In this document: positions 1-64,000 of the stretch, piece by piece
Numbering within the stretch: position 1 is the stretch's first letter
Layout of the letters: each line of letters opens with the position of its first letter
Source of the DNA: Klebsormidium nitens
Taxonomy: Eukaryota > Plantae > Klebsormidiophyceae
DNA length: 64,000 nt
Assembly: GCA_000708835.1 (NCBI GenBank)
Contig: DF236964.1
Location: forward strand, 310,001-374,000
Reading direction: 5' to 3'
Notes under the pieces: model-generated
What the model was told of the DNA's origin: nothing
The model's input: the letters and a program-made list of their open reading frames with translations, nothing else
Databases searched by the model: none
Translations under genes and position numbers: made by a program

Positions 1-1879
1 TCTTCTGGGCAGTGTGTTCTGTGGTGCATTTTGCAACGCTCGCACAGTCTGAGTCACGCTGGTCAGGACGAGCAGGCGTGTGAGGCGTCATCTCAAAACC
101 ACTCCTATCAACTATCGAGCCGTACTTGTTGTTCTGTTTGTTACTTTTGCGCAGCCGGGCAAAACCCTGCCTTTTTGGGACACAATAGCATACATAGCGC
201 TGTTGCTCTTTGCTCTGCTTTTACTGGCAAAAGCTTCGTAAAAGATCAAGCTACCTGTTTCCTTCATTTCTGCTCATGAAACAGCTCTCCTGCCATCAAC
301 TTAGCATCCTGGTCTTGGCTGCGTGTCTGCCAGAAGAATGCTCCGCTGAGACAGAATCTTACGATTGATATGAGCGGCAATGACATGGAAAGCATGGGGA
401 GAAACCCCAAGCGCGGCGTCAGTAGAGCCGGTGTCTCCTTGATTAGAGACCTTGGAGAATAGAACGTTTTGAAGCTTTCATTACGCTGTGCTTTGCTTGC
501 ACTTCGAAAATCCCTGGGCTAAGCTCTTCGTCCTTTGCCGTGATTATTGGACGCACGAATATTGCCGGGGCCTTGTGGTGGTGGCATTGACACTTAGGCA
601 AACTGGTCGGAGCAGACTTAGATGCTCATTGCATGTCGGCTACAGCTGCGGAGCCACAAAGGAACCTGGCTTTCTTAAATTGCTGAGCAACAAGAAAAAT
701 GTCTGTATTTTCGCCATGACTATCCGGCACTCGCAGGGCTGCTTGACGTAAGATTGACGTGGGGTCCATGAAGCATCCCGACTAACCGTCAGCCTTCGGA
801 TAAGAAACGCTTTCAAAAGTTGCGTGTGGCGTCGTGTGTATTGCACTCCTGGACTATAGGGCTGTTGCCATTTGGGTTGAAGGCTGAGCAGACTTAGTTT
901 GCACAGTCACAATTCAACATGAGGGGATCAGAGACTCGTAATAATCAGCATCGGGGCTGAGGTAACAAGGGCAACGACTATAAGGAAACTTGGCAATAGA
1001 TCAGCCAGTGGCAATAGCTGCATACTTTGAGTCCCACGTTTGCAGCTCGAGTTGTCCTCCATGTCCTTTCGGCTTTTCTAAAATGGACATTGGCAGTCAT
1101 TATGACTTTGATCTGGTCTTCACTAACACCTACGTGAGGGTGTTGTCGGGTTCTTTGTTCGGTTCTATACCTTTCAGACGTGTCCATTTCATTGGTTTAC
1201 TCCAAGCAGGACTGTTCGGTTGATCTGGTGCCCTATGTTGCCGATGTTGTTGCTTCAAGAATTACTCCGGTCTGTCGTTTGCACACATGATTTTCCAAGA
1301 ACCCACTCGCACTAGTCAAGGTCAGGTCGCTGCACCGGCACTTCGAATGTGCCGCAAGCAAGTTCTTCGGGGGCATTCAAGTCGGCGAAGTTTGGCACAA
1401 GGGACTCAAAACACGGAGCCTGTACTACCATATGTCAAGAAGGGGTCAAAGCTCCACACGGTGGATCAGCATTGGTCTGGTTGCAGTGTCCACAAGGCGC
1501 GCAGTAAATGTGGTTTTGTCGTCGGCTGCACTCGTTCGAAGAGGTATGGTGCCCGCCGACGAATTGCTTCCTTGTTACGTCCTAGTCTTGAAGCCTGGTG
1601 ACAGGAGTGACGAGCTTCGAACTTCTGGCTTACCGAAAGAATAAGCGGATAAGCTGGGCTCTGATGCCACAGATTGTTGTCACCTTTCGGTGTCACGAAC
1701 TGTTACCATGTGTTGATGCCTCGACTGGATGAGAAAGGGATGCCCTTGATTTCAAGGATCGGTCATCCAAGGGGCTTTCTAGGCTCGATGCAAGTAGGAG
1801 ACGTCGGTTTTATTTTGGCTTGGGTTGGTTGACGGCCAGTTTAATCCAGCCATGCCCGCCCGATTAGGCTGTATGACTT

Positions 1880-4800
1880 CTGTACTGGTCATTGCAGCGG
1901 CACGGGACTTTGCTCTGTTTCGCTCGGTTGGCTGACAAACTCAGAACTCGAATTCCAACGCTTCGTTGGGTGGAGTTTACTCACTGTTGTTGTTGAGTGT
2001 GGAGCCAGTGCAGACACCTTTAGCCTCCTTGTGTCTTTGATTGGTCTCTGGCGGCGGTTATGGACTATGAACGAGCCTGATAGCACAGATACTGTTTGGC
2101 CCAATAGCTGTGAGAGCCTCCGCTTCATGACCATGTTTTGAGAGTCTACTTGACGATCCGTGCTTGGCTGCGACACATTTCGAGCAAACTGATCGAAAGT
2201 TTTGGTACTCAGGTTGAGGCGTTGTAGTTGAATCAGGCCAATCTCACTGTCTTCACTCGATCCGAAGAGCTCAACGAGCAAACCATTTCCTGTCTGGGAA
2301 TGTGACAAAGAAGCTCAACTTTCTTGACGCTTATGGCCTTCATTTTCCCTCTTACTGTCTACTTGGTCGTCTGCACCTTACAGAGATCATGCATACCTTC
2401 AAAGGTAAAGTGAGCGATTTATAGCTCTGCGGCAATGATTGGGTTGATTGCTGGGCTACTTGCTTGCCAGAGGCCTTTCCGGTTGTTGAGCCGTCGCTCC
2501 TTTGACGGATAGAGCGAAAGGTAAAGGCTTTGACAGTCTTGGCCTCTTAAGGGCGTATCTCGACAACGTCATCTTCTAAAGCCGTCCGCTGCCTATCGTG
2601 CTCGCAAAGCACATGTGCTGTCTTCTTTGTGCTGGCGAGGACGATCAGGCGTTTGAGTCGATGCCTCGATCGCTGTCTTGGAAAGTGCAGAGCCGCACTT
2701 TGTGGACTTCGCGGAAGATCCAGCCGCTTAGTCTCGTGGCTCTTTGATATGTTCACAGCCGTATCGGAACGAATCTTGATTTAGATTTCTCTTGCTTTGA
2801 ACAGCATGAGCTAACGCAGTTCATGTCTTGACGTGTTCTTCATCACCAAGGGAACAGTTCTTCTGCACATCTGATTCATCTGTCACACGATTTGCTGCAA
2901 AATCCGACTTGAACCCGCTCGTTCTGATGCCGAGGCTTCATGCTTACTCCCACTTGGTCTAAGGGCTTCATCGGTCGACCCGTTTGCCCTCGGTCAAGGA
3001 GCTTCCCAGTCCGTTTGTGTGCCTCCTTTCTAGTCATGCGCTCGACTTCAAACTGTAAACAATGATGCAGCGTCTTCATGTAGTTTTAGCAACGTGGTAT
3101 GCTTTGGCCCATGTTCTCTCAAATACCACTTCAAAGAACACCTTCTTGGCAATGATTTTTCGCGACCACTGGCAGGATCGCGGTCACTTAGTGCACCTGA
3201 CGACTGAGCTTCGCAAAGGTCATGCTTGAGGGGTCTCAGCCCGAATCTAAAGCTGCCTTTGACTGGCTGGGTAGCGTTCAGTAGCGTTCAGGAGTGACAG
3301 AGGGTGCTTCAGGAGCCCCTCCTGGAGCGACGATTGAAGCACGACTTTCCTGTAACGGAGCCTACTTTGGGGTGATCTTGGGACCGGCAGAGCAGCCTGT
3401 AGCTCAAGTTGCGGCCACACCGAAACTAACGGACATCTTTAAGTCTTGGTGATCTCTTTGCGTACTTTAGTTGGCTGTAAGCCAAGCAAAAAGGTTTGTT
3501 GGCCTAAGCTCGCGGACCAGAAGCATGTGTTGCTTTTAAGGGGCTCTTTGAAACGACCAATAAGGGTTGGAGTGAAAACAGCTTCTTCGTCTGGGTAATC
3601 ATTACTTGCTTCATTTTGCCTTCTCATCGCGCCTAAGTGTGCCCTTTTCCCCATGCTACTGTGGCCATGACCTTTTGGCAAGGATGCACACACTTTGAGC
3701 TTATTACCAGCTCACTGGTGCTCAGTGGATTGCCGAGCCGACTTCGCGTGAGGTGGCGAAGTTGCACCGGAGTTGGCGTTTTGCTTCCAACAGCTGTGTT
3801 GAACTTGTCAAGGGCACTTCAACGGCGAGCTTTTGCAATTGATTCCTCTCTGCCTTGTTCAGATCAAACCAAAAGCTTTTTAAATTGGTGTTGGGCAGCG
3901 TATGTGTCGAGAACAGGCTGTTTGCGTTCTCGTTCTTCATTGGGAATGGTGGGATGCTATAAGTGCCCTCTGAGCACTCCCGCACTCATTCAAGTCCCTC
4001 AGAATGCGATAGTGGAACATCTTCCCGCGTTTATGAAGCAACGTTCCGACCCCAACATTCGAAGCTGTAGCACGAGCTCTTGTATCTGAGTCCGTCTTGA
4101 GATTGTTTCAAGGTTAAGCTAACTGGATTCAGAATGGTGCCAATGATGCTTGAGCTCAAACGCGAGCTTTGGCTTGCAACGACGCTCTGCCAATTTGAAG
4201 GGCAATTATTTGACTGGTTAGTTGCTATGTTACCGGCATGTCTTTCAATCTGTTAACGGAGCGCAAATAGATCATTTTGCAACAGTGACGTTAATGCCAC
4301 TTTGGGCGTTTGGCGTTGGTTTTGAAGTAAGCCGTTTTTGGATAGCCTTTCGTCCATCAAGTCGCGGGCCATCCTTTGACTCCTTGTTTATCTCTGTTCT
4401 AACTTAGTTAACATCGACCGCGGGCTGCCAGTTCTGACGTCACTTCTGGAAGCACATGGCAAGGTTTTTATCTGTTGACGCTTTCGTGTAACGTGGCCAG
4501 TGGTACATCTGCATGAGGCTACGAAGAGCGCACGCTTGGGGCTGAACCTTAATTGTAATCAGACCACGTCCGACTCTGAGCCGCTGTATTCGAGCCTCTC
4601 CCACGTTGTTTGCCTTGTGGTCAGAACGGGAGTCGACCATTCTTTATTGGCTGAGCATCTCTGAAAGTCTGATTTGGCCAAGTGGAGATAGTGCAGCCTT
4701 TTCAATTGCGGGTTGCTGTGCCCATCCTCTCTTGTAGCCTCGGAAAGTACAGCCTGCGTATGTACATGAATGTTGTGATGCACGGTAAAAGGCTGCCCCC

Positions 4801-6750
4801 TTCAGGATGGTAGTATAATTGAAATGTGTCATTTGTCGCCAGTCTTGAAACCCAGATTGTGATTTTCAGCCACTGAAGTTGAGCCTGGGATATTAGGCGA
4901 ATTCTCCAGTACAATTCTAATCTTGAGGAGTCAGCGAGCAAAGGTTCCCCTCTTCAAAAGTGCGACAAAGAAGCTTGACTTCCTTGGCGCTTCTGGCCTT
5001 GTTTTGCACTTTACTGTCTATGGTTTGTCTATGAGCTGCACCTGACAGAGATCGTAGGTACTTAAACCATGAAGTGATCCTTTATTGCATTGCCGCAACG
5101 ATTGGGGATAATTTGCTTGGCGGACTTCTCGCCAGAACTGATTTCCAATTGTTGAGCCATCCCTCCTTTGACGGGTAGTGCGAAAGGTAAAACCTTTGAC
5201 AGTCTTGATTTGTAAGCCGTCCGCTTTCTATCGTGCTCGCAAAGCACATGTGCTGTCTCGTTTGTGCCGCCGAGGACGAGGAGGCGTTTGAGTCAATGCC
5301 TCAAATGCTGTCCTGAAATCGTAGAGCCGCACTTTGTGATTTTCGTGGAAGATTCAGCCCCTTAGTCTCGTTGCTCTTTAATTTGTTCGCATCCGTATGG
5401 GAACGGTCTCGATAGGTTCTCTGCTTGCTTCGAACACCATAAGCGAATGGCTTTGGCGCCGTCCGTGCAGTGTTTGATGTGTTCCCACCAAGGGATTGTT
5501 TTTCTGCACACTTAGCTCGACTTTCATAAGATTTGCTGCCAAAATCTGATATGAAGCGCTCATTCTATGCCGAGGATTCCTGGTCAAGCCCACCGTGTCG
5601 TCAGTCGACCCGTTTGCCTCGGACAAGGGATTCCGTTCTCCAGTAGTGTGGTTGACTTCAAGCAATGTCTTTCATGTGGTTTCAAGATGGTACATTGTTA
5701 CTCGTTCTTTCTCCTCACCTAATACTGCAAGAAAACTTTTCTTGGCAATGATTCCTTGCGACGCTTAGCCTGTGCTTGGAGCTGAGCTACGTGCAGATGT
5801 CTGTTACGTGCCTTTTTCTGTCCATGCTTGAACTTTCCCAGCTCAAACGTCGAGCTGGCTCCAGTTGCACGGCTGTGTTCAAGAATGTCAAACGTGCATC
5901 GAGAGGCGCTTCTGGACTGACTATTGAAGGGCGGGTTTCTTCGGGGCAATCCGGTGACCTGCTGAGCAGCTTGTACTTCAAGTTGCTGCCACACCGAGTG
6001 TAGTGGACGCCTTCTAATCACGGTGACTCTTTTCCATGCCTTATTGATTGTTTATTTGTATGTCTAGTGGACAGGCTTGCTCAGGTCCTTTCGCAAGTCG
6101 CCTAAGGTCGGTGGATCTTTGAGCATACGTCGCTGTTTGAGCGGCAACTCAAACAACGGACGGGCGAAATGATTCGTACATGGGCCTCGCTTCTTCATCT
6201 GCTTTGCTGCAACTTTGCCTGCTCACATTCGCATGTTATCGTGGATCGTGACCTTGTGGCGAGGAGGAACATACTCTGAGGTGATAACAAGCTCAGCGTG
6301 TTTCTGCTTGTGCAAGTTCCCGAGCCGACCTTGGATACACTTTGCCTTCCTCGAGTCTTAAGTTGCAGCCGTACACCCCTTTGGAGTTGGGTGTTGGCAT
6401 TTGTCGTTTGACCACAGGCTACTCCTTTCTTGGTGTACATATTCTATAGCCGAGCCCTCTCGTACTCAAATGGATTCTCTTTCGATTTCAATGTAGAGTA
6501 CAAAAGTAGACTGGAAAAAACGCTCCCCGGAAAAACGCTCCCCGGCGTAACAAAGCGTCGTTACGACTCCGAATGACAAGATGTGGCATATGCCGTTTCA
6601 CTGTCCCTGACCTTGTTATTTCTTAAGCTTCCTTGTTGACCTTACATTTCTGGCAATGATGCTCAAATCCCAAACGCACGCTTTTGCTCGCAACTGACCT
6701 GGTGCATACTGAAGGCCAGTTGTACAGTAGTCTGTTGCTACGACGACGAC
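1880..6750 (+). pseudogene. Two decayed tandem paralogous units (~2.6 kb period), LRR-like coding relics; boundaries approximate
   Basis: A 31-bp identity (ctatcgtgctcgcaaagcacatgtgctgtct) occurs at 2593-2623 and 5228-5258, with colinear similarity on both sides at a ~2.5-2.65 kb offset. The + frame gives PLPIVLAKHMCCLLCAGEDDQAFESMP vs PLSIVLAKHMCCLVCAAEDEEAFESMP, with mostly synonymous differences. LxLxGND-like motifs are present, and many stops and indels. Confidence 0.7.
6516..6545. repeat. Perfect 15-bp tandem duplication (aaaaacgctccccgg x2)
   Basis: Read directly from the sequence. Confidence 0.9.
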
Positions 6751-7990
6751 CTGTGCCTACATGTTGACGAAGCGTAGCCCGACAATTTTGCGGCAGTGTT
6801 GTGTCTGGGCATGTAGTGTGTTGCGAAGAAGGCAATGTCACCTAGGGCGAAGTCTTCGATCCTGGCCGTCAGATTGAGGGCATCCGTTCGAGTGCCCTCA
6901 ACAGAGTCCAAGGAAACAATAGTCTCTCTTGCTGTTCATCTGGAAACGTTGTGAAGACTTGGACTTGTTGAGGCTTATTTGCTCGTGGCCTTGGCCGCAT
7001 CTCTGCATCCACATATGTGGCTATGAAGAGCATATAAGTAAGGCTTAACCTCAAGGTTGTTATAGGACGAGCCGGGGAGTGTGTTGGCGTTGCGCAAGAT
7101 ACTTCTGAAGACGCTTCTGCATGCAAGCTGTTCCGACTTTGCTGCGTAGTGGGCAGAAAAGGTAGTCACCCTTGTAACCGCCCAGCAGCTCGTAATTTTG
7201 AGTGAAAATACGCTCTGAGTTTACTGCCGGAGTCTTCTTGTTGCAAGCTTGCTGCTCCGCGACTTTATTATAGCTTCTCACTAGGGCAAGTGACCAACAC
7301 TGGCAACGGCTGCAATTACCGTCATTTGGCCGAGCCACAACCTTGGAACTCGGTTGCGCATTATCTATCAATTTCTGCTTTGGTTGGATGTCAGCTACGC
7401 CGTCCCAGCTGCGTGGCACGTTCCACACCATCTGCTTCAAGTGGAAGATGCTTGGGATAACATGCAAAAGCAGCTTGGCGATGACGTTCCGCCTGCTTGA
7501 GCTGCGCTCAGAGATTGTGGGAAAGGAAGAGCCAGCATTTACCCGTGCCCAACGAAGCCTTTCAATGTCTGCAAAGTCTTTCAGAAAGGCGCGACTGACA
7601 ATGTTTACGAAAGAAACCTGAGTACATGGTGCTTACTTGCACCTGGCCGTGATGAGCATCTCTTGGGTTACACCCAGTCTTTGTCTGTCAGCCAGAGCCT
7701 CTGGCTGTACGGCAGCACCTTAACGGCCCCACCTTAGGCTTGCAATTTGCCCCTTTGTACAGTACCCCGTTCCAGTACTTCTGCCTAACGGAAATTGCAA
7801 CAGCTGGCTTAAATCTGACGAGGCGTCCAATGCACGGCCCGACTGAGTTTGAGAACCTGGGGCAAGGGAAAGCTACCCGGAGCTTTTCTACCCGGAGAGT
7901 CTTCTTTACGATATCCCAGGATACGATGTCCGTAACTCCACTTTTAAGCCTAACATGATTCTTGCAACTCCTTCACTTTGCGTTTTGCAG

Positions 7991-10987
7991 ATCACGCCTC
8001 TTCCCGGCGCTTGGCCACAGAAGCCCGGGTCGGCGACGCTTCCCTTCTTTGGAGTACAGGTCCGTTCTCATACACCTTTAGAGACCGCTAGTGTGACGCG
8101 CCTGCGGCGTCCAGAATAAGAGAGGCCTTAAATGCGGTTCCCCCCGTGAGTTATAGTCATGCTCAACATTGACCTGTTCATTTGGCGAACGCCGTGTAGA
8201 AACGGATAAGCAGACTGGGTGTAAGGAGTTAAAGATACTTCGTGTGTCTGCAATCTTCCAGTAGAGGTGCGAATGCTGTTCCTTTCATACATACCCCACA
8301 GCGAATCTAAACAGTGAACCGGATAGTAAAGTGTGCCATCTGCCGTGTGAAAGCAAGTTCTTGGTATGAAAGCACACCACCGCCCTCTTGAAAAGTTTCT
8401 CCTAGATAAAGCTCGCGCTCTGACCTGCACCTGAGTATCTAGCCGGTTCCCGTTTCCTCTGCTCGTGTCATCCTCTGAGCCTCTAGCTTTTGTAACAACT
8501 TTCCAATCTCCTTCTCGTCCGTTTTCCGTTTTGCAGCCTACAAACGGAAACCCGAGCCATCTTGAGTCTCCCCTCAGATCGTTTAAAGCATTAATCACCT
8601 TTGGGCTTGGATCATATCAGTCAGCTTATCCTTTCAATTTCTTTTTGCAGCCCGCGGTCGTGGACGAAAACGGGCGGGAGCAAGACGGCCCCTGCTCCGG
8701 CTACCTGTGCATGAAGGCCCCCCCGATCTCCCTCATGCGGACGCTTTACGGCGACCAAGAACGGTACGAGACGGCCTACTTTGCGCCCTTCAAGGGCTTC
8801 TACTTCTCGGGGGACGGCTGTCGGCGAGACGAGGACGGCTACTACTGGCTCACGGGCAGGGTGGATGACGTCATCAATGTCAGGTGAGGGGGAGTGGTCT
8901 TGGGCTTAGACGTCTTGCAGCCTAGCGGGTGTTGAAGACGCGGATTCCGCAGTGCATCGCTGGCAGAAGACGTCAGAATCTGAAAAGAACTGGAAATCTG
9001 GTAAGAGTTTGGAGGCTCAGTTTCTGGGAAGAAGGGGTCACGACTACCCTCGTCGACCTTTCTTGGCAGCGCTTATTTGCCTTGGCGACTGCAACCCATT
9101 CCTCCGGACCGCGCTTAATTGCGTCAAACTTGATTCTCAGATTGTTCGTTACAAAAAAGCTGCGGCTTCTGCTCGAGTCTTGCCCGCTGTCAGTCTCAGG
9201 CTGATCGCCAGGCCGGCCCATCTCCAATCATAACAATCAGCCGAAGAAGGGGTAGCTAGCCCCTATTGTCGACACCGTGGTCTTCCCTGATCAACGCTCT
9301 ATTGTTTGCAGTGGCCACCGGATCGGGACTGCGGAGGTGGAGTCGGCGCTTGTGTCGCATTCAATGTGCGCGGAGGCGGCTGTTGTTGGGTATGATCACG
9401 AGGTGAAAAAGTTCTTGTCCTTTTATGTCCGTGATCTGCAAGGCTACTGCTGGCTTAGGTGTTCTTTTGTATTTTGATGAAGTGAACTCTCCATCGTGTT
9501 TGCTGACATCGCACTCAGCGGGAAGGCACCAGTCGGCGGGTTTGAGCATAATTAAGAGAACACGTGCGAGCGTGCTGCTTGCTTAAGCTTGACTTGTGCC
9601 CGTTCCAGCGAAGGGCCGCCTTTTATAACCATGCAAAAGAGGTGGGAAGTTCCATAAGCTGGTTACTGCGCAAGCTGTGCAGCTAACGCCGTGACGACGT
9701 TTCTTGTTGAATGCTGATGGAAAAGTTTCAGCTTTTTAGACCCGAGGTGTTTGCTTAGCGTTCTTTTCTCTAACTTATTTTAGCTACGCTGATATGCAGA
9801 TCAAGGGGCAGGGCATCTACGCGTTCGTAACGCTGATGGAGGGTGTTGACTACTCCGATGATCTTCGGAGGCAGCTGGTTACGACTGTCAGAAGCGAGGT
9901 GGGGGGGGCGTTCTGTTTGTAATCTCCGCCCCCTAGGTTAATCCTCACAGAAGAATCCTGGGGGACAACGGGCGAATTCTGTCAAAACTTAGAACTCTCC
10001 ATTGAGCGCTGGAATTGACAACGGAAATGGTGAAGTTGCTATGAGGATCGTGGGAGCTGGTGATGTTCACATTCCACCCAATTCCTTGCTGGCATCGCCA
10101 GTCTTTCCAGTAAATTGTCTGGTGCATGTGAAAAGGAGCGAGATCTGGCCACCTGAAGTCGTCTCCTTCTTGGGTTTTGCTGCTTCTTGTGCTCTTTAAA
10201 TGTGGCCTTTCGGAGTGCTTCTTCGTCTGCCTGTAAAGCCTGTAAAGAGCCTTTCGCCACCGACGTGCGACTTATATTCCTGGAACTAGACAACTCATGA
10301 GATGCGTGGCCCTTCAGATACGTCCTGCGACAGACAGCTTGCTACTCACATCGGTGGGCTTTCCTCTGCCGTTTGGTACTAAAATTTGCGGTGATAACCG
10401 CTAATACTTACTGCCTGCCGTTCTTGTCCAGATTGGTGCGTTTGCCGCTCCTGACGTCATCCACTGGGCGCCCGGGCTCCCCAAGACGCGCAGCGGGAAG
10501 ATCATGCGGAGGATCTTACGAAAGATTGCGGCCAACCAGTTGGACGAGTTGGTAAGACTGCTCCGCTATCTCTCGTGTACAAAGTCGTCGGAAAAAAATG
10601 TCTTCAACATGGCGAAGGCGGATGTACCGGCCGACACAACGCGCGTCAGTTTTTCTGCGCAGACTTACGGAGTCGTCGGCGTCCGTGCAAGCGAAGCTGT
10701 TTCCTTCTTCTGGTTCTCAAAAATCCATGAACGGCCACCATTACCGCTGCACCTGCATGCCGTTTCTTGAGTTCAGTACGTCTGCGTCGGAACCGACAGC
10801 TTTGGGCTGTTTGTGTGCGTTCCGCAAATCAAGAGACGAAGACCTCTGAATTCCAGGGATACCGCGGCTCTGCAGATTCGCGGTGACAGGAAGCTCATTC
10901 GTTCCTCCTTCCCTTTTGCAGGGAGATACGAGTACCCTAGCAGAGCCAGCGGTCGTAGACCAGCTGATCGAACTGCGAGGGAAGTAA
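7991..10987 (+). CDS. ACS: Acetyl-CoA synthetase, 3' portion; exons 7991-8059, 8651-8883, 9312-9402, 9800-9898, 10432-10551, 10922-10987 (stop TAA)
   Basis: Spliced translation: [23 protein letters not shown]|PAVVDENG...[28 protein letters not shown]|[13 protein letters not shown]...|[10 protein letters not shown]...|[33 protein letters not shown]...|[21 protein letters not shown]. All introns are GT-AG with compatible phases. The acyl-CoA synthetase motifs GRVDD and [12 protein letters not shown] are present. The 5' exons were not found in the window. Confidence 0.94.
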
Positions 10988-13900
10988 AAGGATGCAGGTT
11001 GGCGGATGAGTTTGGTAGCTTTCCTCAGCATGATTCTCGAAGCAGTAGGGAGAGTCCAATATATGTAGTAAAAGTAGCTGTCTGAGATCATCGTAGTAAC
11101 ATTTACTTAGCCGCGCTCACCTTTGCTCCTGAACCCGGATATATGCAAACAAGTGAAGCGCAGTTGGCCCGATATAATCCGAAGGAGTACCTAGGAAAAC
11201 GGAAGACGTAAATCGAGTATTTGAAGGGACGGTCATTGAGGGGTTGGGCCGAAAGATCAGTTTGGCAAATCAAGCTTAAGCGTCCGAACGTCCTTGCAAG
11301 CCTGCGCCTCTCAAGGCTTGACCGTGATACTGACCTTCTGAACTAGTAAACCTTCTTGAAGCCAAATCAGGCGCACCAGGCCCTGTTTTAAAATCTTGTC
11401 GCTCAGCTCTTCTCTTCGAAGTGGTGGAGAACTGCGGAGAAGAGTCTTGATATGACATTGATCGGCCGGTCTCACTCACTGCAAAGTGGATCGACAACAT
11501 TTGACTCCAAACGGACTGCTCTATGTCCCTTCTGGACTTCATATGCCGACTATCTGCTATGTATTTCAGTCCGGTCCGAATCAACATATGATCACAATTG
11601 AGTGGCGTTATATACTCTGGTAGTGGCAATGACATTCAACTTGAAGCTTGGGGACCTAAAGGATACCCTAGCGAAGGGCACTGGTCAACGAGCCACTGAA
11701 CGTCAGAACCGGCGCGCCACTGTCTAATTTGGCTTATTTAGATGGGCATAAGTACTTCCAGCTCACACTGACTGTTAAAGAAATCTTTTAAATCTGCAGA
11801 ACTCTGTAGGGGATTTGACGAAACCTAGAGCTGCGGCATCACGAGATGATACGTACATAACACAAATCAGCCTAGCCCAGGCGCCCTTGGGACCAAGACG
11901 ATCACTGTCTGGCCGGCTAGCTTCTTGTAGCCCTGACCAAAGTTCGCAAAGGATCTCCTAGGGCTGCCCCCTTTACCGTGAACAGGCTTAATCTTGCCAC
12001 GATTGCCGCCCGAGTCGGCCCGGGCCCCGGCCCAGCTCTCGCATTGACGTTATACGTGCTTATTTTGAGCTTGCAACCGCCCTTTCAATTTCTGTGCGTG
12101 CGGCCATGTGTTTAAGATTTGTTTGTTTGATCACAGGTTTGATTTGCGTTTCTAATAATCCAATCTGCCTTGTGTACGTGCTGTTCCCGTTGTTGGTGGT
12201 GCATGCAGAAGCCTGGCCGGTTATGCATTAGCTTGGCCGGTGTCGCGATTTTCAGTTGGATCGTTCAACTGACAGTGACCTGCGCTTTTACGCCGAAAGC
12301 GCTACTCCATTTGAAATATGCGTGATATGTGAAGATAAAGACGGGCGTCCGTTGCAAACAGACGTTGTCGATGTGTCACAAAAGCAGAAAGAGCGAAGGC
12401 TGCGAAAATCTCCATGATCGATCGAAGGTCAAGGTCCTAACTTAGTCAGATTTTCTCCTCTCACAGTCACTGAGTACGTCACTGCAACAACGGCCTTTCT
12501 GCAACCGCAAGCATTCATTAAGAGTTTCAAGAAACAGCGCGACTAACAACTTTTGTGGCGATGACGATCTGCCGCCGTCTGAGAACGATACGTCGTTCCC
12601 ACACAAGTCTGGCCAGCAATCTTTCTCAGACGCCAGGGGTTTATGTTGAAAGCATTTTGCTTTATTGAGCGCTTGGCTTCGCTCGGAAGTTCTCAAGCTA
12701 GCTGCCGGGTCTCGATGCTGAGAGACTAGGTCGATCTTTGGATTCCCGGAGCGAGACTGAAATTGTGAACGCTATCATATACGCAAAGCGATTTGCATGG
12801 CACCAAAATCCCGGGAGGCACCTCTAGGTTACCGATTTTCTGTTGCAATCTGCAAGGCTTTCCGCTGGCCAGTGTATGGGTGGGGTATCGCAGCAGTTTG
12901 CACCGAGCGGTCGTTCGAGAACGTCTTGAAGGCTGTGGCATTTCAATGCTGCAGGGATCTGAACGGTTCAATTAATCGACGGATATCTCAAGCCTGAAGT
13001 TAGGCTTAAAGTTTCTTCTCACTCTGATACTGATCAGATGATTGGGTCTTGCTAGCCGGCGCGACGCCCATATGTGCTTCTAGGAAGGCCTGGCAGATTC
13101 AGGGGTAGAATCAGGGTCAGTTCTTAACAGAATATAGACCCGGTCCAATTCCTTAACTCGGCTGAAGACACTTGTTATGTATAGCTTCGTTACAAGTTGT
13201 AGTCATGGGTCACTTGTGCAGGCGCGAATTATCGTGTTTACAGCGCTTCTAGCTAGCTACCTTGACAAACAGACCTAAAAGCCGCTTACCACAAGCTTCT
13301 GCATACAAATCATTTCGAGTGGTTCAAAGTTCCTTCCTTCCTTCCTGTACTCAAAGCGGAAGTAGAGAATTGCACGTTCAGCCTGTCAACTTGTAAGTGG
13401 CTATGACGAGCTTCTTTGAATCTCTTCCAACCAGAGATACCAAAATTGCACGAAGCCACTTCGTCAGTTGCGATTATCAACGAAGTCAGTGAGGACTAGA
13501 CGTCTCTCCCGTCTGAAAGCATCTAATGAAATAAAACCGGCGCTTCTTGCTAGCTCGTAATGGGTGCATTATTTCGAATGCATACGTAGACTGAGGGTCG
13601 ACTCCTGGTTCGTGTCAAGCAATGGAAAAATGCTTGGGCACGGATATGAACCGGCCAGCGCCGATCCATCTTAACGTCTCCTTAGTATTGACCTGACCCC
13701 TGGCCAATTAACATTGGCTTTGTTCTTCTCAACTTGGTTATATGCGGTTGGACATACAGTAGTAGAAAGTGCTACGGGTGTTAAAACCAGTGGCTATGAC
13801 GATTATAGAAAGGCCTGAGCAACGCTACCATCAGGACAAAAGCTCGTGCGTCCTCATGCATGTCGACTCCTCGTTACCAGCCTAAGGCAGAGCCGCTCGA

Positions 13901-16689
13901 CACTTAAGTCAGCTGAAACCTTCACCTTCCGTTCGCTAAGCGAAGCTTTGCGGTTGAGTCCGCTGTAGCTATCAGAAGCATCTTGTTTGCGTAAGCAGCG
14001 GACGTACCTTTCTAGGTATAAGTCCGGGACAGCATTTGGCTTGCGCGTCTGTTGCAACGGCGCGCTGATCTTCAACAACGCTCAGACAACTGTTTCCGGG
14101 TCGTTACTAGCCGGCGCTTGCCTTTTTCGGCAATGATTGGAACCGGCTGGCCATTGGGTCACGATGGCTCAGAGACGGCGGAAGAGATGGATGCCACATA
14201 ATTTGAACTTTAAACACATCGAGGGGTCCAAAGGTTCAATCTTTGCTGCTCGTGTCTGCCTCCGTGAGAAATGAGACGGTTACTGGTCTCTGGTCTCTGT
14301 GGAGTAGTCTGCCCATATGGTCTTGTGTCACGTCACCAACGGATATATAAGACAAGCAGTTTTTGTACGACTTGGGATAATCAATTGTGGGCTCTTCGAC
14401 CATGAAGGTGGTCACAGTTTACCTGGGTCTGAGCCTGCCCCCTTTCCATGGAAGCATCTCTTTGCAAACCCTGTTTTGTAAGCTGGCCTATGAAGCTGAC
14501 CCCTTGGCGAATCTGGTGCCCTTGAATGAACGAGCGCGAGGTACGGTCGCCCACTCCCTGCATGGCGGTCGGTCGGCTTACAACGCCGATCGTCCGCCGC
14601 AGTGGATTATGGAGTAATCCGATTCTACTTCGATCCTTCGAGCATCATTCAGTGGATTTCAATTACTCACAGAAGCCCTTGACAATTTCAAGCAGCAAGC
14701 CACCCCCGCTGAGGCTTGGCTGCGACATCCAGACTGGCACTCAATTGTATGCAGTGCAGTCTCGTCATCTGTTTTGTGAGCTTGAGCTGAATCCTTTGGT
14801 AGCGCTTGCGTGGCGCCCTGCGATCGTAGTGGATCTCGCGTGCGTGAATAAGGAGAAACCCCCTTCTCCTTTGCGGTCCATATAAGATTTGTCAGGTCCT
14901 AGTGGCTCAGACCGAAGCAAGTGTGCGCCTTCTGATCGAGTCTGCCAGTCGCGCGCTTTAGGCCCCGCACCGTCCAACGGGAAATGTATTGTTGACCAAG
15001 ATAGGCACAGTCGTTCTAAAGGTGACTGTTCTTCGATCGAATCTGCAATTCCTTCCTACCTTGATTGTAAGGGAAAAGTGACCACCATTTGCACTTCAGC
15101 GAAGATGCAGTAGCCAGCTCGGGGTCTAAAAGATCGACTCCGATCCGGGCCCTTGTGTTTCCTGAGCTGCGTTCCTGGGCGCCCATTGCTTTTTGAGAAC
15201 CTGCCTCCAATTGCCTCGTGAATAGTATTTGTAGATTCTGAACCAGTGGACAGACTTATACGTTTGAAAATGCCGTCTGAATATCAAATACTCCGTCGTA
15301 AGTCTTGATCGTATAAAATGAATTTTTCTTCTACTGATCAAGATATTAATATTGCATATGGCCGTCAGGATTTGCGCTGGACGAACGGCTTCGCTGTTTG
15401 ACAATCTGACTTTATTGCAGCAAGGCAGTATTGCAGCCAAGCAACAAAACATGAGCTTTGTTTTGAAGTCAAGTCTCAAACGTAGTCGCTGAAGGAAAAG
15501 AGGGAGACTGCACAACCCAATGTACATGTGAGTATTATACACGTGGCAAAGGTCCAGATTCCATTGAGCAGTAACAAAAGCCGTAAAAGAATCTGCACTA
15601 GGTTTGGCGATGACGAGCAACCTTTTGAACAGTGGCTGCTCAGGGGCTTGCATTGATTGCAAATCGGCCTGAGCCGTGTCTGGAAAGGATTTTTCCGACA
15701 ACGTTTCCAAAACTAGTGTCGACAATTGAGATTGTGTGCACAAACAGCTTCAGAGCCTGCACAGCCGCAATCGTTAGCAGCCAATTGATTCCACCAATGG
15801 TCAGAAACTCTGACCCGGTCAGCAGCCCCACCTTATCTCGCAGCTTGCAGATATTGGGTAATTATCAACCGGGCAGTCCGCTAGGATGACGTCTCGTGCG
15901 GTGCATCAAGTGTTTTTTCCATCGAACAATCGCCCCGAACATTATAATTTATGGACGCCTAATTCGTGACAGGTGTCGCAAATCTTTGCAATATGCACTG
16001 CAGTTCTATCTTCTTAAGTCCTGGATTTGTTCAATTTGCAATGGAGTGCAGAAGAATGGGCGCAGCATATGCGAGCACGCTCTCGTAAAGCAGCTTAGCG
16101 CTTTGATTGAGTCATACGACTCACTGCGGCGAGACGAGGAAGCATCGACAGCGGAAAATAAAGCTGTCGGTAATTCTGTATTGCTCCAGCTCGATCTGAA
16201 GCTCTTCAGCAACCCTTGAACCTTTCCGGTGCGTAACGGTTCCAAAGGGTGATTTGTGGAGAACGGTTCGCTTTCGTGGACGTCATCGGTATCGGAGATC
16301 CTCGCTGCACCCGTCATCAGCTCCGCAGAGTTTAGTATGATGACGTAGCTTAATGCTCTTCAAGCTTGTGCTTTTTGAATCGGGGTCGTTTTGCAGCTAA
16401 GAAGTCAATCAAACGCAATTTAATTTCAGTCAACCTCTTCGCAGTGCGGCCAAATATGCCAGATCCTGCCCAATGGGTGGAGATTAGGAACTTAAATGCT
16501 GGTGGAAGAAAATCGCAGGTATGACGTTTTCATCGCGCACTACCAAGTTCCATGAAGCGAACCGGTCCAGCATTCCGTCTCTCGAAAGCGATTCTAACGA
16601 ATATTTCTTCTTTGAATTTCGGCTCTCATAAACATCATATACGCACCTTGACATAGGTTGAGATGTGACTGCTTTCCTCAGTAACGTGT

Positions 16690-19600
16690 GAATAAACTGC
16701 AGCTTTTGGCAATGATGAATCTGCAATGGTCAGGCTGCCTGCATGGGCCGGGCCACTCTAGATTAGAGGCCTCTCCCTGATGCCATCGGATCCTCGAGAG
16801 CTTGTCGTCATTGTTGCTTGACCTGATACCAGCGTGAGTAGATCAATATGGATCACTACGTACTGGCCCTAAGAGCTTCGCTGCCAATCTTATGAACGAA
16901 TCGAACAAGTCCAAATTCAGTCCTCGTACTGCAGTCATAAGTAGAAGCTGCTGTGGGCTCCGGCGAGAAGCGTACGCGTGTTCTAAGTGGCTCATGTTCC
17001 TGCCAGATTACCGTCGAGGTGTGCTTTCTGCTTTGACGACCGTATTGAAGCTGTGTAGCGCAAGATGGGCAAGCCTCCTCCGCCAAGCAGGCCAGAGGCT
17101 AGGTTTGGTCATGTGTTGCAGAAAGGACGAGCAAGGATGAGGAGAGGCTTCATCTTGCAGGGTGTGATCCGATGAGCCGCACGCATAATCGTTCTTGAAT
17201 TGGCCCTCTGTGGCCCTAGTTCACTCTTTGCAGGTTTCGAGGGGTATCAAGATTTTGAGTTGTTCTTGCGTCAGTGTCTGCAGTGCCGATAGGCCGTCAG
17301 CACATCATTCTATCCTGTTCTAGCATTTGTCTTTGAGACCTCAGGTGCGTCGTCAGCGGTCGAATCTCCGCAGAAGTATCTCCGCCACACGCGATGTGCA
17401 AGGGGTCCAAAAGCAGCCCCACTCACCCACGCCTGATGTTAAGATTTTGTTTCTGAAGGTAATCAGTGAGAACCGGCAGGCGATGAAATCCCACGACCAG
17501 ACCGACTACGAAGACCAACGTCGGGTCAGAGCGGAACCGCTCGCATCTTGTTGCATTGGTGGAAGCGCCTTGAAAGTGGTCCAAACGGGGCGATTAGTAA
17601 ACCACCGGATTTGAATGGGCACTAAAGTTGCCGTCACGTATTCTAGTGATTAGCTTCATGTTTAGAAACCATGATTTCGTGAGCTGTATTCTTGCTTTCA
17701 AAGCGCCGACAGCCACTGCAAAGTCTACGTCTCTCATCGTTTGAGAGCTGTCGCAATGATTAAAGATCAGCCGCTGGCAAACACGACCGCAAACCAGGGC
17801 CTCGTACAGATCAATGATGCCACTTTGACAGGCCGTTACCGTGTCCTACTTTTCCACATCAAACCGCGATTCCTCTGATAGAAGCATGAGCACCCATGTG
17901 GAGCGGTTTGGATAAGCCGAAAGCTAAAACGACTGCTTTCCAGGTGTAGATAATGATGGGCGTTACAGTAAGCTGACCGTGACAGAGATTGACGTGCGAA
18001 GGCCCAGGGGCTGTAAACACTTTTAACATAGATGTTCCAGGCGCTTTCAATCGCAAACCAGAAGGCCTACTTGTCCTTATGAAACAAACAGGGTCTTTTG
18101 CGCAATTGATAAATCAGTGTCACAATTGATCTTTAAATATTAAAAGTGCAAGCTTTTTTCAGAGCGTGTACGTAAAAGACCATGAGACGTCCATGAGACA
18201 TTGGTTAAATCCTGATAGAGTACGGCCGTTCCAATTGCGCAAAGTAAGACGAAGAAGAATACGGAGAGCCTTAACTTTTGCGTAGCCGCCAAGGAATATT
18301 TCCCTTCAGTATCTAAATGAACCACATGTGCGACGTCAGCCTCTTATGATTCATGACATTCTGCGCCAATCGTCGTACATTTTCGTAACCGTTTGCAAGC
18401 TTTCCATCACTCACCTAAAAACCAAACAAAGGACTGCGCGCCGCAGAGCTGCACCCCCAAGGTAGCCTGGGATAGGAAGGAAAGTCCCACAAAGCCAATC
18501 ACCAAATTTGTTCCTTCGTCGAATGCCCTGTACGTCATTCTGCAGATTTGAAGATTTGCGGGTGTCGGGCGCTGATTCGTACACTTTGGCCTTTAACATG
18601 ATGACCAATCACTTGCTATTGACTATGAGCCGCCGAATGTTCCCTCTGCCCACGAGCGAAGTTTTGCTGTCGTCACCTCCCGGCCAGAGATTTTCTGAGA
18701 AAGGAGTCACTGGTCATTTTCAGCCGCTAGCCGCTTCAGCACTTTGGACGTCTGATCAGAGCTGCCAAGCAGGTGTGCATCAAAAAAAGTCAGGATCAAT
18801 GATCCACAAAATTTGTTCGGTGCAACATCGAAGGAAAAAGTACGACCGCCGGTCGGGGGCCAGCGCCCCCGGACCCCGACTGGCCCACCGGGCTACAATC
18901 ACCAATCATGACCAATGCAATTTAATGGAAGGGTCCAGGCTACTAGGTGTAAGCATTAAGCCAATTAGCTTACTTTGGATATTCTGCCAGATGGCAATGG
19001 CGCAGCAGGGGACTTGGTCCGATTATGGGCCAATGTAGGTCTATGCATCCTACGAACCAACAATTTTCTGCTGAGAAGTAGGTGATTCCATTTTCATAAG
19101 ATTAAGTAAAATGTAAGTTTAGAAGTGAACACCTCTGGCAGAGCATGTCGGGTTCGTGTCCTGCTTTGAATTCCTCAAGGAATCCAGAGTTAAAAATGAA
19201 CACGAGTTCGGTTCAGAAGCTGCTGGCAAAAATGATTGAAGACCATTCAGCCGCTGACGAAACAACCTGTGAACGACAATGGGCTGGCCTGTAGAATCAA
19301 CTGCTAGAGTTCCTTATTTTGATTCTGCAAGGCCGCGCCTTGACTCCCTTTGTTGATGCCAACTACAGCCCTTCTTCACTCAAGTAGTAGTCAATGACGT
19401 GCCAGACTCACTACCAAGACCAACGTCGGCCTTTACGTTATCAGACGCAGGACCGGTGTTTGCATCTTCTTGCATCGCCGAGAGCTCCTTAATTCTTGAA
19501 AGTGCTCCAAAAGGGACCTGAAGTGAATCGCGCCCAACAAAGTGACGGATAAAAGTGGATTCCGATATGATCTAGGAGGAGCACGAGAAGTACCGTCACC

Positions 19601-22520
19601 TTGTCGTTATCTGTTGTTACAGCACTGTTTTTTGATGTTATCTTACGGTGCTGAGGAGGTCAACTTTGATCTCTAAATGCGAGTCGGATCTTTCGGAGCC
19701 CTTTCTAAGCGCCCCGACAGCGAAAGCCTCGTTTAAAACTGTATCTCACTGCGAGCCGTGGCAGCAGTGATCGCAAAACAGCCGCTGCCCAAAGCGGGGC
19801 GATCGCATCTCATCCAGGTCGAGACGCCACGTTGACAGCCCGTTTCTTCATCCGATTCAAACTGTGGGTCCTCCAATGAAAGCATGAGCGCTTATCTGCA
19901 GCGGCCTGGATAAGCCAAAGCTAATTATGGAAAACTGAACTTTTGAGACCAATTTCCGGACTGCCCGCCGGTTTGGTACTGTTTTGGTCTCACTCACAGC
20001 CGCTTTAGGCGGCCTTCTTTTGATTATACAGGACTTCCTTAATATGTTGGGTTTATCTCTGGTCTCAGTATGGGCTTTCGTATATAGTACGATGACTCCT
20101 GCTTGAGCTGCAGCCAGGGCAAGAAACGAATTGGTTGATTAGCAAGCGCTTCGACGTCAGCTTCCGATACGAGAACGAGTTCCTCTCAACCCATTGAATC
20201 CCAAGCGTTTATGATGGCCATGACGAACGACGGCCAGTCGAGGTGAGTCAACCTGACTGCTGCTATGAGCCACAACCCTTTGAAGATTTCATCCCCTTTG
20301 TTGGGCGTTAATTCGTCAACGGAACGAGCTATTGATTTAAGCTTGCGACACGATGATGGCCGGAGAGCGGCAGGCCCTGGCGACGTAACGGTTCTGTCAG
20401 CGTTAAGCGATAGTTCGCGTCCGCGAGGTTCTGGAAATGTCCCTTCGCATGACGTAGCGCAGCAATCTGAGAGCGCGTATGGAGAGATTTCCTTTCACTT
20501 ATCTGGGTTGACTTGCCGAATAGTGAATAACAAGGATGCCAATGACGAGGCCGAGCAATGCTTGCCACGTTCAAGCAGAAAGGTGCTTCTTGCTGCATGG
20601 AGGCCCACCGAATAAGCAAAACCTCCGCAGTATGAGACTTAGAGCAGTCCTCGGACATGCGAGACACGTCAGAATCGAAAGAAGCCTTGCTATTGGTGGA
20701 GTTTCAGAGAATACCTTCCCAGATTGTGGCTCTTGATTTGACGGTGACCCAAATGGACCTAATCGATCTTGTCACTACAATTCCGAAGTCTTCAAGGGGA
20801 GCCGGTCTCGTAGGAGTCTATTGCAAGTTTGAGAAGGTCACGCTAAAACACCTGGACACGCCAAATAGTGTTTGGTTGTCATGCGTAGTTTTGCGTCCTA
20901 AAGGCAGGACAAAAGCAGACCTTGAATCCAATAGGGGAACGGCAATGCTTAATAAGGCGGAGCACCTGATTGGTGGCCATTTCAGACCACTGCGGCATTC
21001 CTTTTGGCTCCACCGAGTCGATTCATGCAGTGACATCACCTTCAGAGCGATAAAGTAACCAGACATGTATGATGCCAGCAGACTACAGCCGTAAGATGAT
21101 GAAATTGGTACAGCAGTACGCAAAGCTTTGATACCCTTTGAGCCCGGCTTTCGAAAGTATGAGATTCATGGGGGTGCCAGTGGTTCACCGTTATTCATCA
21201 GAATTCTCTGACATAAGGCAGCTTTCTCTCAACCCTTGGGCAGGTCTCAAACGAAGAGTCAACCGTCGAAAATGACTACTAAGAGCGTGCAGCAGCGTGG
21301 GTTCCAAGCCAGTGGCTGGAACGTGCTTAAGCGCTGCAGATTTCTGTTTGATTGCGACGTCCTCTTGTGAGCATGCTTGGTGAGGCTGGTATACCATTTA
21401 AGCAGGGACTTTCAGAACGAACAAGATGGTGCGAAGAAGACTACCGCGAAGAGCCGTTAACGCCACAGCCCACTCTTTGATGTTCGATCACTTCCGCATG
21501 AGCAGCGACCTAGAACCGCATGCCTGACGTCAACCTTTAATGTTCATGACAATCTGCGCCGTCGTCGTGTACGCTTGTAAGCGTCTGCAATCTTCGGGCG
21601 AAGGACTACCGCAGCTGCACCACTACTAATAGACCAGGAGCCTGAGACATGAAGCAAATGCCCACAAAGCCGATCAAGATTGTTACTTCGCGTGCCACCT
21701 GCGTTACTTTGCAACTCTGGAGATATGTGGCTGTCGGGCACTGATTCAGAGTTTGGCCATCAATTTAAGGGCCAGATATGGCTTTCCTTTTGGAATGAGT
21801 CGCCGACGCTTCCTCTGCTCACAAGCGAAGAGGATTTTCCGTGTCATTGCTTTGCTGTCTTTAACTCTTGGCCAAAAGGCTTCTGAGAGTTCTTCTCACA
21901 AGTCCCTGGCCACTTTTCGGCAGTAGTAGCGTCAGCAATAATCAGAGCTCTGACCAATAATCAGAGCTGCCAGCACGCGTGTTGTAAGGAACCAAATAAC
22001 GGTTCACAACGTCTCGTTTGGTGCGAGATGAGGAGAAAAAGAGCGAGCGATCCCCGGCCCGGAATCGACCTACTGGTAACGACCACGAATCATGACCATT
22101 GCAAGCTGCTGACAGGGTCAGCTTTGATTAGCATACGAAGGTTTGGATCTTATGCCCACATGGCAGTGATGCACCAGGGGACTTGGTCCGATTGTCGGCC
22201 AATGAATGGTCCATTTGCCCTGCGAGCCAGCGGATCCTCGAACCGAGTCTATTCTACGAATTGAAGTCGCTTCCGTCCACGAAACTTGCCGACCCGTCCG
22301 TCAAAGACGCTCTGGTCTTTCACCACCCGAGTCCAGCGCTTGAAATCTAACTGCGCTGCTAAAATGTATATATTGGATATCCTACATGCATTGTTATTTG
22401 AAGGACCTGAACTGCAATCGGCAATGAGGGACGCGTGCGTGAGTAGGCCTGTCGGTCAAAGAGTCGGTGACGCAAGCGTGGACCGTTGCAGAGCCGAAGT
22501 GGCAATCGGGGGGCGTAGAA
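16690..22520 (+). pseudogene. Several decayed copies of the GND/LRR-like family (18410-19040 paralogous to 21560-22260; 17740-17940 to 19740-19925); boundaries approximate
   Basis: Colinear nucleotide similarity between the blocks. + frame LRR-like motifs FEDLRVSGADS (~18550) vs GDMWLSGTDS (~21720). GND-type boxes at 16708, 18993 and 22162 are followed by the shared ggacttggtcc and/or gccagcggatc motifs. Stops and frameshifts throughout. Confidence 0.6.
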
Positions 22521-25500
22521 CTACAAGCAGTAGCCGAGTGCCGAGATCTAGAAATCTGCTCGCCGCTTTCATAAGGCTTCCCGACCGATTGGCTGGAGAG
22601 TTCGAAAGGGCCGGTTTTTTGTGCAGCAGCTCTGTTTTGAAAGATTTGTCGAGCCCATCCTGAGCCCTTAAGACTTCTAGACCCACCAACTCTCTAAGAA
22701 TGAAGCAAGTCGCGAGAGAATTTCGTTTTCATTTTATAAATGCGTTGTTTTGGAATCCAACCGGTTTTTGTACTTCTAATTTGGGTTTGCGAGTCGGGTG
22801 GTGTGGTTACTTTCTCGAAGAAACGGCGCGGCAGTCTATGAGGATCGAAAGTTCATCAATGAGCGATACGTAGGCTCATTCCTTGTTTTCTCGGAGCTCT
22901 GAGGAATTTCAAAGTCACTGGGCGTCCGAGCGGACAGCTGGGTCGACAAACGAGTCCACTGCCAGTATTTCCAATAGTCTGGTAACTCTATTGTGCCCTA
23001 ACCGCAGTGTGCCTTAAGATAGGCGCCCGGGGGACGGATGGGCTTGGCTTGGTGGTCAGAATGGGTTGGGGTGCGGAGCGCGTAAGCTTCTGGGTTAGGG
23101 CTTTTAGTTTGGTTGCTCGGGGTTTACTAATCGTAGGGCTGACAGCTGTTAGAGCTCACAAGAGTTACCAGTATATTTCCAATTGGATTTTCAACTTGAA
23201 TGCATTGCAAAATCATAAAGAGCTTCTGAAACTTCCGGAACTCGCTGCCAAGGCCTCTATTTCTAGCGGGTTCCATCTTTTCAATTGCTTGTGGCCCAAG
23301 CCCTGTCTTTCTGAACAGTGTGCCGGCAAAGATCGGGCGGTGTATCTGGGCAACGTTCATTGTGAAGTTCCGGCCGCGTGAGCCAATCTGCCTCACATTC
23401 TAGTGCGGTTGATACTCTATTCGATGGTTTTGAGATGTCGTGTTATTCTAATATCCCCTTGTGTGAAAAACTGCCAAGAAAGTACGAGTAAGCTATTTAG
23501 TAACGAGAGCGCACTCAGTCTCGCGCCTGCGCCCGACGCTTTAGAACCTTACAAGGAGTGTTCTTTGCTTCGGATGTCGGATGCTTATTCTCGGTGTCTC
23601 CGGCCTGGTTTTGACGATCATTCATCCTTGACGAGCGAAGGTGCATTCCGCCAACCGGAAGGTTCCGCGGGGCAGGCACGTGCCTACAGTACGCCGGCGC
23701 GGCGATGCAGGGTAAGTGTCAGCAGTCGGCTCTACTTTTCGAAAGCCCAGAACAGGCTTTTCTCTGCGCGGCCGCTGCGCAGATCCTCTCCCAATCTTAC
23801 TAGAACAATCTGGCTAAAGCTGTAGTTCTCAACGTGGCAATCAAATCTGGGACGTACCACCTGTCCGCTTTTGCGTACTGCAAAAGCGTTATGCCGGGCT
23901 GCTTTGTACGCGGGTTATACGTGAATGCTTCCGTCCACCTGAAAAGGGTGCGGCGCGTACCTTAGGTGCTGGAAAAGACAAGCAATCTTACATGGCCGAT
24001 AGGCCAGATTTGCCGGTCAAGCACCTGCGCAATATCCACGAAGCTGATGTTTTACTAATATAGATTGCGAAGTCTTTCCAATTATCAGCCCGAAAAGCAA
24101 GGTGCACTTTTGAGGGGAAAAGTGCACCTTCAGAAGGCCCTCGAGCCAAAAGCCTTCTCCACGCACCTTGATCTCTTGCCTGTTTACTTGACAATGAGCC
24201 CAAACGTCGGATCCTACTGTCAGGCCCTGATACACAATTGGTCAACGTGCTGGCCAAGCTTGTAAAACATCATGAAAAGGTTTGTTCTTCTCCTCATCGG
24301 TTGAGCCCCGACCGTCTCCGCTTGAGTACAAGAGATCCTCGCTGCTCTCGTTCCGAAGAGCTGTTCAAAATCAGAACCCAGCAAGGTCAACTTCGGCGGA
24401 AAACGCCATATGACACCCGCATCATAAAGAAGACCGTTAACGCTTATCATCTACCAACGAGTGATGGTCGGACAATCACTCCGGTCTCACCCGCCCTCAG
24501 ACCCAGCTTGCAATCAAAGGCACTTCTAGAAAGAACACGTACGTACCGATTAGCAGAGATGTCAGAAGTCTTCACAAAGTCAGACTGGCCTGCTTCGATT
24601 CGGTCCCGAAATGGTCGACAATTCAAAACCTTGACTAAAAAGATTAGTTGGCTTTCGTACTGATCCCCAGGCCGGTTCATCGGTTCCGTTCTGCTCGCTT
24701 TTATTGCTATTATTCTTGAGAGCGGCGCTTCAGCGGAGCTTTCTTACGTGATGACAGGACGGCGGCCGTGAAAACATATGAGCTATGCCTGGGGCCCAAC
24801 AGCAGACTAGTTTCCCATGCATAAAGAGGGTCTTCCTGAGACGCCGCACTCATCACAACAGTCGAAAGCTTTCTTCCTCTAAGTACAACACTTTGTATAG
24901 GGCCGGCATCGAATCAGATGTGACTTCGGGCCTTCTCTTGGTAGAAGAGGACTTCTACCACCAATCAAACTTGGTTAAGACTGATTCAACCTGTGTATCG
25001 GGCCGGTGGCCCAAGAGTTCAAATTCTGGCAAGCTGCTAAATTGGTAGATTCACAACACGCACGATGCATCGATGTCCCCAGATTTCCTCTTGCCCTTCA
25101 TCTTTCTGTGGCTGCGCTTTACGCATTTTGGCCCGATTGAGGCGGTGAGGTCAAGAGGGCAGAATCATAGTAAAGAAGTAGTCGCTCACGTAACTTTGCG
25201 GGCGGGGGCATGAGCCGTAGTCCAAAGTGCTTGACTAAAAACTTGGGGCGTAACTCTAAAGAAGGATCCGCTTCAACTGCAGTGTTGGATGGTGACGCAG
25301 CGCGTGCAAGCCCACTCGGCAAACGGGTCGGACTTTCCGCGGATATTGTCGTTCCACGCAAAGACGAGAACGAGTGAGGGGAGGCCTCAAGCTCCGGGCC
25401 ATGACCGGATAGAAAAGCTCCGAAAACCTACTGGCAAAATATTGAAGAACTTCGACGTAAAGTCAAGTTCGCAGAAAGACACGATAAGCTTCCCTTTATT

Positions 25501-25879
25501 ATTTTGCCTCACCTGACTTAAGATGATTTTGAATCTAAAAACTCCCCGGTCATCCGGTAGGGCAGCAGGGACAGTAATTCTCCTTTTGCCGATTGGCCAC
25601 AGGTTCTTCCGTTCGTCTTTGAGCTAGCTTCGACTTAAGCTATTTATGTCTCTTCTGAAACGGACGTCTTCGGAAATCCAACTACCACTCATGTCATCTT
25701 AGACAGAAGGAAGGATTGCGGAAGAAGCACGTCCAAACAAGGTTGATGGAAAACGGAGCTGCCCAAAACACTGGTCAGACGTGTCCGTTCGAGCTCGTCC
25801 CCTTTGAAATCCTTTGAGTATGTTTTTGGGCAGGAAATGGGGATATGATGAGGCCGTGAGGCAGTGATCCGCTAATTCT

Positions 25880-28080
25880 GGCTGTGTTAGCCAGCAATCG
25901 CGATTTGTGAGCCGCCAAGTGCCTGCACCATGAGCGACGAAGTCCGACATTTGATGCTTTTTTGTCTTCGTCGCTTGGCCAGAAAGATTCTTCAAGGTTT
26001 CGTACCGGTGATCTGTCAGGTCCTTATTGGCAGCCAGGGCCGGGCGCAGGTGACTAAATGTCAAATTCAAGCTGCCAGGCAGGTGTGGTCAAACACCCAA
26101 GGAACCCGCAACTGTTTCGTTAGTTGTGAAAATTCAAGTCAAGAGAGCAGTTTGAGAGCTTCAATATACTTGTGGGCTGCCTTCCTGCGAAGTGCATTTG
26201 GAAGAACGTAGTCGGCATGATGATTTGCCAGGCCAAAGAATAAAACGTCGATCAATGTGCTGCCAGATGTGCAAGTCCGGCCCACCTGCACAGAAGTCGA
26301 ACCTGGTCCATGGTTTGATCAGAATGATTCCCAAACGTGTTTATCTGAGCCGGGGTATCCGCAGGAGATGTCTCTGCTGCGAATTGATCGCCTCCATCTG
26401 TATAGTTCAACTGCCGGAGAAGCTCCAGCGGACTTGAATCACTGGGCTGACGTCACAAACCAGAACACGTGCTTTGCGGGAAAAATTGTGCGTTAGCGCT
26501 AACGCCATCCATGCCTCGTCCACTGTTGACGTCTATAAAAACCGAGCCACATGAGTTCTTGTGCTTTCTTAGTGTTCGAAGAAGTCGAAGCCAAGTCGGC
26601 CATATGAGGGACGCGTTAGTGAGAAGGATTATTGCTCAAGAGGCTGGGCGTAGTGACGTACCTAAGGCAGACCCGAGACTCAAATGAAATGATGCACTGG
26701 GGCATACAACATTTTGGTAGCCAACTTGTCACATACTTGTGTCAAACTTGAATGTTGCGGACAGCGAAGGATTAAAACGAGTTTCGACATGCGGACTGTG
26801 CGAGGTGGGGATTTCATCGTACGCAAATCTTCTGTGGGTCTTGGCAGCAGTACGCACCACGAAGCTAGGACGTCCGATTCTGATTCAAGCTTCTGACGAC
26901 TGTGCATCTGCGTAACCAATTCTGCGTAAGGATCATGAACGAAAAGCGGAATGTCATTCGGACTCACAGCCTTTGAAAAGGCTCTCATTTACGCCGTTTT
27001 TAACGGCTTTCAGAACATGTAGTCCGAGAATCGGCTGTGCCCTTGGCTTGAAGACGCGGGGTAGCGGCACCATATGTATATAACGCACCTTCGTTCATTT
27101 GGGCAGGGAAACACGGTCCGGTGGCCAGACAAAGGCAACTTAATACTCGATGGACCTCTGAGCCACGTCTCAAGTGATCGAATATTCCTTCCATGCAATC
27201 CTCACCCGTCGTGTCTTTCAAGGACGGTCGACTGCCGCAACTAAAGAAGACCTCGAAAAACGCCGGGGTCGGTCGGTCGGTCAGTCGGTCGACTTTTTTG
27301 CGAAGTCGGTCGAGCTCGTCTCCTGCAATTTTTAGCTGCTTTAATCCTGCAGACTTGGAGCTTCAAGAGGCGACAGTTGGGCACCATGTTTGTTGGATCT
27401 AACTTTCCAACCCATCGCGGGCCAGCGTTCGACGCTCTGTCATAAGCCGAGCCCCTCAAGAGCTCCACCAAAGCAACGCAATCCGTTCACCCGTTAACTT
27501 CTGGTGTCGTTGTTTGATCACACAACGACATGACTAGCTGTTGAGCTTTCCTAATTAGATCCATCACATTCCTTTTGGCGCGACCGCCAGCGCCTGACGT
27601 GTGCAACTCGTCACGAATAATTCGCCACGCCGGCATATGTATGGGAAGTCTTCAAGGAGATCACGCTTTCTCTTTCACTGCAGAGTGTTTTACAATGAAA
27701 CAGAGAGCAGGCTTGATCTGGCCGCCTGGCGATGATGCATCGCAGAACCTGGTCCGGTTTCGGGCCAGGAGGGCTGCGGATCAAGAGCCAGCGATTGATT
27801 CAAAAAATACGTCTGCAGTGCGAACATCTGCGGCCTGGACACAATCGGAAGTACTTAGGGCTCGTCCGCTTGAGAAGCTCTGACGTTCAAGAAGGTGACG
27901 GCGAGAGCCAGCACGAACTCAAAGGTGCTTGCGCCAGTCACGCCTTCCGGCGCCAATAAAAGTTTGCGCCGTTCGTACATACTTGATTATCCTATGCTGT
28001 ATCTACTGATCGAATAACGACCCAAGGCCTACGCACATGGATATGAGGGACGCTTGGGTGAGCAGAACTTTCCCTCAATC
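25880..28080 (+). pseudogene. Further decayed GND/LRR-like family copies
   Basis: A box at 27728 (ggcgatgatgcatcgcagaacctggtcc) is followed by the family blocks gagccagcac..ggtgcttgcgcc (~27905) and atgagggacgc..gtgag (~28050, also ~26600). 25880-26200 resembles 18600-18760. Confidence 0.55.
27267..27312. repeat. (GGTC)n micro-repeat, reverse complement of the GACC repeats in the TIR element at 35.8 kb
   Basis: ggtcggtcggtcggtcagtcggtcg at 27267-27291 plus gtcggtcg at ~27305. Confidence 0.7.
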
Positions 28081-28949
28081 GTCATCCGATACTTGTTTTA
28101 GGAAATACTTTTACTGCTCAACATTCTGTACCTTCTTCCGCCGTTTCCCGTTCCGTTCACACTTTATCCAACCGCAAGGACGTATGAAACCCAAAAAAAA
28201 AGATTCTGCAAATCAAAGCAGATATGGGCTCAGAATGCATTCTCAGCAAGTCCAGTCCCCAATGGCACAGCCTGTCTCAAGGGAACGGCTTCAAACGATT
28301 TCCCAAAGCGCCCAAAAATCACTGCGACGTCTAGTGGGTTGGAAGCATGTTGCATGCGGCCAGCGGGTGGCGTGCGACATGGTAGTGATGCAAGTGTGTA
28401 ACATTTAGCCCAAGGACGTTTTCATTAGAGGTCTACTTCTGTCGAAGAAGCTCTCATGGAAGCATATGGCAAGGACATGCAAGGCCACATGTGTAGTGCC
28501 AAGGAGATAATCTCCCAGGCCAGTAACGTTCCGAATGGGCTTAGCTCGCGCTCCTGAGCCCCTGACACCGACTTCAGAGAGCAAACGGGTCCCTATCCTC
28601 TTTACAGCCTTTTGGAGAAATAGTTTGTTCTTACGATCGATCGAAGATCTTTTTCGCGAACTTTAATTGGCCCATCGTGACCTCGATTCTCGTCAATCAA
28701 AGGGGTGCGCCTGGGAGGCAGCTGTGCATCTGTGACTACAAATTAGCTCTTGCACCTGAAATGGAACTTGTTGTTTGAAGGTCTCCAGGAATAATGGAAT
28801 ACAAATCTGTATTGAACTGACGGCGAGTGAACGGTGGACGCGCGAGCCGAAGTTGCAGATTTATTGTACTGTACTTGTTTTCCTATAGACAATATGCAAC
28901 CGTGCGATCAAGGCATACCTTGTTCAACTGCTTTCTTGTTTTTATTTTG

Positions 28950-29650
28950 AAGTGATCTAAAACTTTCGCTTCTGCATGCGTGTGTTCCTCATGATGAACC
29001 CGTGTCCGGGTCAATCTTGCCGAACCTCGGCGCTGCTTAGACGGTCCGGCACGTGGGGGCCCGGAATACCTGCGCTACCTTGCTATTTAAACGTCGATCG
29101 AGGCTGCTATGAAGGCTATGTTACTTTCTTGGGTCGTTCCCTCTCAGTGCTGGAAGGTACACTGGTTCGTGGCAGAAACAACCAATTCTACTGTGGCCAG
29201 CCGGCGCCCATACTGGGCTCGTGAATGATGGGATCAGGCAAGAAACGGCTCCAAACAAATACAGCCTTTCTGGAATCTTGTACAATCATTCCGCAGTGAA
29301 ACCATCAAAAGGAACTTTATTGCGTGAACAAAGCCTCGAAATCGGGCAATGACGTACTGCGGCCCTCGGTCAGGTCGCTGGCCAATGATTAGTTTATGCG
29401 GGAAGGCTTGCTTCGCACACCAATGAGCCGCTGGCCAAGGTTTGCGCTCGCTTTCTCCCGACAGAGAGTTCTTCGTTTGCTCTTGATCCAAAACTTACAA
29501 ACATTCCCATCCTTAGAACTTCACGCGTGACAAAGAGGCTCTCGATTGACCTTGACCAAAAGCTTTCGACAAACGCTCCCATCCTTCTAAAGTCAGAAAG
29601 CGTTCCGATCGAGTGACGGGCGGCTTTCCAGAATGATGGCCGTCCGAAAG
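28950..29650 (-). pseudogene. Decayed coding relic paralogous to 46330-47050; product unknown
   Basis: A 21-bp identity (actgtggccagccggcgccca) occurs at 29190-29210 and 46588-46608, with flanking colinear similarity. The minus frame gives QYGRRLATVELVV vs QCGRRLATVQLIV, with synonymous and conservative changes. Confidence 0.55.
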
Positions 29651-31169
29651 CGCAGGGCTGCCAAGGTTTGTCGGCTAAGAAATTTTTGTATTTCTGTACG
29701 TCGCTCTGCATGCCTCCGCGTTGCGCTTACTCTGGATCTGCAGGCAAAAACTCCAGATTCAAGATATCCTGATGCCTGGCAGCGTAGATTGATACCGTCC
29801 ACGAAATCTGATGAAATATGAGCAAGCTTTGCCTAAAACAGGCAAGTTGTGGCCCTTTCTTGATCTGGCAGTATGACCAGAAATGAAGCTGCCAGGTCCA
29901 GCTTGTGGGCACTATGAGAAACAGCGAGGCGGCGATGACGTCGATCCATGAGATCTGAGCCCGTCGCCATGCAGGACTTCTCGCTCTTTGTTTATCTTCC
30001 TCATGTTATTCTTACCTTTCTTTTCTTTGGAAACCACTTAATCCGAAGCCAATGCAAAGACAAGGCGAGGAGATTGAGCAACAGCTCGCAGCTCAGACAC
30101 TGCCATACCATCTGGCCGAGATCGAGGAGGCTGACTGGAAAGAAAACCAAACCCGTAGAAATTCAGCCTGACGTCAGCTTGCAGGTCTGGTAATCCATCA
30201 CAAAGCGTTTTATGCCTTTATAAAATGCGACTCATACAATCGAGACAGATGCAAACTTGGAAAGAATAGACGATGCTTCTGATTTCTCACATGATTGTAT
30301 AGTCGCAAGTCGCACGCTGAGTCAAGTTTGGGCTCATTGAGTGATTCAAAGTCTGGACTCCGGTCCAGTTTGATGCGGAACCCGATCTATATAAAATGAG
30401 GTCCGCTTATATAATTTTGCATACTCCACCCGCTAGGGTTCATTACGATTATGCGCGAGCGGTATGATGCCTGAAAGCTGAGGGGGGTAGCGATGCAGAG
30501 AGCGGATAAACGGGATCTGTTTGGGGATCGAGCGCACCAATTTTTAAATACTGCCGTAGCGCCGCATTCGTTCCATTTCGAGCCGCTCAATGAAATCACC
30601 GGCACCAAACCTTGATACTGCCCTTCACAATGAAACACGCATGGTTTTTCTGGTCCCGTTCAAAATAATTCTGCCGAACACCGCAAGTCTGCAAAATTAT
30701 TGCAATGTTTGCCGCTTTAACATTGGCATCGCGTTACATCCCTTAAAACCGTCGATCAGATGGGCAAGGACAGGGAGTCCTGTGGCGAATTAAGAGGCCT
30801 TGGATGAATCCAGATTGCATTTAGAGCCCTGAAGTTGTTCGTCTTCGTCTTCTTTGGAACCTTCTATCATCTATCTTTCAGCCACTGTCTGAGAATGAGG
30901 CCGGAAGACTGCCTCAGACGAGCATTTTCAGATGATTGGTTTGCAAGGACCCTTTCGTTTATGATTTTTGGATTCTTCCTTCTGCAGTCCCTTTGCGTTG
31001 TTTTTATGGCAAGGTGCGATCTTCGAGGACGTTAAACACGCATTCTGTGACATTCCCAATCAAGAGTGAGCCCTCAAACCGCCTCCGCCACGAGCAAGTA
31101 AGTTCGTTCCTGTAAACAAAATGTCTTCATATCAGTCTAGAGCTTCGTTAAAACTCTTATTCGTTCTTT

Positions 31170-34100
31170 TGCGCGCCAGCACCCACGTGGGTACCTCGTT
31201 CGGGAGGATTGCCTCGCTGGCGCAGTAAGCTGAGAAACAAAGATATTACTGCTTCTATGCATCGCTAACCGCATAAGAAGTGAACGCGAGACCGGTGCGG
31301 CCCGCGTGGCAATGATGCACGGCCACAGCACCTGGTCCAATCTGCGGCCATGTCACGTGCCTGGCGGTTCCCTCAAACGAGCCAGCGGATCTGCAATAGA
31401 AGCTTGTGCCATGAGTATTGGATTGGCCTCACTTAAAACCAGACGTTTTCCCCCATGCATCCGCAAGCTGTAAACACCACAAAGGTGACGTCAAAAGCTA
31501 GCGCATGGGTGCTTCCGCCGCAAGACTTGCCCGTTGCATGCTTGACGCCATCCACGCCTCAGCCTCTAACCGACGTAAAGGCTGCGCGGTCAGATCCTCC
31601 AGCTTCAAGTTTTGTGCTTTCCTTCATGTTGAAATAATTGGATTGCAGCCAGCAATGATGGACGCGGGCCTGACGTGAGCAGAGCTGTCGGTCGCTCACT
31701 TTATGATGACTTGGCCTGTTGCGGAGCCAGAACTACATGTGAAGTCAATGGGGCATTGTTTGACCGGGTAGCCTAGTCCTACTCTCGCGATTGATTGATG
31801 GTACGATCCCGGTTCGTTCTTCCAAAAATGTCCAACCGACTGGATGGAGAAGTTGGACTTTCCGCTTTTCAGCAGCCCAGAAGAGAATCGGTGATAGAAC
31901 GATGAGCACATTCGGAGGCGATAAAATGGGAGCTCTTCCGACATCGAAACGCCGTCCTGCTAGACTGAAAACCGGGATCTTGAGATTGAGAATGAGGAAA
32001 AGTCAGCCTTCGCCCCGCCCGGCAATGATGCATCGCAGGAGCTGGTAAAAATACCTGCCGGCCAGCGATGTCTCTTTAGCGTCCTGGATTGCCAGAAGAT
32101 CTGCAGAAGACGTTCCTGAAGGGACCAAAAGACGGTTTTTATTTGCCAGCAGAGAAGCTCTAACGAACATCACAAGGCTGAAGTCCTCAAGAGCTAGCAT
32201 ACGGGTGCTTCCGCCGCCCCGCAAAACAACGTGTCGCTCTACGCTTTCCTCGCCTCGTCGGGCCTCGACACGCTGCGCCGTCATTTGCTCTGACTTCTAT
32301 ATCTCAACTGATGGTTCGAAGGGTTGAAAGATGCAATCAGTGATGAAAGGCGCGGGCTTGAGCAGGTCTTGCCGCTCACAGCTTGATTGACGTCCTGTTG
32401 CGGAACCAGAACTGTATCACTTGGGCGTTGTACGATTGGATGGTCGAGCACGGGCCGCGCTCACGATTTATTGGACTCTCGCTACTCGTTTCTCCGAAAC
32501 ATTTGGACCGGTTGAATGGAGAAGTTGAAAGGTTAATTTGTTGCCTGTCCAGCGGCTCGGAGAACCAGTAATGGATTGTTGAGCACGTCCGAAGTCTACA
32601 TGAATGTCTCAGTATGCCGGCGCGCCATCGCGCTAATTTAAAACCCGCAATGTGAGTAAATAGAAGAAGGAATCCAGCCTTCGGCCCGCTCGGCAATGAT
32701 ACTATGATGCACCGAGTAAGTTGGTCCAGACTTCCGGCCAGCGACATTATGACGTCCTGAATTTCCAGTGGATACGCTGATCAAGAGTTTCGTGAACGTT
32801 ACGGACCTACAGACAGTATGCCTTGACCAGTACGAAAGCTCTAGCAAACGTTACGAAGCTGACGTGCTCACGAGCTAGCACATGCGTGCCTGCGCCGCGG
32901 GCAAGGTCGTCGCTTCGCTGCATGCCTCCGACGAAACTCGATAGGCTGCGCCGTTAGACGCCCCGAGTTGAGTCTTCAGCTTTTTTTTCTTTCTGAGGGA
33001 TTGGAATTGGACCCGGCAATGATGGACGCGGCCGTGAGCAGGGCAGTTGCTCACTTCTAGACGACTTTGCCTCTTGCGGAGCCGGGTTCACATTCAAACT
33101 TACTGGGGCGTTGTACGACCGGGTAGCCTAGTCAGGGCCCGCGCTCTCGCTTCGTTGGAATCGCCCCTCGGTTTTTCCAAAAAATTTCCGACGGACTGGA
33201 TGAAGAAGTTTCAGCAGCCCAGAGGACCAGGGACGGATTGATGAGCACGTTCGCAGCAATTAACAGGAGCTCTTAATGGCTTCATCAAGACGCTGACGTG
33301 CTAGACTTGGGAACCGGAATTTGGGGAGCAGAAGAAGAAGCCAGCCTTTGGCCCGCCCGGCAAGGGAGCACCGCAGGACCTGATCCAAACAAGTTCCCGC
33401 CAGGAACTCTTGGCGTCCTGAATTGCCAGCGGATGTGCAAAAGGCGTTTACGAATCGGACCACCAGACAGTATGCCTCGGCAAAAGCTCGCGAACGCCAC
33501 GAAGCTGACGTCGATCGATCACGAGCTAGCTCACGGGTGCTTGCACCGCCGGGCAAGAAGTCGCGTCGCTTCACGCTTCCACGCTTCTGACGGACCTTAA
33601 CATAGGCTGCGCGGCGAGATGCTCCGACTTAAATCTTCAGCTTCTTTCCTTTTTGAAGGAAACGGACTGCAACCGGCAATCAAGGACGCCGACGCTGGCT
33701 TAAGCAGGTTTTCCCGCTCACAGCTCGATACAGACGGGGCCTATTACGGAGCACCCACGCAGCACCCACGTGGCACCTCGTTTCGGACTGAAAGTGCCTC
33801 GCTGGCCATAGTACCTGAGAAACCAGAGAAGTCGCTCCCTTCGTGCACTGCGAACTGGGTAGTAGAATCGCAAGTTTGCTTTCCCCGTGGCAATGATGCA
33901 CCGAAGGACTTGCAATTATTGGTCCGCATGATTGTGGCCATCTGTCCTTTGCTGTTCCTTCAATGAGCCAGCAGCTAGAGATCTGCCATGCGTGAAAGGC
34001 CTCGGGCGAAATCAGAAAGTTTTTGTCATTCTCAAGGGGGCCTCTTCCGCATTGTAAGAGACTGACGTCAAGAGCTAGCATTAAAGAGCATGTGCCGGTT

Positions 34101-35310
34101 TGACGACGTGGCGTTCCTCGACGCCATCCACCCTCCCCACCCTCAACAGGGTGCGCTGTTAGATGCCCCGTCTTCTTGTTGTTTGAAGGACCGGGATAAC
34201 TTTGGGAATAAGGGACGCGGGTGTGATCATGGCTGTCGTCACTCACTCATGAAGACGTGGGCATTTGCGGAGCAGAGCTACACTCGAAGTAACGGGAGTA
34301 TTCATGTACGATTTCCCAACGCGAGTGCACCGCTCATGAATTTGTCGAACTCAGCTTCACACGTTCATCCAAGATTTTACGGCCCAAACCATGGGGAAGC
34401 TGAGAGACTCTGTCGATTGCCAGCACCTTGCAAAATTAGTCATGGATCCTTGAGCACATTGAAAGACCTATAAGACCTCTTCATAAACACGCAGGTGTGA
34501 TCAAATGGAAGAATTTAAAGAGCAAGAAAAGAAGCCAGCCTTCGGCCCGCCCGGCAATGATGCACCGCAGGACCTGGTCCCGACAAGTTCCGGCCAGCCA
34601 TATTGCTAACGTCCTGAATCGCCAGCGGATTCACAAAAGGCGTTTGTGAAACGGACCACCAGACAGTTGACCTCGCAGAGAAGCTCTGGCGAACGCCACG
34701 AAGCTGACGTCACGAGCGAGCATATAGGTGCTTGCGCTGCCGGGCAAGACGTCGCGTCGATCCGAGCTCTCCGAGCTCTCCACGTATCGACTGACCTCGA
34801 CAGGCTGCGCCGTCAGTTGCTCTCACTTTCATATCTAGCTTCGATTGATGTTCAAATTAAAGGGTTGAAAGATGCTAATGAAGGACGCGGGCTTCCGCTC
34901 ACAGCTTGGTCACGACAAGGCATGACGTTGCCGGAACCAGAACTGCATTTCCTGGGCGTTGTAGGATCGGATGGTCGAGCACGTGCCGCGCTCAAGAACT
35001 GTTAGCTTCGCCACCTCCTCCGAAACCCTCCGACCAATTGAATAGAACAATTGACGGTTGATTGTTGCTTGCCAACCAGCTCGACGCTATAATCAGTGAG
35101 CACTGGAATTTTGAGCACGTTCAAAGGTCCATGATAAGTCTCCATATGCCATTCGCCAATTAGATCGAAGATCGGAGCTTAAGTAGCTGACAAAAGACGA
35201 AACAATCTATATTCGGCCCGCTCGGCAATGATGCACTGCAGGACTTGGTCCTTGTTGCGGCCACTTGTCATAGTGGAATCCAACCGAGCCAGCGGGTCTG
35301 AAGGGGACAG
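31170..35310 (+). repeat. Diverged tandem array of six ~670-bp units (plus the start of a seventh) derived from LRR-like coding sequence
   Basis: The anchor motif ttcggcccgcccggcaatgatgcaccgcaggacctggtcc has its ggc at 31308, 32021, 32692, 33359, 33889, 34553 and 35224 (spacings 713, 671, 667, 530, 664, 671). The same ordered internal blocks recur unit after unit; the short fourth unit has lost part of them. Confidence 0.88.
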
Positions 35311-35820
35311 TGCGGCAGGGGTCGGTGTTGCGACGTGTCCGACATGTTTATCTCAACACATACATGTCGACGGGTGCCAAGCTGGCGCTCTGCAATTCTA
35401 CGACTTCTTTCGTCCACAATTGCATGACAAATCAAACATTGATTGTACAGTCAAAAGCTTCCCACAGCTCCTGTCACGAACTTCAAGCGCGTTCAATCAC
35501 GAGTGGTGGGCAGTTGCACGAGGGTGCTGCCCGTTTGTGGTAGGGAGCGCCAAGTCCGCGAACATTCCCCAGTTTCCCCTCCAAAATCGCCTTTCCAGGA
35601 ATGGAGTGAGAGCACCAAGTCCCAAATCGAAGCGTCTCGGTAGCGCCTTGCAGCGGTTCTGCGCTCAAAACATCGACTGAATGAAGGCCCGATGTGACCT
35701 CCGTCCATTTGACAGTCTGACGCATGTGCCAAAGATTGAAATCTGGAGATTCATACGGAGCTGACTCCAATGGCGAGCGCAATGGTGCTTGCGCCGTCAA
35801 GGCGTTTGCGTTTACCGCCA

Positions 35821-36617
35821 CGCTAATCTTGACCACAGGGAAGATTTTCAGTTTTCCGTTTCACACGGCGTTCCGCTCCGCATGCTCTCCTAGGTACATG
35901 ATTGTTTTCGATTCCCAGACCGACCGACCGCGGGACCAGTTATCACTGCCGCCCCACCCCGGCCGGACCAGGCGGACCAACCGACCGCCGGACTACATCC
36001 TGGCATCCCAATGATCCCACCCTGGCCTGACCGGCCAGACCGACCGACCGCCGGACTGGGCTAGGAGGCGCAACCTTAGCCGGACCAGGCGGACCGACCG
36101 ACTGCGGGACCGCAAGGCTCGGTCGGCCGCCCGTCGGTCGGTCCGGCAAGTTTTCTCAATCTGACATACCAGTGTTGGTACGTACAACTCGGGGTGGCTC
36201 ACTGAGCGCCGGACCAGGCGGACCGACCGACCGCTGGACCGCTAACTTTAAGACTCACCGCAAACCACAGGGTTCATGGTCTCTAACCCTAAGTCGTCCC
36301 GTCAGGACCTACCCAAACCCACCCTAACCCCCAAGCTTTGCCCACCACAGTCACTAGAAGATGACAACAAACTAAAAGCTAAGGATAAGTGACACACCCT
36401 AACCCTAAGTCGTCCCGCCAGAGCTCACCCGCACCCACCATAACCGCCCTGCTAACCCCATCAAAGTCACAGTCCGGTGGTCGGTCAGTCTGCCGATTGT
36501 TAATCATGCAAAGTAAATGCCAAAATAATTCAGAATTCAGTCGGAGTTCCGTTGTTCCGTTGCCGACAGGGGCACGCGGAGCCCGACTTAAAATCTCCCC
36601 TGTGGTCAAGATTAGCG
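35821..36617. mobile_element. Non-autonomous TIR element (MITE-like, 797 bp)
   Basis: 28-bp terminal inverted repeats match at 27/28 (cgctaatcttgaccacagggaagatttt at 35821-35848; aaaatctcccctgtggtcaagattagcg at 36590-36617). Internal ccggaccaggcggaccraccgac occurs at 35963, 36080 and 36209. A 19-bp direct repeat ctaaccctaagtcgtcccg occurs at 36283 and 36399. No transposase ORF; the TSD is not clear. Confidence 0.75.
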
Positions 36618-37399
36618 GGCCCCTATTTGCGTTCTCCCACGCCTTCAAAAAGCCCAGCGTGGCAAAGTGCGCAAGTAGATGCTCTCGTCTAGCTTATTCT
36701 TGGATACGTCTCTTTAAAGGAGCCAGTTTGCTAACGTCGGCAAGGAGCGACCCGGGCGTGAGCATCTCAATTGCTCACTTTCGATCCACACGTGACACCG
36801 TACGGAGCGAGCACCGCAATCTTCAAAGGTACTCTGCGGTACTAATCAAGGTCGAGTAGCCGAGTGCCGCGCTTAAGAACGGTTGGATTCGCCGTTCGAA
36901 AAGCTGAACGATTTTGACGTGCTTTTGTCTGAGCGCTCGTTGTATTAGTTGAAAAGCAGGTTCGAAATGGCATAAGATTCTGATCGCGGTCCACCTGCAG
37001 CGAGTTAAGCTGATTTGTACACGCTGACGCACATATATACGTCAGAGATGCGCGCCGCTATCGCCAAGCCGCGCTTTTATTGAGCGGATCCTTTGAGTTC
37101 CTCCTATCGCTTCTTCCACCTTGACTTAGCTTCCTTGAATTGCCGCCCTTTCTTTTCAAACATGTGGTACTCACGGTTTTTGCACCGCTTCCTCCGGCAC
37201 CGCCAAGTGCGTAAGATCAACAGGAGTCAGCCTTTGCACAACTCGCCCATCGTCCACCCTAAAACCCTGTTTACTTCAAGTGTTTGTGTTTACTTCTGAT
37301 TGGCTCAGCTGTTGTGCATGATTGTTGTTGTGCATGAAAGAAAGTCTAACGGCCCGGCAGGCTATGAGGGAAGTTTCATCTGGGCAGCGAGCAATAGCT

Positions 37400-38505
37400 C
37401 ATCTTGTCATGAAGAGCAATCCAAGCTGTGACTTATTCCAGGCACTGGTCTTGCGGGCGGACTTTGTGAATCAGCGCACGCCTCAGATTGGAAGGGCTGC
37501 AAGCTTTGGAATCTGCACAATCTTCAGACAACGTTAGAGATCTTGGGCGCGTTGGTTTCAAACAGGAGCCAAAACGGGGCTGAATCGTAGCATTCCGCTA
37601 CAAAAAAGTGGCCATGAATCGGAGCTAAGCCCCGGCTCAAGTTTGGTGTGAATTCAAGGCGCCCTGTATACGGAGTCCAGTGCTCCAAGGCCTCGTTTCC
37701 TTACCGAGTGTTTCTGGCCCAAGTCCTAGCTTCTGTCAGAGTGCGGCAAGGATTAAGCGGTTCATGCATGAACGTTGCCCACTCACTATGAACGAAGGCC
37801 TTGTTCAAGTCGCTGTTCAAGCGGGTATTCTTACCTCAAAAAAGGACGTTCAAGTTTGTTCAAGCACGTCGAGTTTGTTCGAGCAGAGATAGCTTTTTGA
37901 ACCGGTACAAGCGCCTGGCACACGCCCGTACTAGGACAAATTCGGCTATAAGAATCGAATATCCGGTCATTTCAGCCATATAACGACTTGAACATTGATA
38001 TTTTCAAGCAGGATAAGAACTCGAACACGCGTTACTTGGACAGGGCCCTGGTTTACAGTGACTGTGCCGTCTCCAACCCATGCGTTGCGAGCGAGAGCCG
38101 GTCCGCACACATGATAAAGATTGCGAATACGTGCGCGTGATCCAAAGGTTCAAGCTTTCGAGCACATTTCCCCTCAATCTGACCGGCGCTTCCTAGTGTA
38201 GCGGTGATCGATCGCTTCGTTCTGGGTTGCTGCAACGGCGTCGGTCGTGTCGATCAGGTTTCCTGCGTAAAGGTACTCCACTGTCTCGCGTTTATTAGTC
38301 CCTCCGCGCTTGATGTTACGGCGACTGGTAAGGAAAGCCAAATGCACTGTCGCCATGCTAGTCAGCTCGCACATTGGCAACATGAATGTGCTATATATTC
38401 AAGCCAGATTATTTCCCTGGTCAAAAAGCTCCCTGCGATAGCACTCACTCATATTCGCACTCATCCATCCCGTTCTGAAGGCGCTACTACTCGTCAAACT
38501 CAGCT
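37400..38505 (-). pseudogene. BTB/POZ(-BACK)-like relic
   Basis: Minus-strand fragments in BTB order: LSLTSSSAFRTGWMSANMSE (from 38503), TVEYLYAGNL (~38261-38284) and KCARKLEPLDHAHVFAIF..ADRLSL (~38100-38170). A weak BACK-like AWIALHD lies at 37406-37426. The fragments are in different frames with stops. Confidence 0.4.
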
Positions 38506-38939
38506 ATCTAAGTAGCCTTGGAAGAGCTCCACACCCTGGAGTGAACAGCCTTGCCGCTTCGGCTGAGATTTGTCCTGAGCACTTTGTGTGACCGTCGGGC
38601 ACTGATTTGAGAGGATCTGGCCACCACGCCGGCTAAGTGTTTTGCCGTCGTTACCAAAACAAATGAGCCCCCGTGCGGATAGATTCGTGGGACGTTTAAA
38701 TTGATCGTCGAGTTCCTTCGTTTCCTCTCGGCCGACAGACTCCCAAACCTTCTTTTCCGAAAATCGCTAGACGATGATGGGCCAGCTCCTTGGGTGATTG
38801 CTTTTCAGGAGCGTAGCCTTCAGCAGAGTCATGTTCCCGGTTTTTCCGTCAGAAGGGCCTCCCTTCGCTTCGTGCGATGCGGCCAGTCTGCAACAGAGTG
38901 AGAGTACAACATGATGAATCTGTTCCGGCGCGAATAGAA

Positions 38940-39640
38940 AGAATACGAGAGGTTTTGCCTTGGTCCGCAAAGGAGCTCCGGCGAACTTCGCGAAGCTGAC
39001 TCGGACATCATACGCTAGCACACGTCGATCGGATGCTTGTGCGGCCGGGCAAGAAGTACTGGCATTCGCTCCACGCCTTTCCGCCTCCAACGACCCTCGA
39101 CAGGTTGCACCGATAGATGCTCCCAAACAATTCTTTCCCTTTGTTCCCTTTTGAAGGCTTGCAGAATGCAATCGGCAGTGAGGGACCCGTACGTGAGCAG
39201 AGCGGTCGCTCACTGGTGGAAGACGTGGCCTATGACGGAGCCAGAGCTGCAGTTGTGTTTGTGACTGAAACGTGTTTTGTGATACGACGAGTAGCCAAGT
39301 GCCGCGCTCGCTAAATTTGCCACTCGTTGCTCCGACCCTTTCCGACCGAATGATAATGGAGAAGCTAAAGTAGTGGTTGACCAGCAGCTCGAAGGATCAG
39401 TGATGAGCAACTTCGAAAAACGGAAGGTCTCGTCTTCGGCACGCAATCGTGCTTTATTTGAAGACCGTCCGATTCTAAAATGAAGTAAAAGGAACCCTTC
39501 CTTCGACCCGCCCGGCAATGCTCCACCGTAGGATCTGGTCCTTCAAATGTTGCGCCATCGGTGTTCGCTGGGCTCTGTAGTTCCACATGAGCCAGCGGGG
39601 CCACATGCGGAATTCGTGCCGCGTTCGGTACGACCAGACG
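38940..39640 (+). pseudogene. Dispersed copy of the ~670-bp GND/LRR-like unit
   Basis: The same ordered blocks as in the 31-35 kb array: cgaagctgac..gctagcacacg (~38990), ctcgacaggttgcaccg (~39095), gtgagcagagcggtcgctcac (~39192), ggagccagagctgca (~39237) and the anchor box at 39514. Confidence 0.75.
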
Positions 39641-41605
39641 CTCTCTCCACTTGCTTCGAAATCGATTAGTATCACTTGATCTCGTTGACCAAACCCAGGT
39701 TCTCACGTTAGCAACGCGTTGTGTTTCGACCGTTTCGAGCTCAACAAATTCAAGGTTCATTTCAGAAGTCCTGAAGTCTTCAGCCATAAAGGGCTGTCCC
39801 AGAGCTGACAGAAGGACAATGAGGCTTCGATCGGACGTCTTCTGCAGAAATAATGCATCAGCCCGTCAACGAACTTTTCGCAAAGTGACGGGTCAGATTG
39901 ATACCTTGTAGAGGATTCGATAGCACGCCGGGCTATATATTGTACCCTTGGTATTTATGGTGTTAGTGGGCGCTAACTTACGCTCTTTGAATCAGACAAC
40001 GAAGTCCTGGCGCTAGTGTGGCTTTCCTATGGCCATTTTTCTCATGCTTTTTCAGGCTGACGTCGCGGATGAGCCCTGTGGCAAAGGACTCAACTTGTTT
40101 CGTCTGCAGCTCGGTTCTAGGGCCGTCTAGAAAAAGCAGAAGATGTATGTGCGCTTCTGATTTGGCCGCGCTCTGCCGGTTCAAAGGACGTTGTCTCTTT
40201 CGTGTCGATAGATAAAAAAGACAACTTTATCCAGTCTGCAAAGGTTGCGCGTTTGGCAGTGCACGGTTTCGAGCGGGCTTTGTGCACTGTGCGCGGTTTC
40301 AGACGACGGGCGCGTACAAAGCGGCAGCCGCCTGCCGACCAACTGCGAAGTTCGAACCACGCGCGCAAATTATTCGAGCGACGAGGACCATTCGTGTCCG
40401 TGCGATGAAAAGGTCAAAACGTACGGCTTATCGTGCGGCCAGGAAACGACGATTCCCGTTTGCCTCTCGTTGACTCTCGTGTCGAGTTTCGTGTCGACAC
40501 TTCCGTGACGTTGGTCGACTTTCGGTGTCAGAGGAATCTGTTTGTTTGGGATCCGGGATTCCGGTCCGCTTTCATCGAGCGTGCAATGTCCGCAGACCAG
40601 GAAGCCGCCACGTGGCCGCCACAGCCAAGGACAGTCACAGTCTGGCCCTTGAGTCCGTCCGGGGTCAAAAGTCACAGTATCCCCCTTAAGAATCTAGACC
40701 TGCTAGACCAAATTACAAGGTGACCCTGTGTTCTAGTAAGTCCTTATATAAAAATGCTATATTGCTGTGATTCAAGTGATTCCTGCATGTTGCCATGATG
40801 CCTGCACTTCTCATATATATCACCTCATGCGCTATGCACCTGGGTGTGCACGCGTTCATTAATACGAAGTGACCATCACTAATCAGCAACATCTCGGCCT
40901 TGGAACTTTAGATACACAGCTGAGCAACCAATGAGCAACGAATCGCTTTTTCAACTTCTACCTGGTTTGGCTGCATTCAGCTGCCGGTGGGGGAGTCTTT
41001 AGTAGCTGGTGAGCGAGCCTTATGTGTCCGTTTCGGTAGGCCATTGTACTGTAGAAATATTTCATTGCATAATAGGTGCCACCACCCGCTGTGCACTGTA
41101 ATCTTCAGGGTGTAAGAAATTGCAGCTTGCCTGAATGGGGCCTGCATCATGCCTGGTTAAGCAGGGCAGGAAACTCTAGCTAGCGTGATCTGCTGCGGGG
41201 ATTAGACAGACGATCGAATCTGATCAGTGCCGACCATATGATGAAAACCTTCAGCTAGCATTGCAGTGCAAGCAGAGTAGCAAGCCTGTGGCTGAGAACA
41301 TTTTTGCAAGCCAGTCAAGAGTCTTGCCGTTTCCTGACCGCTCAAGAAACTGTATGTTGTCTTGCCCTTGCAGTGCCCCAGTAGCTGCTGTAATCTTCCA
41401 GTACCATGATTCAACATCTTAAACCCTGTTACCCCTATTTGAACTGAAGGGTCCCCACAGGCCGATCTGAGCTGCAGGTCTGTGATGTGCCGTGCCTTAA
41501 TCTACTCCATAGAAAGGCATATTACAGATATTGGCTCGGGAATGGTTGCTTTCATTCAAATGTAAGTCCTATTCCAAATTTGCTTGTATTTGCAGATCAG
41601 TTGCG

Positions 41606-44600
41606 ATGGGGGTGATGAGCGGTGCTAGTCTTCTCTGTGCACTTTTCTGTCTCTACTGCACCACGTGCACATGCACGGACACGCTATCTGGCATTGCTGA
41701 GGTGAGTCGCGCCGCGACAATGATTAGCAGAGCTAGGCCCCACACATTCTCTCAGCAGCCGAGGCTTGGACCATCATTTCTTTCTCCGCATGATGCTCCC
41801 AGGCTCGGTTGCATCAGCAACGAAGGCAGCAACAAGTTTTGGTACAGTATTGCCGTTATGCGGCCCTTGCATTCGTACGAGAGACTGCACTATACATGGG
41901 GCAGTCACTCTGTGCTTGCATTTTAAATGATGCACACTGCGCACATGTATACCACATCATTTAGTTCTATGATGATGGAAGAGCAGCCAGTCCCATCATT
42001 TTAGTATCTCAAACCGGCACTCTAAAGCCCGCGTGGGTCTTCAATGCAATCGCCAGAGTCTAATCACACTCACAGTTTCCGTTGCATGAGCACTGGCGAT
42101 CGCGCAACCTACAGGCCGCTCCCTAGAGTGGTCTTCAAATGTTCCTGACTGACAAAGTATGTTCCAACTTATGCTCCGCAGGACGTGGCCAAACCTGCCG
42201 TCCCTGGGGGTCGCCGCCTCCTGCAGCAGGCCGCCCCCCTGTGCACTGCGGCCGGGCAGTACAAAGCCGACCCGGCATCGAGCTGCACTTCCTACTGGCA
42301 GTGCACAGCGAGCGGCCAGGGCTTCTACCGCCAGTGCGGCCCAGGGACCGCCTTCAATAACGCCTGCTCCTGCTGCGACTTCCCCTCCAACTTCGTCTGC
42401 GGGGGGGGCGGCGCCACCCCTGCTCCGACCACCAAAGCACCCACCCCTGCTCCGACCACTAAAGCACCCACCCCCGCCCCGACGACCAAAGCGCCGACTC
42501 CTGCCCCGACCACAAAGGCACCTACCCCCGCCCCGACGACTAAAGCACCAACCCCTGCCCCAACGACCAAGGCACCCACCCCTGCTCCAACGACAAAAGC
42601 ACCGACTCCCGCCCCAACTTCCTCAGGCAAGCCTACTTCAAAGAAGGTTTTGCGTGTGCAAATCGAAAGCTGGTTATTGTATTCCCTGCCAACTGCGCTT
42701 CTGCCAGAGCAGTACAAGTATGGTAGGATCACAGCTGGTTTAGGTTATGGTTAAGACGAAGGACTGACAAAAGTAAGGTCATAGGCGAGTCTTTCCGTGC
42801 TCGAAAACGCAGCCTGCACTGATCTTCTTTCTGGTCACTTTCAGAAATGCGGAGGGTAAGAATGCTTAGAAAAGAAGCGGACGTCAGTCGAGGCTGTTCA
42901 AGTCAAAAGCTGGTTAGAGGGCACTCAAAACCAAATGTGGTCAAGAGCAGAAGTTTCTGTGAATCTGGTAGCAAGGAGCATCGAGGGCTTCAGCATTCGT
43001 CTTCAACCCACTTCATCAGAAGTGACCAAGCTTGGTTAACTGTGGAATCTCCCTGTGATATTGCAGGCGTGGGCGGCTGCCCTGCCGGCTGGCTGCCAGC
43101 AGTGGGCACCCTCTACGATAGCTGGCCCAAGCCTGGCACGACCGAGTGCATCACCTATTCCGGGTGTGAATACGCCGGTCAATTCTCTCTGGTCGACCCC
43201 GGTCCTTGCGGCGGCCCGTGCGCCGCGGGGGCGCAGTCTCTGAACGGCGGCCTCTCTCCCCCCAACGTCTGCTGCCGCTGGCCCGAAGCAAAGGTCGCCC
43301 AATGGTCCATGGCTGCCACGTGGGAGCGGGACAGCGCACTCCTGGGAAGGAAGCTCCAGGTGACCACTGCCCTTCGCATCGCGCAGTGCGGCTGGCGGTA
43401 AATTTAGGAATCGATAGCGTACATTTCGCGCGTAGTGTACGGTCTTTTGGCCCCCCTGCCTTTCGAGCGTTTCCGAGCCCGTCAAGCGTTTTGCGGGTTT
43501 GAGAAAGGGGACATGGAAATGCGGAGAGCTCATCAAGCCAGCAACGTCTAGGGGTCTGCCTACCTTTTTCTCTTTCCTTTGTGCCCCCATGCTCAGCCTT
43601 GCGCCTTGCAAGCCTGATACGCCCTGCCTTCCTGCTTGTCTATGTTACCTGCACAGATGTTTGCCTACGAGTGACTTTCGGTTCTGATTGCGGCAGCTCG
43701 GTTGTTTTGCCGACTTTTTGGGGCTTGACCAGGAGCGCGTGCAACAGGTGGTGGTCTTGGTTCCGGTCAGCTGGCAAGCTACCCATGCAAGATTCAGTTC
43801 GGAACCGGACCCGCTTCGGATCCCCTTAGGATGGCGTTCAGACACAATGTAACATTTCGGACCTGTCCGGACCGCGTCTGAAAGAGTCTAATTCGGACAG
43901 AACTTCTGGTCCGACGCGAGTCCAAACCTGGTCCGAACCTGGTCCGGATCCAATCCGAACTTTCATGTCCGTCTTGCAGCATCAGTCTGAAGCATGTCCG
44001 AAACGGGTTCGAACCAGTCCAAACTCCGTCTGAACCGCACTTAAGTTCGGATCGACTTCGGACCTAGTTCGGACAAAAGGTTTCTCGCAGTGGGGCCGGC
44101 CAAGTCATGCGCAAGATCCACTTTTGAAAGCCTTTGAGCAGATTGGGACATGCAAGCAGTATTGCACGCATACCGCGTCCAGATAGGCACATCCTTGAGG
44201 ATGTTTGCTTGCCATCACCCCAAGCAGGCTTTCCCGAGAAGCTCGATGAACGCATCCGGAAAAGTAACGTTCTACCTGCATGCTCGCAGCACCCATGAGA
44301 GGAGGACGCAAGCTTCGAGCCTCTCGTCTGGAACGACCCCTCCAAGTAACGGTCCTAGATCAAGCGTTTCTTGGGACTCAATTACTAAACCGATCCAGCG
44401 CCCCCTTAATGTCAGGTACAAGTGCTCGGGGGGGCAGGGACCACCGCGTTCGTGAACGTGAAGGACGTGTGCAGCGACTTGGACTGCGAAGGGTGTTGTT
44501 CTCAGAACACGGGGAATGGGGCTTACAAGCTGATAGACATCGAGAAATGGCCTGCGAGTACGCTCCTTGGGTTCCAGCACAGCAGCCCAAGCTTCGACAT

Positions 44601-44706
44601 CAACAACGTGCCCTCCCCGGTCCAGAATGGGAGGCGCCCCGGCGCGGACGCGGGCGTCATGGCGGTGTGCTACAAGGATGCGGGCCCCGCTGATAGGATC
44701 CCGTAG
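41606..44706 (+). CDS. Secreted protein: signal peptide, RRLLQ propeptide motif, CBM14 (peritrophin-A-type chitin-binding) domain, Pro/Thr/Lys linker and C-terminal double-psi-beta-barrel (RlpA/expansin-like) domain; exons 41606-41701, 42182-42626, 43067-43359, 44416-44706
   Basis: Exon 1 is MGVMSGASLLCALFCLYCTTCTCTDTLSGIAE|gtgagt. The CBM14 pattern C-TAAGQYKADPASS-C-TSYWQ-C-TASGQGFYRQ-C-GPGTAFNNACSC-C-DFPSNFV-C is at 42242-42400. The C-terminal region reads GTLYDSWPKPG..ECITYSGCEYAGQF..LLGRKLQV..VNVKDVCSDLDCEGCCSQN...LIDIEK. Phases are compatible if intron 2 uses the GC donor at 42627. Confidence 0.85.
42416..42619 (+). repeat. Coding 27-bp tandem repeat: 7 full TPAPTTKAP units plus a partial unit
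   Basis: Read directly; the seven full units differ only at third codon positions. Confidence 0.95.
43790..44075. repeat. Imperfect palindromic (fold-back) element rich in ttcgga/tccgaa motifs, in intron 3 of the CBM14 gene
   Basis: Central stem tcggacagaa-c-ttctggtccga at 43893-43914. Outer arms ttcagttcggaaccggacccgcttcgga (~43793-43820) and tccgaaacgggttcgaaccagtccaaact (~43997-44025). Many ttcgga motifs lie on the left and tccgaa/gtccgg motifs on the right. Confidence 0.62.
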
Positions 44707-46329
44707 GTCGTTTGATTAGAGAGTCATATGTCCGTAGAGTTTTGTTTTGCTCATTGGGCAATATTTATAGAAAGACCCTGCTCTTGCGTTGAGATGCCCG
44801 ATTCCTGATTGTTTGGAGGTTTCGAGACCCATTAATTGGATGTGAGTGTTTGCAGTCAAGTGTGTACTTGGTTCGTCCAAGTAATACAGATTCAAACGTT
44901 CAAAATTGCAATTATATGCAGGTGATTGATTGTGGCTTTGGACACGTCGTACAAAGATAGGATGAACGGGAGGGACATCCTTAAACGGTAGATCATTCTC
45001 AATGTTTTGTACCGAGGAAATTATCGACGTTTCATAGTCAAAATACAGAGTCACATATTGATCATAGTATTCAAAGGCAATCATTGAACACAATAGGATC
45101 ACTTGAGCCAGCTTGACGAGGTCAAAAGGCCGGGGTCCATTTAGGCGTCTAGTTTATATAACCTCCCAACAGTTCTTTAATCTGCCGGCCTGAGTGGACC
45201 GTTCAACTTAAGTGCCATTGAAAGGTCATGCATTTTGACGTCACTCTTCAACGAGATTGCAGTTGACAATTTTGCGACGGCTTCCCAGGTTATAAAGTCG
45301 ATATATACCGCCCATTTGTTATCAAAGAGAAACCGCTTTCCGATGGATGAAAACACCAAGTTTGCGGACGTACCCATGCGCCATCCCGACGCAGTCAGTG
45401 ATGCCACGTCCGTGACAGACTCGGCCCGATTGGCTTTACTCTCGATCAACTCACTCGTCCAGCGCTCTCACGATATATATTTACGTTACCGCAGATAGCC
45501 AAGCGCGCGGGTTCTTTCAGCATGCCACGTTCTTACCTATATGTGCATGGCACATGCGCAACTGAACCTTCACTGGCATGTGGCGGCGAGTAAGTGCTCC
45601 ATCAAGCTAGCCTCCGACACGAGTGATCGAGCCAGCTGGTCTTATTATTTCACCATCCATTGATTCTCTCATATGTTTACGGCGTCGCACTCTTGCTGGG
45701 CTGGCTGCACATTGGTTTTGGAAGCTGTAGGAAAACGACAGACTCATTGGCGTTCCGGAGGCTTCTTGTTAATTGCCGCTCATATTTCTGTGGCTGTGCT
45801 TTGACTGGCATGTCCCATCTGGAACGTTCTCTGAGGCAACTCTTGAAGGTAGGCGGCCTTCTGATCTGGTAACAAGTTCTCACCGGAACAACTTCGTGGG
45901 CTGCGGCGTCAACGTCTCAATCTTCCGACGGAAGTGCTTTACCATGATTTTACGAATAGACTTTGTTGTAATTCGCCCTTTTGACGAGGCTGCGCAGCGT
46001 GTGAAAGCCCGTTTCGGCAAGCGGGCCGAATTCGAAGAGAACTGAATCTTGTCGACCCAGCTGCTAAAGACGCTCACAAGACTAAAGAGGGACCTCCAAC
46101 GAAAAGTTTTGGTTTTGCTAAGCCGCACTGTTATCTGACGTTGTCTTCCTTGCAATTGCCCATATACGTGTCCCTTCACGTGCTGCGGGTGTCGAGGAGC
46201 TCGCGTCATTGCTTGCATGAAAGGCCGTCTGTTGAGCTCAATCCCCTTCATCTTTGGTCTTAGACGCGAAACTCGCTGCCACTGGGCGGTCCCTTCGCCG
46301 CACACGGTAGCCATCAGTTAATCGCTTCT

Positions 46330-48211
46330 TCTTTTGATCTGAAAAAGGACGAGGATAGTGTCAACAAGCTCCGTGGAGGACCCTCCCTCACGACTGATCA
46401 ATACAGACTGGCCAAAGCAGCCGGCCGCGACCTGCTTACTTCAAACGGCAAACGAAGGTAAGTTCGCGCTAGCGTACCGCGCTGATGGTGTGGTGCGAGG
46501 CTGTGTTGCGCAATGACTTTCACGTGGATCGTACTTTCAACACCTCCGCGCTTAAAGTCACGGATGTTGGCGAGGACAATCAGCTGCACTGTGGCCAGCC
46601 GGCGCCCACACTGGTGGTATCGTTGGGATTCAGTGCTGAGCCGGAATTAATTGTACGTCCACTACTACCGTTGCAACTCTTCGCGGTCGACCTGTAGCGA
46701 CTCTCTTAAGCAGACGTTTGTGTGAACGTTGGGCAGTGATCTCAGAGACGATCTGGTCATATCGCTGGGCCACACAGGTCCGACTCTCGAACCAATGAGC
46801 CGCCCGCGCGTGTCCGCTATTATGTATTCCTCATGTCCGTCTACGCGTTGTTCAATCCTCTAGGCTAAGATCTTTCGAACCTATTAGTCAGAAATGGGCA
46901 AGGACTTGGAGAATCCTGCAGCATACTGAGCGCATCAAGTTCAATCTCCTGCCTCCTGGCAGCGCGGTCTGCCACCCGATGACGGCAGATGAACCCGTTC
47001 AAGGTCGGGCGAGCTACATACCACCCACCCACATTTCCTGCGCGGATGACCATATGAGGCTTAAATGCGACTGCGAACTTGAGTGCAGGCCCGTGACAGT
47101 GCAGAAGACTGTGTAACAAGTGATCTGGTGTTCGGCAATTGAGCGCACCAGTGCGCTTCGCTTAGGCATTACAAGCCTCTCCATTTGCAGTCTCTGCTAA
47201 TCTCCGTCGCTTCATGCGGCATATTTAAGCCCTGATGTAGCTGTCCGAATCCTTCTCTCGTTTTCCGAGCAACTTTCTGATCTTTCGGCAATCTTACACA
47301 ATTTTGGAACCTGCGGCTCGAAGCATCTTCAAATCAGGTTGGAACACTCCCCCTAATCGCATCCGTTACAGAATTATCGACTTCCATTGCATTGTCGACG
47401 TCGTGCGCCCACCCCGCAACTTTCCTTTGCAAGGTTGGTAGTACCGCGTACGATCTGCTAGCAGATCACATGTACGACTCTCAACCTGGCGGCACGTGCA
47501 GAGCGTCTGGCAGTCGCTTTAGCCCCGGCGTTGAGCACAACATCTAAGTTGAGAGGTTGGGTTGAATGACCCGTCAACCTGTTGAGTTCTGTGGCCGGTC
47601 GCTCCAACATGCAGATGATGACCCTTGGTGCTACTACAGCTGGCATGTTTCAGGCCCCTTGTAACCACGTTGTGGGCTGACGTCACTTCGAAGGTGGCAG
47701 ACGCCTTGATTTGGAATTTCGGACGATAGGCGCTTCAAGGCGCCATGTCTGAACCCTTTGGGAAGGACGCAAGTCTGTGCAGCGGACTTGTCGAGGTCTC
47801 CTATCTCATCAACCCGAGGGGAAAAGATCTTCTTCGTGATTACCTTCGTGTTTGCAGGTTTTTGAATCGACCTTGACGTGGGATTTGAGAAGCTTGCAGA
47901 TATGACTTTTTGGTTCAGTTTTTTATAGATAAGTTGGAATGGACTAATGCTTGCACGGCCCGCATCTTTACTTCCGCTTGTCATTCAAGTCTTTTTATCA
48001 CAGTTTCCTTCGACGTTCTTTTCCCGGCCCCCGGAGCGCCAACACAGGCGCCCTTCTGATCATCTTCCTCTTTCCTAAGCGCAAGCTCCAGAAAGAATAC
48101 CATTTCAGGATCTCCTCCCGTGCGAGAAGTTATCAGCTTTGCCCTTGAGGATTTCAGACATGGTGACTCACAAGTACGGGTAAACGGAAGCCTTTTCAAC
48201 CGCCGAGGCAA
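46330..48211 (-). pseudogene. Decayed P-loop NTPase (AAA+-like) coding relic with a downstream region paralogous to 28950-29650
   Basis: A Walker A-like CVGAPGAGKRT lies at 48040-48014 (R where S/T is expected). A Walker B-like KKIFSPRVDEIGDL has its DE at 47810-47805, about 70 codons downstream after a frameshift. Stops are present. Confidence 0.4.
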
Positions 48212-49699
48212 GAAAGCATCTTGTTTGGGCCCAATAAACTCTGTACTCTTCGACTCCGGTTTCTAGCTCTTTAACAACGAATAGGACAATGGTCTTCCCA
48301 CACTAGTCTTGCGTTTATGCCACTCTGTGTGGCTCCTGCTTTTGGAGTGGAACTTTCCGTGTCCAAGTGGTTGATGGCTATGCCGTAAATTGATAGTGAA
48401 TGTGCGCGCGCGCGGCCCTCATTTTTGAGGTAGTATTTTCCAAGTGCTTCGAAATCCAGGTACGTAGATGCGTGGCTAGGACAATTGCATCTGAGAGATT
48501 GTGCTCAATGGTGGACAACACGTACTGCAGTACTGCAGTGCTCAGCTGAGTCGCACGCATCGCTTTCGACATGTTAGCGAGCAGGCTTTCTGATCGTGGG
48601 CTCCCCGGATCCGGCAAGAATCTTGATGGATTTGCAGAGTGTCAAAGTCGGAAGCTTCAAATAATTTCCGCATTGCTTCAAGAAAGCTAAGCTTCGATGA
48701 TTCTGAAAAGGACTAGCTGTAATTGATACAAGAAAGCGTGTCCCGCCCAGCTGTTTCGAAAGCCCACTAAGAGGATTTTTGCATTTGTGGATACTGGCTC
48801 CTCGGATCTGCTGCAATGAAAGTAAAACAAGCTCAGCGGTCTTTTCGTTGCACAGCTTGCGGACGTTTATGTCTCGCGTCTGGACATGCATGACAAATCA
48901 TTACGTCCTCGCCCGTCCCTTCGAATAGAGTTCCTCGAAATCATCATCAAGGCAGCGGCCCAGAATGATTGAAACTACGAGACAACGAGTACGAACTTGT
49001 AGCCACGTCCCATTAATTCTGTCATCAGGACTTTGTGTGACCATCGGGTTATTACTTTGGTTCTGTGACATCGGGCTATGATCGGTAGCAATCTAGTCAT
49101 TCGCTGGCCCTTACGGTCGTCATAGGAAGGTCGCTAATAAGCCGCCGGCCTGCTTTCTCTTAAGACGTAAGTTCTTGTCTGTCGAACGAGTAAGTTTATC
49201 TCGTTCTCCGACGATTGGCCGGGAAAAGCTCTCAGACTAGCTCATTGCGTCTCTACAAACTCACAGCCCATTCCTGGATTGAATAAGGGGCCACGGGCCA
49301 AGGTGATACCGCGTTCGAAACTTCCCCTGGCCTTACTCTTCCATACTAGTCAAATTTCCCTTCCCGTCACGGCCGGTCTGCAGTATAAGAGTAAAGGCAC
49401 CCGGTCGAGAACATTCCGGTAGCGTCTAGCGGCGCAATCTACCCCTCGCTTACTTTATACGACCCCTCTCAGGTGCACCTCGTGGATTGAGAGGGAAAGC
49501 CATATATCTGCAGCCAAAATAATGTGGCCAAATGATCCTAGGGATTCAAGCCGCTAGGCTTCGAGTTGAGCTGCCTCGAGTGGCCCGATATGGTGAAAAG
49601 CAAGGCGGCGATCTGGATCGGCTGAATTTTATGTCCCTGAGTCTCACCAGCAGGCGTCTCAGTCAAGCTTTGACATTCTCAGTCAAGTAATGATGGCCA

Positions 49700-50350
49700 A
49701 GACGAGGCCACCGCAGTGAGCAACACCGTCACCTGTGCAGCTCATGTATCCTACTCTTATTTAGAGCAGAAATTTTGTGACTTCCCCGGCTTACTTTGGC
49801 CACCAGCGCTCCATGTGGGCATTCGTTACATAAACTGCCACGTCGTCGCTTGCAGCTTAGTGGCCGTTTCAAAGAACTTCCTAGATCTATTTTTTGAGAG
49901 AATCAAGATCCAAACATAGCAAGATTTCGGCCCGCCTGGCAATGATTGCACCGCAGAATCCTGGGGCGGACTCGAGCGCCCGGGAGACTATGGTTTGCAT
50001 GCGGGTCCAAAAGAGCCAGAAGACCGGCAAAAGACGTCGGTGTAACGGGCCAAACATGAAGTCCGTCCACCAGACAGGCTGGCTCGAGATCTGCCAGAGA
50101 CGCTCTGGCGAATCCAAGAAATTGACTTCACGAGCTAGCACACGGGTGCTTGCGTCGGCAAAAGTTTGACTCAATCGATCGGTCCAGGTCCGCCATCCAT
50201 GCCTCCGATGGCCCTCCAGATCTGGGCCGCTCGGTACCTTTAGAGACTTTTCCTTCGTCTACTTAACGACGTTTTTCATTATATAAAATGTGAATTGCAG
50301 TTGACAAGGAGGGAGACGCGTGCGTGAGAAGGGCTGTGCTCGACCATATG
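49700..50350 (+). pseudogene. Dispersed copy of the GND/LRR-like unit
   Basis: Anchor ttcggcccgcctggcaatgat (ggc at 49938), KLTSRASTRVL block at ~50120-50152, and a gacgcgtgcgtgagaagggctg block at ~50316. Confidence 0.7.
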
Positions 50351-52779
50351 GTACGTTCATGTAGGAATCCGAATTCGAGATCGAGACTACTGGGCAGATG
50401 ACGACTTTGACGATTGATTAGTAGCCGAGTTGCCAGATTTTCTACTCTCGGCTAAATGAAACGGCGCGGACTGAGCACTACATGACGTCTTGCTGATTGT
50501 TAGAACAATGTTCGCCACGCCAAAAAGTCTGTGTATCTGGGATCAAACGGCGGTTACAACTCCATTTGAACCCAGGCCAATGTTCAGAGGGACAAGTTCG
50601 TATGCTTGAGTCAATCTATAAGAGATTACCGAGGCGGAAGTACGTTGATCTCTGAACGGACTCTATGTATATCTGCTTGATCGAGCGGTAGTATCTTGAA
50701 CCGACATACCACTCGTCAAGATTTGCGCACTTTGGGGCGGACTGTGCCCACGAAAGCAAGCAACGTCGCTTTATGTGCCACAGTGCATTCACTGGCAGCC
50801 TCACTTCAAGAGACAAGACTTTAACATATCTTTGTACAAATTATAACCACCGTCAGATGACCAAAACCACTTGCCTCAACTTTCTTTAGAACATTGCGCT
50901 CATGCGAAGTTTTTGGCCACCCCAAGGCACGTTAGGCGCGCCTTATATATAGGGCAGTAGTGACTCTCGAAGCCCCGAAAATTTCCTGTCTGCGACTCCC
51001 AAGCTCCCTCGTGCCTGAACAGGGTTTGGAATCCTAATATTTCGGGCTTTTGAAGCAAGCTAGAACTTCTACAGATCTATGTAACGATGCGCAAGTGAGG
51101 TTAGATGCTGCTGACGCCTTCCTTTCAGCGGGAGCATCGAAACGGGGCTCACCAGCGAGAGTTAGCCCCGTTCTACTCTTTTCGTTTCAGATTCTGTCGT
51201 AGGACGAGAAGCGGAAGTCCGAGTCAAGCCAGTGCTTACTTGCCGCGCAAGACCACACTTGCCGCACTGCGCCCACTTATTGAGCAGAACACGTTTCGGC
51301 TTCACCAATTTGCATGAAATGTTGCAGAAACGTCGTCCTCAGTTCTCCTTAGATGCTCACGTTAAACGTGCTCGTGTTGGTGGCTGGCTTCATCCCTCAT
51401 CATCCTTGGGCACTCGAAGTACGTCACGGGCTTGAATAGATCCTGGCAAGAAGAGGCATAATCCTGACTGGCCAGAGGTGGGACGAAGTACGTGAGCCAG
51501 TTCTTCACATGCTCTTTTTTTCCTGTTTCGTCGCCCATCCAGAAAGAGGGCGGGTAGCGTAGAACAAAGTGCAGAGTTCACTGAATACATCCCGCGGCAA
51601 GGTATCCACTTGCCTTGCCCCACTTCGGGTGAACCTATCTCAACTTTTGCTTCGACTGAGCAGCCCCTACTACCATCTCGCCCCCCATGATTATCTTGGA
51701 GGCACTGATTTGACAGTGTATGGTCATCAGATTGATGGCCACGCTTCAAGGTCTCGAGACGAATGAGCCCCTGATTGCGTCCCTTTACATAAGTAGTTCT
51801 TGGAATTCTTTCCAGGAGTTTATCTTTGCCAAAGAGTTTATTTCAGACTCGAAATGAACCTCGCATTGACATGTACTAAGTGGCGCTGGGGCCAGTCGAA
51901 CACCACTGCTAAGTATGACTTGTTACCGAGAAATTTATATTCGCCGTTTAATCATCTAGCTCGATCTGACAGATCTGGTCTAGTCTCTGGTAAGCTCAAA
52001 AGATGTACAATCATGATTTAGGCAGCTTTCCGCTTCGCAACTGTTGGTCATAGCGTGTCGAAGCGGTTGACTAGGAAGGATCACTGGATAATCAGTGCAT
52101 CATCCTGACAGGTTACCGAAGCATGCGTCTCTTTTATTGTCGAAGTAAGCCCGCATTATTAACTGCGTCGACATGTCACTTGCAGAATCGTCCTTGACGC
52201 TTCCCGAATTCGAGCTGGGGATTCAGTTTGTGCATGATGCGAAGGCGCTTATTTCTTGAATACTCTCCTGTCCGAGTACCAGGAGGCGTTCTCGGCTTGG
52301 AAGTCCGGAACTTTCAAAAAGGAATTCCGGAACGAGCCGATTGACCGAGTTACGTCAACCTGGTTTCCAGTGCTCGACATCTTTCGATGTGTTCCCCGCT
52401 TGGCCAATCTCAGTCAACCACCAGAATCAGCGCTCCCCAGCCCCTTGTCAGGCGCGGCAGTGACGATGTACGCTGGGGTTCACCCACGCCAGGGATTCCG
52501 TACTGAGCCATGTGACGCACCTGTTTTCGTCATAGTCAGGCCGTTTTTTCCCATTGGGCACTCACGATTGACGAAAATAAGTTGCAGGGATCAAGACTTG
52601 CTTGACTTCTGCCTGTGCGCTTTATCATCAAAATTTCTGACCTAGCATGCCGTTTCTCTCCTTTTGGAGACCATTGCGGTAGAGCGGGTATTTTTTGCGC
52701 GCTTCGGAGCCGTGCGTCGCTCAAAATCTCTCCTTTCCCTCCGAAGTCCAGACCACACGTTCTTCCGACCTCAACTCCT

Positions 52780-53200
52780 CCATCCTCCGGCCGTTTGACG
52801 AAACCAGGCTGTCAGATTTCGCTTGCAGCGCAACATTTCTTTCTATTGTGAAAACACTGTCGAGTCCCTCAGTTCGCCTGGCCATGTAAGGCTGATCCGC
52901 TTCAATCAATTCGCCGGGAATGTTTGGGTTATTCTTCCCCGCCAGCGTGCAGGTGGATGTTTTCAAACCCTTTTAAATGGTTTGACGAAGAATCTTCCTT
53001 GGTGAGGGACCTGCACTGGTCTTCGAGGCTAGCAAAAAAAGTCCGAGATCAGATGGCAACGGGCTTCTGTCAACGCGGAGAATCCTTCTCCTGCAAATAC
53101 CGAACCACGTCCTGCTGGGCAATGACGCACTGCGCTTTGATCCAGACACAAGTTGGTCAATCAGGGGATTGTGTTGTCGCTGAGCCAGCGTCTTCCGGCC
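52780..53200 (+). pseudogene. More diverged GND/LRR-like family copy
   Basis: VLLGNDAL box at 53118; the upstream sequence resembles 21800-21930 and 25920-26030. Confidence 0.45.
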
Positions 53201-54699
53201 AGAAGACGTCCTTTGGAAGAAGTAGTTTTTCAAGCAGAGCGGCTCGAAGTGGTATTCTTCATGCAGACGGATGACTTGACCCCGAGAAAGTTTTGCTGCA
53301 GAGTTGAAGCGGCTGCGGCCGTAAGTAGTGAACCGCCCAAGTCGCGCTTGCGTACCCACACGCGCGCCTTTGCTATTGTTCCGCTTCGAGGAACAGGCGC
53401 GTTCAGATCGTGCACCCTGCATTAGAAACTTTGATCCAGATGCATGCTGCATCTTCAAGTCTGTTACCAACGCATTTCAGTACTTTCGGGCACTGCTTGG
53501 CCACCGCGGAATTGGAAGTGTGGAAGCAAAAATGATTTCTTGAATAATCTATTGCAATCTGACCGTTTAGATTCGACCTTCCACCTTTCTGAGCGGCTCT
53601 ACATCATGCGGCAGACGTGCGAGACACCAGCACGCGCGCTTTGTCGTGACCGGCGTTCGGTGTCCATTTACGCATGGACACCATTCTGCATGGCGACTTG
53701 AATGGCGGGTTCAATCTGGAGGTATTTCAGGCAACTGTGTCGGCGACCTGAAAGTAGTAAGTCTCGCAAACTGGTGGCATTGTGAAGCGCTGCAACGATT
53801 GGTGTTCGGCCCTTATCTGTCGCTGCTTGGGGATCCGGCCACCCGCGTTCTCTTTGTTGCATCAAGAGCAATCAAAAATTCGAGCCGTCCAATACAGCAA
53901 CACTTACCGTCATGAGAGGTGCAGTTCATCGGGCAAACCCCGAGGACTGTAGGGTGCCCCGTACAGCCGCCGCATGAGCCGCCGAGTGCACGACCCGCAA
54001 GAGTGTACATCTGTTTCTGGTCTTCTCGACAGGGTCAGTTTTCTGCGCTCACAAGCGGTCTTTGCCGCAAGCGTGTGCCAAGCAGCGGTTGTTGAGGGCC
54101 CGCAAATGTTAGAAAGAAGTATACGGCCGACGTGGTTGCCGGCAGAAATAAAACATGCATCACAAGCAACATTATCCTATATCTGCGTCCAACTTATGAG
54201 AGCAGTTTTCAGCATTCACGCCTAGCTTTATTGCCACGTGTCATCTGGTTTGGAGCTAAACTTCAAGTGGGGGTGATGCAAGGGCCCTTGATCGGACTGT
54301 GAGCTCTGAAGTACTACAGCTCACTTGTTCATAGCCCTGGAAGCCCCAGAATGGGAGCCGACCGGTCTCTGCCTTCGCCTCGTCTGCATTGGGATGCCAT
54401 TGCGGACTTTGCTGGGTGAATGTCCAAACGAGCTCAGCTTCACGGGCCCGTACGTCTTCTGATCGTCTGCCCATGAAGCGTTCAGTATCGACACCCAATC
54501 CAATTGCTTCGTTGACGACTTTCCTTTCGCCGCCAAAAGGAAATGAATGAAACGTTAGCAGGGGTTGTATACATTGGACGGATGAAGTCAATGATATCGA
54601 AATTACTCGCGAGTAGCTAGACCCATCAACGGCACAGTCTGCAAATGGGTCGTTCCTGGCCACGCGCAATACGCCTCATGATTTGACCAAGTCTGACGA

Positions 54700-54960
54700 T
54701 CCAGAAAGTAAGTTGTATTATAATGACCTGATCAATAGCCATTTATGCAAGGTCCTACTAATCCGGTCGACAGACTCTGCCAGCATTGCCGAGGCAGCAC
54801 TATCAGTAGAGCCAATCCTTGCGCTGAGTAGACGAGCGACTCTGCTCATGACGGAAAAATGATTTTCTGGCAACTCGATTTCGATGGTGGAATTTGTCAG
54901 CTTGGCGCGGAAAACCACTGGTGGGAGCGGCAAAGAAGACAACAGCCTCAGCTGTAAGGG
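54700..54960 (-). pseudogene. BTB/POZ-like relic
   Basis: The minus strand reads (F)AAPT/VVFRAKLTNSTIEIELPENHFSVMSRVARLL..AMLAESVDR, matching the BTB pattern LAAxSxVFRAML...EIxLP; one frameshift is needed. Confidence 0.4.
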
Positions 54961-55453
54961 ACTGATCGGTCATGAGCTCCTCGGCAGCTCAAGTCCTGCT
55001 TCTCATCGGCGGTGCACGAGCCGTACCGGAACGTTTGGACTTTACAAGGCCCAGGACCAATATCTGATCATGAACCCGGATAAATATAAAGTACGACGGT
55101 AGATCAATTTAAAGGAGCCTATCGACTTGACTTTTGAAATGCAAGTAACGTGGCTCATATTTTACTGTCGTGATGGCTGCCTTGCTTTGATCTTGCAAAA
55201 ATATGATTGGCAGATTGGCTCAGTGGTTTTGAGGTCGTGTAAGAGAAGAAGAAGAGAAGACGACACCCTTTTTCCAGTGCTTACTACTTGATTACTTTGT
55301 ACTTATGAACATCATATATATTGCTGAATCGACACTGTTCACACGTATATGTCAGATCATCTTCATTATATAAAACGCATTGATCATGAACTCAGCCACG
55401 TCTTCACGTCTGCATAGTTGCAAGGAACTCGAACCTCCCATCTTCTTCCGCAG

Positions 55454-55677
55454 GTCACCCTCAAACCCAGTCCCGCTGACCCGAACAATCTGAAAGATGT
55501 CGACATTGAGGGGACGGGTGCCGCGGTGCAGTCGGCGGCGTCGCTGATCCAGCGCACTCTGGCGGATAAGCTGAACAACCCTGGGGGCAGCCGGCCGGGG
55601 GCGGGCGCGGCGTCGCCCTTCTTCAAGACGAGGATGTGCGAGAAGTTCATGCAGGGGGCGTGCACATTCGGGGACAA
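55454..55677 (+). CDS. Single exon of a plant KH-domain/CCCH zinc-finger protein (KH C-terminal strand and helix, plus the first three residues of a CCCH finger); flanking exons not found
   Basis: ccgcag|VTLKPSPADPNNLKDVDIEGTGAAVQSAASLIQRTL...FFKTRMCEKFMQGACTFGDK|gtaagt. This matches the NLKxIELEG..ASxMV..FKTxLCxxFxxGxCTFGDxCHFAHG pattern of plant CCCH-KH proteins. The sequence is GC-rich with clean splice sites. Confidence 0.75.
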
Positions 55678-56308
55678 GTAAGTTCATCTACATGTATCCT
55701 TTCTGTTTACAATTTCTCGGATCGAAAACCCACTGGACGCGCTTCGTAACATGCATTTCGTGTCCAGAGTCCTGGGACAACGAGTTCTTGTTTGGGGTCG
55801 ATGATCTTAGATAAATACTTGGCTGCCCACGCAACACGTTAGATGCACGCAAAATCCCGACGTAGGCGCAATAACTGAGTGTGCCTTGAAAATGCGATCC
55901 TAAGTTCCGGAAGCCCACGGACAGTACGTCGGTCAGGCTCGAGTGTCGTCCTCGAAAGGGGGAAGGGATCCCTCTGGGAGGCTAACGATGCTCGACCGTT
56001 CGATGTAGAGTAAGTTGCCGATTTCATCGATTTCATCATTTCAACGGCTCAAAGTACTACCTTGAGGACAACTGCTTCAAATTGTTTCATCACACTAGTT
56101 CTCAGCCGCTTGGCAGCACAGCTGATTCTCTGCAGCGCCGGCTGCATCATGCCTTCAAAGGTCAGCTGCAGGAACAGAATTCTGCAAGCAACTAGCTGCT
56201 ATAGAACAGTTACCATTGAGAAGGTGCAAGAAGTGCTCCAGCCTTTTTGAAAAGTTGGAGCTGTGAGCTATCTGGCCTTTGGAGACTTTGAGTGCTCCTT
56301 TGCGGGGC

Positions 56309-59300
56309 ATGGCCCCTCCTCTCGGCACCATGGATGCCCCCGAAACGCCCTGCCTGATTGACAGGTGGCGACGCCCCTACACGCCTGGGCTTTTCACACC
56401 TGAGGAGTTTGAGCAATACTGGACGCTTGGGTTTGTCTTGAAGAAGGACGTGTTTGCCCCCGAGGAATTGGAGCCAGCTCGAGAAGCAGTGAACAGGTCA
56501 GTATTTGAGTATACATGTACATGAGTAGTAAGTTTTGCTCAGGTTTTAGGGCTTTGCTAACACAATAGTGATTCAGCTTATTCAGAATCCGAGTCTTCTA
56601 CAGGCAGTTTTGAGGTGTTGGTTTGAGGTTTATCCTTCTTTCTAGGCAATATCTTGGTATGCTGTGGACTTCAGCGGATAACCCTCAGAGTTCTTATTGA
56701 CTTCACAAAGTCACAGCATTCTCTTTCTTCTCACATTTACTGGCATCTGCTGCAATTGTCATGTGTCAACATCACGACCAGCATGAAAAGTTGCAATTGA
56801 AAAAGACAATGAGAAATACAACCTGGTTCTGAGAAAGGATTTCCCCCTCAAGCAACCTTGTACTCTTAGGAAGAACCCGGCGGAGGCGAGGTGGCCTCCG
56901 AAGGTTGAGACTGTCCTACACTTCACAAAGTCTACCTACATCTTCCCAGCTCGTGTTCTTCTTGAGATATCGTATGTATGACGAGTCTCCAAGTGCGATT
57001 CCTGCCCATGTCCTGCTTTGAAAACCCCTCTGCCAATCTTGAAAGCTGGAAACATTGAATTGTCACCTGCCATCTTTTCCCCAAACACATCTTTTGACCC
57101 GACCTCACATCTGCAATGACCGTTGAAATGGTTTCCCCCTTTTCTGCTTCCAACGCTTGTACTTTATCTGGTTATTTAAGGGACTACTCAGAGCTTAGTA
57201 CCACCGCCAAATCATTTTGCCTATACGCGCGCGATGGCTGAGGTCCTACAATCACAATCACCCGCCCTTGACAGCAATCTGCTTCTTTTTCACAATCTTC
57301 ACACCCTTGAGGGAGGGCTTTTTCAAAGATGGGCAGCTGTGAGGCCTAACAACCAATAAAAACAAAATCTCACACTCTTGGAGGGCTTTGTCAAAAGAGG
57401 GGCAGCTGTGAGGCCTAATAAACACAAAACTTCTTGTTTAAGATCCTAAGTTCTGTGGAATTCATTCCTTGTAGGGGAGTTGCAGACATTGCAGACGACC
57501 TGTTCAAAGCCGGCAAGATCAAGAACAAACACGAGGACGCACCGCTTGAAACGCGGCTGACGTTGATTGAGGAGCAGTTTCCCTCGGCGAGCGTGTTGTT
57601 GCATAAGCGGGGGGTGCTTCCCAAGGAGTTCCAAGCCCTGTGGACGGACCCCCGGTTGATGAGCGTGGCCCGACAGCTGCTCGGAGGTGCGGTTTTTGAA
57701 CCCATGTTTTCGTATCCTGCAACTGATGAATGGCATTCAACGCAAGTTCTATTAGCTGGGGTCTAAATTTCGATTGATTGCCTGTGAATCTATGGGGGCT
57801 TTCAAAGGAGCCGACAACGCTTGGCAGTCCGCTTCCTCATCGATTCTTGTCCTCGACGATTACTTTGTGTGAAAGAATGTACGCAGTTTGTAATCGACTC
57901 AGAAGCGGATGAGGACAGGTGTGATTGATCTGTGGCGCTCCCAAGAAGGGCCAGCAGTTCTTGTTACCCCTCTTGCAGTGTTCAGAAGCTATGGCAGACC
58001 TTGGTCTTGAAAAGAGACCAAACCGGAAAGTCACCTTGAATTGCCATCTGATACGGGACAGGATTGTAAACCTTTGCATAGTAGATTGACCATCTTGTCG
58101 AAGCCACTTTGGAAGAGACCTCAAGATTAGAGTGCATGTAACAGATCTCAGGCTCCCACTGATTCTGGTCCAAAGTTATTGCCAAACTTGTTCCATAAGA
58201 CCTCTCATGCTGGATCCGGGTTGTTGTAAGGCGAATCCCCCTGTTTGCCAATGGAAGCCGTTTCTGGAACTCCTAAGCAGTCAAAAATAAAGGTCTCAAT
58301 GAAGCTTGCTGAGAAAGTTCCACGACAAGTTTTTAGAGAAGCCAGGAACTACGAGATTCGCACGAATGTATTTAGTGTCCTCTGCAGATGACATTGGGGG
58401 CCATCCGGTTTGGAACTTGCGGCCCAAGACACCTCAGCAGGAGCAGGCGACAGTTCCGTGGCACCAGGTGACATTCTGGCTCTTTTGGGAGCAGCTTTAC
58501 GAGTACTTCTTCTGATCAGTCTCGTTTCTGGATCGAAGGGTTTGCTTCTGAATTGGGACTGTCCGTAGAAAAGCGGCGAAGCCTCCACTCGATTCCTTGA
58601 TGGCACCCGACCTGTTTCAAAAACGGAGTCAAAGCCACGAACTTCAATTCGTCATTTGTGGGAGTCGTCAAGGAAAAGAAGCCATGGAAGCGGTACATCG
58701 AGCAGGAGGATCCAGAATGTCAGTCAGACTTTGAGCTTGAGCAGTCCTCAGACCAGGTACAGAATGGATCCTTTCCAGACCTGTGCCCGACACGGGTCAA
58801 GGTCCCGTTTTCAAGCCCTCAGGGAGCTTCCAGATGCCATTCGCAGGCCCCTCGTTACCGTACGCGTCAATGAGCTCTCGAGCCTCTGAAAGTGATATGC
58901 GAGGTACTTGGACATTGTGCTTAATTGAAAGGTCCGCAAGGGCACAGCCTGCCTGCCGCGTGGATTTGGAGAACTTGACTAGATTGCCTGAGACGTTCTT
59001 CTTCGACGACATGGTGCCACTTGGACTCGCTTCCACTAGCGTTTGAACCCCTTGATCTAACGACCTTTCTCATTGCACAGTCACAGCACACATACCATCA
59101 TCTCTTTCGTGTCGCTTTTCTGTATTTAAAACAAGGCTTTCTATTCCCAGAGCCCTCGGAAGGACCTCATCTGTTGGCCCGTTTGTTGGCCCCTATCCCA
59201 TATTGCAAGAGCGCTTTTTGCTGGCCCGGCGGCTGTTCCAGCTCCATCAAGTAAACTTCGAGATCACAGTTCCAAGCCACCCCACGAATCCTGTCGAAAC

Positions 59301-61388
59301 CCTGTCGAAACCCTTCAACAAACACAGAAATCTATTACATACTCTATCCATCTTCCGCACAGGACGCCGCGTATCTGGACAAGGTCGCCTGGGAGGTGCA
59401 CCAGGTGACGGCGTGGATTCCGCTCGTTCCGGCCTCCGAGCGGAACGGATGCATGCAGGTCGTCCCGGGGGGGCACCGGACGGGGCGGACCGCAAAGCAC
59501 ACCTGCTGTGCTGGGGGTACCTGGTAAGAGCGCGCTAGAGGGATCCCTCGAGCTTTGTTGTCTGGGCTCTCGTTTGTTGTTGCAACTGCTAGTGAACGGA
59601 ATGTCGGTGCACACCGGTAGTGCCAGAGAAATTCGAGCGCGAGCAACGGCCACAGCGCCTTTGGGTTTGTGGAAGGGGGCCGATAAACGAGTCAGAAAAC
59701 CGGTGCAGAGCACACGTTGGTGATGTATTCAAGAGGCAAGTGAGGGCGACTGCTGTCCGGCAAGAAGCTTCTGATGCTAAATAATGAAAACCTTGCACTT
59801 CGTTGTCAAGGCTTTCGTTAAAGCGTACAATTCAAGTACGTAAAGCCGATACTATGCGTACAAACTGGAACACGATGTCTTTTCAGAGGTGCTCAGCTCC
59901 CCTCGTGCAGATGCAAATGTTCATCCAAGAAGTTAGTGGACAGCCTTCAAGAAGCTCACGCGTTCTTTTTAGGTACGTCGAACTGGACGAAACTGACGCC
60001 GCACAAACTTTGGGGGTGGACCTCCAGTCTGCCGCCCTGACTTGCGAGGTCCCCCTGGGAGGGGTCCTTTTCCTGAACAACATTCTGCCGCACCGTTCGC
60101 TGAACAACCTGAGCGACGGCATCCGGTGGTCGCTGGATTTGCGGTGGCAGAAATGGGACCAGCCCGCGGGGTTTTACGGGTTAAAGGAGGTTATCCCGAT
60201 GACCAAGTCGGGTCAACCAGGTGAGCTCGACGCTTCCACTTCTGCGGGTTTAGTAAAATGGGAGGAACTAGTATGGGGGCGACAAGCACACCAAGAAGCT
60301 ATTGGGAGTGGACATCCCCTCGGTACGTCGTTTACTGGAGAGTTGATGGGGTTTGTTTGAGATAGAAAACAAGACACCTGATTGCTTTGCAGTCTAGTGC
60401 ATTTTTAGCACTTGTGCCTTTAAGATTCTTTCCGTATTGGAGGACTATTATCTGACGAGGGGCGTCCCTCATATCAGGACAAGGTCATGCCGGGCATGTT
60501 TCCGTTACCGTTGCGGTCTTAAGGTTTTCACGTCTTTGAGCACCATCTTCTGATGAGGGGCGTCCTTCAAACCAAGAGAAGGTCATGCTGGCCATCTTTC
60601 CGTTCCTGACCTCGTGAAAAGTGTTGATCTCCTTTGCCACTGGTTGTCTTATTGCATCGGTACAGAGAAGCGCTAACAACTTTGCTCTCAAAGGTATCCA
60701 GGCCTTTCGGACGTATAAAAAACATCCCGACGGTGTGCTTTATCGAATCACCATCACTTCTTCCGCCCCGACCCGTTTTGGTTGACTACGTCAACTCTGA
60801 GGGTCCGCCTGCGAACACTTATCCATCCGACACTTTCAATTTTTCCACCAGGAAGCTAACGCCCATGTCCGCTTGCGAGTCTCTATTTCTTCGTCGACAA
60901 CCTGCCCCACTTGAAACGCTTACGTCTATTCCTGCAACCGACTTGTGCCCCAAATGAAGCCGCCAACGCTCTACCTGCCCGAACTAACTCGCCTTTTTGC
61001 AATTGGGGGAACCAGTGTCACCTTTGGTCCGAGTCGAATGCGTCGCTCTGTCCTTGTTGCAGATTACAAAGTCGACTGGGACGGGTGGGCGAACCTCAGC
61101 CGATCCGCCCTCCAAGAAGGCATCCTTAAACCCGAAACGAAGAGCCTCGTCGAGACCGTCAAAGCAATTGATGCTTCCCACGTGGTTGAGCCCGTCTTGA
61201 AGATTGACGGCGTATCTAGTGTCATGCTCAGCGTCGCTAAAAGCCCCGACTCGCCGACGAGCACATTGGGGGATCCCTTTGACACTACGATTGCGGGGCC
61301 GTGGATGGACCAGTGGCCGATCGTCTTCCACAATAGGCACACGGAGCGGCATGAGCGGGGTTCGGTTCAGGGATGGCATAAGGCGTAG
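56309..61388 (+). CDS. Phytanoyl-CoA dioxygenase (PhyH) family Fe(II)/2-oxoglutarate dioxygenase; exons 56309-56496, 57475-57686, 58388-58467, 59363-59523, 59973-60220, 61063-61388
   Basis: The spliced ORF has QYWTLGFVLKKDVF (PhyH N-terminus), VPWHQ|DAAY (HxD), VTAWIPL..NGCMQVVPGGH, the distal His in ILPHRSLNN and RWSLDLRW. All introns are GT-AG with consistent phases; the stop is TAG. Confidence 0.92.
57294..57418. repeat. Imperfect ~70-bp tandem duplication in PhyH intron 1
   Basis: The identical core gggcagctgtgaggcctaa occurs at 57331-57349 and 57400-57418. Confidence 0.85.
60451..60604. repeat. Imperfect ~56-bp direct repeat in PhyH intron 5
   Basis: tctgacgaggggcgtccctca...aaggtcatgccgggcatgtttccgtt (60451-60506) vs tctgatgaggggcgtccttca...aaggtcatgctggccatctttccgtt (60549-60604). 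Confidence 0.8.
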
Positions 61389-63014
61389 GCCAGAGTTTTG
61401 AGGACACGACGGAAAGCAAGAAAGGGTTGGCGTCTGTTGCACACGCTCAAGAAGGGTCCTGACAGAGCATTCAGGAGTTGTGGCCGTCTTAGCGTCATCG
61501 GAATTCTGCACCTGGTGGAAAAGACCGTGTCGATAAAAATGTGTTGCGGCCTTGGTCTGCGCCTCTCATAAAGGTACGAGGCGCTACCAGGTTAGCGGTG
61601 TGAGTGTGTCCAAGTAACTGAGCCAAATACCGTGCCAAGTTTCTAGTAGGCATTGGATTATTATACACTCTACGTGTTTGTAAAGACAACTCGTTATATA
61701 CGAAGCAGCATAACCATTAGTGTAGTTTGAGGCCATACGGATCCGACATGTCCAAGTCTGGTTTTAATGGTTGATGAGCGCTGGCATATATTCTTCAGAT
61801 GATTCGAGGATCGCTCAGGTCTTTCATTGGTACGTCACTCGCACAGAAAACGCGATCTTGCAGCTAACTGGCCCCGGACTCAGGCCTGTGCAGAACCGCA
61901 TATGCTGTTTGCATTGAACTTCTATGTGCGAGTCCAGATCCAAATCAGTAATACAATGACGAGTACCTGGCATCCGACCGGAGCGCCAACTTCAGGGCCT
62001 CTGTGATACTACACTTCGATCATAAAGCTAGCAATACATATCCAGGCTACTGCATTGCATCATAACCTTGTATCATCATAAGGATGTAAGAATTTGGCGC
62101 TTAGGCCGTCATGTGCAAATCTTGTTGCCCGCCGTCAATCGCCCAAGTCTCGGGCGCCCAACTTAGCACCTTTCGACTGCAATTGCTAGCTATGATATGT
62201 ACTGTGGAATATCGGCGCAGAAGGGCCCTATAGAATCCACCCCCGGCCTGTCTCAGACTGGCCGCCAGCGCGACGAGGCCGCGTAAGCACCCTTTGACGC
62301 GGTCGAATGTAGCAGCTGCCTGCATAGCATTTGTCAAATCATGCTGTTATAGTCTGCAAGTTGCAATATATATATACGAGGCCCATCGTGAGTCCGTCGT
62401 GGCCCGTCGTCGGACATGCCATGATGGCTAGCTAGTATAAGCTTCGATCTCTTCATATGCGAGCATGCGCCGCATGACTGATGTGTTTGGCACGTGATAC
62501 AAGTTGCGCATCCGATCCATTGAAGGCCGGGCTAGCTAATTATTGCTAGGCGCGGCTGCCGCCTTGGTATACATTCCCATGAGCTAGCCGGAACTCTACC
62601 CAACTTGAAAAGGGTGCTAGCTCAATAGCTACATAGCCCCTGGTACGATTTTTCAAGGCTTTGTCACGGTCACCGTGAGCAGGTACCATGTACCATGGTG
62701 CAAGTTTTGACATGGCATCATCTCGGATTTGGCCCCTCGACAAAGCTTCAGGCTTGTGTTGCAAAACAGCCCTGAGTATGCAGGGCCTTTCAAGTTTGCC
62801 TACTTATCATCGACATGCGATGACTTGGAACACGGCCATTATGCATATCAGATCGGATCATTGCGTTTGTTCTCCAAAGTGCCGTTGGATCTGAACCTGC
62901 CAGTGATCTTCCTTCATTGCACGCAGCTGCCAAAATCTCATCGCAAGCACGGACTCGAGCACACGGGCACACCGTGACTTCGACTCACAATGCCATGCAA
63001 CTTTGTGATGTGCT

Positions 63015-63998
63015 TCAAGGACCAATTTCGCTCACGCTTAACGATGGCATCTTGTCCTTCAGGTGAAAGAATCTTTGGCTAGCCTCCTGGCTATCTTCCT
63101 TATCCTCAACGCCAAACATGTTAAGCACACAGCGAAACTGCAAGTGCATCAGCTTGGGGCTTACCTCGACCAGCTCTAGACACGTTCCTACTTGTTCTGA
63201 GGTCCAAGCATCAGCTGTCAACACTAGGAGATTTTCAAATACAGGAAAGCCCTTTCCTCTAACAGAACGCGCAAGATGAAGTAAGGTCTTCGCATTGATG
63301 CTAAGCTCCTTCACGTTTGCCAAGCAAGTCAGGATGGAGGCCATGGTGTGTTGCTCGCCTTTGAAATCCAAGTACCGGAAGTCGGCTACCTCCAGGTCCT
63401 TGGAATTCTTAAGCAGACCAAGGAGTTCATCTTCATCGAAGGTTTGATTAGCTGCTAATCTCCTCAACTTCCATGGCCTGGGTAGCACGAACGGGCCTGG
63501 ATAATCTGAATACAAATCAAGGCTAGTCAGCTCAGGAGCATCTATCCTCATTTTCCTGTCCACATCCGGCCGCAGGTGTAGAGATAGTAGACATGGAGCG
63601 TCGATCTCCACGCGGCCTAGTTCCAGCATCCTGACATCCTCGTTAACCTCAAGACCGACCATGTTATAATCTAGGAACAAGTGCTTAAGTGAGGTCGAGC
63701 TAATATTGGTCACAACTCCTAAGCAGTGTTCGCCATCGATATGCAGGGAAAGCTTCTCTAGATTGGGGGCCGCTTGCACAAGACTGGCTAAGGAGCTGTC
63801 ATTGCTGGATTGAATGATGGAAAGGTGAAGCTCCTTTAGACTGGCGGACAGCTTGTTGATGGGCCTGTTGATGGAGAAGTGGCAATACTCAAGGATCAGG
63901 CACTCAAGGCGAGGACACTTCGTAAGCAGTTGCTCCAACACGTCGAGCGGGTTGTTCGGCTGCAGCAGATAACCGTTCCGAAGGCAGAAGCGCTCCAA
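63015..63998 (-). CDS. Leucine-rich-repeat protein (F-box/LRR or RNI-like type), 5' end beyond the window
   Basis: An open 327-codon frame with repeated LxxLxL units (CPRLECLIL, LKELHL, APNLEKLSL, LKHLFL, APELTSLDL, VKELSI). The F-box itself is not visible in the window. Confidence 0.8.
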   Translation of the reverse strand: MERFCLRNGYLLQPNNPLDVLEQLLTKCPRLECLILEYCHFSINRPINKLSASLKELHLSIIQSSNDSSLASLVQAAPNLEKLSLHIDGEHCLGVVTNISSTSLKHLFLDYNMVGLEVNEDVRMLELGRVEIDAPCLLSLHLRPDVDRKMRIDAPELTSLDLYSDYPGPFVLPRPWKLRRLAANQTFDEDELLGLLKNSKDLEVADFRYLDFKGEQHTMASILTCLANVKELSINAKTLLHLARSVRGKGFPVFENLLVLTADAWTSEQVGTCLELVEVSPKLMHLQFRCVLNMFGVEDKEDSQEASQRFFHLKDKMPSLSVSEIGP

Positions 63999-64000
63999 CC

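Follow-up and report, generated by a model that had tools for sequence, protein, structure and literature searches.

A mosaic tandem array with box C/D-like modules in Klebsormidium nitens

In the genome of the streptophyte alga Klebsormidium nitens, diverged copies of a ~670-bp segment follow one another head to tail, which raises the question of what these units are, whether they ever encoded protein, and how their patchwork of shared segments arose. These questions were addressed within the window, i.e., the 64,000 nucleotides of contig DF236964.1 that contain the array.

Layout and duplication history of the array

Seven copies of the anchor start at 31296, 32009, 32680, 33347, 33877, 34541 and 35212 (span 31296-35212), with successive spacings of 713, 671, 667, 530, 664 and 671 bp, ~670 bp being typical, in agreement with an earlier note on this DNA that had described seven anchor boxes at near-constant spacing. 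Pairwise identity among units 1-6 is 50-67%, and the array units match the unit profile with E-values of 1e-120 to 1e-176. Tandem Repeats Finder reported no repeat for the array, whose period is longer than the 500 bp that the program allows and whose copies have diverged too far. The repeat family proved wider than previously described, with partial and older copies beyond the array, every one of them on the + strand (Table 1). Self-comparison of the window gave 38 direct duplications vs 1 inverted. A metagenome scan for the anchor returned seven chance matches, devoid of unit similarity, which were set aside. Within the unit, the two halves were not demonstrably homologous past the 13-nt box C motif.

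The anchors fall into two groups, units 1/5/7 vs units 2/3/4/6, the same grouping that had been proposed before. Unit 6 is nearest to unit 4 over the first ~300 columns (0.82) and then to unit 2 (0.75-0.78), and unit 3 has a left part resembling units 4 and 6 and a right part resembling unit 1. Recombination testing of the unit alignment, suggested in the earlier note, upheld its view that the units are mosaic (Max-chi-square, p=0.0005 for unit 6 and for unit 3). The sequence preceding unit 1 (flank X) does recur at the end of unit 4, as had been noticed. This recurrence (offset 2583) and the match between units 2 and 6 at offset 2532 show that X-u1-u2-u3 start, a block of ~2.5 kb, was copied as X-u5-u6-u7 start; the ending of unit 4 is accounted for by this higher-order duplication. 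The unit mosaics are thus supported as the outcome of nested duplication combined with two or more events of exchange or conversion, in line with the suspected footprint of unequal crossing-over or gene conversion. The array has been through head-to-tail copying, block duplication and patching of its copies, and it is young enough for this history of duplication and exchange to be read directly.

Coding potential of the units

The units had been regarded as former protein-coding, LRR-like modules that differ mainly by synonymous or conservative substitutions, the dead relative of a recombining LRR receptor locus. According to this reading, each unit once encoded ~220 LRR-like residues and the array is a decayed bank of receptor cassettes; in its favor, short stop-free peptides do recur, such as DQVLRCIIAGRAEGW (- strand) and KLTSRAS (+ strand). 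However, mismatches between units are not periodic at three bases (statistic 233 vs a null of 254+-17, p=0.89) and, of 65 gap runs, only 14 have a length divisible by three, so that neither the third-position bias nor the in-frame indels of diverging LRR-coding repeats were found. Additionally, each full unit carries 4-14 stop codons per frame, the A-L-(Y/F)-D motif thought to be conserved coding sequence reads A-L-stop-D in unit 6 (TAG, 34962-34964), and the same conserved block is read in different frames in different units. When array ORFs from 60 aa upward on both strands were compared with Pfam, neither LRRs, with their 20-29-residue LxxLxLxxN/C repeats, nor any other family emerged even at E<=10, the search of the + strand frames covering Pfam only. 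Likewise, a 104-aa array ORF had no credible relative among 1.84 billion representative proteins, and an exact look-up of ten array ORFs in a 15-billion-protein collection found none of them. The verdict rests on the internal tests and not on the absence of relatives: the array is non-coding DNA, and the "codons" of the earlier note are conserved non-coding blocks. The protein-coding reading is therefore already contradicted and retains next to no credence.

LRR cassettes beside or inside an intact receptor gene, the arrangement of lamprey VLR or brown-algal ROCO loci, were not found either, which removes the tempting but wrong picture of a VLR-like LRR cassette bank in an alga. The window's sole LRR ORF, of the F-box type (E=2.4e-6; 63018-63998 on the - strand), lies 28 kb from the array and is absent among the unit-profile and self-comparison matches.

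Box C/D-like modules and their one-strand field

The anchor, GGCAATGATGCA, contains a motif like box C, and each repeat unit contains one or two short snoRNA-like modules, A and B, that consist of a 5' arm, an AAU bulge, GA (AAU and GA forming AAUGAUGC, box C), 65-80 variable bases, and a second GA that abuts a complementary 3' arm. Box C/D RNAs and the 5' stem-loop of U4 snRNA share a kink-turn that is the site bound by Snu13/15.5K/L7Ae, and in U4 it reads GCC-AAU-GA-GG. The modules share with it the stem, the 3-nt AAU bulge, the GA, and then a GA and complementary stem; the likeness to U4 is limited to this motif, as U4 forms a short hairpin whereas the strands lie 65-120 nt apart here, as in snoRNAs. 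Judged from the module sequences and established knowledge of kink-turns, the geometry appears to be that of the kink-turn with which box C/D snoRNAs and the 5' stem-loop of U4 are closed and to which Snu13/15.5K binds.

The copies differ in how much of this organization they retain (Table 1; u1A denotes module A of unit 1). Compared with the box C consensus RUGAUGA expected near the 5' end, AUGAUGC was accepted as box C in the A modules of units 1, 2, 5, 6 and 7 and AUGAUGG in the B modules of units 1 and 3, box C being lost in u4A and in most B copies. A terminal stem (at least 4 bp, total length 60-300 nt) with 7-10 paired positions occurs in u1A, u7A and u3B, and is weak in u2A and u5A. 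The best module, u3B, has an inner hairpin (GUGAGCA/UGCUCAC), an arm duplex of -18.9 kcal/mol (p=0.013) and a fold z of -2.5, the corresponding values for u7A being -20.6 kcal/mol (p=0.007) and -1.9. In type I modules box D is reduced to nnGA before the arm, with no CUGA, which counts against a snoRNA-like reading. In type II modules (units 2, 3, 4 and 6) CUGA, or CUGG in unit 2, is parted from the arm by AUU or AUC; since AUU can pair with the AAU bulge, these modules lack kink-turn geometry. A canonical box D, with CUGA abutting the terminal stem, was not found in the array modules, and a scan under strict C/D rules (RUGAUGN ... CUGA plus stem) that returned six sites on the + strand and five on the - strand gave none in the array because box D is non-canonical there. 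Thus, a kink-turn is predicted by sequence for u1A, u7A, u3B and about nine further modules of the window, and not for type II; inside the unit, no further recurrent kink-turn modules were found at homologous positions. Full geometry is present in only ~3 of 13 array modules, the others being variant or decayed, which again weighs against a snoRNA-like nature.

Table 1. Features of the array, its modules and the wider repeat family (positions in the window; hyphens within sequences part the elements of a module)
Feature	Position	Strand	Details
Field of GGCAAUGA (box C-like) sites, strand-polarised	376..40000	+	5-9 per 4 kb in most bins
Older dispersed unit copy	22153..22674	+	modules A (22162) and B (22420; AUCGGC-AAU-GA ... 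GCA-GA-GCCGA)
Partial unit copies	26356-26630, 27719-28074, 36668-36893	+	unit-profile search
Mosaic tandem array: flank X, u1-u6, start of u7	31177..35310	+	seven anchors, unit-profile matches, mosaicism
Flank X copy 1	31177..31238	+	precedes unit 1; 79% identity to copy 2
u1 module A, type I	31299..31388	+	CCGCGUGGC-AAU-GA-UGCA ... AAAC-GA-GCCAGCGG; 90 nt; arm duplex -13.6 kcal/mol, empirical p=0.026
u2 module A, type II	32012..32098	+	box C intact; 3' side CCUGG-AUU-GCC; outer arm broken
u3 module A, type II	32683..32771	+	8-nt duplication interrupts box C; 3' side CCUGA-AUU-UCC
u3 module B	33008..33090	+	UGGACCCGGC-AAU-GA-UGGA ... UGCG-GA-GCCGGGUUCA; 83 nt; 10-bp closing stem
u4 module A, type II	33350..33432	+	box C lost (AAGGGAGCA), arms intact
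Flank X copy 2	33760-33823	+	replaces unit 4 end; offset 2583 from copy 1
u5 module A, type I, weak	33880..33974	+	pairing left only in GGC/GCC
u6 module A, type II	34544..34628	+	box C intact; canonical CUGA, then AUC-GCC
u7 module A, type I, strong	35215..35295	+	GGCCCGCUCGGC-AAU-GA ... AACC-GA-GCCAGCGGGUC; 81 nt
Older unit copy	38941..39644	+	unit positions 119-670, then next unit's start; unit-profile search
Older partial unit copy	49926..50337	+	past CBM14-DPBB gene; unit-profile search

A subset of the box C-like sites closes on a GA and complementary arm 65-120 nt downstream. Among 30 sites, the best downstream GA-plus-arm duplex reached p<=0.05 at 6 (1.5 expected) and p<=0.1 at 11, with a combined Fisher p of about 1e-5 against a control in which the same arm was placed in 150 random regions. 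When the GA requirement was dropped, GA still adjoined the 3' arm in 10 of 27 strong closures. The MFE fold contains the terminal stem in u7A, u3B and two modules elsewhere (z -1.9 to -2.5). The module B stem is 56.5% paired (22-38% in slid controls) and covaries (0.238 vs 0.151; 0/500 shuffles), with five pairs altered on both sides. The module A stem is 69% paired (22-37% slid); covariation is absent from it because its arms are simply conserved, and this absence weighs against a snoRNA-like reading. Conserved positions cluster when units are compared (32 windows vs 2 expected). Of the eight best-conserved blocks, two are the box C motifs of modules A and B and a third is the GA with the 3' arm of B; the other five, around GCTGACGTCA, GAGCTAGC, GTGCTTGCGCC, ACAGGCTGCGCC and TTGAGCACGT, are unexplained by the modules and speak against that reading. 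So do the results of RNAalifold, which detected no significant consensus structure in sliding windows over the seven units on both strands, and of Rfam 15, in which nothing reached the gathering score and snoRNA families stayed without a match at E<=5-10. Plant snRNA USE and telo-box motifs occur at chance level. In 6 of 7 units an acceptor-like signal (Y-rich tract, CTRAC, ACAG/G) lies at about position 262 of the unit, and a consistent splice donor was not found.

The box C-like motif is strongly polarized along the window. Specifically, GGCAATGA occurs exactly at 19 sites on the + strand and 0 on the - strand, and with one mismatch at 77 vs 23 sites (22.7+-5.6 in shuffles), the latter + strand excess being confined to 0-40 kb; similarly, 22 of the 23 matches to GGCAATGATG with at most one mismatch are on the + strand (4.8 expected). 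At nine exact GGCAATGA sites outside the unit family the flanks are unrelated, and the 8-mer has therefore been kept while its surroundings have not. A field of snoRNA-like modules at least 40 kb long thus occupies one strand of the window and includes the 670-bp array, which is its youngest amplification.

Competing readings and comparable systems

On balance, this non-coding array is probably made up of orphan box C/D-like modules in tandem, grown by unequal crossing-over, with putative RNA products. Its growth began with head-to-tail copying of a ~670-bp segment bearing two kink-turn (box C/D-like) modules, A and B; next, ~2.5 kb of the array was duplicated as a block, and unequal crossing-over or gene conversion patched the copies. 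The + strand may be transcribed as a long precursor, from which modules with an intact kink-turn would be bound and trimmed to stable ~80-95-nt RNAs, by analogy with plant clusters and SNORD115/116. Most array copies are decaying or variant members of a birth-and-death pattern. As these predicted RNAs have no known target, they would be orphans.

The same layout could also be left by a functionless relic, in which the units are the decaying product of local head-to-tail copying such as occurs in many introns of this genome, the conserved blocks reflect recent conversion and not selection, and nothing is used. Most modules are indeed degenerate, a consensus fold is absent and direct duplications pervade the window; tandem duplication moreover makes one-strand polarity automatic, so that the polarity of the field is expected of a relic and counts against the snoRNA-like reading. 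Such a relic does not readily account for the persistence of exact GGCAATGA amid unrelated flanks, for closure by GA and complementary arm above matched controls, or for strongly clustered conservation in units so diverged, and it is considered unlikely, if a serious contender. A DNA-level element is much less probable still: the units would be arrays of protein-binding sites in double-stranded DNA, e.g., an enhancer or boundary, with a bZIP-type palindrome (TGACGTCA), a GCAAT half-site and a further palindrome (GGACCTGGTCC) as candidate sites. Although this would accommodate TGACGT and GAGCTAGC, which are among the best-conserved blocks and are not explained by the RNA modules, it offers no reason for a GA-preceded complementary arm 65-120 nt downstream, and insertions split the TGACGTCA palindrome in units 2, 3 and 4.

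Among the closest parallels to an orphan box C/D-like array are the mammalian SNORD115 and SNORD116 arrays (PMC12429941, PMC8789076), where every head-to-tail non-coding unit carries a module of C/D type for which an rRNA target is not known, and where birth-and-death and conversion operate, as described for the evolution of SNORD116 arrays (PMC8789076). They are, however, canonical snoRNAs with a CUGA box D and guide regions, known to be expressed from the introns of a spliced non-coding host in units of about 2-3 kb, whereas in K. nitens the unit is 0.67 kb, box D is GA only or displaced, and host exons and expression are putative. Plant snoRNAs reside mostly in polycistronic clusters, orphans among them (PMC2875012); these clusters, likewise from Streptophyta, resemble the array in having several close modules on one strand, some of them orphan, and pseudogene-like members. 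They differ in comprising a few different canonical snoRNAs, which match Rfam families and are parted by short spacers, as opposed to dozens of related modules across 40 kb. Satellite DNA with higher-order repeats is similar in its tandem units, its higher-order period (2.5 kb here) and its exchange between units, but the K. nitens array has only about seven very diverged copies, with short blocks selectively retained. A literature search found no paper describing such orphan snoRNA-like arrays in K. nitens.

More tentatively, and with considerable doubt, K. nitens may keep one-strand fields, tens of kb long, whose small RNAs are capped by a kink-turn and do not guide methylation (GA-only box D, no D'/C', no known target), i.e., a lineage-specific class of tandemly amplified structured RNAs. 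If so, the 670-bp array would show how such a field grows, through unit duplication, block duplication and exchange, and how modules are switched off, as in type II, where three inserted bases pair with the kink-turn bulge. The genome of an early-diverging streptophyte contains a large one-strand array of box C/D-like modules; if these are expressed, orphan snoRNA-like RNAs would number in the hundreds in K. nitens, and their arrays would be comparable to mammalian SNORD115/116.

Layout and coding potential of the array

The array, a mosaic tandem row of roughly 670-bp units, carries near the start of each unit a 40-nt conserved box, the anchor, which a repeat finder recovered seven times with anchor-to-anchor distances of 713, 671, 667, 530, 664 and 671 bp, bearing out the near-constant spacing described in the earlier note. 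Pairwise identity among units 1-6 is 50-67%, and Tandem Repeats Finder did not report the array, the units being too long and too diverged for that tool. A search with a profile of units 1-6 retrieved further partial copies in the window (Table), all on the forward strand. GC-rich short repeats lie between fragments of unit 7 at 35915-36470 (CCGGACCAGGCGGACCGACCGACCG four times, plus a 72-nt pair with TAACCCTAAG) and may represent an insertion that broke the array.

The earlier note had also seen a bias towards synonymous or conservative substitutions, the one observation of its set that did not survive, and had taken the units for protein-coding, LRR-like modules. Unit mismatches lack a period of three (statistic 233 vs 254±17 when permuted within blocks, p=0.89), and of the 65 gap runs found between the closest pairs of units just 14 have a length divisible by three. 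Each of the six frames is interrupted by 4-14 stops in every full unit, the reading frame of one conserved block varies from unit to unit, and the A-L-[YF]-D motif becomes A-L-stop-D in unit 6. Pfam searches (E<=10) of array ORFs of at least 60 aa on both strands returned neither LRR nor any other family. The coding inference is thus wrong. The most gene-like array ORF (104 aa, reverse strand of unit 4, including the translated anchor DQVLRCSLAGRAKGW) gave one borderline HMMER match (E=4e-4) among 1.84 billion representative proteins, a match that is itself translated from an unrelated tandem repeat of 65 residues, and a 15-billion-protein collection lists none of ten array ORFs among its called proteins; forward-strand frames are covered by Pfam and the internal tests only. 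A 327-aa ORF at 63018-63998 on the reverse strand, with F-box-associated LRR repeats (PF24758, E=2.4e-6), was the one LRR-coding stretch detected in the window; it does not match the array.

Box C-like motif and candidate kink-turn modules

Read as RNA, the anchor (GGCAATGATGCA) includes AUGAUGC, corresponding to box C (RUGAUGA). With at most one mismatch, GGCAATGATG occurs at 23 sites in the window, 22 of them on the forward strand, where the expectation given is 4.8 sites. The 8-mer GGCAATGA occurs 19 times on the forward strand and never on the reverse; with one mismatch the counts are 77 vs 23 (shuffles 22.7±5.6), the excess being confined to 0-40 kb.

In many copies the bases ahead of the motif are complementary to an arm 65-120 nt downstream that is directly preceded by GA, giving the layout 5' arm-AAU-GA ... 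GA-3' arm, which by sequence is the geometry of a kink-turn, the motif present in box C/D snoRNAs and in the 5' stem-loop of U4. When the best GA-anchored downstream duplex at 30 sites matching G[GC]C[AT]ATGA was compared with that of the same arm in 150 random window regions, 6 sites reached p<=0.05 (expected 1.5) and 11 reached p<=0.1 (Fisher's combined p about 1e-5). With the GA requirement dropped, GA abuts the arm in 10 of 27 strong closures, chance being estimated at about 3-4.

Each unit has such a module (A) at its start and another (B) about 330 nt further on. The A modules fall into type I (units 1, 5 and 7), with the 3' end nnGA-GCCAGCGG, and type II (units 2, 3, 4 and 6), with CCUGA-AUU-GCCAGCGG instead, which reproduces the grouping of anchors noticed earlier. 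In type II the CUGA is canonical, yet the three additional bases are able to pair with the AAU bulge, so the kink-turn geometry is missed. The A stem is paired at 69% vs 22-37% for slid partners, but, both arms being conserved, it shows no covariation. Unit 3 has an excellent module B (u3B), an old unit copy a good one at 22420, and the other units degenerate ones; the B stem is paired at 56.5% vs 22-38% for slid partners in pair counts on the alignment, a figure biased towards u3B, from which the structure was taken, and its covariation exceeds all 500 shuffles, with five pairs changed on both sides. Conservation among units is clustered (32 twelve-column windows at >=0.8, expected 2), and three of the eight best conserved blocks coincide with module parts: box C in A and, in B, both the box C side and GA with the 3' arm.

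Blocks conserved as well as the kink-turn parts also lie at unit positions ~150-290 (e.g., 34690-34830): GAAGCTGACGT / TCAnGAGCTAGC, a split TGACGTCA palindrome, GGGTGCTTGCGCC and ACAGGCTGCGCCGT. In 6 of 7 units a pyrimidine-rich tract and a branch-point-like CTRAC motif stand ahead of ACAGGCTGCGCCGT, giving it the look of a 3' splice site; a matching donor was looked for and not found.

Table. Array features, partial unit copies and closed modules (window coordinates)
Feature	Position	Strand	Details
Anchor, seven copies	31296, 32009, 32680, 33347, 33877, 34541, 35212		repeat finder
Partial unit copy	22153-22674	+	unit-profile match
Partial unit copy	26356-26630	+	unit-profile match
Partial unit copy	27719-28074	+	unit-profile match
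Partial unit copy	35741-35799	+	unit-profile match
Partial unit copy	36668-36893	+	unit-profile match
Partial unit copy	38941-39644	+	unit-profile match
Partial unit copy	49926-50337	+	unit-profile match
Module A, unit 1, type I	31299-31388		arm duplex -13.6 kcal/mol
Module A, unit 5, type I			weak
Module A, unit 7, type I	35215-35295		arm duplex -20.6 kcal/mol
Module B, unit 3 (u3B)	33008-33090		10-bp stem, -18.9, fold z=-2.5
Well-closed module	11619-11700	+	7-bp stem, fold z=-2.5
Well-closed module	13393-13472	+	z=-2.2
Weaker closures	376, 2431, 7019, 13792, 14129	+	arm test

The surrounding 40 kb

Among ORFs of 130 aa or more in 1-40000, none has a Pfam match. By this crude ORF-and-Pfam test, no gene was recognized in the 40 kb that lie upstream of the CBM14-DPBB gene, whose linker contains tandem repeats of about 27-80 bp (42411-42618, forward strand). 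Forward-strand GGCAAUGA sites at 376-17000 come from several unrelated families, often with a T-rich run ahead; the well-closed modules and weaker closures of the Table are among them. The window's most canonical-looking box C/D candidate (16712-16780, forward strand, 69 nt; UUGGCA-AUGAUGA ... CCCUGA-UGCCA) has a 5-bp terminal stem and no Rfam match.

Direct duplications outnumber inverted ones 38 to 1 across the window. Two older direct pairs, 2301-2999 vs 4961-5628 and 17859-19044 vs 19857-22214, span 70-82% identity. In the former, stem and AAU bulge persist in the module at 2431 but are gone from its duplicate near 5094 (GCCGC-AAC-GA ... GA-GCCAU), and the interior of the module is less conserved than a block just downstream of it.

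Nature and history of the array

On sequence grounds, we somewhat favor reading the array as a tandem row of non-coding units that recombine and carry orphan kink-turn modules of box C/D-like type, mostly variant or decaying, within a one-strand module field of at least 40 kb. The main rival, a functionless relic of local copying, seems to us less likely. Several points speak against a functional RNA: full geometry occurs in only about 3 of 13 array modules, no consensus fold was found across units, no Rfam family matches, a canonical box D and a D'/C' pair were seen nowhere but in module B of unit 1, as read there by eye, and five conserved blocks are not accounted for by the modules. The box C-like motif, for its part, is kept where neighboring DNA is not, beyond what tandem copying alone explains: away from the unit family, nine exact copies of the 8-mer sit between flanking sequences that are unrelated.

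The recombination among units inferred in the earlier note proved right. Sliding windows place unit 6 closest to unit 4 over its first ~300 columns (0.82) and to unit 2 beyond (0.75-0.78), and unit 3 groups with units 4 and 6 on its left side and with unit 1 on its right; Max-chi-square gives p=0.0005 for each mosaic. As had been noticed, unit 4 breaks off in a copy (33760-33823) of flank X, the sequence before unit 1 (31177-31238; 79%, offset 2583). Units 2 and 6 match at offset 2532, and at that offset units 3 and 7 begin with 21 identical bases. A simple 670-bp array therefore came first; it was followed by duplication of a ~2.5-kb block (flank X, units 1 and 2, and the start of unit 3) and by no fewer than two exchanges or conversions.

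A literature search returned no paper describing arrays of this kind in Klebsormidium. Among known systems, those most similar are the SNORD115/116 arrays (PMC12429941), for which birth-and-death and conversion are reported (PMC8789076), and plant polycistronic snoRNA clusters, which contain orphans (PMC2875012). The array is notable mainly for a duplication history that can be read off.

Follow-up and report, generated by a model that had tools for sequence, protein, structure and literature searches.

A gene of the streptophyte alga Klebsormidium nitens, lying within a 64,000-nucleotide stretch of DNA that we analyzed as a whole (hereafter the window), encodes a signal-peptide-like N terminus, a CBM14 module, a repetitive stalk, and a C-terminal domain that represents a new family, although both its fold and the type of architecture are familiar. 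We estimate a probability of roughly 55% that the product is a chitin-docked, wall-polysaccharide-active protein with a double-psi beta-barrel (DPBB) and that its role is probably defensive; the fold in this reading comes from a homologue model, and secretion, chitin binding, activity on glycans, and a defence role are what the parts would predict.

The gene is real and is expressed. Its coding span of 374 codons (41606–44706, forward strand) runs from an ATG at 41606 to a TAG at 44704–44706, and its four coding exons were joined in RNA by spliced contigs (runs X14, X15, and X20; studies P5, P6, and P7), which confirmed the earlier claim that exons 2–4 are joined in transcripts. At the junction between exons 2 and 3, only the joining itself held up, whereas the boundary did not: a reading of the sequence alone would pick a downstream GT, but the joint has 5 nt of slack, within which GC..AG occurs at the +3 position only and GT at none. 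Because only the GC..AG placement gives a canonical-like intron at this joint, we placed the end of exon 2 at 42626. Upstream of the coding exons, the loose-end consensus of four runs at 41595 mapped uniquely to 40978–41007, revealing a non-coding exon, and at the other end of the gene RNA contig coverage was unbroken over 44413–44900. The N terminus encoded by exon 1 is hydrophobic and signal-peptide-like (Kyte-Doolittle 11-residue means of up to 2.3, residues 6–19), and the gene product is a predicted secreted protein. An Rfam search of the window returned no match.

Table 1. Features of the gene and its transcripts, in window coordinates.
Feature	Position	Strand	Description
5′-UTR exon, 3′ end	40978–41008	+	Non-coding; verified part; contigs reach up to 133 nt upstream of the joint
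5′-UTR intron	41009–41595	+	GT..AG; donor GT at 41009; 41008 spliced to 41596
Exon 1	41596–41701	+	10 nt of 5′-UTR, ATG at 41606, 32 codons; spliced contigs
Intron 1	41702–42181	+	GT..AG, 480 nt; skipped in spliced contigs; joint in X14, X15, X4, X20
Exon 2	42182–42626	+	CBM14 and repetitive stalk; ends in phase 1 (G|GC = Gly)
CBM14 (peritrophin-A)	42242–42400	+	Pfam PF01607; eight Cys including C-x5-C core
Stalk	42414–42615	+	27-nt unit, 7.5 copies; Tandem Repeats Finder score 236
Intron 2	42627–43066	+	Non-canonical GC..AG, 440 nt; skipped in spliced contigs; joint in X14, X15
Exon 3	43067–43359	+	N-terminal DPBB half: strand 1, long Cys-rich loop, strand 2; homologues at E 1e-36 to 1e-26
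Intron 3	43360–44415	+	GT..AG, 1056 nt; skipped in spliced contigs; splits DPBB domain; joint in X14, X15, X20
Exon 4	44416–44706	+	C-terminal DPBB half (strands 3–6) and stop TAG
3′-UTR	44707–44900	+	Verified part; contigs continue past 44900

In exon 2 Pfam recognized the CBM14 of the original prediction, with PF01607 matched over all of its profile positions (1–53 of 53) at an E value of 1.9e-5 and a score of 25.1 bits, just 3 bits over the gathering cut-off of 22.1. The cysteine pattern can be read by eye in the translation, with Y-W preceding Cys3 and F following Cys4; we take the CBM14 consensus to be a six-cysteine scaffold with a C-x5-C core and aromatics before Cys3 and after Cys4. 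The predicted Pro/Thr stalk was recovered by Tandem Repeats Finder, and its repeat unit encodes nine residues drawn from Pro, Ala, Thr, and Lys. The closest CBM14 relative is that of P0163/L085, in which the CBM14 and the Pro/Thr linker are 69–71% identical to those of the window protein. At L085 two CBM14 exons lie side by side, and exons of a GH19 chitinase follow downstream in the same orientation, so that a chitinase appears to be served by the same type of CBM14 module. Upstream of the DPBB exons in relatives L001–L004 we found no CBM14; the CBM14 fusion is therefore not common to the closest relatives that we inspected. Some CBM1-like Cys-rich motifs noticed by eye upstream of the L001 DPBB gene were not confirmed by Pfam.

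For the C-terminal domain, as for all of our searches, the queries were exon-by-exon translations or database homologues. We modeled the fold on a standalone homologue (P0004:30–224) that is 59–62% identical to window exons 3 and 4, obtaining an AF2 model with a pLDDT of 96.1 and a pTM of 0.91, in which strands were assigned by DSSP. Judged by this model of a close homologue, the domain encoded by exons 3 and 4 is a six-stranded DPBB, in agreement with the fold originally predicted, and its top structure matches were DPBB proteins. Foldseek ranked kiwellin (E 2.8e-4, probability 1.0) ahead of GH45, expansins, and loosenin, in first place, and the VIA second-look with the same model gave Z scores of 8.7 for kiwellin (over 110 residues), 8.1 for expansin, 7.8 for GH45 (over 127 residues), 7.2 for Streptomyces papain inhibitor (SPI), 6.5 for V-Csn chitosanase (over 130 residues), and 6.3–6.6 for barwin. 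In the VIA exhaustive search of 48,161 chains, secreted DPBB proteins occupied ranks 1–16, and an ESM feature search pointed to RlpA-like and kiwellin clusters. The best-scoring rows of the three structure searches comprised expansin, kiwellin, GH45, loosenin, barwin, and cerato-platanin, together with a chitosanase. A structural Z of ~8 is middling, and the argument lies in the consistency of the matches. The domain spans ~190 residues, its strands 1 and 2 are connected by a long Cys-rich loop, and the protein ends ~50 residues past the barrel helix, with a second domain absent.

Sequence searches placed this domain in no described family, as had been suspected. Pfam gave no match to exons 1, 3, and 4 searched singly and, at E values up to 10, no match to any DPBB-domain family in four full-length homologues; DPBB_1 and Expansin_C at E up to 10, as well as KWL1 (PF24300) and Barwin (PF00967) even at E 10, were missing from both the exons and the full-length homologues, and Glyco_hydro_45 was missing from the full-length homologues. 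For ten family members, NCBIfam matched their other domains only. Searches of PDB sequences at E values up to 10 with exon 4, a 6-sequence profile (A2), and a 118-sequence profile (A3) returned nothing, kiwellin chains included, and in the literature we found no paper describing this domain or linking Klebsormidium with kiwellin or CBM14. The translations of exons 3 and 4 nonetheless matched homologues at E values of 1e-40 to 1e-24, and the pattern therefore did not arise by chance.

The V-x-D-x-C ... L-I-D-I signature that had drawn attention to the domain lies, extended to L-I-D-I-E, at 44458–44544. The window protein retains all 22 family-conserved positions, five of them acidic: exon 3 supplies A, T, S, P, E, C, G, C, G, F, and V, and exon 4 supplies D, C, D, D, C, C, C, N, L, D, and E (44464–44544). 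The 118 sequences compared, which represent algae, bacteria, and one virus, show little or no variation at T18, S22, P24, E30, D115, D119, D121, N129, D139, and E141; among these, D115 and E141 are invariant and D139 is Asp in 116 of the 118, with the window equivalents of the three residues at 44464, 44536, and 44542, respectively. DSSP places D115 at the end of strand 4 and D139 and E141 on strand 5 of the homologue model. The essential acidic residues of GH45, GH75, expansin, and RlpA are on strands 4/5 (PMC9485262), and from strand position in the model we infer that D115 and D139/E141 sit at the positions of these residues. In a motif alignment, the presumed GH45 base position on strand 1 is an invariant Ser with variable D/E/T neighbors. 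By this alignment the position would carry Ser in place of a conserved acidic residue, as in expansins, and hydrolysis is therefore uncertain.

The family yielded 331 matches among 1.84 billion cluster representatives and, in a genome scan that used a profile of 12 bacterial segments, 142 confirmed matches in the genomes that represent bacterial and archaeal species. Within it are an algal clade (Volvocales, Nannochloris, and the window genome) and a larger bacterial group. In our tree, which is unrooted and built from few columns, the algal clade containing both window exons had SH-aLRT support of 99, the named bacteria all fell on one side of a branch (95), and there was no sign of a recent bacterial transfer. 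The bacterial carriers include Sorangium, Fibrobacter, Cellvibrio, Pedobacter, and Hahella, which are polysaccharide degraders and predators. Carriers are labeled 'hypothetical' or named for their other domains, as in the NCBI name 'carbohydrate-binding protein'. Several green-algal relatives have different binding modules or none, and in Astrephomene GFR42458.1 a hevein domain precedes the DPBB; in P0013 and P0011, ShK-like and EGF-like knots reached only sub-threshold scores. One member, encoded on a chlorovirus-like giant-virus contig, is carried on a capsid-type protein and adjoins a PL14 wall lyase.

Among 101 distant members, the partner domains were CBM6 (in 8), CBM35-type models (in at most 7), CBM5/12 (in 7), ricin (in 4), F5/8C (in 4), GH18 (in 2), and GH26, GH114, CBM1, and CBM2 (in 1 each). 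That the partners are nearly all glycan modules counts for action on wall glycans, and because the bacterial partners are mixed (CBM6/35, ricin, discoidin, mannanase, and GH114), the substrate of the DPBB domain need not be chitin. Many family members consist of CBM(s) and the DPBB domain only, or of the DPBB domain alone behind a signal peptide; the former arrangement suggests that the DPBB domain is the active part.

In the reading that we favor, the signal peptide would direct export from the cell, and the CBM14 would dock the protein on chitin, most likely in the walls of fungi, chytrids, and other chitin-bearing organisms that the alga encounters. The Pro/Thr/Lys repeat stalk, probably O-glycosylated, would act as a flexible spacer for the DPBB domain, the presumptive working module, whose groove, lined by the strictly conserved Thr/Ser and five acidic residues, would receive a polysaccharide chain and either cleave it, as GH45 and GH75 do, or loosen it without hydrolysis in the manner of expansins and loosenins. 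Such a protein would be the algal functional counterpart of class I PR-4 (hevein–barwin) proteins. Counting against this reading, volvocine relatives have no chitin walls. A broader version, which we regard as possible but doubtful, is that the exon 3–4 domain founds a carbohydrate-active DPBB family (a glycoside hydrolase or lyase, or an expansin-like loosener) acting on chitin, chitosan, or related wall glycans, which bacterial degraders append to CBMs and GH18, GH26, or GH114, which chlorovirus-like viruses display on a capsid protein for breaking through algal walls, and which green algae, including a streptophyte, joined with CBM14 or hevein to make a PR-4-like antifungal weapon predating land plants.

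The same parts could instead serve the alga's own wall, with an expansin-like DPBB remodeling it during growth, division, or filament fragmentation and the CBM14 binding a self glycan or glycoprotein. Expansins and loosenins are indeed among the best-scoring folds, the stalk resembles hydroxyproline-rich wall glycoproteins, and the variable or missing binding modules of the green-algal relatives would suit such a role. We nevertheless consider self-wall remodeling unlikely: the closest relative of the CBM14 is found together with GH19 chitinase exons, one algal relative carries hevein, a classical chitin binder, and most of the bacterial and viral carriers attack polymers of other organisms. 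Moreover, we know of no chitin-like polymer in the wall of this alga.

By analogy with kiwellin, SPI, and the PR-4 barwins, the barrel might alternatively bind or inhibit a microbial protein or cut nucleic acid, with the CBM14 merely concentrating the protein on an invader's wall. The top structural rank of kiwellin and the score of SPI favor this idea, as do PR-4 proteins, which share the layout and have nuclease as well as antifungal activity (PMC4079191). We judge it a poor prospect, however, because the Z scores of kiwellin, expansin, and GH45 lie within 1 unit of one another, the bacterial domain travels with CBMs and glycoside hydrolases, the KWL1 and Barwin models are blank, and a set of polar and acidic residues that hardly varies between bacteria and algae fits badly with a protein binder in an arms race. 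It is more improbable still that the C-terminal domain is itself a mere carbohydrate-binding module, acting without catalysis or loosening and making the protein a bivalent lectin or agglutinin. The domain does often sit C-terminal to true enzymes (GH18, GH26), the usual place of a CBM, and some carriers bear the NCBI name mentioned above, though this name stems from other domains; but members in which the DPBB is accompanied by CBMs only, or stands alone behind a signal peptide, would be unusual for a pure CBM, and the conserved acidic pair occupies positions that are catalytic in DPBB enzymes.

This compact and highly conserved DPBB family, which has no Pfam, NCBIfam, or structural entry, is a candidate new CAZy or expansin-like family. 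K. nitens appears to have built the land-plant PR-4 layout of chitin binder plus DPBB from different parts, and the use of CBM14 by a GH19 chitinase of the same lineage as well bears on the origin of the plant antifungal tool-kit before land plants. In the giant virus, the placement of the DPBB domain on a capsid-type protein, with a PL14 wall lyase as neighbor, hints at a role in viral entry through algal walls.

Of the known systems, kiwellin (PF24300 KWL1; PDB 4PMK, 6FPG, and 6TI2) is similar in structure (Z 8.0–8.7 over 107–110 aligned residues, 16–20% identity), in its disulfide-rich V-x-D-x-C ... D loop after strand 4, in its plant lineage, and in being secreted (predicted for the window protein), but it has no sequence-level match, conserves a different set of residues, and binds fungal chorismate mutase without a CBM. 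Expansins, bacterial EXLX1, and fungal loosenins (Z 7.2–8.1) share the Thr/Ser on strand 1, Asp on strands 4 and 5, the non-acidic GH45 base position, and modular association with CBMs. Unlike expansins, the window protein has neither domain 2 (CBM63), nor the HFD motif (it has L-I-D-I-E), nor a Pfam DPBB_1 match, and it has an extra acidic cluster, with D-x-D after strand 4 and Glu after the strand-5 Asp. GH45 (subfamilies B and C) and GH75/V-Csn chitosanase share a DPBB core with long loops, give the longest alignments (126–142 residues, Z 6.2–7.8), and have an acidic residue at the proton-donor position (PMC9485262), an equivalence drawn from motifs; these enzymes give no sequence match, and the presumed GH45 catalytic base position is Ser in the window protein, whose activity is only a prediction. 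The 2xCBM14–GH19 chitinase gene of the same algal lineage (L085) has a GH19 chitinase rather than a DPBB domain as catalytic partner, while its CBM14 and linker, compared by sequence, look like the same shuffled module as that of the window protein.

The layout of chitin-binding module, linker, and DPBB is already known from class I PR-4 proteins such as prohevein, potato Win1/2, and tobacco CBP20, in which hevein (CBM18), a hinge, and Barwin are combined for defence in the plant lineage (PMC4079191). In the window protein the binder is CBM14 rather than CBM18, Pfam Barwin does not match, the barrel is ~70 residues larger and includes the long Cys-rich loop that connects strands 1 and 2, and barwin structures score below those of kiwellin or expansin. 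Shared with class I PR-4 proteins are a small, disulfide-rich chitin-binding module at the N terminus, a linker, a DPBB at the C terminus, and secretion (here predicted), and the Astrephomene relative goes a step closer, pairing hevein with a DPBB of the same family as that of the window protein.

Contigs from four public sequencing runs were aligned to positions 41500–44900. In three of the runs, each from a different study (X14, X15 and X20), we found intron-free contigs of the four-exon, plus-strand coding gene that had been read from the sequence of this region, which confirmed the gene and the predicted joining of its exons 2–4. The fourth run, X4, also covered the introns and therefore holds DNA or unspliced RNA. 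The intron-free contigs omitted two GT..AG introns and, between exons 2 and 3, a further 440 nt. Where exons 2 and 3 meet, the placement of the joint is ambiguous by 5 nt; GT occurs at none of these positions and GC..AG at only one, so exon 2 ends at 42626 in phase 1, leaving a junction codon (GGC, Gly) split after its first G. A GT lying 21 nt 3′ of the true donor of intron 2 would misdirect gene models built from sequence alone. All four runs contained sequence 5′ of 41595 that had a unique placement upstream, implying a 5′-UTR intron of 587 nt and, before it, an exon without coding sequence. [quoted passage not shown] Elsewhere in the window, a 326-aa ORF has plant F-box-associated LRR matches (PF24758, E 2.3e-6).

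Coordinates of the gene and of other features in the window and in related loci
Feature	Sequence	Positions	Strand	Remark
Upstream placement of 5′ sequence	window	40978-41007		unique
CDS	window	41606-41701, 42182-42626, 43067-43359, 44416-44706	+	1125 nt, 374 codons plus stop
Intron 1	window	41702-42181	+	GT..AG
Intron 2	window	42627-43066	+	non-canonical GC..AG, RNA contigs
Intron 3	window	43360-44415	+	GT..AG
Step-back in stalk repeat	window	42416-42604		X14, X20
Repeat patch in intron 3	window	43815-44081
F-box-associated LRR ORF	window	63015-63995	-
Two CBM14 exons, then GH19 ORFs	L085 (algal contig)	6187-6528, 7552-7815, 8909-11348	same strand
Two Cys-rich motifs	L001	4335-5558		5′ of P0003
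565-aa protein	L086 and L087	10001-11698 in each

The N terminus encoded by exon 1 is hydrophobic (Kyte-Doolittle means peak at 2.3 across residues 6–19), as would be consistent with a signal peptide, and homologues have textbook signal peptides. Exon 2 matched Pfam CBM_14 along the whole length of the profile (E 1.9e-5; 25.1 bits against a cut-off of 22.1), as the original prediction had proposed, and the Pro/Thr stalk that it had placed after this domain proved to be a nine-residue Pro/Ala/Thr/Lys repeat, its 27-nt unit present 7.5 times. Within this repeat, the RNA contigs from X14 and X20 step back by 189 nt and carry five substitutions (at 42472, 42505, 42562, 42565 and 42571). Transcripts may encode seven stalk units beyond those in the assembly, through a collapsed repeat or an allele, or these contigs may be mis-assembled. 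The sole close relative of the CBM14 in a word search was P0163 (69% identity), an ORF on a metagenomic contig on which a second CBM14 exon is followed, on the same strand, by three ORFs that match GH19 chitinase. The two CBM14 exons of this contig are 71% and 56% identical to that of the window, and, judged from their arrangement, these features are probably one 2xCBM14–GH19 gene. This lineage appears to have reused and shuffled CBM14 as a module, with a chitinase as at least one of its partners.

Searches for the C-terminal domain were run exon by exon or with database homologues, and Pfam matched neither exon 3 nor exon 4 singly. The exon 3–containing ORF found seven homologues in a word search (E 1e-36 to 1e-12), and tblastn found four loci (L001–L004) 58–67% identical to both exons. 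The homologue P0004 (224 aa) is a signal peptide plus the DPBB domain alone, and P0003 and P0006 are contiguous, intron-free versions of the domain. A profile built from these homologues and searched against 1.84 billion cluster representatives returned 331 matches at E≤1e-3, including 23 at E≤1e-30. The close set is algal, with members in the Volvocales (Astrephomene, Tetrabaena, Pleodorina and Chlamydomonas incerta) and Trebouxiophyceae (Nannochloris desiccata), all annotated as hypothetical. The distant set, which matches in two stretches either side of an algal-specific insertion, consists largely of bacterial proteins. Scanning species-representative genomes yielded 142 confirmed relatives, with carriers in Myxococcota (many Sorangium), Bacteroidota (Pedobacter, Marinoscillum, Chryseosolibacter), Fibrobacter, Cellvibrio, Hahella, Oligoflexus and others; the bacterial proteins are named either 'hypothetical' or after other domains ('RICIN domain-containing', 'discoidin domain-containing', 'carbohydrate-binding protein'). 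The domain went unrecognized in Pfam (E up to 10) and NCBIfam, and among PDB sequences queried with single sequences or with profiles of 6 and 118 sequences, in agreement with the earlier impression that it belongs to no described family. One algal member, P0008 (Tetrabaena socialis PNH10862.1), begins, as annotated, with a partial second copy of the domain's C-terminal half, ahead of a full copy; this points to a tandem duplicate or to gene models that were merged. Another algal-type protein, P0026, has an N-terminal domain without a Pfam match (residues 1–190), followed by a Pro-rich linker and the N-terminal half of the DPBB.

The proposal that this domain is a DPBB held up when P0004 (residues 30–224) was modelled with a 118-sequence alignment (mean pLDDT 96.1, pTM 0.91). 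The model has the classical strand order: strand 1, a loop of ~60 residues, strands 2, 3 and 4, a disulfide-rich loop, strand 5, a helix, a long loop and strand 6. The best-scoring hits of three structure searches were secreted DPBB proteins. Foldseek on the PDB placed kiwellin first (E 2.8e-4, probability 1.0), followed by GH45, expansins, loosenin, barwin and cerato-platanin. A second look with VIA gave kiwellin (Z 8.7, 110 aligned), expansin (8.1), mussel GH45 (7.8, 127), papain inhibitor (7.2), loosenin (7.2), barwin-like (6.6) and V-Csn chitosanase (6.5, 130), and its exhaustive comparison with 48,161 chains produced the same list, with secreted DPBB proteins at ranks 1–16. In the ESM Atlas, the nearest clusters by shape were 'hypothetical' ones of Fibrobacterota and of CBM5/12 proteins, which presumably represent this very family, and expansin, KWL1 and barwin clusters came next; by features they were RlpA-like DPBB clusters, a 'hypothetical' Myxococcota cluster and then kiwellin. 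Z values of ~8 are middling by VIA's own warning, and the case for the fold is built on how uniform the hits are and on a textbook topology. Because the window protein is 59–65% identical to the modelled and related homologues and keeps 22 of 22 invariant or near-invariant positions, the predicted fold is taken to apply to it.

Invariant or near-invariant across algal and non-algal members are a Thr and a Ser on strand 1, a Pro, a first-loop Glu-Cys, an Asp at the end of strand 4, the loop D-x-D-C-x-x-C-C-x-x-N and the strand 5 motif L-x-D-x-E. By strand position, we infer that the strand-4 Asp and strand-5 Asp/Glu are the counterparts of acidic residues that GH45, GH75/V-Csn, expansins and RlpA cannot do without; according to the V-Csn paper, all carbohydrate-active DPBBs conserve the strand-5 acid (PMC9485262). 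Where GH45 has its catalytic base, this family, like expansins, has an invariant Ser, and the acidic residue beside it varies, so the site looks like a glycan-binding or catalytic groove for which hydrolysis cannot be asserted. An expansin in the strict sense was ruled out by the lack of a CBM63 second domain and an HFD motif.

In a quick, unrooted maximum-likelihood tree (143 domain sequences, 146 columns, the two window exons as separate rows), both exons grouped within the algal clade (SH-aLRT 99), where P0003 and P0006 were their nearest neighbours. The 23 named bacterial sequences all lay on one side of a branch (95), with virus-like and unassigned sequences between the algal and bacterial sides. 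For the DPBB domain, the horizontal transfer considered in the original prediction is thus disfavoured in the form of a recent bacterial transfer into the alga; the tree does not address ultimate origin.

Algal partners of the domain are hevein/CBM18 (Astrephomene) or none, with weak, sub-threshold matches to small Cys-knot domains in P0013 (ShK-like) and P0011 (EGF/DUF7107-like), and a protist transcript has CBM1 and hevein alongside it. Upstream of P0003, the closest DPBB relative of the window domain, two Cys-rich motifs look CBM1-like by eye (C-G-G ... N-E-W-W-x-S-C-Q), an identity that Pfam did not confirm. Among 101 distant members, Pfam found CBM6 in eight, CBM35-type (CBM_35_2) and CBM5/12 in seven each, Ricin and F5/8 type C in four each, GH18 and PBCV1_P7 in two each, and GH26, GH114, CBM1 and CBM2 in one each; the remainder had no further Pfam domain. 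One member (P0049/P0160) has three PBCV-1 P7-type subdomains and a C-terminal DPBB, and its gene adjoins a divergently oriented PL14 polysaccharide lyase; an NCLDV major capsid protein, a PBCV_P4 protein and a dUTPase are encoded on the same contigs. In this arrangement, it could plausibly be a wall-breaching device of a chlorovirus-like virus. On the chlorovirus-like contigs L086 and L087, the 565-aa protein with three PBCV-1 P7 subdomains and this DPBB domain, next to a PL14 lyase, has a TM and coiled-coil N terminus and is a candidate virion wall-opening protein.

Our preferred reading, to which we give a probability of about 0.55, is that the window gene encodes a chitin-docked, wall-glycan-active secreted protein, probably defensive, a function inferred from these features. 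The protein could instead remodel the alga's own wall, which we consider unlikely. Kiwellin heads the structural hits, and a kiwellin/PR-4-like action on something other than glycan is somewhat less likely still. Proteins composed of CBMs and the DPBB domain alone suggest that the DPBB is the active module, and we regard a pure lectin as quite improbable.

Taken alone, the gene is a tidy mosaic that can be explained, and its wider worth lies in the widespread, uncharacterised DPBB family that it exposes: an unnamed family of known fold, here in a known modular arrangement with CBM14 as an unusual binder for the plant lineage. The window protein matches no Barwin, KWL1, DPBB_1 or GH45 profile, and it is therefore PR-4-like by architecture rather than by membership. 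That architecture, a small chitin-binding knot, a linker and a DPBB, is the layout of class I PR-4 (hevein plus barwin), proteins that plants secrete in defence and that are antifungal and, in varying degree, act as chitinases or nucleases (PMC4079191).
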